Below are positions 1-64,000 of a stretch of 64,000 nucleotides of DNA, in pieces; position 1 is the stretch's first letter, and the number at the start of each line of letters is the position of its first letter. The stretch is from positions 7,739 through 71,738 of the forward strand of contig JAFTWG010000013.1 of the NCBI GenBank assembly GCA_017465405.1. The letters are read 5' to 3'. This DNA is from Alphaproteobacteria bacterium. Lineage in GTDB: Bacteria; Pseudomonadota; Alphaproteobacteria; RF32; CAG-239. The notes beneath the pieces were generated by a model. The model saw nothing but the letters and a program-made list of their open reading frames with translations. It was not told the origin of the DNA and searched no databases. A program made the position numbers and the translations under genes.

Positions 1-28
1 AATCTTCTTGTACTTTTCTTTCTGACAT
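1..28 (-). CDS. 5' end of a minus-strand gene running off the left edge (begins MSERKVQED...)
   Basis: ATG at 26-28 (minus) with AAGGA about 9 nt upstream on the minus strand. Only 9 codons visible. Confidence 0.2.
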
Positions 29-111
29 TTATTTTTTTCCTTATTATTTATTGTTATTTTTGTGTCTTGATTGTAATACCATATTTTTAATAGTAAAGAA
101 AGATTTTAGTA

Positions 112-1470
112 TTATGCAAATATTCTCTCGGTCTTTTTGATTGCGGAAGGAGAACAGAAACATATAAGTCTGTCACGTATTTGAACAGTTTTATCCGATA
201 AATCAAAATAAACCTTATTATCTCTGATAAGAGCACATATTCTACTTTCGGACGGCATTGGTAATTCTGATATTTTTGTCCCTGAAAGGGTAGAGTTATC
301 GTGAATATTTATATCCCAAACTTCTCCTAAATTAGCTCCCAAAGAGTAAGCATTAACAATATTGGCTTTACGAAGTTCTTTTAAGATGGAAGACATGGTA
401 ATAGAGGTTCGGTCTACCAATATATTTTCTCCGATGTTGATAATTTGAGTGTTTGCACTACGCTCCGTTACCAAAGCTATGGTATTATCAACTCCGTTCT
501 TTTTAGCAACCATAGATGCTACTAAATTATCCTTATCTTCCATATTTACGGCAACGGAAGCATCTGCAGAATCTATACCGGTTTCTTCTAAAATTGCTTC
601 GCTCATAATTGAACCGCTGAATACGGCTGTCTGATTCAAGTGTTCTGCAAGCCATGAGGCTGATTTTACATCATCATCAATAATTTTTGTGCTGACAATA
701 TTGTCATCAATTTCAAGCTTTTCCGCTAAATATAAAGCAATTTGATTTCCGCCGATAATGACGATATTTTCATTAGCTTTATGTTCTAATCCGAAATCAT
801 GAACTAAATCATCTACTTTATCACTCTCTACAAGCAAACTTATTTCATCACCACCATGCAATTCATCATCACCGTTAGGGTAAATTATTTTTCCGCCGCG
901 AACAATACTGATAATCATTATATTTAAGTCCGGAGCAGCCCGCTCTAAATGGCTTAGAGGAATTTGAACCAAAGGACATTTTTTTGTTATACGGAACGAT
1001 AAAAGTTGAAGTTTTTTATCGGCTAAAGGATATACGACAGACATTCCCGGAATTTTTAAAACATTCATAAGGGCAGAAGCAATTTCATATTCGGGAGAAA
1101 ATACCAAATCAACTGGAATACTGTTATCATCAAACAGATTCCCCCATGCTGCTTTGAAATATACTCTTGAATCTATACGAGCAATACGACGAGGAATATC
1201 AAACAAAGTATATGCGGCTTGACAGGCGACCATATTAATTTCATCGCTGTCGGTTGCAGCAATCAGCAAATCGGCATTGGTAGCGCCGGCTTTTTTCAAT
1301 ATATCAGGATGAGAAACCAAGCCATATATCGGAAGAATATCCCATTCTTGAGCAATTTGATTCAAAGCATTTTCATCATTATCAATAACAATAATATCGT
1401 TATTTCCTCGGCTCAAATATCCGACAATACTTCGGCTTATACTATTGGCTCCACCAACAATTATTTTCAT
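112..1470 (-). CDS. trkA: Trk potassium uptake protein TrkA (tandem NAD-binding RCK domains)
   Basis: 452 aa. N-terminal GxGxxG Rossmann (IVGGANSISRSIVGYL), second Rossmann (IIGGNQIALYLAEKL) and two RCK_C-like segments. Length and layout match proteobacterial TrkA. Confidence 0.85.
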   Translation of the reverse strand: MKIIVGGANSISRSIVGYLSRGNNDIIVIDNDENALNQIAQEWDILPIYGLVSHPDILKKAGATNADLLIAATDSDEINMVACQAAYTLFDIPRRIARIDSRVYFKAAWGNLFDDNSIPVDLVFSPEYEIASALMNVLKIPGMSVVYPLADKKLQLLSFRITKKCPLVQIPLSHLERAAPDLNIMIISIVRGGKIIYPNGDDELHGGDEISLLVESDKVDDLVHDFGLEHKANENIVIIGGNQIALYLAEKLEIDDNIVSTKIIDDDVKSASWLAEHLNQTAVFSGSIMSEAILEETGIDSADASVAVNMEDKDNLVASMVAKKNGVDNTIALVTERSANTQIINIGENILVDRTSITMSSILKELRKANIVNAYSLGANLGEVWDINIHDNSTLSGTKISELPMPSESRICALIRDNKVYFDLSDKTVQIRDRLICFCSPSAIKKTERIFA

Positions 1471-1473
1471 AGG

Positions 1474-2436
1474 CTATTCTCCTAAAGACGAAAAATATTC
1501 ATTGATAACTGCAAAAGCAGTATCAAAATCAACAGTTCTTACATATTGCTCTCTAAAACGTTTGGCATCGTGTAATCCTTTACAATACCAACAAACATAT
1601 TTTCTTGATAAGGCGAGGGCAGTTCTATCACCATAATATTCTCTCAATCCTTTTATGTGGAGCAATAATATATCTTTTATTTTTTCTATATCAATAACGG
1701 GTGTTTCAACTCCCGTTTTCAAATAATTATCAATTTGAGCAACAAGCCAAGGTGCTCCCAGTGTTGCACGTCCTACCATAACAGCATCAACACCGGTGTA
1801 ATCAATCATTTTTTTAGCTGATATTCCGTCAACAATATCTCCGTTTCCAACTACCGGAATTTTAACTGCAGATTTAACATCTGCTATCAAATCCCAATTT
1901 GCCGTTCCGGAATAAAAATCGCTTCTTGTTCGTCCGTGAACGGTTATATAAGATGCTCCGCTGTCCTCGCACATTTTGGCAAAATCAACTACGTTAATAT
2001 GTTCGTGATCCCAACCTAAACGAAATTTAACACTAACCTTCAAAGGAGTTGCATCAACTACGGATTTTATGATTTTTGAGGCAAGGGGTAAATCTTTTGT
2101 TAGAGCTGAACCTGAATTGTTATTGACGATTTTTTTTACCGGACACCCCATATTTATATCTATGCTGTAAGCTCCTAATTCTTCAGCCAAACGGGCGGAA
2201 TCTGCGAATAATTCCGTATTTCCGCCCACTAGCTGAACTACTACCGGATAGGGTTCATCTCTCACATCTGCAATTCGACAAGTTTTCGGATTTTTTCTTT
2301 CCAAAGCATTGATGGCAACCATTTCGGAAACAATATTTCCACCACCGAAAGAGTGAACCAGATTTCGCAACGGTTTATCCGTAATTCCGGCCATTGGAGC
2401 TAAAAACACCTGACTGTCAAAATCCAAAATTTTCAT
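1474..2436 (-). CDS. dusB: tRNA-dihydrouridine synthase (Dus family, DusB-like)
   Basis: 320 aa TIM-barrel flavoenzyme. Conserved Dus motifs LAPMAGITD, catalytic Cys region DINMGCP, HGRTR. 3-nt gap to trkA suggests an operon. Confidence 0.8.
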   Translation of the reverse strand: MKILDFDSQVFLAPMAGITDKPLRNLVHSFGGGNIVSEMVAINALERKNPKTCRIADVRDEPYPVVVQLVGGNTELFADSARLAEELGAYSIDINMGCPVKKIVNNNSGSALTKDLPLASKIIKSVVDATPLKVSVKFRLGWDHEHINVVDFAKMCEDSGASYITVHGRTRSDFYSGTANWDLIADVKSAVKIPVVGNGDIVDGISAKKMIDYTGVDAVMVGRATLGAPWLVAQIDNYLKTGVETPVIDIEKIKDILLLHIKGLREYYGDRTALALSRKYVCWYCKGLHDAKRFREQYVRTVDFDTAFAVINEYFSSLGE

Positions 2437-2437
2437 T

Positions 2438-5400
2438 TTAATTCAACTTGTCCAATGCACGAGCAATAATATAATAAATCTTACCGATATCAGCTCCGGA
2501 AATAACCGAGAGTAATACGCTTGACTTTTCGCAACTGCGAGCTTTTTTGATAAGATTTTCAAATTCGCTCATATAAGTAGTAACATCTCTTCTGAATTCG
2601 GCATTTCTTTCAAATTCATCTTTGATGGCAACAACTTGTTTGCGGGTCATATTTTTAGCCAAGTAGCGAACGAAAGCATCTGTTTCGCCTTCATAATATC
2701 TCTTCCAAAGTTTTTCTTGAGCTTCGGCATTAAATACGGCATTGATATCAATAGCTAATGTTTCCATTTTTTCTATAATACCGGCAGCATTTTTCAAGAA
2801 TGTATCAACTTTGGCATCACGATATTTTTTCTCAATATCTAACAAATCTTTACTTGCTTTTTTAGCTCCGATATCAAGTAATTCGATTTGTTTTTGTAAT
2901 ACACCGTTGAAGTTGCTGGTATTGGCAACAATTTCGCCGCTGCGGGTATTGAAATCATCAATGCTTCCTTTAATGTTTGACATAACCGAATTAACTTTAT
3001 GAAGTGTTTCATCAGTTGTTTCGCTTAAAGATAAAGATTGCTGCATGAAGTTCTCACCGGAAACTTTTAGTTCATTGGAAATTCTTTCTGCATTAGCTGT
3101 AATTTCCATAATGGTCGCACGCAATTTATCACCTGATTTTTCAAAATATTGGGAGCTGATATTTGCGGCATCTTCCAATTCCATACCCAACGCTTTCAAG
3201 TCATCTCCCAAACCTTTTACTTTTTGATGAGCCATATTGGCTTTTTCGGTTAATTGGTCTGAGGTGTCTTTTAATATACCATTGAAATAATCTACCAAAG
3301 CACGAGTATCTTGGGAAATATGAACCATTTTATCATTTTGTGATGCAATTAATTCATTAATTTCTACCACACCGGTACTTGCTTCGGCAGTAACAGTATT
3401 AAAGCTAGCCAAATGACGCTCATAATCCTTCATAATTTTTTCCATTTTTGAAGTAGTAGCATCTGCTGTAGAAATAATATTGTCGGTGCTTTGTCCCAAA
3501 ATAGTGTGTACTTTTTCTATGTTAGCAATAGAAGTTTGTGAGGTTTTTTCCATTTCTTCGCCAACACTTAACAAACGTTCACCTAAAGCATTTACTTCGA
3601 AAGAAAGTTTTCCTGCTTTTTCATAAATGCCATCAATATTACCGTTCATTTGGTTGCAAATATCTTTCATTTTGTCGGTTACTTCTTTAGCTATATCTTG
3701 CATATATTTGTGTTGTTTAGACATAGAAGCTTCGCCTAAACGGGTTTGAGCAGCAACATTATTTGCTACATCTGCAAGCAATTCTTTTTGAGTTGCAAAA
3801 GCATTTTCAATATCAACCGCATGTTCACGCAATTTAACAATAACACCGTTAAGTCCGTTCATGTGATTGTCAACTTGACCGACAAAATCTTTTACATCTT
3901 TATTGAAGCCGTTGTTTGCACTTTTAATTTTATCAACGTTTAATAAAATGGTAGAAGTTGTTGTGTCTGAGTTGCTCTTCATATCTTTTAATATGCCGTT
4001 GAAGCTGTTTACACTCAAACCGAACTCGCTTGAAATTTTAGCCATTTTACCTGAAATTTCATTAATGCTGTTTTCAAGTTTTTGATTTCGTTCGGCAATG
4101 GCATCATCAATTTCTCCCAATCTGGCGATAGAAGAAGTTGATTTTTCAGCCACGTCTTCTGCATGTTTACCGATATTTTGTTCCATCTCAGACATTTTTG
4201 CAAATACTCTGTCCGAACTTTCTTCAATCGAAGCAATTTGTTCTTTTAATGATGCACTCAAATTGTTGGTATGTGCAGAGATTTTACTGCATACATCTAA
4301 AAATTCATTTTGTTGATGTTTGAACAATAAATTAATATTTTCTGCTTTTTCATCCAAAGCTTGTACAACATCAGATACATATCCTACCGTATTGTCAGCC
4401 ACGGAGTTAAGCATTGTAGATTGAGATTCGAAAGCCGATAAAATTTCACTAAATTTATTACCTGAACTTGCTGCGGCTTGTTCAACCATATCTGCGTGAA
4501 TTGATAAAGCTTCGGAAACTTGCGTTGTTTTTTCGTCGATATAAGAAATAAGTGTTCCGAATTTGTTGTTTTGTGAAGAAATAACATCATCAAGACCGGA
4601 AACTTTAGCCAAAGTTTGTTCGGTAACCTCAACAAATTTTTCTGCCCCTTGTGACAAACTGATATTAATTTCATTTGTCTTGTTAACAACATCTGCAGAG
4701 GCTTGAACAGATGCGGCAAGTTGTTCTTTCAAACGATTAACGGCTTCGTTAGCTTCTTCGGTAATAACATTTGCAGCACGAGAAAGTTCGTCAATTTGAC
4801 GCTTGAGTTCGGCTTTAGTTTCTTCAATTTTGCTGATTGAACTGTTAATATGTCTGTTTTGTTGTTGCAATGAGGTTTCGGCAACCTTGCTTTGAGTAAC
4901 TGCAAAATTACTTGTTTCGGAAAGTTTTTCCGTTTGATCAAGTAATGCGTCACGAAGAGTTCCGAATTGTTCCATAATTCCATCAGCAGTATTTTTAACA
5001 TTTTCCATATTCTCACCGAAACGATTGGTAATACCGTTAAGGTTTTCAAAAATGGCATCTGTAAGTTTTTGAATACGGTCGTGTTGAGCTTCGACATTAT
5101 CGGCACAGATAGATGTTTGTTGATTGGCATTGTCTGTATACGATTTGAGTTTTTCGGTCTTTTCTTCAACCGCATCAACAACTTTTTGAATGCTGTTAAT
5201 CGCACTATCGCTACGATTATCCAAGTTTTCAAATTGTGCTTTGAGCGATGTTTCGATGGTGTCCAAGCTTGTGGTAATATCTTCTGCCACATTTTTAAGA
5301 TCATTTACTTGAACCGAAATACTTTCTTCTATAACATTTGAACGAGCGATAATTTTATCTACTTCACCGCTCAACACTTCGCCATGTTCGGCAAATTTTT

Positions 5401-6379
5401 TATAAATATCACGAATGTTCTCATCTAATGAAGCTGCATATTCATCAACATGCAAAGTTTGTGATTTCAACAGTTCATCAATATCCATGGTAATGGTTTT
5501 AACTTTTTCGCCGACATTTTGACTGCTATTGATAGCCTTTTCTGATATTTCTTCCAAAAATTGTCCTTGGCTTTGAAGTTTATTAATAACTTTATTGAAA
5601 TTTTCTTCGGATATAGAGCTGTAATTTTTAAGATTTTCGTTTGCTTCCAAAATTCGTTGAGTTGAAGTTTCAGCAACACTCTGGATTGTATCTGCTGAAG
5701 TTTTCATCTCTTGAACTCCCGGAATCAAGTCTTTTATAATTCCGTTAATATCATTTTGCAAATGATTTGCAACTTCCGAAAATTCGCCCATACATTGATT
5801 GAGTTCTTTTGTGGTTTGGAATGCTCTGTCTGTAACACCGTCAAAGCTTTGAGTAAGCGTTTTCACACCGTTTGTTAATTCCACAATACTTTTGGTTGAA
5901 TAATTGTCCAATACCTGAACCAAGTTTGAAAAGTCATCTACACGAGCTCCCAGTTCTTTTTTAATAGTATCCGTTTGTTGCATGGCAAGTCTGGTAACTT
6001 CTTGCAATTCGTCAACTTGAGAGCGAATAGCGTCAGCCATGGCTTTAGCTGTTTCGGCACTACCTTCTTCCGGATATACCAACTGATTCATATATGCACG
6101 CAAAAATTTTGCTTCTTGTTTGAAATTGCGTTCTCTGTCTATAAAAGCCATAACCAACCAAATTATAGGCAACGGCAAAGAAACACCGGCCAAAAATACA
6201 CCAAATTCGTTCGGCATCATCAAGAACAGGTTAGACCAACCGAAAAATTGGGTAATATAGATTAGAACAATGGCAAACCAACATACACCTACAACAATCA
6301 TTAATCGGTGAAGATTGTTGCTGAACCAAGATTTTTCTTCTTCTACGGCAAAATTTTCATTTTCAACTTTGTTACTCAT
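2438..6379 (-). CDS. giant membrane-anchored coiled-coil protein (about 1313 aa), function unknown
   Basis: Two N-terminal TM helices (MIVVGVCWFAIVLIYITQFF / VFLAGVSLPLPIIWLVMAFI), then more than 1100 aa of heptad-rich low-complexity sequence in E/K/Q/L/N/S. No MCP signalling-domain motif seen. Track start at 6421 is a TTG sitting directly on a TATAAT-like -10, so the ATG at 6379 (MSNKVENEN) is preferred. Confidence 0.6.
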   Translation of the reverse strand: MSNKVENENFAVEEEKSWFSNNLHRLMIVVGVCWFAIVLIYITQFFGWSNLFLMMPNEFGVFLAGVSLPLPIIWLVMAFIDRERNFKQEAKFLRAYMNQLVYPEEGSAETAKAMADAIRSQVDELQEVTRLAMQQTDTIKKELGARVDDFSNLVQVLDNYSTKSIVELTNGVKTLTQSFDGVTDRAFQTTKELNQCMGEFSEVANHLQNDINGIIKDLIPGVQEMKTSADTIQSVAETSTQRILEANENLKNYSSISEENFNKVINKLQSQGQFLEEISEKAINSSQNVGEKVKTITMDIDELLKSQTLHVDEYAASLDENIRDIYKKFAEHGEVLSGEVDKIIARSNVIEESISVQVNDLKNVAEDITTSLDTIETSLKAQFENLDNRSDSAINSIQKVVDAVEEKTEKLKSYTDNANQQTSICADNVEAQHDRIQKLTDAIFENLNGITNRFGENMENVKNTADGIMEQFGTLRDALLDQTEKLSETSNFAVTQSKVAETSLQQQNRHINSSISKIEETKAELKRQIDELSRAANVITEEANEAVNRLKEQLAASVQASADVVNKTNEINISLSQGAEKFVEVTEQTLAKVSGLDDVISSQNNKFGTLISYIDEKTTQVSEALSIHADMVEQAAASSGNKFSEILSAFESQSTMLNSVADNTVGYVSDVVQALDEKAENINLLFKHQQNEFLDVCSKISAHTNNLSASLKEQIASIEESSDRVFAKMSEMEQNIGKHAEDVAEKSTSSIARLGEIDDAIAERNQKLENSINEISGKMAKISSEFGLSVNSFNGILKDMKSNSDTTTSTILLNVDKIKSANNGFNKDVKDFVGQVDNHMNGLNGVIVKLREHAVDIENAFATQKELLADVANNVAAQTRLGEASMSKQHKYMQDIAKEVTDKMKDICNQMNGNIDGIYEKAGKLSFEVNALGERLLSVGEEMEKTSQTSIANIEKVHTILGQSTDNIISTADATTSKMEKIMKDYERHLASFNTVTAEASTGVVEINELIASQNDKMVHISQDTRALVDYFNGILKDTSDQLTEKANMAHQKVKGLGDDLKALGMELEDAANISSQYFEKSGDKLRATIMEITANAERISNELKVSGENFMQQSLSLSETTDETLHKVNSVMSNIKGSIDDFNTRSGEIVANTSNFNGVLQKQIELLDIGAKKASKDLLDIEKKYRDAKVDTFLKNAAGIIEKMETLAIDINAVFNAEAQEKLWKRYYEGETDAFVRYLAKNMTRKQVVAIKDEFERNAEFRRDVTTYMSEFENLIKKARSCEKSSVLLSVISGADIGKIYYIIARALDKLN

Positions 6380-6461
6380 TTTAAAACATCCAGATATTGT
6401 TAATTTATATAAATCGAGCAAATTATACAGTGTAAATATTAATTTTTAGATAACAGGATGT

Positions 6462-6495
6462 TTATATATAAAAAGAAGCCACAATCTTTGTAGCT
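6462..6495. terminator. hairpin gaagccacaa-tct-ttgtagcttc flanked by A/T runs. Terminator for the Cys-rich gene on the minus strand.
   Basis: 10-bp stem with one G-U pair and a T-run on either strand. Confidence 0.45.
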
Positions 6496-6508
6496 TCTTT
6501 TTTTATGT

Positions 6509-6670
6509 TTATTTTTTTCGGCAGCAACAACGCTTTTTTGTCGGTTTTTCTTCTTTTGCCTTTTTTTCTTCACAATTAGGGCATTTGCATTCGCCGTCTT
6601 TGCCACATTGGCAATCATCACCACATTGGCAGTTTTCACATTTACAATCGGGATTATTACAGTTTTTCAT
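6509..6670 (-). CDS. small Cys-rich metallothionein-like protein (53 aa, 12 Cys): MKNCNNPDCKCENCQCGDDCQCGKDGECKCPNCEEKKAKEEKPTKKRCCCRKK
   Basis: Hand-translated minus-strand ORF starting at the ATG at 6668-6670. AAGGAGAG RBS 6 nt upstream on the minus strand. CxC / CxxC metal-binding-type spacing, followed by a hairpin terminator. Not in the ORF track (under 60 aa); the track ORF 6439..6639 is in another frame. Confidence 0.55.
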   Translation of the reverse strand: MKNCNNPDCKCENCQCGDDCQCGKDGECKCPNCEEKKAKEEKPTKKRCCCRKK

Positions 6671-6790
6671 TCTTACTCTCCTTTAGTTTGCTTCTATGCA
6701 AGATATATGCCTAATAAAGCCGTTCGTCAACCTCAAAAAAATATTGCCTATGCAAAAAAAATAATTTAATCTTTGCCGAAGGAGTATAAT

Positions 6791-7780
6791 ATGACTTTGA
6801 ATAAAAAAGAAATAGTAGCTTTACTAAACGATGAAAAAAATCAAGATGTTTTATTTAAACAAGCAGATGAAATTCGCAAACAATATGTCGGTGACGAAGT
6901 TCATTTACGCGGATTGATAGAATTTTCAAATATATGTCGTAATAATTGTTTATATTGCGGTATCAGAAGCGGTAATAAAGAAGCTCAAAGATACAGAATG
7001 GAGCCGGAAGAAATTATTGCAACAGCCAAACAAGCCGCAGATATGGGATTTAAGACTATCGTGATGCAATCAGGCGAAGATATGTATTATAATATTGATA
7101 GAATGTGTCACATTATTAAAGAAATCAAAAAATTTGATGTAGCTGTAACCTTGAGTATCGGTGAACGTTCTTATGAAGAATATAAGGCATTTCGTGAAGC
7201 CGGAGCAGACAGATATTTGATGAGAATAGAAACAACCGACAAAGATTTATATCACCAACTTGACCCTAATATGAGTTGGCAAAATAGATATGATTGTCTA
7301 ATGATGATAAAAGAGCTGGGATATGAATTAGGTTCGGGAATTATGGTCGGTTTGCCTAACCAATCTGTTGAGTCAATCGCCGAAGATTTACTTTTCTTAA
7401 AGGACATAGAAGTAGATATGTCTGGTATCGGCCCATTCATTCCTCATCCTCAAACTCCATTAGGAAAAGAGCAGGGCGGAGCGCTAAATTTAGCCTTGAG
7501 AACAATGGCGATTATGCGTTTATTGTTACCGGATATAAATATTCCGGCAACTACCGCAATGGAAACTTTGCACCCTCAAGGAAGAATTATGGCTTTGCAG
7601 GCCGGTGCAAATGTTGTTATGCCTAATGTTAACTCGGGCGAATATAGAAAACTTTATCAACTATATCCGGGAAAAAATAATGCCGATGTTGCTTCTACGC
7701 ATGCTCAAAGTGATGTCGGTAAAAAGATTATTTCTATCGGACGAACAATAGGTAAAGGTTACGGAGGTCATAAAAAATAA
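6791..7780 (+). CDS. hydE: [FeFe]-hydrogenase maturase HydE-like radical SAM protein
   Basis: CxxxCxxC motif in the context IEFSNICRNNCLYCGIRSGN, which matches HydE rather than BioB. AAGGAG RBS at 6779-6784, ATG at 6791. The track start at 6773 is a TTG. Confidence 0.7.
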   Translation: MTLNKKEIVALLNDEKNQDVLFKQADEIRKQYVGDEVHLRGLIEFSNICRNNCLYCGIRSGNKEAQRYRMEPEEIIATAKQAADMGFKTIVMQSGEDMYYNIDRMCHIIKEIKKFDVAVTLSIGERSYEEYKAFREAGADRYLMRIETTDKDLYHQLDPNMSWQNRYDCLMMIKELGYELGSGIMVGLPNQSVESIAEDLLFLKDIEVDMSGIGPFIPHPQTPLGKEQGGALNLALRTMAIMRLLLPDINIPATTAMETLHPQGRIMALQAGANVVMPNVNSGEYRKLYQLYPGKNNADVASTHAQSDVGKKIISIGRTIGKGYGGHKK

Positions 7781-7830
7781 AAATTGTTAGCTCTTTTATA
7801 TTTTTAGCTTGATTTAAAGTTAAAATTGAT

Positions 7831-7852
7831 ATACATACCTACCGGAATGTAT
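7831..7852. promoter_or_regulatory. inverted repeat ATACAT-N10-ATGTAT just upstream of the TetR-family gene; candidate TetR operator
   Basis: 6-bp perfect arms about 20 nt upstream of the tetR start, a typical autoregulatory position. Confidence 0.25.
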
Positions 7853-7869
7853 GAATAAACGGAGCTGTT

Positions 7870-8493
7870 ATGGTTCGAAAAACCAAAGAGGAAAAAGAAA
7901 ACACAAGGTTGCAGATTTTACAGGCTGCCCTTGATTGTTTTTATGAAAAAGGTTTCTCTAAAACATCTTTTGATGATATTGCCACACTAATAGGTATGAC
8001 TAAAGGTGCGGTATATTGGCATTTTAAAGACAAAGGCGATTTGTTGGTTGAGCTGATTAAACAACGTTTAGAAATAAAAGCAAAAAACTCAAGAGGGAAC
8101 AATCCTTCTCCTGCAAATTTGCAAGAATTGCGAGATTTTTTTGCTTTTGAAGCCAACTATTTGGAAACACATCCGGCATTGCAAAAATTTATATTTTTTA
8201 CAATGTTACAGGTCGAATGGTCTGATGCTATTTTTAACAAAGTTTTATCAGAACTGGGCGATATTCGAAAATTTCACGTTACAACAGTTTATAATGCTTT
8301 ATTATCGGCTCAAAAAAATGGAGAAATATCTCCGACGATTGACATAAAAGAAACAGCTCAAATTATTGCTAATATGTGGAAAGGTGCAATACACTTCTAC
8401 GTATCGGAACGCAATGCAAATTTCAGTATTGCAAAAAATTTTATTAATGGTTTGGACATAATATTAAACTGGCTAAAAAAAGAAGGAAAATAA
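7870..8493 (+). CDS. TetR/AcrR-family transcriptional repressor
   Basis: N-terminal HTH with the TetR signature (GFSKTSFDDIATLIGMTKGAVYWHFKDK). Directly precedes the RND genes. Confidence 0.85.
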   Translation: MVRKTKEEKENTRLQILQAALDCFYEKGFSKTSFDDIATLIGMTKGAVYWHFKDKGDLLVELIKQRLEIKAKNSRGNNPSPANLQELRDFFAFEANYLETHPALQKFIFFTMLQVEWSDAIFNKVLSELGDIRKFHVTTVYNALLSAQKNGEISPTIDIKETAQIIANMWKGAIHFYVSERNANFSIAKNFINGLDIILNWLKKEGK

Positions 8494-8494
8494 A

Positions 8495-9649
8495 ATGAAA
8501 ACAGGACAGATGAGTAATAGAAAGATATTAAAACAGTTTTTATTAATCGGCTTATGTGTAACTGCCGGGTGGTTTTTAAAAGCTCGTTTTACTCCACCTT
8601 CAATGATGGGAGCAATGGGAGGGGCCGGTGAGCCTATGGTTTTGGTTGAAACCGTTAAAAAACAAGATATTACTCCGTCTCAAAATTTTATCGGTAAGGT
8701 TGATGCCATCAATTCAGTAAGCCTACAACCTCAAGTTAGCGGATATATGGAAAAAGTTACATTTACCGAAGGTTCAATGGTTAATAAAGGCGATGTTTTG
8801 TTTGTTATTGAAAAACAAAAATACCAAGCAACCGCAGATTTGCGCAAAGCAGAATTAGATTCTGCAAAAGCCAGTTTAACCAGAATTGAAAAAGATTATC
8901 ATCGTCAAAAATCATTAAATCAACAAAAATATGCTTCTGAAGCAAAACTTGATGAAGCTTATTCAAGTTTGTTACAGGCACAAGCGGCCGTAAAACAAGC
9001 CGAAGCAAATTATTCTTTAGCCAAAATAGATTTAAACCATGCCGAAATCAAGGCACCTTTTTCCGGAAAAATAGGTAAAGCAAAAGTTACTGAAGGTAAC
9101 TATGTAAGTTCTGCAACCGGAATTTTAGCCTCTGTTGTTCAAGTAAATCCGATAAGAATAACTTTTTCGGTTACAGACAAACAAATTACAAACTTTTTAC
9201 AAAATCGTGCCGGTAATACACATTTAAATGTTCGTGTAGAATTGCCAAATGGTGAAGTTATAAGAAAAACATCTACAGACGAGTTTGTTGATAATTCTAT
9301 TGATACAGCAACTGCAACATTGGCTGTTTATGCCGAATTTGATAACAGCGATGGTGTATTGGTTCCGGGAAGTTATGTAAATTTAGATGTAGATGCCGGT
9401 ATAACTAAAAATGCTTTAACCATATCACAAGCTTCTGTAGGACAAGATGAGCATGGCAACTATGTAATGATTGTCAATAAAGACAATATGGTAGAACAAC
9501 GCCGTGTTGAATTAGGTGAAGTTTTCGGAACTCGTCAAATTGTGAAATCAGGCTTAAAAGATGGAGATAAAGTTATCATACAAGGTCTGCAAAAAGTTAG
9601 CGACGGCAAAAAAGTCAGAGTAGAAGAAATTAAGACAGAAGGAAAATAA
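8495..9649 (+). CDS. RND efflux periplasmic adaptor (membrane fusion protein, AcrA/MexA-like)
   Basis: Signal/TM anchor, biotinyl-lipoyl-like hairpin, coiled-coil hairpin, beta-barrel. ATG 1 nt after the tetR stop. Confidence 0.85.
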
Positions 9650-9651
9650 AA

Positions 9652-12600
9652 ATGTTTTCAAGGATATTTATTGAACGTCCTCGCTTTGCGATGGTTATTT
9701 CGATTGTGCTGACTTTAGCCGGTATAATCTCGTTATTTTCTTTGCCGATTTCTTTATATCCGCAAGTAACTCCACCGACAATTACGGTTTCTGCCTCATA
9801 TCCGGGAGCCAGTGCCGAAGTTGTAGCGAATACCGTAGGTATTCCGTTAGAAGAGGCTGTTAACGGTGTTGAAGATATGTTGTATATGGATTCTAAATCT
9901 GATGCAAACGGAAGTTACCATTTGACCGTTACGTTTAAGGTTGGTGTTGATCCCGACTTGGCACAAGTTAAAACTCAAAACCGTGTGCAACAGGCTTTGT
10001 CAAAATTGCCGACCGAGGTACAACAACATGGTGTTACCGTTTTCAGACGTTCTACCGACATTTTGGGCTTTTTGACGGCTCGTTCTCCCAAAGGTTCAAT
10101 GAACGCGCTCGAGTTGAGTAACTACGTTCAAAACAATATTAAGAAAAACATTATCCGTGTTAACGGTGTGGGTGAAGCTAATGTTTATGCTCCTCCGTTG
10201 GGTATGCGTGTTTGGTTAAATGCCGATAAAATTGCCGCTTTGAATATGCCGGTATCTGCAGTTGCAAATGCAATCAGAAGTCAGAATATTCAACCTTCAT
10301 TGGGTAAAGTCGGGGCAATGCCCGGTGACGGTACGCAACAAATGGTTTATACACTTCAATCAACCGGACGTTTGAATAAAGTTGAGGACTTTGAAAATAT
10401 TATCGTTCGCACTAATGAAGAAGGCGGTTTGGTTCGTTTGAAAGATGTTGCCAGAATTGAAATCGGAGAAGAAGATTATCGTGCGAAATCTCAATTTGAC
10501 CTTGCTCCGTCAGTAGCTATTGCCGTTAACTTATTGTCAGGTGCAAATGCTATTGAAGCAATGAATAATTTGCGCAAAGAAATGGAACGTTTAGAGTCTA
10601 TGTATCCGGAAGATTTTGAGCTTATCGTAGCTTATGATGCAACCAGATATATCAAAACTTCTATTGAAGAAGTTGTATGGACCCTTATTTTGACTTTCGT
10701 CTTAGTGGTATTTGTATGCTATATCTTTTTACAGGATTGGCGTTCAACTTTGGTTCCGACTTTAACTATTCCCGTGTCATTATTTGCAACTTTTGCTGTT
10801 TTGCTGGCAATGGGATTCAGTCTTAATATTTTGACTTTATTCGGTTTGGTATTGGCAATCGGTTTGGTGGTTGATGATGCGATTGTGGTGGTAGAACGTG
10901 TTTTGTTCCTTATGGAAAATGAAAACCTTTCCCCTAAACAGGCAACAATCAAAGCAATGGAACAAGTGTCAGGTGCTATTATTGCTACCACATTGGTTTT
11001 GTTGGCGATTTTTGTACCTATTGCTTTTATGGGAGGAATTACCGGTAAAATTTATCAACAATTTGCAGTGGCAATTTCGGCCTCGGTTTCGTTTTCATCA
11101 TTAAATGCCTTAACACTGTCTCCGGCTTTGTGTGCGACAATGTTAAGACCTCTAAAACCATATACCAGCGGTCCGATGTTTTGGTTCTCTAAGGTAATAG
11201 AAAAATCTCGTGATAAATATACGGCAATTACAGCTTTCGCCAGCAAAAAGATTAGTGTAATTGCTACCATTTTGGGATTAATTATTTTCTGTATTTACGG
11301 AATCTTGAATATAGCTCAAACAGCATTTATTCCGGAAGAAGACCAAGGTGTATTTATGATTGATATGCAGTTACCGGAAGGCGCTTCTCGTGAACGTACC
11401 GAAAAAGTCGTAGAAAGAATTGCTAAAATTGCCAAGAACGAAACCGGAGTTGCTCACGTGATGAATATTTCCGGTATGAGTATGATTGGTGGCGGTGGCG
11501 AAAATGCAGCTTTCATGATTGTTATTCTTGATCCTTGGAGTGAAAGAACCGATGAAGCATTACTATCAACCAATATTTTGAATAAAATCAGAGCTGAAAT
11601 TGCTAAAACAACACCGGAAGCAAATGTAAACTTGTTTGAATTTCCTGCTATCCCCGGTTTAGGTAGTACAAACGGTTTAGATTTCCGTTTACAAGCATTA
11701 AACAGCAGTGATCCGTTGTTATTGGACAGCGCACTGCAAATGTTATTAGGCAGAATGAATACATCTCCGTATTTGAGTTATGCTTTCTCAACATATAATG
11801 CAAAAACTCCGCAAATTTTCGTTGACGTAAACAGAGAAAAAGCAGAATCAATGAAAACTTCCGTAGGTGATATATATGGTGCATTGGGACAATATCTCGG
11901 TTCTTCATATATCAACGATGTGAACTTCGGTACACAGGTTAATAAAGTTGTTGTTCAATCTGATTGGCCATTCCGAAAAGATATTAACAGTATCAATAAT
12001 CTATATGTAAAAAATACAGAAGGACAAATGGTTCCGTTGGGCGGTATGATTAGCTTGCGTAAAAATCTCGGTCCACGTGTTGTTACTCGTTATAACCAAT
12101 ATCCGTCTGCCACCATAAATGCTGTTGCTCGTCCGGGGATTAGTACCGGTGAAGCAATGGCCGGATTGGAACAACTTGCAAAGGAAACTTTGTCTGAAGA
12201 CTATAGCTTTGATTGGTCAGGTATGAGTTTCCAAGAAAGAGAAAACCAAGGAACAATCGGAACTTTGATTTTGTTAGCAATTACTTTTGCTTATTTGTTC
12301 TTGGTTGCACAATATGAAAGTTGGTCAACTCCAATTCCGGTGTTAGCATCGGTATCTGTGGCTATGTTAGGAGCCTTGTTAGGTTTGTTTATTCATAGTT
12401 TGCCGTTGTCTATTTATGCTCAACTTGGTTTGGTGTTATTAGTAGGTTTGGCGGCTAAAAATGCTATTTTGATTGTGGAATTTTCTAAGGAAGAGAGAGA
12501 AAGAGGAACCTCAATAGCAAAAGCAGCCATTGTAGGATTAAAAGAACGTTTCCGTGCGGTATTAATGACTGCTTTCACCTTTATTTTGGGTGTGTTACCG

Positions 12601-12771
12601 ATGGTGGTGGCAACGGGAGCAGGAGCAAACAGCCGTATTGCAATCGGTGTTCCGGTATTTTATGGAATGCTAATCGGTACAGCAGCCGGACTAATAATTA
12701 TTCCAATGTTGTACGTGTTGTTCCAAACAATAACCGAAAAACTGTTTCCTAAAAAAGAAATAACTGAATAA
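9652..12771 (+). CDS. RND multidrug efflux transporter (AcrB/MexB family, HAE1)
   Basis: 1039 aa, 12-TM architecture with two large periplasmic loops. Conserved AcrB motifs, e.g. [12 protein letters not shown]. No outer-membrane factor gene in the operon. Confidence 0.9.
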
Positions 12772-12779
12772 TAACAAAA

Positions 12780-12811
12780 AAATCGCTTTGAAATTCAAGG
12801 CGATTTTTTTG
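12780..12811 (+). terminator. rho-independent terminator after the RND pump (atcgctttgaa / ttcaaggcgat, then T7)
   Basis: Stem-loop plus T-run. Confidence 0.6.
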
Positions 12812-12831
12812 ATGTAACGATTATTTATATC

Positions 12832-12860
12832 TTGACTTTTTGTCTAATTTTTAGGATAAT
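12832..12860 (+). promoter_or_regulatory. sigma70-like promoter TTGACT-N17-GATAAT upstream of the foreign gene
   Basis: Near-consensus -35/-10 with 17-nt spacer in host-like AT-rich DNA. Confidence 0.4.
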
Positions 12861-12888
12861 AAAAGTCTAACCAAATATTATTTATACA

Positions 12889-13935
12889 ATGATTACTAAA
12901 AATTACTTTTTCCTCACTAATGAGGAGTCTAACAAGGGTTATTCATCATCAGTTCGTGCAATGGCAGCTTGCTGTCCTCATGACAAAGTTATCGACGCAA
13001 ACGATATAGAGAGGCTTCCGAATGATTCGGTTCTCGTATCTGCCGGTAACATGGGTTATGAGCTTCTTAAGAAGTACGGAAACGGACAGGAGATGATTTT
13101 GGCTACTGACCGCTATTCAGGCGAAGATCTCGATGCTCTCAACTGCCATCTTCTTACCATCATCGCACCTCAGTGTGAGTTGGATAAGTACAAGGCAGCG
13201 ACACGCCGTGAGCTTATTCTCGTTCCTGCTGATATGGTGGCATGTCCTACCAAGAAGCAGATGGAGGAGTGGTGTCATGACTTCATCGACAACAATACAA
13301 AGGAAGTTTTCGATAGCATTTTCGAAAATCGTCCGGAGTATTACTTCTTCTTCGGTGGTCGCGTAGCTGATTATACTCAGCCAACCGGTTGGAAAGAGAA
13401 CAGTGTTGAGCAGTTTGAGGACACTGCCGAGCGTCTTATGCTTGAGGCTGATGGTCGCCACACCTTCGTAGTATTCCACGGCTTGCGTTCACGCACACGT
13501 GGTGATAAGTCTAACGACTTCGCTCCACAGAATGCGGCAATCGCAAAGTTCCGCGAGATGCGTACAGAGGGACAGGTTGTGCTTGTTCTCGGCTTTATGG
13601 AGAATGGTCCATCGCTCTTGGTTATCAAGGACGGCGAGGAGGTTCTCTATCCTATTAACAACGCAAATGCCGGTGGCTACTACCTCGCTATTCACATGGC
13701 GGTTAAGAGTAGTGCTAAGATGGTGTTTACTGCCGAGCAGATGAACTTCATGAATGAGGCTCTCACCATGGGTTCGTTGGTCAACTGGCGTAATATCCGT
13801 CCTTTCGGTACCGTTGACGGATGGTTACTGACCGTTCCTTCAAACGAGGAAACGCACCGCAATGTGTATATCACGTTGAAGGAGCAGGGGATTCCTTTGA
13901 CTCAGGTCGAGGCTTTCCGTAAAATCATCGGTTAA
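12889..13935 (+). CDS. hypothetical protein (348 aa) of foreign composition; contains YYFFFGG and Rossmann-like GG segments
   Basis: GC about 47-50% against about 33% for the flanks, from roughly 12950 on. Codon preference switches to GAG/AAG/CTC/CGT/TTC/ATC. Many long antisense ORFs appear only here. No confident family assignment. Confidence 0.55.
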   Translation: MITKNYFFLTNEESNKGYSSSVRAMAACCPHDKVIDANDIERLPNDSVLVSAGNMGYELLKKYGNGQEMILATDRYSGEDLDALNCHLLTIIAPQCELDKYKAATRRELILVPADMVACPTKKQMEEWCHDFIDNNTKEVFDSIFENRPEYYFFFGGRVADYTQPTGWKENSVEQFEDTAERLMLEADGRHTFVVFHGLRSRTRGDKSNDFAPQNAAIAKFREMRTEGQVVLVLGFMENGPSLLVIKDGEEVLYPINNANAGGYYLAIHMAVKSSAKMVFTAEQMNFMNEALTMGSLVNWRNIRPFGTVDGWLLTVPSNEETHRNVYITLKEQGIPLTQVEAFRKIIG

Positions 13936-14023
13936 TCCTTGTTGGAATTGGAGATACAGGTGTCGCATTTGCGGCACCTGTTCTTTTATACAGAAAATCC
14001 TGAGCTTAGTTGGGAGTGTATGC

Positions 14024-14056
14024 AAAAAAGCGGAGTTTGTTACTCCGCTTTTTTTG
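14024..14056. terminator. bidirectional terminator (gcggagt-ttgtt-actccgc, T7) shared by the foreign gene and the convergent small gene
   Basis: 7-bp GC-rich stem with U-runs on both strands. A second hairpin (acaggtg...cacctgt) lies at about 13957-13984. Confidence 0.55.
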
Positions 14057-14261
14057 TGCTTTCAATTTTTATGGAAGTTACTTCTTCTTCCAATTTTTTT
14101 ATTCCGTTTTCAATGGTTGATTTTGTTCCGTTTGCAGCATCACTGCTCACTTGCAAAACCGATGTGTCTTCATTAATTTTTCCGTCATAAATATCTTTAC
14201 CGATAACATAAATAAGTACGACTAAAATGATATAAAATATGTATTTGAATAATGTTCCCAT
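14040..14261 (-). CDS. small N-terminally anchored protein (73 aa, one TM then a charged coiled tail)
   Basis: GGAG RBS 8 nt upstream on the minus strand. Host-like AT-rich codons. Stop lies inside the terminator. Confidence 0.45.
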   Translation of the reverse strand: MGTLFKYIFYIILVVLIYVIGKDIYDGKINEDTSVLQVSSDAANGTKSTIENGIKKLEEEVTSIKIESTKKAE

Positions 14262-14317
14262 TGTTTTTCTCCTTGTTATTTTGATATAATCAAAGGAGAT
14301 AATTTTACAATGGCAAG

Positions 14318-14343
14318 CAAGAAAAAAGCCTCCGAGGAGGCTT
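14318..14343 (-). terminator. terminator of mlaC (aagcctcc-ga-ggaggctt, then T-run on the minus strand)
   Basis: Perfect 8-bp stem immediately 3' of the mlaC stop. Confidence 0.6.
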
Positions 14344-14346
14344 AAA

Positions 14347-14949
14347 TTATTGTGATATTTTCTTTTTCAAATCGGCAATTAAACCGTTTATGCCATCGGG
14401 AGACTTTTTGATGAATGCAGTATATTCGTTACGAGCTGTAATTGCAAGGCTAACATTTTCAATGATAATATCTACAATTTTGAAAGTTTCACCATCTTGT
14501 TTAACGCGCCAAATTACCGAAGCAGGTTGAGCTTGTTCCATCGGCACAATGGTATTTACAAAAATTTGTCCTTTAGAAGAGGAGGGTGATGTTCCTTTAA
14601 ATACAAATTCTTTTCCTTTGAACTCATCAAAACGTTTTGACCAAGTTTGAACATTTAATTTGCGATAAACATCAATAAATTCCTCGCGTTGTTCTTCGGT
14701 TGCGGTTCTCCAATAGCGCCCAAGTACAAATTTGCCGATAAATTTAAGGTCGAGAGCAGAGTTAAACAACTTTTCAAAACGAGCGTCTTTTTCGGCTTGT
14801 GTAGCTTTGGCATTTATAATTTCTACAATGCCTTCGTGAGTAACTTCTTTGATAAAAGCTTCTGCTTTTGCTGTGTCAATATCTGCTTTAGCGTTTGAAC
14901 AAACGAGCATAAGGCCGCCGATAAGAGCAAAAAGAATTTTTTTAGACAT
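14347..14949 (-). CDS. mlaC: phospholipid-binding periplasmic protein MlaC (Ttg2D/toluene-tolerance family)
   Basis: 200 aa with signal peptide. MlaC-like core (FIGKFVLGRYWRTATEEQREEF...). Confidence 0.75.
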   Translation of the reverse strand: MSKKILFALIGGLMLVCSNAKADIDTAKAEAFIKEVTHEGIVEIINAKATQAEKDARFEKLFNSALDLKFIGKFVLGRYWRTATEEQREEFIDVYRKLNVQTWSKRFDEFKGKEFVFKGTSPSSSKGQIFVNTIVPMEQAQPASVIWRVKQDGETFKIVDIIIENVSLAITARNEYTAFIKKSPDGINGLIADLKKKISQ

Positions 14950-14964
14950 TATTTTTCTCCTAAA

Positions 14965-15702
14965 TTAATAGTCTTCATCTTCAAAATCAAAATCATAACT
15001 TGGTGTTTCGGTCACCGATTGACATTTATTCAATTTTTGACGATTTTGTAGGTATGCTGATTTCATTGTTGCATAGAAGTCAACTGAATTTTTTTCTAAA
15101 TCATCAGTTAAATCAAGAGCTTTCTCTCTCGATGTAATGATATTCAATCCCAAATAGCCCCAAGTAATTTTGTCATAATAGTTTTTGTCATTAATTGCTG
15201 CCCAATATACCGGATCGGTATAAGCATCAACACCATAACCAACGGCAGAACGAAGTGTAAACGGACCGAAAAACGGTGCGATAAAGAAAGGACCGTCCGG
15301 CACACAATAGGTTGCCAAGGTTTCATCAAATCCGGTGCGTTTGCCTTTTAATCCCCAACCGGAAGCAACATCAAATGTTCCGGCCAACCCCAAAGTTGAA
15401 TTTATTAAAAATCGTCCTACGCTAATCAAAGCATTTTTGAAATTTCCTTGTAATGTATGATTAGCAAATGATACCGGCTCTTTAGTGTTGGTTATAAAAG
15501 AGCTTACACGATTTCGCACATCTTGATTGGTGATGGCACGATAGCCTTTTGCCAAAGGTTTTAAGGTATATTTATCAATCTGATAGTTAAAATCAAACAT
15601 AGCTCGATTATATGTTTCGAGCCAATCGTCATTATCAGATGCCAAAGCAACCGGCGATAACAGAGAAAACGCCGTAACCAAAGCTATATAACGTTTTTTC
15701 AA
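14965..15702 (-). CDS. mlaA: outer-membrane lipid asymmetry protein MlaA (VacJ family)
   Basis: VacJ-like core. A TTG start at 15700-15702 (MKKRYIALV...) has an AAGAGGA RBS 7 nt upstream; the track ATG at 15750 adds 16 unlikely residues. Confidence 0.75.
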   Translation of the reverse strand: MKKRYIALVTAFSLLSPVALASDNDDWLETYNRAMFDFNYQIDKYTLKPLAKGYRAITNQDVRNRVSSFITNTKEPVSFANHTLQGNFKNALISVGRFLINSTLGLAGTFDVASGWGLKGKRTGFDETLATYCVPDGPFFIAPFFGPFTLRSAVGYGVDAYTDPVYWAAINDKNYYDKITWGYLGLNIITSREKALDLTDDLEKNSVDFYATMKSAYLQNRQKLNKCQSVTETPSYDFDFEDEDY

Positions 15703-15873
15703 AGTAAAATCCTCTTTATAAGTAGTTATTAATTGTATGTAATATAGCAATAGTTTTAGTTCAAGGCAATAAAATTTTATTTGTTACAATACCGAAATTT
15801 TTTGTGTTTTGCCAAACTTGTTTAATTGCAATAGTATCACGACAGTTAAAATTTTAATATAGAGGATAAAATA

Positions 15874-17031
15874 ATGAGTAAACCAAATAAACCGATTATG
15901 TTGTTTGACTGCAAAACATCTCAAAGTGTTATCGGCCAAGATAAATTTTTGAAAGCATTTGAAAATATTTTGAATCATGGTGCATATTGCCAAGGTCCGG
16001 AAACAAGAGAATTAGATGAAAAATTAGCCAACTATTCAGGCACAAAGTTTTGTTCAACATGCGGTTCCGGTACAGATGCTCTTACTTTAGCATTGATGGC
16101 TTGGGGTGTAAAACCGGGTGATGCCGTATTTGTTTCGTCATTTACCTTTGTTGCATCTGCCGAAGCTCCGGTATTGTTAGGTGCTACTCCGATTTTTGTA
16201 GACTCTGACCCGAATACTTTCAATATGGATGTTAATGATTTGCGTCGTGCTATTGAAGAAGTTAAGAAAGAAGGCAAATTAAATCTTAAGGCAATCATTC
16301 CGGTTGATATTTTCGGTTCTCCTTGTGAATATGACGAAATTATGGCGATTGCTAAAGAATATGGTATGAAAGTTTTGTCAGACTCTTGCCAATCTTATGG
16401 TTCTGTATACAAAGGCAAAAAAGCAGGTTCTATTGCTGATATGTCTGCAACATCTTTCTATCCGACAAAACCGTTGGGTTGCTATGGTGATGGCGGTGCC
16501 GTATTTACAAACGATAGCGAAGAAAACGAATTGGTAAAATCTTGCCGTGTTCACGGTATGAGCCCTGCAGACCACTATGACAACGTTCGTTTGGGTATGA
16601 CCGGTCGTATGAACTCTTTCCAAGGTGCTGTTTTGTTGCAAAAGTTGACAGTATTTGATCAAGAATTGAAAGACAGAGCTCGTGTAGCAAAACGTTATGA
16701 CAACGAATTGGATAACTATTTCGGAAAACAAAAGATTTTGGATAACTGCCAATCTGCATACGCTTTGTATACAATTCATTGTGAAGACAGAGACGAATTG
16801 ATGGCATATTTGAAAGAAAACGGTATTCCTTGCGGTGCATATTATCCACGTCCGGTTAATACACAAACAGCTTATGCAGAATGGAACACACGTTCATTGC
16901 CGGTTTGTGAAAAATTGTCTAAAACAGTATTGTCTATCCCAATGACACCGTATTTAGATGATGAAGATTTGGATTATGTAATTACAAAGATGAACGAATT
17001 TGCAGCCAGAAAAATGAACAAAGCTGCATAG
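15874..17031 (+). CDS. DegT/DnrJ/EryC1/StrS-family PLP-dependent sugar aminotransferase
   Basis: 385 aa, fold-type I aminotransferase motifs typical of nucleotide-sugar transaminases. Divergent from the glycan cluster. Confidence 0.85.
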   Translation: MSKPNKPIMLFDCKTSQSVIGQDKFLKAFENILNHGAYCQGPETRELDEKLANYSGTKFCSTCGSGTDALTLALMAWGVKPGDAVFVSSFTFVASAEAPVLLGATPIFVDSDPNTFNMDVNDLRRAIEEVKKEGKLNLKAIIPVDIFGSPCEYDEIMAIAKEYGMKVLSDSCQSYGSVYKGKKAGSIADMSATSFYPTKPLGCYGDGGAVFTNDSEENELVKSCRVHGMSPADHYDNVRLGMTGRMNSFQGAVLLQKLTVFDQELKDRARVAKRYDNELDNYFGKQKILDNCQSAYALYTIHCEDRDELMAYLKENGIPCGAYYPRPVNTQTAYAEWNTRSLPVCEKLSKTVLSIPMTPYLDDEDLDYVITKMNEFAARKMNKAA

Positions 17032-17052
17032 TTCAAGAAAAGATAAACCTCT

Positions 17053-17093
17053 AAAAAAACTCCTCTGTTTGAGCAATCATCAGAGGAGTTTTT
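17053..17093. terminator. bidirectional terminator (aaactcctctg ... cagaggagttt) between the aminotransferase and the ATP-grasp gene
   Basis: 11-bp stem with A/T runs on both sides. Confidence 0.6.
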
Positions 17094-17108
17094 GTTATGG
17101 TAAAAAAT

Positions 17109-18071
17109 TTATTTCTTTTTATTTTTAAAGCTAAATTTTATCCCACATATTTTATATATAATTTTATTGTTTTTTTGAGCTATAGAAAAAACTTTATTTA
17201 ATATTCTGTGTGTATTATAATACTTTCCATTATCAACATCAAAGTACCGTTTAGGTAATTTTATCATTTTTCCAAGAGTATAATCCCAATGAGGAGGATA
17301 GAACTCTCCCAGACCTGACATTGAGGTAAATGTCATTTCTCCAAAATATATTTTATTGTTAACGTTGTATAAATCCACTCTAACCATACAAAAATTTTTT
17401 GATAAAATTTCTGCTAACTTTATCATTTCTGTTAAATTATCTGGTTTGAGTATAGTTTCTTCTATTTCAGGCCATTTTACACGTACGTCAAGTTTATTCC
17501 AGTGTGTATCATATATATTTCTTTTATGTTCTTGAGTTCCGCTATTTATATCTAACCAAATTTGTTCTACTTTACCATCAAAACAAAGGAAACGATAGTC
17601 ATATAAATTTTGCTCTATTTCCTCTATAAATTTTTCAATAATAATTTTAGGTTTAATATTAAAATAATGTAGTTCATAACCGGCATGAAATGCAAAATTT
17701 TCGCTCATCCATTTATTTATTTTTTGTTTAGCATCTTGCTTATCTAAATTATTTTTATTGCGGACAATAATATTGTATCCACTACCATGATTACATTTAA
17801 TAATAAATTTATTTGGTAGTTCATCAAAATTTATTTCGTCAAAGTTATCATACACTCCTAATAACGGGATTAAATATTCTGAACCTATTTTTTCTTTTAT
17901 CCAATCTCTGACTAAATATTTATCAGTTAGTTGTGTTTTTATCGGAGTTGAATCATACAGCTTAAGCCACTGTATTTTTTCATTAAAAGTTTGAGGATTT
18001 GATAAATCAATATCCTTTTGTGTCATTTTTTTATACCAAACTTGTAGGTCTTTTTGATATTTATGTTCCAT
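17109..18071 (-). CDS. TupA-like ATP-grasp protein (teichuronopeptide-type amino-acid ligase family)
   Basis: KCNHGSG motif and overall pattern of the ATPgrasp_TupA family. C-terminal tag KIIYKICGIKFSFKNKKK. Confidence 0.65.
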   Translation of the reverse strand: MEHKYQKDLQVWYKKMTQKDIDLSNPQTFNEKIQWLKLYDSTPIKTQLTDKYLVRDWIKEKIGSEYLIPLLGVYDNFDEINFDELPNKFIIKCNHGSGYNIIVRNKNNLDKQDAKQKINKWMSENFAFHAGYELHYFNIKPKIIIEKFIEEIEQNLYDYRFLCFDGKVEQIWLDINSGTQEHKRNIYDTHWNKLDVRVKWPEIEETILKPDNLTEMIKLAEILSKNFCMVRVDLYNVNNKIYFGEMTFTSMSGLGEFYPPHWDYTLGKMIKLPKRYFDVDNGKYYNTHRILNKVFSIAQKNNKIIYKICGIKFSFKNKKK

Positions 18072-18115
18072 ACCTTAGTATCCTTTCTTTAAACACATTA
18101 GATTTATGTATTATT

Positions 18116-20566
18116 TTAATTGTTATATTTTTTATCTATTATTTCTTGTATGTCTTTTTTATATTTGGGAGAACACACTGATAAACAAGTTTGTAATATT
18201 TTTTTAGCTTGTGCTTTTTGATCATTTTCTGAAGCTCCAGTCCAGACACCATGATTATGTTGTCTGTAAACAGATAAAGGTGAATTTATAAAACCTATGT
18301 AACCTTTTTGTTCTAAATAAAAGGCTAAAGTTATTTCGTTAAACCTTATTGAATATATTTTTTTAGGCAATTTTTTCATATATTTACTTATAAATAGACA
18401 TGATGAAAAATTAGCAATTAAATTTAAATATTTACTTTCAATAAAATCACTACCTTTTAGCTTTGATGATAATTTTTGTTGGCGATTAAGTAATATAATT
18501 TTTTTGGTGTCTTCTTGTAAAACTTTTATTTTGTTAAATACCATAGAACAATCTTGATTAGATTCGAGAAAATATGCTTGTTTATGTAATTTATATTCAT
18601 CTTCCCAATAATCATCACCTTCTAAAACAGCAATATATTTTCCGGATGCTTGTTGAAAACATTTTTTCATGTTTTCGGATATGCCAAGATTTTTTTCTGA
18701 TGATATATCTTTAATTAAGTTAGGATATTTTTTTGCATATTCTTTTATTATTTCTCTGGTATTATCCGTTGAGCCATCATCAGATATTAATATTTCGTGA
18801 TGAAAATATCCTTGTTGTTTTATAGCACTTTCTATCGCTTGTGCTATATATTTTTCATGATTATATGTTGTTATCACGGTGCTTACAGTAAAAGAACAAT
18901 GTTTTTTGCGTATATATTCTAAATTTTTTTCGTAATTACTGTTGTTAGAAATACGTGCATGGTTATCTAAATCATTATATAATAATGTTGGTAATGCAAT
19001 ATAATAAGGTGAATACTTTTTTGTATATGTTAAAATTAAATCCCAGTCCACTAATCTTGTCATATTTTCATCAAATCCACCTAATTCTTTATAGATTTGT
19101 CTATGGTGAATTATAGTTCCTAAATCAATATAATTTGCTTCAATTAGTTTTTCAAAAATGAAATAGTGTCCCGTAATATTGAAATTGGATATTTTTCTAA
19201 ATTGGGAGTAATATACTTTATGTTCATTATGTTGTATTCCATCTGCAAAAACTTCGAGGTAGTTGGGATATACCATATTATCTGAATCTACATATCCAAT
19301 CCAATCATATTGTGCATTTTGCAATCCGATATTACGGGCTTTACAAACACCCTCATTATCTTTGTATATATATTTTATTTTTCCGGATTGTAATTCTTTT
19401 GGGTATGAGTTTTTTATAAATTCTTCTGTGCCGTCCGTAGAACCATCATCAATGATAATAAGTTCAAAATTTTGATATGTTTGGTTGAGGACGGAATTAA
19501 TGCTTTTTGATATTAATTCTTTACGATTATACGTTGGCATAATTAAAGAGAATTTTGTATTATTATCTATATCGACATAATATTCTTTTAATAGTTCATA
19601 CACATGCTTATTTTTGTTTTTTATATATTCTATTAAATTATTTATTCCATCAATATTACAACCGTATTTATTTATAGCCTTAACTTTTATAAGAGGAGCC
19701 TTTTTTTCTAATAAAAAAATAGGAAAAATGGTTAGGTTTTTATGATAAATATATGGATAATCATTAGTTGGGTTATATTCAACATAACTATCAGCGATAA
19801 ATCCATGTTTAAGTAGGTGTTGACTTAATCCTATTTCATATTTTTTTATAACTTTTTGAACGGAACTTTGCGGTTTTATATTTTTTATAAATTTTATAAA
19901 ATGACGAGAATTAAAGACATTCTTTTGAAATACTAAGAAGTAACTTTGGATATGTTCTGCTATTTCAATATTTTGAGTCATTCCCCAGAAATCGCAACTG
20001 CGGGTTGACATTTCTTCAAACATTTCAGAAAACGGATATACCGGACCATAACAACTATCATTGCAAAAAACAAGTTCTTCGCAGTCTTTTAAAAGTCCGT
20101 TTTTCTTTGCCCAAAAGAAACCTCTCTTATAAGAGCCAAAATCATATTCTTCGTGTCTTTGACATTCTGCATAAACAATAAAATCTTTTATTTTTTCTAA
20201 TTCTGTTGGCAGAATAGGGTTGTCAGTTACAAAAATTATTCCATCTACAACTTTTTTAAGTTCTTTTAGGTAGTAAACTACATAATCAAGAATTAAACCA
20301 TCTTTATTAAAAGAAGCAAAAACCGCTAATCTCTTGAAGCTTTTATTGTTATCAAAAAGTTTTGTGCAGTTCTTTAATTCGGGGGCAAAAATAAGTTTTT
20401 GTTTTTTAGCTTTAGGTTTTATCTTCTTTGTGAATTTTATGCCTAAAATTTTTATAATCTTCTTGGTCGGTTTTTTGCTGATTTTTACCAGTGTTAAACC
20501 GAACAATTTATATTTTTTTGTTGAGCCTTTTCTTTTGTAGAACAATTTTTTTATAAAATTAGACAT
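18116..20566 (-). CDS. tri-domain glycosyltransferase: RgpF-like (rhamnan synthesis F) domain plus two GT2 domains
   Basis: 816 aa. Two GT-A DxD segments (IIIDDGSTDGT..., ILISDDGSTDNT...) after an RgpF-like region. N-terminus carries two copies of the shared tag (KKYKLFGLTLVKISKK, KKIIKILGIKFTKKIK). Confidence 0.7.
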   Translation of the reverse strand: MSNFIKKLFYKRKGSTKKYKLFGLTLVKISKKPTKKIIKILGIKFTKKIKPKAKKQKLIFAPELKNCTKLFDNNKSFKRLAVFASFNKDGLILDYVVYYLKELKKVVDGIIFVTDNPILPTELEKIKDFIVYAECQRHEEYDFGSYKRGFFWAKKNGLLKDCEELVFCNDSCYGPVYPFSEMFEEMSTRSCDFWGMTQNIEIAEHIQSYFLVFQKNVFNSRHFIKFIKNIKPQSSVQKVIKKYEIGLSQHLLKHGFIADSYVEYNPTNDYPYIYHKNLTIFPIFLLEKKAPLIKVKAINKYGCNIDGINNLIEYIKNKNKHVYELLKEYYVDIDNNTKFSLIMPTYNRKELISKSINSVLNQTYQNFELIIIDDGSTDGTEEFIKNSYPKELQSGKIKYIYKDNEGVCKARNIGLQNAQYDWIGYVDSDNMVYPNYLEVFADGIQHNEHKVYYSQFRKISNFNITGHYFIFEKLIEANYIDLGTIIHHRQIYKELGGFDENMTRLVDWDLILTYTKKYSPYYIALPTLLYNDLDNHARISNNSNYEKNLEYIRKKHCSFTVSTVITTYNHEKYIAQAIESAIKQQGYFHHEILISDDGSTDNTREIIKEYAKKYPNLIKDISSEKNLGISENMKKCFQQASGKYIAVLEGDDYWEDEYKLHKQAYFLESNQDCSMVFNKIKVLQEDTKKIILLNRQQKLSSKLKGSDFIESKYLNLIANFSSCLFISKYMKKLPKKIYSIRFNEITLAFYLEQKGYIGFINSPLSVYRQHNHGVWTGASENDQKAQAKKILQTCLSVCSPKYKKDIQEIIDKKYNN

Positions 20567-20568
20567 CG

Positions 20569-21417
20569 TTATCCTCTATAAACTGGTATTTTGCAAATTT
20601 TGATAATTGTGTGGTTGTTTTTAGTTGTTTTTTTGCTGTATAAGAAATGGTAACAACGGCAAGCATTCATAAATAAAACAGAAAAAATATCATTTTTTTG
20701 TGGAAATATTTTCTCATTTTGCAGTGTTACCAATGCACCGAAAACTCGCTCAAATATGTGGGCGAGAGCATTGCCTTGCGATGTTTTTCCGGTTGCCTCA
20801 AAGCTGTCTATCGTGTATCCTGCATCTATAATCGGTTTTAGCAATTTTGTACGCATCATAAACATTGTGCCGGCTACAAAAGTCAGTTTTTTGGGAATCG
20901 AAAATCCTAAACTTTTAATTGTATCGTTTACTTTATCTAAAATATTAGTATAGCTATCTGTTGATGATGTTACCAAATGTTTTGAGCCAATCATTCCGAT
21001 TTTTTCGTTGTTTTCAAACTTTTTAATGTTATCAGCAAAAATCTTTGGAGTGCCAATTAATGCTTCAACAAGCAAGGGCATCCAACATTTACGAGAAATC
21101 CAAACCCCATTTATTTTATCACCATTATTTAAGATTGTATTTTTAGTATGAATTTTTAATACATAGTCATAACTATCTATGTCAACATTGTTCAAAACAT
21201 GAATAAATGGGCCTACATCATAACCTTTATTAGGTACAATCAATATGTTAGCATTAGGAAAGCGAGATAGTATCTTTTGTTCCACTGCATCATTTTTTTC
21301 GACCATTGTAATATATAGGTCATAGCTAACAGATTGAATGTTAGACAATTTTTCAATGAAATAGTCTAATTGATCAATGTAATATAAATGCAAATGTACG
21401 AGTAGTGTTTTCTTCAT
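20569..21417 (-). CDS. RgpF (rhamnan synthesis protein F)-family glycosyltransferase-like protein
   Basis: 282 aa. Similarity to the N-terminal domain of the 816-aa neighbour. C-terminal tag HTIIKICKIPVYRG. Confidence 0.6.
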   Translation of the reverse strand: MKKTLLVHLHLYYIDQLDYFIEKLSNIQSVSYDLYITMVEKNDAVEQKILSRFPNANILIVPNKGYDVGPFIHVLNNVDIDSYDYVLKIHTKNTILNNGDKINGVWISRKCWMPLLVEALIGTPKIFADNIKKFENNEKIGMIGSKHLVTSSTDSYTNILDKVNDTIKSLGFSIPKKLTFVAGTMFMMRTKLLKPIIDAGYTIDSFEATGKTSQGNALAHIFERVFGALVTLQNEKIFPQKNDIFSVLFMNACRCYHFLYSKKTTKNNHTIIKICKIPVYRG

Positions 21418-21531
21418 TTTACAACCTTTGTTATATATTCGGATAATAGAGCATATATTATTAAATTCAATAAAAAATTGTGCAATTTATTAAATTAAAC
21501 AAAAGATTGTATTATGTCTTTGAAAATAAAT

Positions 21532-21781
21532 CAATTTTAGGTTGTTGAAAAATATTTTTTCTAGTGTTTTTATGATCTGATTCAATTAAAAATAGATAGT
21601 TTTGTTGTATTTGCTTTTAGGTTGTGAATAATGCCGTTAATTCAACTAAAAAACAAAATTTATATAAATATTCAATTTCAGGTTGCAAAAGTTCTTTTTA
21701 CTTCCAAAATGTAATACAGAATGTTCAAATATTCTGATGACGATAATAAAAGTTTTCTACCAAATGCAATTTTTAGTTGTT
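21532..21781. repeat. four dispersed copies of caATTTyAGGTTGyrAA (at about 21532, 21613, 21673, 21767) plus three copies of ATTCAAyTAAAAA in the 356-bp intergenic region
   Basis: Read directly; spacing about 81, 60 and 94 bp. Lies upstream of the RgpF-like gene and at the 3' end of the preceding GT gene. Confidence 0.4.
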
Positions 21782-23569
21782 TTTTAGTTTTATTTTCAAT
21801 CCAAATAAAACGATGGTCGTTCTGTTGTTGTCTCTTTTAATAAAGAAAAATTTTTCCATTATTTTTTTAATTGGTGGTAATTTTTTGAGCCTTTTATATA
21901 GCGTAGGGTAGTGTTGCAATAGATTATTCATTGCAATATCATTGCCACCTTCGGAATTAATGGTATTCCATAATCCGCTTTCTTGAGTTCCGTCTATATA
22001 ACTTAAATTTCCGTGGTTTTTTATACATGTCCTGATTTTGGTTCCTTGGACAACCGCCATTGCCCAAAACCATAAATCATCGGTTGACGGGCAGATAGAC
22101 ATAAATATATCCGTTCTATTTACATCTTTATAAAGCGTTTTAGGAGGGAATAAGACAGTAGCTCCTGTTGTTGGCATAAGGTTGTATGAATGTGAACCAT
22201 ATTTTATGTTATTTATCCATTTGTTATATTTTTTTATCTTTTGGTTTTTATCAAATAAAATATAATGAGCTCTGCTGGAAATTATGCTATCAGGATACTT
22301 AAGATGTGATTTGTATAAATTTTTTATACAATCATGGTTATATATTAAATCGTCATCCGCCGTTATAATTACGGATTGTGGAAATTTATCCAATGCCGGA
22401 ATAAGTTTTTTATATGATTTGATGTTTTCGCACCAATATATTGAAAAGTTTATGTTTGTATCTGACAAATTCAGTAAATTGTCCGGTAAACCTTTTTCTT
22501 TATTGGGAAAATCGTCTTCGGATAACCACAATATTATATTATCGGGTTTAAGTGATTGATTTAAAAAGCTTTGTATCGCAATATGAACGGTATCTATCCT
22601 TGCAGTGTAAGATGTCAGAGATACAATGAGTTTATTTCCAATGTCTTGTATTGCTAATTTTTTAAAATCGTCCTTACACTCTTTGGACATTGTGTTATAA
22701 AATGCGTTATAATCGATTATTTTTCTTTGCTTAATTATTTGTAAATATTCGTTTTTTTCTCCATCTGAAAAATCGCCGCTTTTTATTTTATCTTCAATTT
22801 GTTTGTATACTTCAAATACCTTAAAATCATCTCGTGTTTTTAGTTTTTGAGTTTGTGAATTGTTACGAATGATATAGTTGTATTGGGCATTGTGTGTTAT
22901 TGCAATTTTTTTTGCATAGCATACGGCAACATCAGTGAAATAGTTGTCTTCTGCCGGATTTTTTATTTCTAAACAATTTATGTCGTATTTGCTTAAAAAT
23001 GAACGTTTATAAATTTTGTTCCAACTTATTCCTGAGGCGATGATTATCGCTCCTTTTTCACGAGATGTACGTAAAATTTTACTTTTAGATTTTATGCCGG
23101 TGTGTTTTTTATATTGTTTATTGTCTTCGCAAACTATGACATTATCGGTAGCAGAAATATCTGCATCGTGTTTTTTCGCTACTTTATATAAATCGGCAAA
23201 ATATGTTTCATTAATGCTGTCATCAGAGTCCATAAAACCGATATATTCTCCCGTAGCATATTTTATAGCAGTATTTCTTGCGGCTGCCGAACCTTGATTT
23301 TTTTGTTTGATAATTTTGAAACGGGTATCGTTTTGTGCGTATTGTTTCAGTATATCTGATGAGTTGTCTGTAGAGCCGTCATCAACGCATATAATTTCAA
23401 TGTCTTTAAGCGTTTGGGCTGTAAGGCTGTTCAGAGATTGTATCAAATATTCCGCAGCATTATAAATAGGAATGATAACAGATATTTTCGGTCTGTTATT
23501 GGTTTCATTATGTACGGTTATTTCTACGATATTTTCTTTTCTAAAGTCTTCAGCTGTCGAGTTAAGCAT
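21773..23569 (-). CDS. two-domain glycosyltransferase (N-terminal GT2 plus C-terminal nucleotide-sugar transferase-like domain)
   Basis: 598 aa. GT-A motif ICVDDGSTDNS...FMDSDD. C-terminal tag TTIVLFGLKIKLKNN. Confidence 0.7.
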   Translation of the reverse strand: MLNSTAEDFRKENIVEITVHNETNNRPKISVIIPIYNAAEYLIQSLNSLTAQTLKDIEIICVDDGSTDNSSDILKQYAQNDTRFKIIKQKNQGSAAARNTAIKYATGEYIGFMDSDDSINETYFADLYKVAKKHDADISATDNVIVCEDNKQYKKHTGIKSKSKILRTSREKGAIIIASGISWNKIYKRSFLSKYDINCLEIKNPAEDNYFTDVAVCYAKKIAITHNAQYNYIIRNNSQTQKLKTRDDFKVFEVYKQIEDKIKSGDFSDGEKNEYLQIIKQRKIIDYNAFYNTMSKECKDDFKKLAIQDIGNKLIVSLTSYTARIDTVHIAIQSFLNQSLKPDNIILWLSEDDFPNKEKGLPDNLLNLSDTNINFSIYWCENIKSYKKLIPALDKFPQSVIITADDDLIYNHDCIKNLYKSHLKYPDSIISSRAHYILFDKNQKIKKYNKWINNIKYGSHSYNLMPTTGATVLFPPKTLYKDVNRTDIFMSICPSTDDLWFWAMAVVQGTKIRTCIKNHGNLSYIDGTQESGLWNTINSEGGNDIAMNNLLQHYPTLYKRLKKLPPIKKIMEKFFFIKRDNNRTTIVLFGLKIKLKNN

Positions 23570-23694
23570 TTTTATACATATTTTCTAAAAAATTAACATA
23601 AACTTGTTACATAATATATTATTTTAATGTTAATTCAATAGAAAATAATTTTTTTATACTGATAAAATCCGATGTAAAACAGTTCTTTGCTTTT

Positions 23695-24495
23695 CTATTT
23701 ATTCTTAAGACGAAAAACGGGTATTTTACAAATTTTTATAATAGTATGTCCTGATGCGGTTTGTTTTTTATGATATAAAAACTTCTTGATAAACAGATGC
23801 AAATTTGAGAAATACAATTTTTTATGTTTTTTATAAATATATGCCTTGAGCTGTTTTTGAGTTTTTTTATTAATTCTAGTTATAAATGAGCCGTCTGTTC
23901 GTCTATAATAAAAAAGAACTTCATCAACTCGATGAAAGACTTTGTTGTCTTCAACAAAATTGAGCCAAAATTCCCAGTCTTCAAGACCTTTATTCATATT
24001 GATATCATAGCCGCCATATTTTTCAAAATCTGATTTTTTATAGAGGGCAGAGCATACGACTTTATTGTTAAATATCATATTTTGCTTGGTCGGGAGTTCT
24101 AACTCAAAACGTCCTGTTTTTTCGCCAAAAAAGTCAACTAACGAAAAAATGACATCGCCTTTTTTTTGTTCCATTGCTTCATATAGTTTGGCTAAACAGT
24201 CCGGAGATATTTTATCATCTCCGTCTAGTGGAAAAATATATTTTCCTTGAGCATTTTTAATACCGTTGTTGCGTGCGGTTACAAGTCTGCTGTTTTTCTG
24301 GTCCAACAGTTTGATTTTATCGCTTTTTTTAGTGTATTCTTTTATTATGTTTAACGAGTTGTCGGTTGAACCGTCGTTTACAACAATACACTCCCAATTT
24401 TCAAAAGATTGAGCCAAAACGGAATCAATACATTCTCCAATATATTTTTCTTGATTATAGCAAGGAATAATTACGCTTATTTCAGGTGTTATCAT
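23695..24495 (-). CDS. family-2 glycosyltransferase
   Basis: 266 aa. IVVNDGSTDNS and FPLDGDD motifs. C-terminal tag HTIIKICKIPVFRLKNK, and the DNA of this tail is about 80% identical to the tail of 20569..21417. Confidence 0.8.
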   Translation of the reverse strand: MITPEISVIIPCYNQEKYIGECIDSVLAQSFENWECIVVNDGSTDNSLNIIKEYTKKSDKIKLLDQKNSRLVTARNNGIKNAQGKYIFPLDGDDKISPDCLAKLYEAMEQKKGDVIFSLVDFFGEKTGRFELELPTKQNMIFNNKVVCSALYKKSDFEKYGGYDINMNKGLEDWEFWLNFVEDNKVFHRVDEVLFYYRRTDGSFITRINKKTQKQLKAYIYKKHKKLYFSNLHLFIKKFLYHKKQTASGHTIIKICKIPVFRLKNK

Positions 24496-25577
24496 TGTTT
24501 TATACTCGCTTTAAAAATTGTTATTCCGCAAAAATAAATTTTTGTTTTGTAAGGTGTTCTTTTTATTTTAAATAGTGGTATTCCCAAAAACTTTATGGTG
24601 GTTTTATCTCCTTTTTTTATAACTTTAGCAAAAGTTACAATTCCAAAAAATTTTATTTTTCGTATTTTTTTATCATTGTAATATAGTGCAGTTTCAAAGA
24701 TGTTGAATAACTCATCTGATAATGTTTCTTTTGCTGTTTTTGCAAAAAGTTGTTTTTGTTCTTCATTGCAGTGTAAAAGTTCGTTTAAAAATACTCCTCT
24801 TGCTTTACAGTGAAAGGTTGGAGAAAAAGTATCTAATAAATTATGTTTTTTTAAGTTATTTTTTAGGGCATTTAAGGCATAAATTCCGTTTATTGCTTTG
24901 GCTCCACGATTAGCGGAAATATTGTTTTTTTGATTGGTACGATAATGAACAAATTTTTTGTCTGTTATACTTATTGATTTTGCTAAAGTAAGCATTGTAT
25001 ATGTGAAAGTGACATCATTACAAGATGTTAAATCTTCGAAAAAAACAGCGTTTTCTTTAACCAGAGTTGCTTTAAACATCTTGTTCCAAGCACAAGCACT
25101 TGTCATTGTAAACAACTCTTCAGAATAGTTTTGCGGATTGATTGGAGACGCATTTGAGTATTTTGAGAGAATACTGGGCGGACAAACTGTTTTTCCCGTA
25201 GAATCATCAAAAATAGTGTTTTCGCAAATTGCAATGTCCGAATTTTCATTTATTATTTGGTTTAGCATTTCTTCGACCATATTAAGCTCAAAGAAATCAT
25301 CACAATCAAGAAACAACAGATAATCACCATTAGAATTTTCTATGCCTAAATTACGGGCTTTTCCTGCTCCGATATGTTCTCCGGATAATATTTTTATTCG
25401 CTTATCGTTTTCTTCATATTCTTTTAAAATAGAAAGAGAATTGTCGGTAGACGCATCGTTAATACAAATAATTTCAATATTTTTATATGTTTGATTGACT
25501 ATGCTGTCCAAACATTGTTTGAGATAATTTTCGGCATTGTAAACCGGCACAATTATGCTGACTTTTTTATTATTCAT
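24492..25577 (-). CDS. family-2 glycosyltransferase with triple C-terminal tag
   Basis: 361 aa. ICINDASTDNS...FLDCDD. C-terminal 50 aa carry three tandem tag copies (KIKFFGIVTFAKVIKK / TTIKFLGIPLFKIKR / KIYFCGITIFKASIKQ). ATGA overlap with the downstream gene. Confidence 0.8.
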   Translation of the reverse strand: MNNKKVSIIVPVYNAENYLKQCLDSIVNQTYKNIEIICINDASTDNSLSILKEYEENDKRIKILSGEHIGAGKARNLGIENSNGDYLLFLDCDDFFELNMVEEMLNQIINENSDIAICENTIFDDSTGKTVCPPSILSKYSNASPINPQNYSEELFTMTSACAWNKMFKATLVKENAVFFEDLTSCNDVTFTYTMLTLAKSISITDKKFVHYRTNQKNNISANRGAKAINGIYALNALKNNLKKHNLLDTFSPTFHCKARGVFLNELLHCNEEQKQLFAKTAKETLSDELFNIFETALYYNDKKIRKIKFFGIVTFAKVIKKGDKTTIKFLGIPLFKIKRTPYKTKIYFCGITIFKASIKQ

Positions 25578-25797
25578 ATCAACTTATTTCCCAGTGAAAA
25601 TTCTATGCGCCGTATGATAGAACATTTAAAAGTAAATTCAATAAAAAAATATGTTATAATAATGTGTACAATATCATTGAAAATTCGTGATATTTTTTTA
25701 TATCAAAAAATATAGCTGATAAAATGCTTCTGGGGGTTGCAGTTTAAATATTAATACCTATATATTAGAAGTAACATATATAAAGGACGTTTGAGTA

Positions 25798-28128
25798 ATG
25801 GATAATAAAGAAACTTTTCCCTTATTACCGCTACGTGATATAGTGGTTTACCCAAAAATGATTGTTCCGCTTTTTGTCGGACGAGAAAAATCAATAAAGG
25901 CCCTTCAGGCAGCTGTTGATACCGATCAATGTATCGTATTGGCTACCCAAAAAGATGCGGCAGTAGAAGATCCGAAAGAAGATGAGATTTTTAAGGTAGG
26001 AACTATCGGAACAATTGTTCAGTTAGTTAAACTTCCTGACGGAACGGTAAAAGTTTTAGTTGAAGGAACAGATAGGGTTTCTTTAGATGCCTTTGTTCCC
26101 AATGACGGTTTTATGGTGGTAGAAGTTACACGTCTGCTTGATGAAGAAGAACATGACATTGAAGAAGAAGCAATGTCTCGTGCTGTTTTGTCGCAGTTTG
26201 AAGAATATGTAAAATTATCCAAAAAAACACCACCGGAAGTGTTAATGTCTGTTACACAAATTGAAGATTTGAATAAACTTGCGGATACTATCGCTTCTCA
26301 TTTATCGCTGAAAATAGAAGATAAACAAGCTTTGCTTGAGTGTAAAACACTGAAAGCTCGTTTCCATAAGCTTTTGGAATTAATGGATTCTGAAATAACC
26401 TTGCTCGAAGTTGAAAATAAAATTAAGACTCGTGTAAAAAAACAAATGGAGAAGAGCCAAAAAGAATATTATTTGAACGAGCAAATGAGAGCCATTCAAA
26501 AAGAACTCGGCGACGGCGAAGAAGAAAATGAAATAGAAGCTTATATGAACAAAATTCATAAGACAAAGCTTTCTAAAGAAGCAAAAGAAAAAGCTTTATC
26601 CGAAGTTAAAAAACTCAAAAGTATGAGTAATATGTCAGCAGAAGCTACGGTTGTCCGTAACTATTTAGATTGGATGCTTGATATTCCATGGAAGAAAAAT
26701 TCTAAAGTTAATAAGGATATGAACAAGGCTTTAGCGGTTTTAGAAGAAGACCACTATGGTTTGGATAAAGTTAAAGACCGAATTTTGGAATATTTAGCAG
26801 TTCAATCACGTGCTGACAAAGTTAAAGGTCCGATTTTGTGCTTATACGGACCTCCGGGGGTAGGTAAAACCTCTTTAGGTCAATCTATTGCCCGAGCAAC
26901 CGGACGCAGTTTTGTACGTGCCTCTTTAGGCGGTATGAAAGATGAAGCGGAAATCAGAGGACACCGCAGAACATATATCGGTTCAATGCCAGGTAAAATT
27001 ATTAAAGGTATGAAAAAAGCCGGTACATCTAATCCGCTGTTTTTGTTGGATGAAATAGATAAACTCGGTAGCGATTGGCGTGGTGATCCCAGTTCGGCGT
27101 TGTTGGAAGTTTTAGATCCGGAACAAAATAATTCGTTCCAAGATCACTATTTGGAAGTTGATTATGATTTGTCGGATGTAATGTTTGTTACAACTGCCAA
27201 CAGTCTGGATATGCCTCGTCCGCTACTTGACAGAATGGAAATTATCCGTTTGTCAGGATATACGGAAGACGAAAAAATACAAATTGCCAAACGTCATCTT
27301 ATGCCGAAAATTTTCAAAGAGAATGCCGTACAACCGGAAGAACTGTTTATTACAGATGAAGCTATTCGTGATATTGTGCGTTATTACACGAGAGAAGCAG
27401 GTGTTCGTAACTTGGAAAGAGAAATTTCCAATATTGCTCGCAAAGCCATCAAGGCACTTTTGATGGATAAGAAAAAAGCAAAATTGCCGATTAAGGTAAC
27501 TGCTAAAAATCTGAATGACTATCTCGGAGTTCGCAAATTTAGCTTTGGCGAAGCAGAGCAAGAAGATCATATCGGTGTTACAACCGGATTGGCATGGACT
27601 GAAGTTGGTGGTGATATTCTGTTTATTGAGGCGGTTGATATGCCCGGTAAAGGTAAAGTTATGCAAACCGGAAAACTTGGGGAGGTTATGAAAGAATCTA
27701 TCGAAACCGCATATTCGGTGGTTAGAGCTCATGCTTCTCAGTTGGGTATTGCTGATGATGTATTCGAAAAAACAGATATCCATATTCACGTTCCCGAAGG
27801 AGCAACCCCCAAAGACGGGCCGTCGGCAGGTATTGCAATGTATACCACATTAGTATCCGTGCTCACCAAAACACCGGTTCGTAAAGATGTTGCCATGACC
27901 GGAGAGATTACATTACAGGGCAGGGTATTGCCAATAGGCGGATTGAAGGAAAAACTTTTATCTGCTTTGCGAGGAGGTATAAAAACTGTTATTATACCGA
28001 AAGAAAATGAAAAAGATTTGGTTGAAATCCCCGATAACGTGAAAGAAGGTCTGAAAATTATTCCTGTTTCTGAAGTAGGGCAGGTTTTGGAAATTGCTCT
28101 TCACAAGGAGTGTAATTTGAAAAAATAA
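25798..28128 (+). CDS. lon: ATP-dependent Lon protease
   Basis: 776 aa. LON N-domain, Walker A GPPGVGKTS, protease Ser-Lys dyad region (PKDGPSAGIAM). Confidence 0.95.
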   Translation: MDNKETFPLLPLRDIVVYPKMIVPLFVGREKSIKALQAAVDTDQCIVLATQKDAAVEDPKEDEIFKVGTIGTIVQLVKLPDGTVKVLVEGTDRVSLDAFVPNDGFMVVEVTRLLDEEEHDIEEEAMSRAVLSQFEEYVKLSKKTPPEVLMSVTQIEDLNKLADTIASHLSLKIEDKQALLECKTLKARFHKLLELMDSEITLLEVENKIKTRVKKQMEKSQKEYYLNEQMRAIQKELGDGEEENEIEAYMNKIHKTKLSKEAKEKALSEVKKLKSMSNMSAEATVVRNYLDWMLDIPWKKNSKVNKDMNKALAVLEEDHYGLDKVKDRILEYLAVQSRADKVKGPILCLYGPPGVGKTSLGQSIARATGRSFVRASLGGMKDEAEIRGHRRTYIGSMPGKIIKGMKKAGTSNPLFLLDEIDKLGSDWRGDPSSALLEVLDPEQNNSFQDHYLEVDYDLSDVMFVTTANSLDMPRPLLDRMEIIRLSGYTEDEKIQIAKRHLMPKIFKENAVQPEELFITDEAIRDIVRYYTREAGVRNLEREISNIARKAIKALLMDKKKAKLPIKVTAKNLNDYLGVRKFSFGEAEQEDHIGVTTGLAWTEVGGDILFIEAVDMPGKGKVMQTGKLGEVMKESIETAYSVVRAHASQLGIADDVFEKTDIHIHVPEGATPKDGPSAGIAMYTTLVSVLTKTPVRKDVAMTGEITLQGRVLPIGGLKEKLLSALRGGIKTVIIPKENEKDLVEIPDNVKEGLKIIPVSEVGQVLEIALHKECNLKK

Positions 28129-28140
28129 GGCAATAGCAAA

Positions 28141-28167
28141 CGGCAGAATAAAATCTGCCGTTTTTTG
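28141..28167 (+). terminator. lon terminator (cggcaga...tctgccg, T6)
   Basis: 7-bp stem plus T-run directly after the stop. Confidence 0.65.
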
Positions 28168-28419
28168 TTATATGAATCGAAATTTTAAGAATCGCTACAA
28201 GATAGACGAATCAAGCAATTAATAAAAATTATCATAAAAAATTGAATAAAAATTGTTGATAACCGAATTTTTTTGTTATTTTTGGGATTAAAATGTAAAA
28301 AAAGTGTTGGAAACCGCGGATTTTATTTGACTAATAATAAAAAACGTTCTTAAATTTTGATTGTAGCGAGGTTGTTCACTCGCCTTAGTAATTTAACTTT
28401 TATATAGGGAGTCCCTTTC

Positions 28420-28695
28420 ATGAATAAAAATGAACTCATTTCTAGCATTGCTAGCGCAACAGGTTTAACAAAAACTGATTCAGCTAAAGCTTTGGATGCT
28501 TTCATTGCTGCTGTAGCAAAATCTTTGAAAGCTGGCGAAGAAGTTCGTTTGGTTGGTTTTGGTACATTTGGTGTTTCTAAACGTGCTGCTACAACCGGTC
28601 GCAACCCACGCACTGGCGATACTATCAAAATCCCTGCACGTAAAGTTGCTAAATTCAAACCTGGTAAAGCTTTGCAAGAAGCTGTAAACAAATAA
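28420..28695 (+). CDS. hup: DNA-binding protein HU
   Basis: 91 aa; canonical HU/IHF fold signature ([40 protein letters not shown]). Confidence 0.9.
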
Positions 28696-28715
28696 TTTGT
28701 TTCAGGTATCAAAAT

Positions 28716-28746
28716 CAGAGGCGGTTATATTCCGCCTCTTTTTGTT
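28716..28746 (+). terminator. hup terminator (agaggcgg...ccgcctct, T7)
   Basis: 8-bp GC stem plus T-run. Confidence 0.65.
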
Positions 28747-28821
28747 TTTGTTGATTTTGAAATAAATATGTGTTAAATTCTGTTCCAATGAACCTTATTA
28801 TTCACTTTAAATCATTACACT

Positions 28822-29127
28822 ATGGAATGGATTTTTCTTATTCTTATTTCTCTGTGGATTGGTTTTTGCTGCTTTGGCATCGTAAATCCTCTGAGATTCG
28901 GTCTTGGTAAAGGTGAAAACACCATTTCAATTATCAAGAGTCTGTTGTTTGTTGTTCTGCTGGTCGGAACACTGGCTTGTCGCGAACTGTATCTGTTGGA
29001 TCTGATTTGCTATCTGGTTGCCGGTATTATCGGAGTTATTCTCGGCTGTATTCTAAAACCTGAGGAAGGCACGCCGCCGCCTGATGGTTGGAATCCTCCT
29101 ACTTGGCCACCACATGATGCGGATTAA
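28822..29127 (+). CDS. small integral membrane protein (101 aa, 3 TM) with Pro/Trp-rich tail PPPDGWNPPTWPPHDAD
   Basis: Flanked by terminators on both sides. About 45% GC and CTG-rich codons, unlike neighbours, so possibly foreign. Confidence 0.45.
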   Translation: MEWIFLILISLWIGFCCFGIVNPLRFGLGKGENTISIIKSLLFVVLLVGTLACRELYLLDLICYLVAGIIGVILGCILKPEEGTPPPDGWNPPTWPPHDAD

Positions 29128-29151
29128 CAGTTTTACCGTTCTAATCTTTTT

Positions 29152-29182
29152 CTACCTCCGGATAATTCGGAGGTATTTTTTT
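29152..29182 (+). terminator. terminator (acctccg...cggaggt, T7)
   Basis: 7-bp stem plus T-run. Confidence 0.6.
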
Positions 29183-29231
29183 GACAATAACAGTATTTGT
29201 GGTAGGATAAAAAAGTTGGAGGAATGATAAA

Positions 29232-29561
29232 GTGGAAGAACAAAAAACAGAAACGACATCGGTGATAAAAAAAATTGATAAGAAAAAGATTTTTCTTTTT
29301 ATTGTAGGGTGGTTTACGGTTCCATGGTTAACCGGCGGTTGGCTTTATGAAGTGTTAGGAACGGCAGATTTTAGCGAAATATGGCATAAAATTACTAATC
29401 CGAGTGAATGGCTCGATGTTTTTACAATTTATACTATTGCATTTTTGACCTTTGACTATTTGCCGGATAGATTTAATCAGCAAAAATGGTGGAAAAAATT
29501 CTTTTATTTTGTGTGTTATTATTTTATTTTGCTAAAAATAGCCGATGTTTTGTTCGGGTAA
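29232..29561 (+). CDS. small membrane protein (109 aa, 2-3 TM), GTG start
   Basis: GGAGG RBS 11 nt upstream of GTG. Hydrophobic segments; Trp-rich. Confidence 0.4.
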   Translation: MEEQKTETTSVIKKIDKKKIFLFIVGWFTVPWLTGGWLYEVLGTADFSEIWHKITNPSEWLDVFTIYTIAFLTFDYLPDRFNQQKWWKKFFYFVCYYFILLKIADVLFG

Positions 29562-29626
29562 CTCATTAATAAAACACAATATTTGTAAAAAAATGAAAAA
29601 AAATAAAAAAAAATGAATTTTTTACT

Positions 29627-29654
29627 TGATTTATTTTTTATTATTAGTTATAAC
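29627..29654 (+). promoter_or_regulatory. tRNA promoter TTGATT-N16-TATAAC
   Basis: Positioned about 19 nt upstream of the mature tRNA 5' end. Confidence 0.4.
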
Positions 29655-29672
29655 ACTCCTTGTTAAACGAAT

Positions 29673-29748
29673 GGGAGTTTAGCTCAGCTGGAAGAGCATC
29701 TCGTTTACACCGAGAGGGTCGGGAGTTCGAACCTCTCAACTCCCACCA
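29673..29748 (+). tRNA. tRNA-Val (anticodon TAC), CCA encoded
   Basis: Cloverleaf folded by hand: 7-bp acceptor stem, D-arm GCTC/GAGC, anticodon stem TCTCG/CGAGA with loop TTTACAC, 5-nt variable loop, T-arm GGGAG-TTCGAAC-CTCTC, discriminator A plus CCA. Confidence 0.9.
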
Positions 29749-29755
29749 GTTAGAA

Positions 29756-29784
29756 AGCCCTGCAGAAGATGCAGGGTTTTTTGT
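29756..29784 (+). terminator. tRNA terminator (ccctgca...tgcaggg, T6)
   Basis: 7-bp stem plus T-run. Confidence 0.6.
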
Positions 29785-29792
29785 TATGTTCA

Positions 29793-29820
29793 GAGAGGTT
29801 CAAACTCCCTCGGGAGTTCG
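29793..29820. repeat. tRNA-derived fragment: inverted 17-mer copy of the tRNA-Val T-arm (gagaggttcaaactccc, 16/17) followed by a direct copy of GGGAGTTCG
   Basis: Direct comparison with tRNA positions 29721-29737. Confidence 0.4.
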
Positions 29821-29849
29821 GTCGGTTTGTAACGTTTTGTTCAAATAAC

Positions 29850-29878
29850 AAAAAAGCCCTCGTTAGAGGGCTTTATTT
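29850..29878 (-). terminator. terminator of the MORN-repeat gene (agccctc...gagggct with T6 on the minus strand)
   Basis: Hairpin abuts the stop codon at 29877-29879. Confidence 0.6.
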
Positions 29879-31403
29879 AGTTCGATAGATATTTATTTAT
29901 ATTATGAAGGTGTGCATTAGTCATCTTTATTTTTATATCATCATCATAAAAATATCCTGAAACAGCTTTTCCATTTTTGAAAGTTATTTCATTTATCAAA
30001 TGTTCATTATTGTCATATATTTTTACAAGTCCTTCTTTTTCATTGTTTATAAATGTTCCTTCTTGTTTTATATTACCATTTTTATGGTAGAATCTATAGT
30101 TTCCGTTTTTTATGTCATCTTCATAATGTAATTCTGTATCCAAATTACCATTACTGTAGTAGAGTTTATAAATGCCAACAAGCTTATCGTCTTTGCAAAA
30201 ACCTTCGCTTTCTATGTTGCCATTTTTATAGTATGACCTATAGCTACCATCTAATTTACCATTTTTATAGTCTTTTTCGCTTTTTAATTGACCACTTTCG
30301 TAATAGTATTTGTGTATAGTATGACCATTATCTTGATAAAATACTTCTTTTTTTAATTTGCCATCTGAAGAGTATTCTTTGTGAACACCATCTGGTGTAT
30401 CATGAAAAAAATTATTTTCGCTTTTTAATATACCATTATCATAGTATTCTTTACGTGTATTCTTGCCATAATCTTTATAAATTACCTCTTTTTTTACTTT
30501 GTCATTTTTATAATGGTACTCGTGTATTATATCATCATCTTTATAAATTTCTTCTCTTATTAATTGATCATATATGTTGTACCACTTCTCCGTACCATTA
30601 CCGTCTTTATAATTTCCTTCGCTTTCTAGTAACCCATTTTCATAGTATGATTTATGAATACCATCTCGTATATCATCTTTATAGTTATATTCACCTTTTA
30701 ATTTACCATTTTCATAATAGTATTTGTGAGTATTTTCTTTTAGTAAATATAGTTTATAATTTTTTTTGCTTTCGCCGAATTTATAATCTCCTTCGCTTTC
30801 TATATTCCCATTTTCATAGTATTTTTTGATTGTAGTGATATCATCTTTATCAATTACCTCTTCATCTAATATACCATCCGAAGTGTAACACTTCTTCGTA
30901 CCATTACCAGCATTATAGTCACCTTCACATCTTATTTTACCATTATACCAGTAATATTTTAATGTACCATCAAGTTGGTTATCTTTGTAATTCTCTTCAA
31001 CACTTAAGTGACCGTCTTCATAGTACCATTTTTGTAAACCATCATACCCACCATTTTTAAAATTCTCTTCACTTTTTAGCTGCCCATCTTCATAGTATGT
31101 TTTATAAATTCCATTTAGATTACCATATTTAAAGTTGCCTTCGCTTTCTATATTACCGTTTTTATAGTATGTTTTATAAATTCCTTCTGCTTTACCATCT
31201 TTGTAATTTGTTTCAATAAATAAATTACTATTTTCATGATATTGTTTAACCACTCCTGTTATTGGATTATCATTTAAATCACATGTCAGTTCCTCATTTT
31301 TACTACAAAATTTTGTGTTTTCTTCACTGTATTCTTTTGCATTTGCGAGGTGAGAGTGGGATAAAAGCATAAAAGATAAGGCTGTTAAGATGATTTTTTT
31401 CAT
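29877..31403 (-). CDS. secreted MORN-repeat-variant (YwqK-like) protein with about 20 tandem repeats
   Basis: Signal peptide MKKIILTALSFMLLSHSHLANA. Repeated YYENGxLxSEGNYKDGKxDG units every about 23 aa. Very AT-rich. Confidence 0.7.
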   Translation of the reverse strand: MKKIILTALSFMLLSHSHLANAKEYSEENTKFCSKNEELTCDLNDNPITGVVKQYHENSNLFIETNYKDGKAEGIYKTYYKNGNIESEGNFKYGNLNGIYKTYYEDGQLKSEENFKNGGYDGLQKWYYEDGHLSVEENYKDNQLDGTLKYYWYNGKIRCEGDYNAGNGTKKCYTSDGILDEEVIDKDDITTIKKYYENGNIESEGDYKFGESKKNYKLYLLKENTHKYYYENGKLKGEYNYKDDIRDGIHKSYYENGLLESEGNYKDGNGTEKWYNIYDQLIREEIYKDDDIIHEYHYKNDKVKKEVIYKDYGKNTRKEYYDNGILKSENNFFHDTPDGVHKEYSSDGKLKKEVFYQDNGHTIHKYYYESGQLKSEKDYKNGKLDGSYRSYYKNGNIESEGFCKDDKLVGIYKLYYSNGNLDTELHYEDDIKNGNYRFYHKNGNIKQEGTFINNEKEGLVKIYDNNEHLINEITFKNGKAVSGYFYDDDIKIKMTNAHLHNINKYLSN

Positions 31404-31473
31404 GATGATTCTCCGGATAGTGATAATATAAAATATATTAGGAGATTATGAAAAATTGTAAATGATTTATAGA

Positions 31474-31509
31474 AAAAAATACCCTGAAAATGAGGTTCAT
31501 TTTCAGGGT
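31474..31509 (-). terminator. nagB terminator (accctgaaaatga...tcattttcagggt, T-run on the minus strand)
   Basis: 13-bp stem. Confidence 0.6.
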
Positions 31510-31532
31510 ATTTTGAATTTGAAAAGATAGTA

Positions 31533-32315
31533 TTATTTTTCGATATCTTTGAAATATTTTACGGTTTCTGTTTCGAGTTCTGCTGTTGCAGGTTCATCAC
31601 AAACAATAATTCCGTGGCGATGTGCTTGAAGTGCACTAATAGTCCATTTGTGGCTAATTGGTTGTTCAACACCCATATAAACTGCATGAGCTTTTTTAGC
31701 GCCGGTTGCCATAATGATAACTTCTTTAGCATCCATAATTGTTGCAACACCTACGGTTAATGCAGTGGTCGGAACTTGTGATATATCGTTGTCAAAAAAG
31801 CGAGAATTTACTTTGATGGTATCGGTAGTCAATGTTTTTTGACGTGTGCGAGAAGAAAGAGAGGAAAACGGTTCGTTAAATGCAATATGTCCGTCTTCGC
31901 CGATACCACCTAAAAACAAATGAATACCTCCGATTTCTTTGATTGCTTTTTCGTAGTTTTCACATTCTTCTTCAATGTTTTCTGCTAAGCCGTTCAAAAT
32001 GTGGGTATTTTCTTTTTTAATGTCGATGTGGTTGAAGAAATTATCCCACATAAAATAGTGATAGCTTTGCGGATGTTCGGAAGATAAACCTACATATTCG
32101 TCCATATTGAACGTTACAACATTTGAAAAAGAAACCTCTCCGTTTTTATACATTTTTATCAGTTCTTTATATACACCTAACGGAGTTGAGCCGGTAGGAA
32201 GTCCTAATACGAAAGGTTTGTCGTGAGTAGGCGCAAAGTCATTGATTTTTTTAGCAATATATTTTGCAACCCAAAGTGAAGCATTATCATAATTATCTTT
32301 GATTATTAGTCTCAT
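31533..32315 (-). CDS. nagB: glucosamine-6-phosphate deaminase
   Basis: 260 aa. NagB motifs ([18 protein letters not shown]). Confidence 0.85.
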
Positions 32316-33487
32316 TTACATATTCCTTTTTCAAAAATGTTACCATTGATTATGGTTTGTTTAACTTTAAATTTTTTATCAAATACTACCATATCGGCAG
32401 TATATCCGGGGGCGATAGTCCCCAAATTGTCCTGTTTCATGATATTGGCAGGATTATGTGAAGCCAACTGAACAGCTTTTTCAACATTTAACCCCCATGA
32501 AACCAAATTTTTTACTCCGTCAATCATTGTCAGAGCCGAGCCGGCGATAACATTATCTTCTTTACGCATAAAACATTTGTCGAGATAAACTTCTTCGCCG
32601 TTTGCATAAAGCTTTGAAGATTTTTGCTTGGTCGGTTTTAGGGCATCGGTGACAAGAACCAGTTTATCAACCGGTTTACAGCGAATTAAAAACTTTATAA
32701 TTTCCGGATTGATATGAAACCCATCGGCAATGATTTCGCAAGAAAGTTCAGGATGAATAAATACGGCACCGACAACTCCGGGGTCACGGTGATGAATACG
32801 GCTCATTGCATTAAACAGGTGAGTTACGTGCATAATGCGAGCTTGCATTCCTTCAACCATTTGTTGATAGGTTGCGTTGGTGTGTCCGGCCTGCAATATA
32901 ATTCCTTGATCAATACAAAGCAAAGCGAGTTCTCGCATATTTTTCAATTCGGGAGCAACAGTCATATTAACAATATTTCCCTGTCCGAGAGCAATAATCT
33001 CACGCATATATTCCAAATCGACTTCGCTAATGGATTCCAAAGTTTGAACACCAAGTCTTTCGGGAGATATAAACGGTCCTTCCAAGTGCATGCCCAAAAT
33101 TTTTGCACCTTTTTCTTTTCCCATTGCGGCTAAAATGCTGATCATACTTTTGAAAAGTTTATTTTTGGGAGCAGAATAGAGGGTAGGGATAAATGCTGTA
33201 ACACCATATTTCGGAAGACGAGCTGACATTTCCAAGATTGCTTCCGTTGTCATATCGTCAGTACCGAAACCCTCAAGTCCGTGAATATGGGTGTCTATAA
33301 AACCGGGAGCCAGATAATCGCCTTTTAGGTCGATAAACTTAATATCAGGGGTAAATTTTTTTTGTTTAAAGCGACTTTCGTTAAAAACGTCAGCAATTTT
33401 ATTGTTCTTTATTAAAACTGCACAGTTTTCCATTGTGGAATAACCGTTTAGCAAAGTTGCATTATGCAGGCAGATTTCTGATGTCAT
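32312..33487 (-). CDS. nagA: N-acetylglucosamine-6-phosphate deacetylase
   Basis: 391 aa amidohydrolase. HxH metal motif (DTHIHG). 4-nt overlap with nagB. Confidence 0.85.
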
Positions 33488-33626
33488 ATTTTTACTCCGA
33501 ATCTGTATATAAGCATATTAGCATAAAAATTAAATATTGGCAGATAAAAATTAAAAAAATCAGATTGTTTTTATAGACAAAATAAGCAAAATATATTACA
33601 ATATATTTCATATTTATGAGGTTTAT

Positions 33627-34610
33627 ATGGATAAAACTGCTGACATTAATGATTACGATTTAGGAGCCGTATTAGACGAGCTTCCAAATACTCCTGCCGG
33701 CAGAAAAATCCGTAAATTTATTGAAAGAACAGATAAGTTTCATGATGAGTGGGGCGAAGAAAAGAAAAAAATAGATGAACAAGTTGCTAAAATGTCTCCG
33801 GAAGAAAAATTACAAAAAGCATTGTTGAGTATGGATAGGTTTGGTCATAAAGGTAAAAGCGACGAAGAAAAAATGGCTAAAATAGATGAGATAGCAAAAG
33901 GCGACATAGTAAGATATAAGGAAAGAGAAGGTAAAGATATTTCTTTTGAGGAAATGAAAGAGAGAAATATTGACCGTAGTGCAAGACAATATTTGTATCG
34001 GCAAATGGCAACTTTGAAAATAAATTCTCGTTTCAATCCTGATTTTGATGCTTCGCTTAATAAAGGCTATTGTACAGCCTCATTGATGATGTGTTTACGA
34101 GAAAGTGATAAAAGCGGAGAACTTGATGCCATATTTAATACCGATACCGAAAAACTTGCGCATCCGGGAACACTTTTTAAGCATCTGCAAACAATGAACG
34201 GCGGGAAATATGCGGAACATATACACCGTAGTTTTGATGAAGGGGCGATCGATGTTCGAGATATAGTTGATAAACATCAAATGAAACCGGGAGCTCTTGT
34301 TTGTTTGACTATGGATGATAGAGATAATCCCTCTCTTGATGACGGACATTGTCATTTGTTGATGTATGTCGGCAAAGACAAAGATGGTCACTGTTTTATG
34401 GGCTTTGATAATGATATGAAAAAAGGACATTTGCATAATCAATGTGTAGGCTTTGTATGTGATTTTACGAAGATGACCGCTGATATTATAAAAGATCATC
34501 ACTATATTCCGCAAATGAGAGAAGCGGCAGAAACAATACAAACCGAAAATTCTTCACAAACAAGGGTAACAGTGCCGATAGCGATGAAACGCGGTGGTAT
34601 TGAAATGTAA
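33627..34610 (+). CDS. hypothetical protein (327 aa); candidate papain-fold Cys-His-Asp hydrolase
   Basis: Charged, coiled N-terminal 130 aa and no signal peptide. Then Cys149 (NKGYCTASLMMC), His241/243 (DDGHCHLL) and Asp261/263 (GFDNDM), a spacing reminiscent of YopT/AvrPphB-type C58 or other papain-like effectors. AGA/ATA-rich codons differ from the core genes. Confidence 0.45.
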   Translation: MDKTADINDYDLGAVLDELPNTPAGRKIRKFIERTDKFHDEWGEEKKKIDEQVAKMSPEEKLQKALLSMDRFGHKGKSDEEKMAKIDEIAKGDIVRYKEREGKDISFEEMKERNIDRSARQYLYRQMATLKINSRFNPDFDASLNKGYCTASLMMCLRESDKSGELDAIFNTDTEKLAHPGTLFKHLQTMNGGKYAEHIHRSFDEGAIDVRDIVDKHQMKPGALVCLTMDDRDNPSLDDGHCHLLMYVGKDKDGHCFMGFDNDMKKGHLHNQCVGFVCDFTKMTADIIKDHHYIPQMREAAETIQTENSSQTRVTVPIAMKRGGIEM

Positions 34611-34695
34611 ACTTGACAAAAAAACATGAATATGTTATCTTTTTAGTCTAATCGAAAATTATTTCATAAATTATGTTTCACTAATATATCTAGTT

Positions 34696-35820
34696 ATGAA
34701 CAGAGATCCGAGAATTACAGAACTTGTGCGTAAAGTATTGAGAGATTCAATCGGGTTACGCGAGGGTGAAAAAATTTACCTTGAATTTGAGGGTGAACAA
34801 ACCCTTCCTGTTATGGAGGAGTGTATCAAAGAAACAATCAAACTCGGTGCTATACCGTTTTATTTTTTCAATGATACTGCTCATCACATTGCTTTGACAC
34901 AGGGTGCTACAGAAGAGCAGGTAATGGCTTTGGGACAGATGCACGCTCAAATTATGGAGCAGATGGATGCCTATTTGGTTATCCGAGGTTATAACAATCC
35001 TTATAATGCGAGTGTACTCACTCCGGAGGAACAGTCATTGTATAACCGCTGTTTTATGAAGCCGGTGCATTTTGACATTCGTGTTAAAAAGCGTTGGTGT
35101 GTGATGCGTTGGCCTACTAACGTGAGTGCTGCTTTGGCAAAAATGTCAACTAAAGAAATGGAAGATTTTTATTTTTCATCTTGCCTTGTTGACTATGACA
35201 AAATGGCAAAGCGTATGGTTCCGCTGGCGGAGTTGATGAAAACTACCGACAAGGTTACAATTATCGCTCCTGATACGGAGCTCACATTCTCCATTAAGGG
35301 AATTCCGGTAACACTGTCGAGAGGTATTCGCAATCTGCCTGATGGCGAGGTATTTACCGCTCCGGTAAAAGATTCGGTTTACGGATGTGTGAGATTTAAT
35401 ACCGAAACTCACATTAATGGTGATGTATTTAAAAACATTACTCTTAAAGTAGAGAAAGGTAAAGTAACTCATGCTGAGGCTGAAGTCGGCGACAATGAAA
35501 AGTTGCGTGCGGTAATAAAGACCGATAGAGGTTCTTGCTATTTCGGAGAGTTTGCGTTTGGTGTCAATCCTTACATTACTCGTGAAATTTGCGAAAATCT
35601 TTTCGATGAAAAGATTGCCGGCTCTTTCCACATGGCATTAGGTAACTCTATCGAAACCTCACACAACGGAAACAAATCGTCTATTCATTGGGATTTGATA
35701 CAAATTCAAACTCCTGAATATGGCGGTGGTGAAATTTGGTTTGACGATGTTCTCGTTCGCAAAGACGGTCTTTTCGTTCTTCCTGAACTGAAGGGCCTAA
35801 ATCCTGAAAATCTGAAGTAG
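34696..35820 (+). CDS. M29-family aminopeptidase (AmpS/PepS-like)
   Basis: 374 aa. Overall M29 pattern including the C-terminal HxxxGxS...HWD region (FHMALGNSIETSHNGNKSSIHWDL). Confidence 0.7.
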   Translation: MNRDPRITELVRKVLRDSIGLREGEKIYLEFEGEQTLPVMEECIKETIKLGAIPFYFFNDTAHHIALTQGATEEQVMALGQMHAQIMEQMDAYLVIRGYNNPYNASVLTPEEQSLYNRCFMKPVHFDIRVKKRWCVMRWPTNVSAALAKMSTKEMEDFYFSSCLVDYDKMAKRMVPLAELMKTTDKVTIIAPDTELTFSIKGIPVTLSRGIRNLPDGEVFTAPVKDSVYGCVRFNTETHINGDVFKNITLKVEKGKVTHAEAEVGDNEKLRAVIKTDRGSCYFGEFAFGVNPYITREICENLFDEKIAGSFHMALGNSIETSHNGNKSSIHWDLIQIQTPEYGGGEIWFDDVLVRKDGLFVLPELKGLNPENLK

Positions 35821-35839
35821 TCAGATGTATGTTTGAATT

Positions 35840-35876
35840 ATCCCTGTTTGAAAGTTATCAAACAGGGATTTTTTTA
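35840..35876 (+). terminator. terminator (atccctgtttga...tcaaacagggat, T7)
   Basis: 12-bp stem plus T-run. Confidence 0.65.
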
Positions 35877-35944
35877 TGCAGATTAAATTGACTTTACTTG
35901 TTAAAATTGTTAACCTTATGGCATAATAAAAACGGAGGTGTAAT

Positions 35945-36610
35945 ATGCGAAATACCGGATATGTAAAAGTTTGGGGTGCAAACAATCAAATAATTATTGT
36001 CGAAGACGGTATAGAACGCATTTTAGGTCCTGACGGAATCCCTGGTTTATCAATCACCATAAACGGCAATAACAATTTGGTGCGTATAGAATTTCCTCGT
36101 TATTTTGAGGATTGTAAATTGGTTATTGTCGGAGATAATAATTATTTTTCAATCCTTTCTATGTATAGTAAAACTCGTATAAAAAGAGCTTTTTTTTATA
36201 TTTCCGATGCTTGCTCCATTGAAATCGGAAGAAACTGTTATATTAATCCCAGTGTTTCAATGATGGCAAAAGAAAAATCCGGAGTTAAAATAGTTATCGG
36301 AGATGATTGTGTTATTGCTTCCGAATGTACGTTTCGTTGTGGAGACGGGCATACGTTGATAAATGAATATAACGGAAATCCGCTGAACGAACCGGATGAT
36401 ATTATATTGGAAGACCATGTATGGGTCGGAGTAAGGTGTTTGCTCTTAAAAGGAACATATATTGCCGAAAATTCTGTAGTCGGAGCAATGGCATTGGTAA
36501 ATAAAAAATTTGATATTCCTAATGTGTTGGTTGCGGGAGTGCCGGCAAAAATAATTAAAAGCGGTATAAATTGGGATATTGCCGATTATAAGACTTATAT
36601 GGAGGAATAA
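35945..36610 (+). CDS. hexapeptide-repeat (left-handed beta-helix) acyl/acetyltransferase
   Basis: 221 aa with tandem [LIV]-G-x-x-x-x hexapeptides (IGDDCVIASECTFRCGDGHTL...). Confidence 0.7.
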   Translation: MRNTGYVKVWGANNQIIIVEDGIERILGPDGIPGLSITINGNNNLVRIEFPRYFEDCKLVIVGDNNYFSILSMYSKTRIKRAFFYISDACSIEIGRNCYINPSVSMMAKEKSGVKIVIGDDCVIASECTFRCGDGHTLINEYNGNPLNEPDDIILEDHVWVGVRCLLLKGTYIAENSVVGAMALVNKKFDIPNVLVAGVPAKIIKSGINWDIADYKTYMEE

Positions 36611-36709
36611 AAAAAAGATAAAAATATTGACATTTAATAATCACAGGTATATAACCACCGTCTATTTGTGATTATTAGCTCTATTTTTCTAACTCAAAAA
36701 TTTTTCACT

Positions 36710-37882
36710 ATGGAAAGAAAAAATTTTAAGCTTTACAACGGTATTACTGTTGTTACTTCGGGACTTAATCAGCAAACAAGTGTTTCGGTTACCGTAAATG
36801 TCGGTCATGTGAACGAACCTAAACTTGGTCTGGCAGCTCTTTTTGAGCAAGTGTTATTGAAGCAGTCATGCGGTATTCAGGCGGTGTATGGTGGTACTAT
36901 TACAACCTATTTTACCGGTTGTGATGTTCAGGATTTGGATTTGACACTGCGTAAGTTGGCAAATTTGATGAAGACTCCACACTTCAATCCGGATCTTATC
37001 AAGATGACTGCCGATGACATTGTTGCTCACACTCGTGATTTGGCACCGTTGCCAAAACGTCAGATGAAGTTGTTGTACAAGCACACAGCTTTTCGTGATG
37101 CTCGCAAGGTTTGGGACAGCGATGTTTATATCAATGCCATTAACGGTTATGGTATGAACGATTTGTATGAGTTTGCTGCCAAGTATCTTACCGGCAAGAA
37201 TATGGTTGTAGCCATTAATTGCCCCGATTACACCGACGAAGAACTTCGCAACATGGCAGAGAAGTATTTTGGTGAAATTCCGGCCGGCCGCAAGCACAAG
37301 GTGATAAATGATATTTACACCGGTGGTTTCGACCGAATTGCCTCTAAAGGCAGCTATCGTCAAGTGATGATGGGTTGGGATGTTTCTAATTTGTCGAATG
37401 TTGCCGAAGCTAACGTTTTGATGAGTATGTTGTCGGGACGTTTGGAACGTTCATTTATCGGTAAGGATGTTGATGTAGAAGTAAAGATTGCCGGCTATTA
37501 TGGAATGAGAACTCTGCGTGTTGCCGTAACATCGCATGATGGTGAAGATGTAAACGAATTTATCGACATCATTTGTGCTAATGTCAACCGTTTGCGCACA
37601 ACTCTCGCTTCTGATCGCCGTATGGAAACTTCTCGCAATCGTGCGATGGCCGAAAAGCTGTTCATTTTCTCTCAACCGCAGGATCGTGCTGTTGAGATTG
37701 CATGGCAGGTTCTCGGACGTGGACAGATGTATGATATTAACGAGCGTATTAATGCCACATGGCAGGTGAACGCAAGTGATGTCAAAGAGATTGCTGAGAC
37801 TATTTTTTCAAAGCCGTTAACTTGTGTGGTATATGCCGATGATGGTGTTTATTCATACAAGGAGATAAAAGCAAAATTGTGA
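36710..37882 (+). CDS. M16 (insulinase/pitrilysin)-family protein, predicted catalytically inactive
   Basis: M16 fold, but the zinc motif HxxEH is replaced by AALFEQ (GLAALFEQVLLK). Start taken at the ATG at 36710; the track offers GTG at 36668. GC about 44%. Confidence 0.55.
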   Translation: MERKNFKLYNGITVVTSGLNQQTSVSVTVNVGHVNEPKLGLAALFEQVLLKQSCGIQAVYGGTITTYFTGCDVQDLDLTLRKLANLMKTPHFNPDLIKMTADDIVAHTRDLAPLPKRQMKLLYKHTAFRDARKVWDSDVYINAINGYGMNDLYEFAAKYLTGKNMVVAINCPDYTDEELRNMAEKYFGEIPAGRKHKVINDIYTGGFDRIASKGSYRQVMMGWDVSNLSNVAEANVLMSMLSGRLERSFIGKDVDVEVKIAGYYGMRTLRVAVTSHDGEDVNEFIDIICANVNRLRTTLASDRRMETSRNRAMAEKLFIFSQPQDRAVEIAWQVLGRGQMYDINERINATWQVNASDVKEIAETIFSKPLTCVVYADDGVYSYKEIKAKL

Positions 37883-37928
37883 AAAAAAGCGGGTTCATTC
37901 CGCGGTTAAACGTAAATATTGATTTTAA

Positions 37929-37959
37929 AAGAGCTCGTCGTGAGACGCGCTCTTTTTTG
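37929..37959 (+). terminator. GC-rich terminator (agagctcgtc-gtga-gacgcgctct, T6)
   Basis: 10-bp stem with one mismatch, plus T-run. Confidence 0.55.
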
Positions 37960-38081
37960 TTTGTTACGGCAAAAGTTAATAAAAACTTGATAAAATGCTA
38001 ACATAAAGTTAATTTTTTTGCATTTTGGAAGAAAATGAGTTATTATGTCGGGCAAATAGATTTATTCATGGGGGTTTTATT

Positions 38082-41000
38082 ATGAAAAATAAATTTTTTG
38101 CCGTATTGTTAGCCGGAACTTTTTTATCTACGAACGCTTTCTCTTGGAACTCTTGGAACTATCAAGGGGAAGGAAATTATTCTGAATATAGTGTATATAT
38201 CAATCAAACAACAAATATAACGGGGGATTTATATTTTAATGGAGGAGGTCCAGGTTATCAAACTTATATAATTTCAAATGGTAATCTGAGGGCTTTTCAA
38301 ATAGATTCCGGTAGAACAGGATCGTTAGCATTAGAAAATTCAGGTGTTGGTTCTATAAAAAATGCAGCGGCTCAAAGCGGAGGGGGCATATGGGTTAGTG
38401 AAAATGCTACAATGACGAAGATAATTTTGCGTTTAGTTGATAATAGAGCAACTCAATGGAATGGGGGCGGTATATTTAATGCCGGAAGAATTTATAGTAT
38501 TTCTGATATGGGAGATACATATAGAGGATATAATAGTGGTAATTTTGCTAATCAAACAGGTGGTGCTATTTTTAATGCTTCAAGTGGAACTATTGATGAA
38601 ATTGATATGTATTTTTCTACCAATACTGCCAACAAATATGGTGGAGCAATCGGCAATGAAGGTAAAATTGGCACGATTACTAGTACACTTAGTAGCAATA
38701 TAGCCGGAGAATCAGGAGGTGCTATTTATAATGTCGGGACAATAGACAAGATAACTGCAAGTTTTCAAGATAATGAAGCTAAAAAATATAATGGCGGAGC
38801 TATTTTTAACGGCGGGACAATTACAGATATAATTAACGGTGGTAATTATGTATTTAAGGGAAATAAAGCTGCTCAAAATGGTGGAGGAATTTTTAATGGT
38901 GCAACCGGAAAAATAACTAATGTAACCGTTGAAAGATTTCAAGAAAACCAAGCTCAAAAACATGGTGGTGCGATTAGCAATGAAGGAAGTATAAACCATA
39001 TTAGTGCTTATTCTTTTTACTCTAACACTGCTCAAAATGAAGGTGGTGCTATCTATAATATCGGTACCATTACCGATATATCCGGCAGTTTTTTTTCTAA
39101 TAGCGCGAAAAATGGTGGTGCAGTTGCAAACTCTTCTTCGGAGGAATGGTCTGATGCAGCTTGGGGATATGTAACTTTTACGGGAAACACAGAGAAAATA
39201 TCCGGAACTTTTACTGGCAATACTGCAACAGAAAGCGGTGGTGCTATTTATAATACCGGCACGATAAAAGAAATCTCCGGCAGTTTTACATCAAACAAAA
39301 CTACCACATACGATGGCGGTGCTGTTTATAATGCCGGTAGTGTTACTGATATAAAAGCGGATTCTTTTTCAAAAAATAGTGCAAAAAGAAGCGGTGGTGC
39401 TGTTTATAATTTAGTCAATGGTAAGATTGTTAACATTAATACTTCTTTTTCTGAAAACGAAGCTCAAAAATATGGCGGAGCTATCGGTAATGAGGGCGAA
39501 ATTGATGCGATTAATTCTAGCTTTTCATTGAATAAGGCCGGAGAAACCGGTGGTGCCGTTTATAATATCGGCACGATAAAAGAAATCTCCGGTAAATTTA
39601 CATCGAATAGTGCTAATCTGTATAATGGTGGTGCTATCTATAATGATGGCAATATTACGAATATACAGTCAGATTCGTTTTCTAAAAATACATCTGTTCA
39701 AAACAGTGGTGCTATATTTAATGGTGTAAACGGTAAAATTGCGGATATAACCGTTACCTCATTTTCTGAAAACAGTTCGCAGAAATATGCCGGTGCAATC
39801 GGTAATGAGGGCAGTATAGATAATATTACAGCCGATTTTTCTTCTAATATAGCAGGAATAAGCGGTGGTGCCGTTTATAATGATGGTATAATACAAAAAA
39901 TCTCCGGAGATTTTTCTTCGAATAGTGCAAATGCATATAACGGAGGCGCTATTTATAACAGCGATACCATCAACAAAATAGAATCATCAATGTTTGAGAA
40001 AAATTCTGCTGTTCAAAACGGAGGAGCAATCTTTAACTCTGTTGACGGAACAATTGATGAAATCGTTGTTGCCGATTTCGGATTTGTTGCCAACGAATCT
40101 CAAAATAAAGGCGGTGCAATCGGTAATGAAGGAAATATAAACAATATTAGTTCTTCTTTTTCCGAAAACTATGCTAAAGGTGAAGGTGGTGCAATTTATA
40201 ATGTCGGAACTATAAAAAATATCATTGCTGATTTTTCTTCCAATAAGACTGATACAAATGGTTCTGCTATTGCAAATACTCAGGCAGAAGAATGGAGCGA
40301 CAATCAAAAAGACTATGTTTTATACACCGGAACAATAGAAAATATTACCGGAACATTTGACAACAACTATGCAGGCGGAAATGGTGGTGCCGTTTATAAT
40401 TCCGGAATATTGGAAAGTATAAAAAATAGTAGTTTTAGCAATAATACTGCTGAAGGTTTGGGTGGTGCTATATATAGCAGTAACGGACTAAATCTGTTTT
40501 CTTCCGAATATGATATGCTATTTGAAAACAATAAAGATTCTACCGGTGCAAATGATATTTATATGGAGGGAGGAGAGTTAAATATAAATCTGACCAACAA
40601 CGGAACAATAACTTTTGAAAGCGGTATAAACGGTAAGGATTATAATATAAATACCTCCGGAGACGGAACAGGAACATTGAATATTAATTCAAGTTTCGGT
40701 AATGTCGGACAATTTATTGCTAAAGATATTAATATTAATTTAGTTGATGAGTCATTTTTAGATGCCGATGTATTGCAAATGACTAATGTAAATCTTAATA
40801 TAGCAAATGAAAAAACAGGAGCCATAAGTATAAAAGATTATATTGCTGATGCTACTACTTTAACAATGGATGTTGATACAAAAAATAATACTTCGGATAT
40901 ATTGAAAGTGGCAAATGATATTAGCGGAGAAACAAAACTTATTATAAATATGTTGAGTTCGGAAAAACAAACAGAGGAAATTGTTTTAGTTGAAGCTCAA

Positions 41001-42083
41001 AGTGATAGCTCTAAAACAAATGCAAGTTTTACAATCACTCGTTTAATTGGTAATCCGTATGTTTATGATGTAGAAACAGTTCATGATGAAGGATCGAATA
41101 ATTGGTTGTTGCCTTATGCAGACATCTCTAAAAAAGGTTCGGATGTGACTCCTGAAACTCTGGCCGGTATCGGTTTGCACACAGCAGGAATTGAGCAAAC
41201 AAGAAACGTTGTTCGTAATGTGGCCGGCAAAGTTGCAAGTTCTCAATCATATTGTCCTAACTGCGGAATTGTTTCCGATGCATGGGATGGTAAACTACTT
41301 CGCAATGTTTGGGTATTAGCGGATGCAAGTAAAACTTATGTTAATAAACCGATTGATGTAGATGCAAAAATTTGGGGAGTTGAAGGCGGTTTTGATTTAC
41401 AAAATGATATTAACAATACATTTGGTATATTTGCTTCTTATCGAAACGGCGAATATGACTTGAGCGGAAACGGAGCTAAATATCATTCAGAAATCGGCAG
41501 CGAAATTGAAATCGACAGTTATTTAGCCGGTTTATATTATCGCTATGATAAGAACATGAACTGGTTATTTGCAATCGTTTACGGCGGAACACAAGAAGTC
41601 GAAGCTAAAACCGATGACGGAGTTGCAAGTTTTGAAACCGATGGTTTGGAATTTGGTGCAAGTGCCGAAATCGGACATAGTTTTGCATTGAATCGCTCAA
41701 CAACTTTGTCACCGAGTTTGGGAGTTTATTATACTCAAATTAACTATGACAATGCTAACGACAATGTCGGCAAAAAATATAAGTGGGATAATATCAAACA
41801 TCTCGAAGCCGAATTAGGTTTGAGTTTGGCTAAAAACTTTGAAAACGGCAAAGCTTATATTAAACCGAGTGTAATCCAAACCTTGACTGATGATGATAGT
41901 GTATCGATTACTGATTTGAATGAAGTTGATACCTACCATGACCAAACATTAGGACGTGTTGAAGTTGGAGCAGACTATAGTTTTAGTGAAAACTTATCAG
42001 GTTATGGTTGGGCTAACTACACCTTCGGTTCAAGCTATGAGGCGACATCTGTTGGTGTAGGTGTAAGTTACAGTTGGCAATGA
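38082..42083 (+). CDS. type Va autotransporter with Pmp-like (polymorphic membrane protein) GGA[IV]-FxxN repeat passenger
   Basis: Signal peptide MKNKFFAVLLAGTFLSTNAFS. More than 25 GGAIYN/GGAIFN/GGAVYN repeats interleaved with FxxN. C-terminal about 280 aa beta-barrel translocator ending ...GVSYSWQ. Confidence 0.8.
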   Translation: MKNKFFAVLLAGTFLSTNAFSWNSWNYQGEGNYSEYSVYINQTTNITGDLYFNGGGPGYQTYIISNGNLRAFQIDSGRTGSLALENSGVGSIKNAAAQSGGGIWVSENATMTKIILRLVDNRATQWNGGGIFNAGRIYSISDMGDTYRGYNSGNFANQTGGAIFNASSGTIDEIDMYFSTNTANKYGGAIGNEGKIGTITSTLSSNIAGESGGAIYNVGTIDKITASFQDNEAKKYNGGAIFNGGTITDIINGGNYVFKGNKAAQNGGGIFNGATGKITNVTVERFQENQAQKHGGAISNEGSINHISAYSFYSNTAQNEGGAIYNIGTITDISGSFFSNSAKNGGAVANSSSEEWSDAAWGYVTFTGNTEKISGTFTGNTATESGGAIYNTGTIKEISGSFTSNKTTTYDGGAVYNAGSVTDIKADSFSKNSAKRSGGAVYNLVNGKIVNINTSFSENEAQKYGGAIGNEGEIDAINSSFSLNKAGETGGAVYNIGTIKEISGKFTSNSANLYNGGAIYNDGNITNIQSDSFSKNTSVQNSGAIFNGVNGKIADITVTSFSENSSQKYAGAIGNEGSIDNITADFSSNIAGISGGAVYNDGIIQKISGDFSSNSANAYNGGAIYNSDTINKIESSMFEKNSAVQNGGAIFNSVDGTIDEIVVADFGFVANESQNKGGAIGNEGNINNISSSFSENYAKGEGGAIYNVGTIKNIIADFSSNKTDTNGSAIANTQAEEWSDNQKDYVLYTGTIENITGTFDNNYAGGNGGAVYNSGILESIKNSSFSNNTAEGLGGAIYSSNGLNLFSSEYDMLFENNKDSTGANDIYMEGGELNINLTNNGTITFESGINGKDYNINTSGDGTGTLNINSSFGNVGQFIAKDININLVDESFLDADVLQMTNVNLNIANEKTGAISIKDYIADATTLTMDVDTKNNTSDILKVANDISGETKLIINMLSSEKQTEEIVLVEAQSDSSKTNASFTITRLIGNPYVYDVETVHDEGSNNWLLPYADISKKGSDVTPETLAGIGLHTAGIEQTRNVVRNVAGKVASSQSYCPNCGIVSDAWDGKLLRNVWVLADASKTYVNKPIDVDAKIWGVEGGFDLQNDINNTFGIFASYRNGEYDLSGNGAKYHSEIGSEIEIDSYLAGLYYRYDKNMNWLFAIVYGGTQEVEAKTDDGVASFETDGLEFGASAEIGHSFALNRSTTLSPSLGVYYTQINYDNANDNVGKKYKWDNIKHLEAELGLSLAKNFENGKAYIKPSVIQTLTDDDSVSITDLNEVDTYHDQTLGRVEVGADYSFSENLSGYGWANYTFGSSYEATSVGVGVSYSWQ

Positions 42084-42103
42084 TACTCCTCATTATAACA
42101 ACA

Positions 42104-42131
42104 AAAGGGAGGCAAATTGCTTCCCTTTTAC
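42104..42131 (+). terminator. terminator (aaagggaggc...gcttcccttt)
   Basis: 10-bp stem with one G-U pair; short T-run. Confidence 0.5.
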
Positions 42132-42219
42132 TGTTATTAGCTTATATTTTTTATATCTTGTAAAATTGTTTTTTTTAGCATACCTTAAATGAGAAGATTA
42201 ATCATTTAGGAGAGTGAAA

Positions 42220-43692
42220 ATGCGGTTTTTATCTTTATTGACATTATCGCTAATGGGAATTTCTGCGACTTGTATGGCTACAGAAAAGCTGGTCGGAGAA
42301 AATGATAAGATAAGTTTGGATATAAGTATATATAATCAAAATTTAGCCTTGGTTAAAGATGTTCGCAAAGTGGCGCTAGAGCAGGGTGTTAATGATATTG
42401 CTTTTGAAGGTGTGGCAGAAAAAATAAAATCTGAAACCGCAATTTTATATTCTGACGGTTTAACTGTTTTGGAACAAAATTATGACTATGATTTATTGAC
42501 TGCGAATAACATTGTTGACAAGTCGGTCGGAGATGTAGTCAAAACGGTTATTCAAAATCCGACTACAGGAGAAAATATCTATAATAAGGCAAAAATAGTC
42601 AGTGCTTCGTACGGGTTACCGATTTTAGAATTTGATTATGGTATTGAGGCAAATTTCCCAGGTCGTTTGGTTTTTGAAAAGTTACCGACAAGTTTGAGAG
42701 AAAAACCGACACTTGTTGCTAAAGTTATTAGTGACGCTGTTGCAACGAAAAACATATCTCTTGCATATTTGACTAATGGCATAAGTTGGAAAACAAACTA
42801 TGTTGCGAAAGTTACCGACAAAGATAAACTCAATTTGACCGGTTGGGTTACAATTAACAATGAATCCGGCATAGATTATAATAATGCCAAAGTTCAATTA
42901 ATTGCCGGTAACGTGAACGAGGTTGTAAGTTATACCGCAAGACCTATTATGTTAAGATCCGCGGTTAATGATATGGCGGTTGCCGAAACTTCTTTGGCAA
43001 AAGGAGCATCTGAACAGGAATTAAGCGGTTATCATCTTTATACTTTACCGAACAAAACCACAATTAAAGATAAGCAAACTAAACAAATCAGTTTGATTGA
43101 AAAAAATGAAGTAAAATATACAAAAGAAGCAGTGCTTTCTTCTCGTCTTTATTTTTCGCCTAATTCTGACTCTGAATTTAAACAGGTTCATCCGGATATG
43201 TATTATGTGATTAATAATAATGAAGAAGATAACCTTGGGCTGCAACTTCCCGCCGGAGTTGTACGTTTTTATGAAGACGACGACAAAGGAAATTTGCAGT
43301 TTATCGGTGAAAATTCTATATCTCACGTTGCTAAAGGAGAAACAATTCGCCTGCGTTTGGGAAGTTTTGTTAATATGTTTGCAAGTGGTAAAATTAAGCA
43401 AATTAAAAAGCTTTCGGAAGAACAACCGGAGAAAAACGGAAATCGTTGTAATGATGTAAAATCTGTTTATAGCTATGATGCAGAAATAGAGTTTACAAAT
43501 TCGGGAAAAAATCCGCAGGAAATTGTTTATACTCAAAATCTGCCGCAAGATGCCGAAATATGGGCTAAAAAAATTACGGGAAATCTGAAAAATGCTTCTG
43601 CTTATGAATGGCGTTTTATGGTTCCTGCTGACGGAAAACAAACGTTGAATTTTGTTGTAAAAGCTCCTTATACAAAGAGAGTTTGTAACTAA
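42220..43692 (+). CDS. DUF4139/DUF4140-family secreted protein (MuiA-like)
   Basis: Signal peptide MRFLSLLTLSLMGISATCMA. TAGGAGAG RBS 5 nt upstream of the ATG at 42220. Domain pattern of the DUF4140-DUF4139 family. Confidence 0.6.
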   Translation: MRFLSLLTLSLMGISATCMATEKLVGENDKISLDISIYNQNLALVKDVRKVALEQGVNDIAFEGVAEKIKSETAILYSDGLTVLEQNYDYDLLTANNIVDKSVGDVVKTVIQNPTTGENIYNKAKIVSASYGLPILEFDYGIEANFPGRLVFEKLPTSLREKPTLVAKVISDAVATKNISLAYLTNGISWKTNYVAKVTDKDKLNLTGWVTINNESGIDYNNAKVQLIAGNVNEVVSYTARPIMLRSAVNDMAVAETSLAKGASEQELSGYHLYTLPNKTTIKDKQTKQISLIEKNEVKYTKEAVLSSRLYFSPNSDSEFKQVHPDMYYVINNNEEDNLGLQLPAGVVRFYEDDDKGNLQFIGENSISHVAKGETIRLRLGSFVNMFASGKIKQIKKLSEEQPEKNGNRCNDVKSVYSYDAEIEFTNSGKNPQEIVYTQNLPQDAEIWAKKITGNLKNASAYEWRFMVPADGKQTLNFVVKAPYTKRVCN

Positions 43693-43696
43693 ACTA

Positions 43697-43731
43697 AAAT
43701 CCCCGAAGAATTAAAACTTCGGGGATTTTTC
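43697..43731. terminator. bidirectional terminator (aaatccccgaag...cttcggggattt)
   Basis: 12-bp stem with A/T runs on both sides, between convergent genes. Confidence 0.65.
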
Positions 43732-44790
43732 TTATATCTGTGGAGTTAAAACTGATTTGGCAAACTCAATATCAAACTCTCGATTTTCTCGTTTTTGTTT
43801 TATACAATCGTTTTTTAAATGTCTGTCGTTCATAATACAAAAATCGGGAGTTATACCATTTTTATCCATTTTCTTGCCGGACGGAGAATGAAATTGTCCG
43901 GTGGTCAGGGCTAATCTGGCTTTGTTTTCAAATTGGTATATGTCTTGAATTGTGCTTTTTCCAAAAGTAGGAGTGCCGATTATTTTAGCTTGTGCTTGTT
44001 CTTTTAGGGCAACGGTTAAAACTTCGGCAGAAGAAGCGGTTGCAGAATCAACCAAAACAGCTAGAGGATAGTTGTATGTCTTTTGATTTTTAGCCACATA
44101 ATATTTGTCATCACTTCCTTCTTTTCCTTTTACAATAGCAATAATCCCGTCATCAATAAAAAGTTTTGCAACCTCAATCGCAGCGTTGAGTTGTCCGCCT
44201 TTATTTCCTCTTAAATCAAGAATGATGCCATTTACACGATTATGACGAGCTATTGATTTTTTTATAAAGTTTGCGGTATTATTTTCAAAACTTTTAATTT
44301 TTATTGTCAGAAATTCGCCATCTGAGCTATCATCAATAGCTGTTTCAATCACTTCGTCTTCAATTTCGTCAGAATAGTGATATTGTGAATGATTATCTAG
44401 TGATTTTACTGCATCAAACAAAACTTTTTCGGCCACGTGTCCATCATAGTTTTTCGTTTTTGACGATATTTTTTGAGCCTTTTCAACAGCTTTATTTGCT
44501 ATTTCTGCCCAAGTGTTGATATCGTTCTTGTCTTTCGGTTTATGCCATAGTGCTACTTGTTTTCTTTTATAATATAAATAGACCATATCTTTGCCGTCAC
44601 CGATAGTGAAATTTTTATCAATTTCCGACAATCCTTTTAATCCGTTTATGGTTAAGGATTCAATATTAACCGGAGTAATATGGTTGTTGTTTATAGTGGT
44701 ATAAACGGTTGTAAATAGAGTTTTATCGTTAGCATAAGTCGTTGTAAAAACAAGGCTTAAAGCAATAGTCAATATTATTTTCTTGAGCAT
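43732..44790 (-). CDS. S41-family C-terminal processing (tail-specific) peptidase
   Basis: 352 aa. Signal peptide. Catalytic Ser/Lys region (DLRGNKGGQL...SASSAEV). Confidence 0.8.
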   Translation of the reverse strand: MLKKIILTIALSLVFTTTYANDKTLFTTVYTTINNNHITPVNIESLTINGLKGLSEIDKNFTIGDGKDMVYLYYKRKQVALWHKPKDKNDINTWAEIANKAVEKAQKISSKTKNYDGHVAEKVLFDAVKSLDNHSQYHYSDEIEDEVIETAIDDSSDGEFLTIKIKSFENNTANFIKKSIARHNRVNGIILDLRGNKGGQLNAAIEVAKLFIDDGIIAIVKGKEGSDDKYYVAKNQKTYNYPLAVLVDSATASSAEVLTVALKEQAQAKIIGTPTFGKSTIQDIYQFENKARLALTTGQFHSPSGKKMDKNGITPDFCIMNDRHLKNDCIKQKRENREFDIEFAKSVLTPQI

Positions 44791-46580
44791 TTTGACCTCT
44801 TTTTATGTTTTGTTTTTTTCGTTTTTTTATTTTTTATTTCCGGCATTCTATCAGGAAGATATGCAAAAATCAACCCGCCGGTTACAGGTTCTGCTTCGGT
44901 AAGGCGAGCGGTAATATTATCGCCCAATCGAAATTTTAATTTTGTTTCTACTCCGCGTAGAGTTGTTTCGGCATCTAAAAGCTGATAAAAATCTCGCGGA
45001 AGAGTTCGCATCGGAATAAGTCCTTCAGCTCCGATTTCTTCTATTCTGACAAAAATACCGGCATTGCTTAAACCGCTGATTTTTAGTTCAAATTCTGCTC
45101 CGGTAAGCGGTTTAAGATAAGCTGAAATGTATCGAGCGGTAATATCTCTTTCAATAGCAACTGCGGTACGTTCGGTTGTGCATAAGTGTTCTGCGGTTTC
45201 TTCCATTGCTTTTAGTGATAAAATTTTAGTATCTTTTTGCATATTACACACATTGATAATCAAACGGTGAATTATCAAATCGGAATAACGTCGAATTGGT
45301 GATGTAAAATGCACATATTTTTTTAAGTTTAGTCCGAAGTGACCGCAATTATGCGGAGAATATTTTGCCTGACATTGCAAACGGAGAACCAAATCATCAA
45401 TACCATGAGAAATATTTTTTTGTTTGCATATTTCAATGATTTTGTTCAGATGCTTGGGCATCAGGGCAGAATAGTCAGGTAACTTCAGCTTCAAATCATT
45501 TAGTAGCGGTTTTAGTTCTTGCAGTTTTTCTTCCAACGGTTTTTCGTGAATACGGTACATTATCGGAATTTTGAAATCAGAAAGAAAACTTGCTGCGGCA
45601 ACATTGGCTGCAATCATAAATTCTTCAATTAATTTATTAGATGTAAGGTTTTGTCTTTTTTCAATATTACAAACATCTCCGTTTTTAGAAAATTTTATTT
45701 TTACTTCACAACTTTCAATTTCAAGAGCTCCACGAGATTTTCGTGCTTTTTCAAGAGCAAAATATGCTTGATATAACGGATTTATGACCATTGTGAAAAT
45801 TTGTTTGGTCAATGAATTGAAGTGTCCGTGAAAGGCATTATCAACTTCTTTGTAGGTCAAACGGGCAACAGATTTGATAATTGCCCGTTCAAAACGATAA
45901 TTTAAGATGTTTCCGTGTTTATCAATTTCCATAAAACAGGCAATAACCGGACGTTTTACTTTCGGGTTTAACGAGCATAAATCGTTGCTCAAAATTTCGG
46001 GCAACATCGGGATAACTCTTTGCGGTAAATAAACAGAGTTTCCTCTTTTATATGCTTCGGTATCAAGTCTGCTATGCGATTTTACATAAAAAGCAACATC
46101 GGCAATAGCAACAATAATTTTAAAGCCGAAATCAGTAGGGATTGCATATACGGCATCATCAAAATCTTTAGAATCGTCTCCATCAATAGTCACAAAGGGG
46201 AGGGATGTTAAATCTGTTCGTCGGTCTTGATTGAAGTCATCAAAATTTTTACATTCTGCCAAAGTTACGTCATCGAAAGTTTCGGGTATTTTATATTTTT
46301 TTGTAACCAATATTTCATCTAACAGCGATAATGAAAAAGGGCCATAATTTTTAATTAATTCAGCTTCGTTTGAACGCCGATTGTTAGTAGGCATAATTTC
46401 TACCAAATCGTTATTATGCAGATTTTTTATTGTTCCCAACAGATATGGTTGTCGACTTTTATCGCAAGGTTTTACCCAACTTACACCATTTTGTTTATAT
46501 ACAGTTCCGAAAATTTCAGTCAAATTTTCGGTAGTGTCAGTAAAAGTCTTTTTAGAGTGTGAAAATTTTATTTTGGGCAT
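44775..46580 (-). CDS. rnr: ribonuclease R (RNase II/R family exoribonuclease, VacB)
   Basis: 601 aa. RNB catalytic domain, C-terminal S1 domain and Lys-rich basic tail (NKKTKKTKHKKRSKCSRK). Confidence 0.8.
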   Translation of the reverse strand: MPKIKFSHSKKTFTDTTENLTEIFGTVYKQNGVSWVKPCDKSRQPYLLGTIKNLHNNDLVEIMPTNNRRSNEAELIKNYGPFSLSLLDEILVTKKYKIPETFDDVTLAECKNFDDFNQDRRTDLTSLPFVTIDGDDSKDFDDAVYAIPTDFGFKIIVAIADVAFYVKSHSRLDTEAYKRGNSVYLPQRVIPMLPEILSNDLCSLNPKVKRPVIACFMEIDKHGNILNYRFERAIIKSVARLTYKEVDNAFHGHFNSLTKQIFTMVINPLYQAYFALEKARKSRGALEIESCEVKIKFSKNGDVCNIEKRQNLTSNKLIEEFMIAANVAAASFLSDFKIPIMYRIHEKPLEEKLQELKPLLNDLKLKLPDYSALMPKHLNKIIEICKQKNISHGIDDLVLRLQCQAKYSPHNCGHFGLNLKKYVHFTSPIRRYSDLIIHRLIINVCNMQKDTKILSLKAMEETAEHLCTTERTAVAIERDITARYISAYLKPLTGAEFELKISGLSNAGIFVRIEEIGAEGLIPMRTLPRDFYQLLDAETTLRGVETKLKFRLGDNITARLTEAEPVTGGLIFAYLPDRMPEIKNKKTKKTKHKKRSKCSRK

Positions 46581-47371
46581 TATTTCAACTCTGCAATAAG
46601 CGGTGTGTGGTCTGAGGGTTTGTTATCTTTACGAGGGTTTTTATCTACATTACAAGAAAGCAAATTATCCACAGCCGGAGCAGATAAAAACAGATAGTCA
46701 ATTCTCATTCCGAAATCTGCAGAAAAGGCATTTCCGGTATAATCCCAAAACGTATATCCGATATCTGATGGATGCAGACAGCGAAAGGCATCGTAAAAGC
46801 CAAGATACGAAAGTTGTTTTAAGCGTGTTTGAACTTCCGATCTGAAAAGCGCATTACCTTTGAAAATTTGCGGATTGTAAACATCTTTATCCGATAAGAT
46901 TATATTGAAATCTCCGCCTAAAATGACCGGTTGAGATATTGTTGCGAGTTTTTTTACGTGTTCTAAAAAAGCGTCAATCCATTTGATTTTATAGTCAAAT
47001 TTTGAGGTGTCGTGTGCATTGTTATACGGAGGATTGCCGTTAGGAAGATATATGGATGCAACACGATAAGTTGTATCTTTAATTGTTACGTCTGCTTCCA
47101 AATAGCGCATTTGTTCATCATTAAAATTGGGCAAATTTTCGTGAATTATATTTATTTTTCCGGTGCTTAATATTGCGACACCATTATAGCTTTTTTGCCC
47201 TAATATTTTAGCATCATATCCACAAGCGGCTAATTCAAAAAACGGAAAATTATTATATTCTGATTTAATTTCTTGTAATAAAACTATATCAGGTTTTTCT
47301 GCTTTAAGCCACGTACAGAGGTTTTCAATGCGTGCATTTATCGAGTTTACATTAAATGTTGCAATTTTCAT
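46580..47371 (-). CDS. xthA: exodeoxyribonuclease III (AP endonuclease)
   Basis: 263 aa EEP-fold. Starts MKIATFNVNS; C-terminal motif DHTPLIAEL. Confidence 0.85.
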   Translation of the reverse strand: MKIATFNVNSINARIENLCTWLKAEKPDIVLLQEIKSEYNNFPFFELAACGYDAKILGQKSYNGVAILSTGKINIIHENLPNFNDEQMRYLEADVTIKDTTYRVASIYLPNGNPPYNNAHDTSKFDYKIKWIDAFLEHVKKLATISQPVILGGDFNIILSDKDVYNPQIFKGNALFRSEVQTRLKQLSYLGFYDAFRCLHPSDIGYTFWDYTGNAFSADFGMRIDYLFLSAPAVDNLLSCNVDKNPRKDNKPSDHTPLIAELK

Positions 47372-47453
47372 AAATTTAAGCCTTTACTATTTTATCATTT
47401 TTAATGTATATTACTTTTGTTCTTGTGAAAAGTAAAAAAATTAGGAGATAAGA

Positions 47454-48371
47454 ATGCTTGATAATTTTTCTGATAATTACAGACGAGATGACGAAGAAGT
47501 ATTAAATGAATTTCGTCAGAAACAGGTCAATTTTGATTTAGAAGAAAGAAAAAACGAAATAGACAATTCTCGCAGTCTTTTTATCGGAGCTTTGGCCGGA
47601 TTATTTATGGCCGGTATTGTTGGGTGGTTTGTTTTGGCTCCTCGTTATCAGACAAATGATGAAGATAATATTCCTCTGATTTCTCGTCCGCAACAACCGG
47701 TAAAAGTTTTGCCGGCCGGAGTAAATGAAGTTGATGTTAAGACTCAAGATCGAAGTGTATATGATGTTCTGGCTAAAAACGAACCTAAAGAAGAAAATAC
47801 AAATATTGTGGAATCTACCGAAACTCCTAATTTACAAGCTATCGAAAAATTGGTTGAAGAAGTTGCAGCCAATGCTCCCGAAACACCTGCTGCCGAAGTT
47901 GAATCGCTAACCTCGGTTGCTGTTGCTCCGGTTGCAGAAGTAAAGAAAGAAAACAAGACTACCGAAACAAAAGTTGAAGAAGTAAAAACAGAAGTCATAG
48001 CAAAAAAAACAGAGGTTACCGAACCGGTTAAAGAAGAAATTAAGGTTGCAGAAGTTAAAAAAGAAGAAGTAGCCAAAGTTGAAGAAGTTGCAAAAGCGGA
48101 AGCTGTTGTTAACGAAATCAAAAAGGGGACATGGTCAGTTCAGTTGATGTCTTCGCCAAACAAACCGGCAGTTGAAAAATCTTGGCTGACATTGTCAAAG
48201 AAATATTCTCTGCTTAAAAACTTGCCGCATGAAGTTGAAAAAGCTGATTTAGGTGCAAAAGGTGTATTTTATCGTTTGAAAGCCGGTTCTTTGCCGACAA
48301 AAACAGAAGCTACGGCATTGTGCGGAAAATTGAAGGCTTTGGGCGGTAGTTGTTTTGTGGTTAAAAAATAA
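47454..48371 (+). CDS. SPOR-domain protein (septal peptidoglycan binding) with TM anchor and Glu/Lys/Val-rich linker
   Basis: One TM segment, a low-complexity EVKKEE linker, and a C-terminal SPOR domain (WSVQLMSSPNKPAVEKSW...YRLKAGSLPTKTEA...LGGSCFVVKK). Confidence 0.7.
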   Translation: MLDNFSDNYRRDDEEVLNEFRQKQVNFDLEERKNEIDNSRSLFIGALAGLFMAGIVGWFVLAPRYQTNDEDNIPLISRPQQPVKVLPAGVNEVDVKTQDRSVYDVLAKNEPKEENTNIVESTETPNLQAIEKLVEEVAANAPETPAAEVESLTSVAVAPVAEVKKENKTTETKVEEVKTEVIAKKTEVTEPVKEEIKVAEVKKEEVAKVEEVAKAEAVVNEIKKGTWSVQLMSSPNKPAVEKSWLTLSKKYSLLKNLPHEVEKADLGAKGVFYRLKAGSLPTKTEATALCGKLKALGGSCFVVKK

Positions 48372-49015
48372 TGCCGTTATTTCAACTTATACTGGCCCTG
48401 ATTCCGATATTTTTTTCTATTGTTTTGCACGAAGTTGCTCATGGTTACGCAGCTTTGAAATGTGGCGATGATACTGCAAAAAGATATGGAAGATTGTCAT
48501 TAAATCCGCTAGTCCATGTTGATAAATTCGGTACGATATTTTTGCCATTGTTGTTGTTATGGGCAGGATCGCCATTTTTATTCGGTTGGGCAAAGCCGGT
48601 CCCCGTCAACTTTAATCGTTTGAAAAATCGCCATCGTGATGTGGTTATTGTTGCATCTGCCGGAATTGTCGTAAATATGGTTTTAGCAAGTGTGGCATAT
48701 CAGGTGCTTATGTCAACTTCAACAAACACAATTTTTTCGCCGTTTTTTATCAATTTACTGACAATAAACTTGGCATTGATTTTTATTAATATCCTACCAA
48801 TTCCTCCGCTTGACGGTTCTAAAATTTTCTTTGGTTGGATAGATAAGCCTTGGGCAAAAAAATATATTTACGCCGAAAGAGAGGGAATGATTGCTTTAAT
48901 TATTTTGGTGGCGATTGTTCCGGTAGTTGAGCGAGCATTCGGGCTTTCGTCTTTTGAAATGTTAGATCCTTTGGGGTGGTACATCAAAACGATGTTTCGT
49001 TGGATTTTGGGGTAA
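48371..49015 (+). CDS. site-2 protease (M50) family membrane metalloprotease
   Basis: 214 aa polytopic. HExxH in a TM helix (LHEVAHG). Confidence 0.7.
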   Translation: MPLFQLILALIPIFFSIVLHEVAHGYAALKCGDDTAKRYGRLSLNPLVHVDKFGTIFLPLLLLWAGSPFLFGWAKPVPVNFNRLKNRHRDVVIVASAGIVVNMVLASVAYQVLMSTSTNTIFSPFFINLLTINLALIFINILPIPPLDGSKIFFGWIDKPWAKKYIYAEREGMIALIILVAIVPVVERAFGLSSFEMLDPLGWYIKTMFRWILG

Positions 49016-49018
49016 TAT

Positions 49019-50041
49019 ATGACAAAGGCTGCGATAGTTTCAATTTCCGGTTTATATCTCAGTGATGAAGAAAAACAAATTTTGTCGCAAATGCAACCTG
49101 TCGGGGTGTCTCTTTTCAGTCGTAATATATCAAACAAGCAACAACTCCGTTTACTTATCAATGAGATAAAAGAAGTTATCGGTGATGATGTGATTGTTGC
49201 CGTTGACCAAGAAGGCGGACGAGTCAGACGTTTGGCTGAGCCGGAATGGAAAAGTTATGCCTCGCAAAATGTATTGGGGAAATTATCTCCAGAAATAGCT
49301 AAAATGCACGCAACTCTGATTGCACGAGATTTGAAAGAAGTCGGTATAAATCTTAATTATGCTCCGGTCTTGGATAAGTTATATCCGCAAACTCACGAAG
49401 TCTTACGTTCTCGTTGTTTTGCAAACCACGAAACTGAGCTGGCAAAGGCGATGATAGAGACATATTGTAACAACGGAGTTTGTCCATGTATAAAACATCT
49501 TCCGGGCCATGGTCGAGCAAAAGTTGACCCTCATTTAGGATTGCCGGTTATAGATTGTTCTTTGAGTGATTTTGAACAAGATATGAATATCTTTAAGGCA
49601 AATAACACCGCACCGGCAGGAATGACGGCTCATATAGTTTTGCCGGAGGTTGACGACAAGCCGATTACGATGAGTTCGAAAGTAATCAAAGAAATTATAA
49701 GGGGATACATAGGTTTTGATGGACTGCTTATTTCTGATGCAATCGATATGAACGCATTAAGCGGTACAATTTGCGAAAGAGCCATAAAATCGCTGTCTGC
49801 CGGTTGTGATTTAGTTTGTTATTGTGGCGGAAAAACAGAGGATTTGAGCAATTTAGCAAAGGAATTGCCTCAAGTTAGCGAAATAACCGAACAGCGCTTG
49901 CAAAAGGTTAGAGATATTATAAAAAAATCTGCAACAGATGAGGTTGATTATGAACAATATCAACAGGCAATCGGTTCTGTTGAAACCTATACCGAAAGCT
50001 ACGATGCCACCGAAGTTTTAAACCTCATGAACAAAAAATAA
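49019..50041 (+). CDS. nagZ: beta-N-acetylhexosaminidase NagZ (GH3)
   Basis: 340 aa. GH3 motifs VDQEGGRVRRL and KHLPGHG. Confidence 0.8.
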   Translation: MTKAAIVSISGLYLSDEEKQILSQMQPVGVSLFSRNISNKQQLRLLINEIKEVIGDDVIVAVDQEGGRVRRLAEPEWKSYASQNVLGKLSPEIAKMHATLIARDLKEVGINLNYAPVLDKLYPQTHEVLRSRCFANHETELAKAMIETYCNNGVCPCIKHLPGHGRAKVDPHLGLPVIDCSLSDFEQDMNIFKANNTAPAGMTAHIVLPEVDDKPITMSSKVIKEIIRGYIGFDGLLISDAIDMNALSGTICERAIKSLSAGCDLVCYCGGKTEDLSNLAKELPQVSEITEQRLQKVRDIIKKSATDEVDYEQYQQAIGSVETYTESYDATEVLNLMNKK

Positions 50042-50056
50042 GTTCTATTTTTACTT

Positions 50057-50254
50057 GCTATTCTCATAAATTTCTTATACTCTTATTTTTGGAATGCTGA
50101 TAGGTGTTCTGGGGCGTAGAAACCTCTTTATGAGCGTCTGTGTAAAGACGATAAATTTGCACGCCTTCTAGTCTATGACTGGAAGGCGACAAAATAGGCT
50201 ATATGACATATATTTACTAGTGATATATGTCTCTTTGCTAATATGTCGCGCTAT
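50057..50254. repeat. perfect 15-bp direct repeat GCTATTCTCATAAAT (50057-50071 and 50240-50254) bracketing a GC-richer multi-hairpin segment
   Basis: Read directly. Interior hairpins include ggcgt...acgcc, cgtct-gtgtaa-agacg, ccttc...gaagg, and the 9-bp-arm palindrome gacatatat-ttactagtg-atatatgtc. Confidence 0.45.
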
Positions 50255-50279
50255 TCTCATAAATAGTTTCTAACTTCCA

Positions 50280-50303
50280 GTCGCCTAATCTGGCGACTTT
50301 TTT
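50280..50303 (+). terminator. intrinsic terminator-like hairpin (gtcgcc-taatct-ggcgac, T6) inside the autotransporter leader
   Basis: Perfect 6-bp GC stem plus T6, ending 23 nt before the ATG and 4 nt before the RBS. Confidence 0.5.
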
Positions 50304-50325
50304 GTTAGGAAGGACAACAGATACT

Positions 50326-64000: not shown

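Follow-up and report, generated by a model that had tools for sequence, protein, structure and literature searches.

Must a gene whose base composition and synonymous codons set it apart from everything around it be a recent arrival in its host, or can it be a long resident that keeps a codon usage of its own? The question is raised by an open reading frame (ORF) at positions 12889..13935 (forward strand) of a stretch of 64,000 nucleotides, referred to here as the window. The hosts are uncultured gut Alphaproteobacteria with reduced genomes, RF32-like bacteria whose biology is little known (PMC8199421). The ORF encodes a soluble, acidic protein of 348 amino acids (39 kDa, pI 5.2), and the position of its start is conserved in homologues, which are grouped below into clades A and B. 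The original prediction described it as a compositionally foreign gene, recently inserted, under expression signals of the host and possibly involved in defence.

Codon usage of the gene

GC content reaches 47.8% (0.478) in the ORF and GC at third codon positions (GC3) 0.53 (0.530), as compared to 35% and 0.28 in the remainder of the window. The predicted GC jump is seen at a finer scale as well, the 500-nucleotide segments 13001-13500 and 13501-14000 having values of 0.484 and 0.486 and all others in the 64 kb lying between 0.24 and 0.44. Among 38 long ORFs its GC3 ranks first (z = 5.0; mean of about 0.28 and standard deviation of 0.05 for the other 37), and the index of G/C-ending codons for Lys, Glu, Phe and Gln stands out further still (0.84 vs. 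a background of 0.16; z = 7.8). The proposed flip to GAG/AAG/CTC/CGT/TTC/ATC is confirmed by frequencies measured against the window background for AAG (0.78 vs. 0.14), GAG (0.86 vs. 0.12), TTC (0.78 vs. 0.22), CTC (0.36 vs. 0.05), ATC (0.56 vs. 0.17) and CGT+CGC (0.95 vs. 0.55), to which CAG can be added (1.00 vs. 0.14). The full favoured set comprises AAG, GAG, CAG, TTC, ATC, CTC/CTT, CGT/CGC, CCT and GGT. Many core genes of this composition were not found, and the gene is a genuine outlier in both composition and codon usage.

GC-biased gene conversion at a recombination hotspot, which would raise the GC3 of the gene, fits a locus that is a hotspot of rearrangement and where a neighbouring radical-SAM gene displays, between the window and L012, a recombination-like jump in synonymous divergence (dS of 0.41 vs. 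approximately 0.1). Such a process would have to enrich G and C to the same extent at every synonymous and every intergenic position of the unit, and this is not what is seen: the bias is codon-specific, four-fold boxes still end in T (GTT 0.57, GCT 0.41, GGT 0.57, CCT 0.62), CCG drops from 0.44 in the background to 0.15, and neither the adjoining intergenic DNA nor the neighbour genes are GC-enriched. We regard gene conversion as highly improbable.

AAA, GAA and TTT are preferred at approximately 0.8 in every host background compared, and the AAG/GAG/CAG/TTC signature finds a match in no sampled host, relatives of 47% GC and abundant-protein genes included. In 10 of 11 clade A loci the gene of this family has the highest Lys/Glu/Gln/Phe index of all ORFs (z = 4.8-21.6), over hosts whose GC3 spans 0.26 to 0.53, and the signature is strongest where the hosts are most AT-rich; the L017 copy carries it weakly (index 0.38, z = 1.5). 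Clade B homologues have a composition native to their hosts and lack the codon bias, whereas those of clade A are not native.

A more conventional explanation is ordinary translational selection, in which very high expression would push the optimal-codon set of the host to an extreme. The near-consensus promoter (10 of 12 positions), strong terminator and unstructured leader described below would suit such a gene, as would its C-ending two-fold pyrimidine boxes, T-ending four-fold boxes and preference for CGT, the classic optimal pattern in many bacteria. The signature is missing, in contrast, from the abundant-protein genes on the same contigs (L20, L35, L32, L25, HU, SSB, HSP20, AhpC, OmpH and YajC), which are host-typical, with indices of 0.13-0.28 and AAG making up 1/16 to 5/20 of Lys codons, while the family genes on those contigs reach 0.61-0.71. 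The few available ribosomal-protein genes prefer AAA, GAA and CAA, clade B homologues show no such bias, and in choosing AAG, GAG and CAG the gene goes against the preference of the hosts, even at 47% GC. Ordinary translational selection is, on this evidence, very unlikely.

Long antisense ORFs do exist over the gene, as had been noted, and their open stretches do not coincide among homologues, which indicates that they are spurious, as had been supposed. An overlapping antisense gene was rejected on the same ground as a source of third-position constraint.

Expression signals and cassette boundaries

The single self-contained unit that had been proposed was recovered as a monocistronic gene with its own promoter and terminator, referred to as the cassette. 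On the left it is bounded by the terminator of the TetR-MFP-RND operon upstream, a hairpin with a T-run (12781..12810, forward strand; AATCGCTTTGAAATTCAAGGCGATTTTTTT), which lies directly after the RND stop at 12771 and is kept in L012, L014, L013 and L007. A sigma-70-type promoter, TTGACT-17-GATAAT (12832..12860, forward strand), agrees with 10 of 12 consensus positions, in line with the near-consensus promoter expected for the locus. Its -35 hexamer is embedded in a near-palindromic, conserved motif of 15 nucleotides (TTGACTTTTTGTCTA; 12832-12846, forward strand) that occurs once in the 64-kb window. In 13 fetched loci, the exact promoter motif TTGACWTTTTGTCYA is found only upstream of genes of this family, once per locus, and in 13 of 13 it sits 59-75 nucleotides upstream of the homologue's ATG, in three chromosomal contexts; the L028 copy, in a fourth context, has a variant that is one base shorter. 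Being unique and conserved, the near-palindromic motif offers a handle for finding the regulator of the cassette.

Between the presumed transcription start and the gene lies an A/T-rich leader (12861..12888, forward strand) that is predicted to be unstructured (0 kcal/mol) and has no Shine-Dalgarno core of at least 4 nucleotides, a feature present in 23 of the 38 window ORFs. Nearly all clade A leaders likewise lack a Shine-Dalgarno sequence and are almost wholly A/T, most of them sharing a AAATTATT block, with that of L027 ending in a weak GAAG. The missing Shine-Dalgarno sequence is only a mild anomaly, since 15 of the 38 host ORFs are also without a recognisable core.

The right boundary is the gene's intrinsic terminator (13956..13987, forward strand), an 11-bp stem (ACAGGTGTCGC/GCGGCACCTGT) followed by a T-rich tail, whose hairpin at 13956-13981 is predicted at -22.8 kcal/mol (z = -6.6). 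The stem GGTGyyGCA...TGCrrCACC recurs in the L015, L016 and L009 copies at other loci, where changes in its central bases preserve pairing. Of the two closing hairpins attributed to the gene, both exist and only this first one belongs to it. The second (14024..14054; -20.9 kcal/mol, z = -6.4) is bordered by A- and T-runs and is for that reason taken to be bidirectional; it terminates a convergent ORF of 73 residues (14040-14261, reverse strand), forms part of the 42-kb segment discussed below and, in junction alignments, is not downstream of the homologous gene in L012, L013, L014 or L007. No structured RNA in the cassette reached the Rfam gathering score.

Locus, synteny and age of residence

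The gene was said to have been recently acquired and inserted behind the RND operon. It is found at the same locus in L012, L013, L014, L007 and L034, with an identity comparable to that of its neighbours, and at the same position in L032 and L033; the sampling of six close relatives covered five additional loci as well as independently assembled contigs with the arrangement of the window, and the gene was in place in all six, with no empty site seen. In the six close relatives, the terminator runs straight into sequence corresponding to the window from position 55925 onward, which is the upstream region of gyrA. The window carries 41.9 kb (13988-55924) at this point, a segment missing from the site in those relatives, and blastn collinearity together with junction alignment places the rearrangement breakpoint at 13987..13988. 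The window's arrangement recurs in nine independent contigs, and the breakpoint is therefore not a misassembly.

The gyrA side also links more distant hosts. The window's lineage shares a homologous gyrA upstream region with L017, L029 and L009, and the terminator adjoins this region at the same point, even where the relatives' copies of the gene have no more than about 51% identity. In L009, L015, L017 and L029 the gene has pheS-pheT upstream, gyrA lies downstream in L009, L017 and L029, and the neighbouring radical-SAM gene is common also to L016. Synonymous divergence of the gene follows that of its flanks within the window's lineage (dS of 0.61 vs. 0.48-1.19), for L009/L015 (0.58 vs. 0.35-0.41) and for L017/L029 (0.33 vs. 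0.22-0.27). Taken together, the common locus, the neighbour-like dS and the shared gyrA junction identify the gene, on comparative grounds, as an old, vertically co-diverging resident and not a recent insertion; in the ancestor that several host lineages share, it already preceded gyrA. The original prediction is not supported on this point, and its insertion claim is further contradicted by borders that carry no integrase, transposase, flanking direct repeat or tRNA, the only tRNA in the window lying 16 kb away. Of the alternative that it named, a commonplace housekeeping enzyme conserved at this site throughout the relatives, the presence at the site holds and the nature of the product does not.

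Residence has not been entirely static. Copies at other loci (L016, L027 and L028) indicate that the cassette is a unit of promoter, gene and terminator that has occasionally moved between loci, and some horizontal exchange among related hosts may have occurred. No conserved operon partner was found across the loci of clades A and B. Autotransporters adjoin the gene in L009 and L029, on opposite sides, and are absent from the window's lineage, while a second adjacency to an RND gene, seen in L021, concerns a pump with no more than 21% identity and can probably be put down to coincidence; both were discarded as partners.

A Bacteroidota-like origin likewise found no support: scans of plasmids, phages and viral contigs returned no copy of the gene, a metagenome scan returned only four loci, none with native composition, and no native-composition copy that could represent a donor turned up in these collections or among genomes. 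The wider proposal of horizontal acquisition would invoke an unsampled donor of AAG/GAG/TTC/CGT (Bacteroidota-like) type, a transfer that took place once or several times, and a gene that is still ameliorating. It draws on codon usage unlike that of any sampled host, on the presence of the cassette, with its own promoter and terminator, at four or more loci, on variable, rearrangement-prone surroundings (the 42-kb breakpoint, the autotransporters inserted on either side, and the defence genes no more than 10 kb away in L001, L004 and L028), and on the contrast between native clade B and non-native clade A, as would be expected if one transfer had occurred at the base of clade A. The missing donor, the dS equal to that of flanks in three lineage pairs, the gyrA junction common to highly diverged copies and the borders without mobility features count against it.

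Persistence of the codon pattern

Of the Lys, Glu, Gln and Phe codons that are G/C-ending in the window, only 3 of 59 in the gene are A/T-ending in L014, as compared to 70 of 112 in the flanks (p = 1.7e-14); this loss of 5% vs. 62% corresponds to a 12-fold better persistence. The reverse change, from A/T-ending to G/C-ending codons, affects 7 of 9 sites in the gene and 57 of 645 in the flanks (p = 2e-6), and the overall synonymous turnover of the gene is similar to that of the flanks. These persistence statistics concern 59-68 codons of one gene in one main lineage pair, and the same test in two shallower pairs was uninformative (p = 1 and 0.19). In the L009-L029 comparison, where synonymous sites are fully saturated (dS > 1.4), the G/C-ending frequency is still approximately 0.55 in the gene vs. 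approximately 0.30 in the flanks.

The short branches leading to the window and to L012, when polarised with an outgroup, display an excess of GC->AT changes in the gene (17:6, vs. 85:142 in the flanks; p = 0.0013). This excess can be counted in favour of horizontal acquisition, and it is non-discriminating, since it fits amelioration and a combination of mutation bias with weak purifying codon selection equally well. A singleton substitution test polarised by majority was abandoned as too crude, having produced implausible flank equilibria, and the outgroup-polarised and model-free tests were used in its place.

Since G/C-ending codons persist in the gene and are lost in the flanks, the gene-specific pattern appears, from its substitutions, to be actively maintained, and a fading relic is unsupported for the same reason; the weak signature of L017 suggests that maintenance is not uniform. 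The pattern would thus be held at an equilibrium of its own against the AT-biased pressure of the hosts. Under horizontal acquisition, the persistence would reflect too little time or repeated re-introduction, while the signature in fact outlasts saturated synonymous divergence and is strongest in the hosts richest in AT, the opposite of what amelioration predicts.

The ameliorating, horizontally acquired genomic islet is a concept of Lawrence & Ochman. The cassette resembles such islets in its atypical GC and codons, in being a single accessory gene with its own signals in a variable region, and in the GC->AT excess on recent branches. It differs from them in that there is no empty site, mobility gene or donor, the gene co-diverges with its flanks, and the signature, over longer divergence, appears stationary instead of decaying and is strongest under the strongest AT pressure. 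Horizontal acquisition with ongoing amelioration therefore strikes us as unlikely, although it deserves to be taken seriously. The reading that we favour, and hold to be somewhat probable as a whole, is that of a monocistronic cassette, long resident, with a maintained codon regime and a product from an undescribed family related in fold to GT-B glycosyltransferases and epimerases.

Protein family, fold and probable function

The absence of an assignable family, pointed out from the sequence, was upheld by searches of Pfam, NCBIfam, PADLOC, PHROGs and PDB sequences, none of which gave a match with either the single protein or a profile of 46 members. In Pfam, the window protein had no match at E <= 1, and none of the 46 members matched PF02350 (Epimerase_2) at E <= 0.1, a model to which the control, E. 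coli WecB, aligns with 430 bits. A profile search at E <= 10 added no further members. Searches recovered only 21 clusters (90% identity) from 5.8 billion proteins and approximately 40 representatives from 1.84 billion; by these searches, the protein belongs to a rare, undescribed family that hardly occurs outside uncultured gut Alphaproteobacteria. Its dN/dS ratios (0.06-0.12 for the lineage of the window, 0.15 for two further lineage pairs) mark it as a real gene under purifying selection, although the protein evolves 3-5 times faster than its housekeeping neighbours (dN/dS of about 0.06-0.15).

The start codon position and several motifs are kept across 22-46 family sequences. Conserved motifs include K16-G-Y18, D74-R75, D115, FFFGGR (153-158), FHGLRS-T (196-203), YY (264-265) and TxEQMNxxxExxxxG (281-295), and the protein has no transmembrane segment or signal peptide. 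Of the motifs first pointed out, the glycine-rich FFFGGR is conserved and the CC and other Cys pairs are not, for which reason a metal site built from them was rejected.

AlphaFold2 (AF2) produced confident models of the window protein (pLDDT 90.9, pTM 0.88) and of P0018, a clade B protein (pLDDT 88.7), with two alternating beta/alpha domains (residues 5-147 and 151-306) and terminal helices. For both models, the best Foldseek matches in the PDB are UDP-sugar 2-epimerases (8sxw, 1v4v, 3dzc and 4zht; probability 0.94-1.00, TM-score 0.34-0.44), followed by glycosyltransferases of families GT4, GT20, GT1 and GT3, and the best viral matches in BFVD are GT-B glycosyltransferases; these best matches have E-values of approximately 1e-3 and TM-scores of at most 0.44. 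The protein is thus predicted to adopt a GT-B/UDP-sugar 2-epimerase-like fold with two Rossmann domains, a similarity of fold from which its function is also read. Where strands end and helices start in the C-terminal domain, conserved motifs are found (Gly-rich, His/Arg/Ser/Thr and Glu/Gln), and these, together with the two-Rossmann architecture, suggest nucleotide-sugar transfer or epimerisation as the most likely activity. The cleft between the domains would be the binding site of the ligand, a nucleotide-sugar or a related nucleotide-diphosphate compound, and the bound sugar would be transferred or epimerised.

The UDP-GlcNAc/UDP-sugar 2-epimerases (WecB/MnaA, PF02350; 8sxw, 3dzc, 1v4v, 4zht and 7vza), the best structural match of the two models, also consist of two Rossmann-like domains separated by a cleft and are of similar size (about 350-380 residues). 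WecB gave the best of the weak sequence comparisons, an hhalign match to A2 with E = 0.013 and a probability of 3.4% over 90 columns, in which the GHRRES strand-loop is aligned, without significance, with FHGLRS of the family. The differences are considerable: there is no PF02350 match, the TM-scores of 0.34-0.44 are accompanied by an rmsd of about 9-12 A, Epimerase_2 motifs differ from the invariant FFFGGR, TxEQMN and YY, and the gene lies outside any glycan-synthesis cluster.

GT-B enzymes (GT4 TreT, GT20 OtsA/Tps1, GT3/5 glycogen synthase, GT1 plant UGTs and viral group-1 enzymes) have the same overall architecture and, like the 348-residue protein, a Gly-rich loop after the first strand of the C-terminal domain; the family's acidic/polar helix-start motif TxEQMNFxxEA probably occupies the place where these enzymes bind the donor. 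They differ in that no sequence link to them is detectable and no CAZy-type signature motif was identified in the family. Two candidates whose controls were validated by Pfam, MurG (GT28; hhalign E = 0.096) and LpxB from L001 (GT19; E = 0.24), were rejected. ELM1/DUF1022 (PF06258), of the GT-B clan and common in Proteobacteria, has a single domain pair of about 300-350 residues, as does the protein under study, and resembles the family at the level of motifs, hhalign aligning TAEQMNFMNEALTMG with TADSVSLISEACSTG. It was set aside for want of an hmmscan match and on account of hhalign results of E = 0.33 with a validated ELM1 sequence and a probability of 0.2% with a profile built from plant ELM1 sequences.

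The suggested role in defence or nucleotide modification received no backing from these searches, and the predicted fold is GT-B/UDP-sugar-epimerase-like. In its specific form, the product would be a single-gene anti-phage system or an enzyme that modifies nucleic acids, such as a DNA glycosyltransferase. Phage DNA glucosyltransferases do have GT-B folds, the gene is an accessory one that evolves fast and lies in variable regions, and neighbours within 10 kb include Hachiman and Eco57I in L004, SLFN/AlbA, AAA_14 and an NTase in L001, and GmrSD and an MTase in L028. PADLOC at E <= 1 and PHROGs are null, in contrast, the 50 best fold matches include no DNA glucosyltransferase of the T4 type, the neighbourhood contains no defence genes either at the pheT-gyrA loci or in the lineage of the window, and dN/dS of 0.06-0.15 gives no sign of diversifying selection. 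A defence function is scarcely to be expected.

Implications

If the codon pattern is maintained, one may ask what maintains it. A more daring proposal, which we consider doubtful, is that the G/C-ending Lys/Glu/Gln regime (with C-ending Phe and Ile) is a selected device of translational control and that the product founds a new GT-B/epimerase-like family with a new substrate. C34 isoacceptor tRNAs or the modification state of U34 would control whether this gene, or a small regulon hidden so far, is translated, and the enzyme would then be produced in certain conditions only. The proposal borrows from modification-tunable transcripts and codon-biased translation, a concept of Dedon, Begley and colleagues (PMC10702489). 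As in such transcripts, the gene departs systematically from its genome in synonymous codons, the bias is apparently selected, and the departing Lys, Glu and Gln families are those for which decoding relies on U34 tRNAs with a wobble modification or on separate C34 isoacceptors. The parallel serves as a working analogy, drawn from the sequence of a single gene. The fragments of host genomes include a single tRNA-Gln(CUG), which comes from a clade B host. Were the proposal true, 'foreign-looking' codon usage would be a regulatory code and not a scar of transfer.

The protein family defined here is rare and wholly unannotated, and its GT-B/epimerase-like model is confident. The cassette also provides a counter-example to the annotation rule by which atypical GC or codon usage is equated with recent horizontal transfer. 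If selection is confirmed, it would offer a natural system in which to study what maintains a gene-specific synonymous code in bacteria, the candidates being the tRNA pool, wobble modification and constraints at the level of the mRNA.

Composition and Codon Usage of the Target

The window is AT-rich (35.1% GC), and its GC maximum over 64 kb, 48.4-48.6%, is reached in two adjoining 500-nt windows (13001-14000) that coincide with a single ORF (12889-13935, forward strand), hereafter the target, which encodes a 348-aa protein downstream of a TetR-MFP-RND operon. With a GC content of 0.478 and a third-position GC (GC3) of 0.530, against a mean GC3 of approximately 0.28 (sd 0.05) in the other 37 long ORFs of the window, the target is the most extreme of the 38 ORFs (z = 5.0). 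Codon fractions in the target versus the background are 0.78 vs 0.14 for AAG, 0.86 vs 0.12 for GAG, 1.00 vs 0.14 for CAG, 0.78 vs 0.22 for TTC, 0.36 vs 0.05 for CTC and 0.56 vs 0.17 for ATC, and CGT and CGC are nearly the sole Arg codons. The original prediction had described a GC jump at approximately 12950-13990 and a codon flip towards GAG, AAG, CTC, TTC, ATC and CGT; both are borne out, the former by the windowed GC and the GC3 score and the latter by the codon counts. It had also judged the antisense ORFs in this region to be spurious, and rightly so: the ORFs exist, but the stretches that stay open differ in position from one homologue to another, and the ORFs are thus a by-product of composition.

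Two further stretches are compositional outliers in the opposite direction, with 24-34% GC in 500-nt windows and GC3 values of 0.18-0.28. The first (17100-25600) carries GT2/RgpF glycosyltransferases and an ATP-grasp TupA-like gene, and resembles an O-antigen or rhamnan locus, while the second (29877-31403) encodes a MORN-repeat protein.

Expression Signals and Relocation of the Cassette

The target is preceded by a promoter, TTGACT-17-GATAAT (12832-12860, forward strand), that matches 10 of 12 consensus positions and is therefore as close to consensus as had been claimed. Two strong hairpins, at 13956-13981 (-22.8 kcal/mol) and 14024-14054 (-20.9 kcal/mol), both with z of approximately -6.5, lie downstream; the original prediction had assigned both to the gene, but only the first belongs to it. 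A 15-nt motif, TTGACWTTTTGTCYA, which includes the -35 hexamer and forms the near-palindrome TTGAC-N5-GTCtAA, is found once in the window and as a single copy in each of 13 fetched loci, in every case just 5' of the target homologue. Exact matches occur in three chromosomal contexts (after the RND operon, after pheT, and beside a radical-SAM gene), and a variant one base shorter, TTGACTTTTGTCTA, precedes the homologue in L028, a contig locus where the gene adjoins a methyltransferase and L25. The terminator stem is common to four contexts, and base changes in the central stem preserve pairing. The sharing of promoter motif and terminator stem across contexts indicates that promoter, gene and terminator moved as one unit, or cassette, a few times within this bacterial group. 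Leaders in clade A, the homologue group that includes the window protein, are nearly all A/T-rich and devoid of a Shine-Dalgarno sequence, that of locus L027 ending in a weak GAAG, and no structure is predicted for the window leader.

Another promoter-like site, TTGACT-17-TAAAAT (10 of 12 positions; 13897-13925), sits inside the target ORF at its 3' end, right ahead of the terminator, and is probably a chance match. Convergent to the target is a 73-aa ORF on the reverse strand (14040-14261) with a hydrophobic helix at its N-terminus; independent assemblies also annotate it as a gene, and it yielded no family match.

History of the Locus

In six contigs from close relatives, the target is found at the same place after the TetR-MFP-RND operon, with a protein identity of 91-98% that is comparable to that of its neighbours, and between the window and L014, one such relative, its dS (0.61) falls inside the flank range (0.48-1.19). 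In all six, the first terminator is directly followed by the sequence of window position 55925 onward, the gyrA upstream region, and the 41.9 kb that separate the two in the window (13988-55924) are missing at that site. This segment includes core genes (Lon, an RNB-family exoribonuclease of the RNase II/R type, MlaA/MlaC and tRNA-Val) as well as DegT, peptidases, the low-GC glycan cluster and an autotransporter, and the window's arrangement is seen again in nine independent contigs; these two facts identify it as a genuine chromosomal rearrangement, and neither a mobile element nor a misassembly. The difference is a real intraspecies one, its breakpoint abutting the cassette; the close relative L012 is 96-98% identical to the window in nucleotides. 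No integrase, repeat or tRNA was found at the cassette borders, and searches of plasmids, phages and viral contigs revealed no carrier of the target.

The arrangement of target followed by gyrA is ancestral and extends to more distant loci. In L009, L017 and L029, the target is only 51-62% identical to that of the window, and the gene just 3' of it encodes a GyrA with 90-91% identity to the window's; pheS-pheT is located 5' of the target in these three loci and in L015. Approximately 200 bp upstream of gyrA are homologous across the window's lineage, L009, L017 and L029, and in the window's lineage as in L017/L029, the target terminator meets this region at one shared position. At all depths, divergence of the target keeps pace with that of its hosts. 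The dS is 0.58 for the target and 0.35-0.41 for the flanks in L009/L015, and 0.33 versus 0.22-0.27 in L017/L029, the faster evolution of the target protein in these pairs being due to a 3-5-fold higher dN/dS. Long residence of the target can be held with fairly high confidence. The claim of a recent acquisition is contradicted by the shared locus in the six relatives, the flank-like dS and the junction common to L017/L029, and for a Bacteroidota-like origin, genome and metagenome scans yielded no native-composition copy.

Several other features of the region are of note. A 329-aa radical-SAM gene near the target is also present in L016. The radical-SAM/BATS gene (6791-7780) shows a dS of 0.41 against L012, with neighbours at approximately 0.1, a contrast suggestive of a recently recombined tract; the orthologue of this gene (76% aa identity) stands head-to-head with the target homologue in L016/L001, on a contig that also carries HydF. 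The region upstream of gyrA (55925-56130) has a leader conserved across lineages, with TTTTTTTGCYCGTACAG occurring twice and an invariant block, AAAAATCGATTTTAAGG, and may be a gyrA regulatory region. Autotransporter genes flank the target homologue on opposite sides in L009 (directly 3', 11335-13986) and L029 (directly 5', 6537-9875), and do not do so in the window's lineage; a Chlam_PMP-repeat autotransporter (38082-42083) is located inside the 41.9-kb segment, and accessory genes for surface proteins seem to have a hotspot in the pheT-gyrA interval. In L017 (10136-11486), an N-terminal fragment of GyrA (126 aa) precedes a reverse ORF of 125 aa, the main gyrA match starting at 11486, so that gyrA appears interrupted or partly duplicated. 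Lastly, L012, L013 and L014 carry approximately 850 bp of additional sequence at window position 59955-59966, between a zeta-toxin/AAA_33-like gene (59220-59960) and the next gene.

Protein Family and Predicted Fold

The product had been described as having no assignable family, and searches of Pfam, NCBIfam, PADLOC, PHROGs and PDB sequences indeed returned no match, nor did a 46-member family profile against Pfam and PDB. The family is rare (21 clusters among 5.8 billion proteins); an exhaustive profile search of 1.84 billion representatives recovered 40 members, and a wider profile with a relaxed threshold added none among protein representatives. All public names are "hypothetical protein" (MBQ8785051.1 for the window protein), and according to genome records almost all members come from metagenome-assembled genomes of uncultured gut Alphaproteobacteria of ruminants, humans and other animals; reduced genomes of the RF32 order have been described in a ruminant gut catalogue (PMC8199421). 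Given dN/dS values of 0.06-0.12 for the window's lineage, with two further pairs of lineages at 0.15, confidence that the target is a real, functional gene is high.

The product is an acidic, soluble protein that lacks a signal peptide and TM segments. Motifs that are invariant or nearly so in the family include K16-G-Y18, D74-R75, D115, FFFGGR (153-158), FHGLRS-T (196-203), Y264-Y265 and T281-x-EQMN---E290----G295, whereas the two CC/CxxC pairs that had been singled out are not conserved in homologues. An AlphaFold2 model (pLDDT 90.9, pTM 0.88) displays two alternating beta/alpha domains, for which the best Foldseek matches in the PDB are UDP-sugar 2-epimerases (8sxw, 1v4v, 7vza, 4zht), followed by the GT-B glycosyltransferases TreT, glycogen synthase, OtsA and plant UGTs, with probabilities up to 0.99 and TM scores of only approximately 0.44; the best viral fold matches are also GT-B glycosyltransferases. 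A separate model of a clade B member (33% identical; pLDDT 88.7) has WecB-type epimerases as top matches (3dzc, 8sxw, 4zht; probability 0.96-1.00). These models point with high confidence to a GT-B-like fold, the assignment being robust but distant.

At the sequence level, membership in specific GT-B families found no support for ELM1/DUF1022, which had been considered for a resemblance in motif (hhalign E = 0.33 with a validated ELM1 sequence, 0.2% probability with a plant profile), for MurG (E = 0.096) or for LpxB (E = 0.24). WecB gave the best comparison (E = 0.013, but with a probability of 3.4%), in which its GHRRES strand-loop is aligned with the FHGLRS of the family. The predicted structure thus describes a distant, unclassified and new branch of the GT-B/epimerase architecture. 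Fold and motif positions suggest that a nucleotide-sugar is most likely bound in the interdomain cleft, the sugar being transferred or epimerised, although confidence in an enzymatic role is low to moderate; no recurrent operon partner was found across contexts. A defence or nucleotide-modifying function had been suggested initially; a defence or nucleic-acid-modifying enzyme is highly improbable in view of the negative PADLOC and PHROGs searches, and a recent island, a Bacteroidota donor and a defence role are each without support.

A Codon Regime Specific to Clade A

Clade A proteins (345-354 aa, at least 45% identical to the window protein) are encoded by genes of 48-56% GC irrespective of host GC (35-47%), whereas clade B genes (375-405 aa, approximately 30% identity) have the same GC as their hosts (28-34%). 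All alphaproteobacterial host backgrounds, including that of 47% GC, favour AAA, GAA and TTT at approximately 0.8, and clade A genes favour AAG, GAG, CAG and TTC; the anomaly is therefore not simply one of GC. The K/E/Q/F index, or fraction of G/C-ending Lys, Glu, Gln and Phe codons, exceeds that of every other ORF in 10 of the 11 clade A loci examined (z = 4.8-21.6) and unremarkable in all clade B loci; L017 carries a weak signature. Extreme translational selection of the host type could be invoked, but genes for abundant proteins in the same contigs (L20, L35, L32, L25, HU, SSB, HSP20, AhpC, OmpH, YajC) have host-typical indices, which makes this explanation very unlikely. GC-biased gene conversion has a slighter chance still, since four-fold boxes in the target remain T-ending and CCG is depleted.

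Two observations on clade B stand apart. In L021 (5554-11119), a homologue (30% identical) directly follows an MFP-RND pump pair, the second RND adjacency in the family; this pump is only 21-26% identical to that of the window, and the adjacency is probably a coincidence. L022, from a record labelled uncultured Bacteroidales, carries a clade B copy behind ORFs of 313 and 196 aa that recur with the same sizes and order in the alphaproteobacterial and unclassified loci L020, L023 and L025 (in L020, a Na/Ca exchanger and DUF2062), and its Bacteroidales label probably stems from faulty binning or classification.

The next question is whether the codon signature is decaying or being preserved. On the short branches of the window and L012, with substitutions polarised by two outgroups, the target shows 17 GC->AT against 6 AT->GC changes, and the flanks 85 against 142 (p = 0.0013). 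This is the direction expected for amelioration, and fits a classical horizontal transfer from an unsampled donor whose imprint is still being erased. Over longer times, however, G/C-ending codons persist. In the comparison of the window with L014, overall synonymous turnover of the target resembles that of the flanks in every codon class, and conserved Lys/Glu/Gln/Phe codons in the flanks have relaxed approximately 70% of the way to saturation. Even so, only 3 of 59 G/C-ending codons of these amino acids turned A/T-ending in the target, whereas the flanks lost 70 of 112 (p = 1.7e-14), and the opposite change affected 7/9 A/T-ending codons of the target versus 57/645 of the flanks (p = 2e-6). 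Neutral decay at the flank rate predicts a G/C-ending fraction of approximately 0.6 with approximately 45% differing sites, and the values observed are 0.87-0.93 and 15% (p < 1e-6). The main persistence test concerns one gene and one lineage pair, two shallower pairs being uninformative. At fully saturated divergence (L009-L029, dS > 1.4), the target retains a G/C-ending fraction of approximately 0.55 versus approximately 0.30 in the flanks. In addition, the most AT-rich hosts display the signature at its strongest, the reverse of what amelioration would produce. Horizontal transfer is hence considered unlikely, yet ahead of the other alternatives. The simplest reading of the short-branch excess together with long-term persistence is a mutation-selection balance, in which AT-biased mutation would supply G/C->A/T changes, still apparent on short branches but purged over time; confidence in selection on target codons is moderate.

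Implications

The anomaly is genuine and reproducible from lineage to lineage, with strong statistical support, while function and the cause of the codon regime are inferred. The explanation that we favour, by a modest degree of belief, is that of an old orphan gene that co-diverges vertically with its hosts, is occasionally relocated, encodes a GT-B/epimerase-like enzyme and has its atypical codon regime maintained by selection. Decoding of Lys, Glu and Gln codons relies either on U34 tRNAs with a wobble modification or on distinct C34 isoacceptors, and tRNA-Gln(CUG) is present on a single contig from a clade B host. A shift in tRNA pools or modifications can selectively promote the translation of genes rich in certain synonymous codons (PMC10702489), and by analogy, codon-biased translational control acting on Lys/Glu/Gln codons is a candidate selective mechanism for the target. 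A syntenic gene that keeps a codon equilibrium of its own, across hosts with GC3 values of 0.26 to 0.53, is unusual and testable, and it cautions that atypical codon usage should not be equated with recent transfer.
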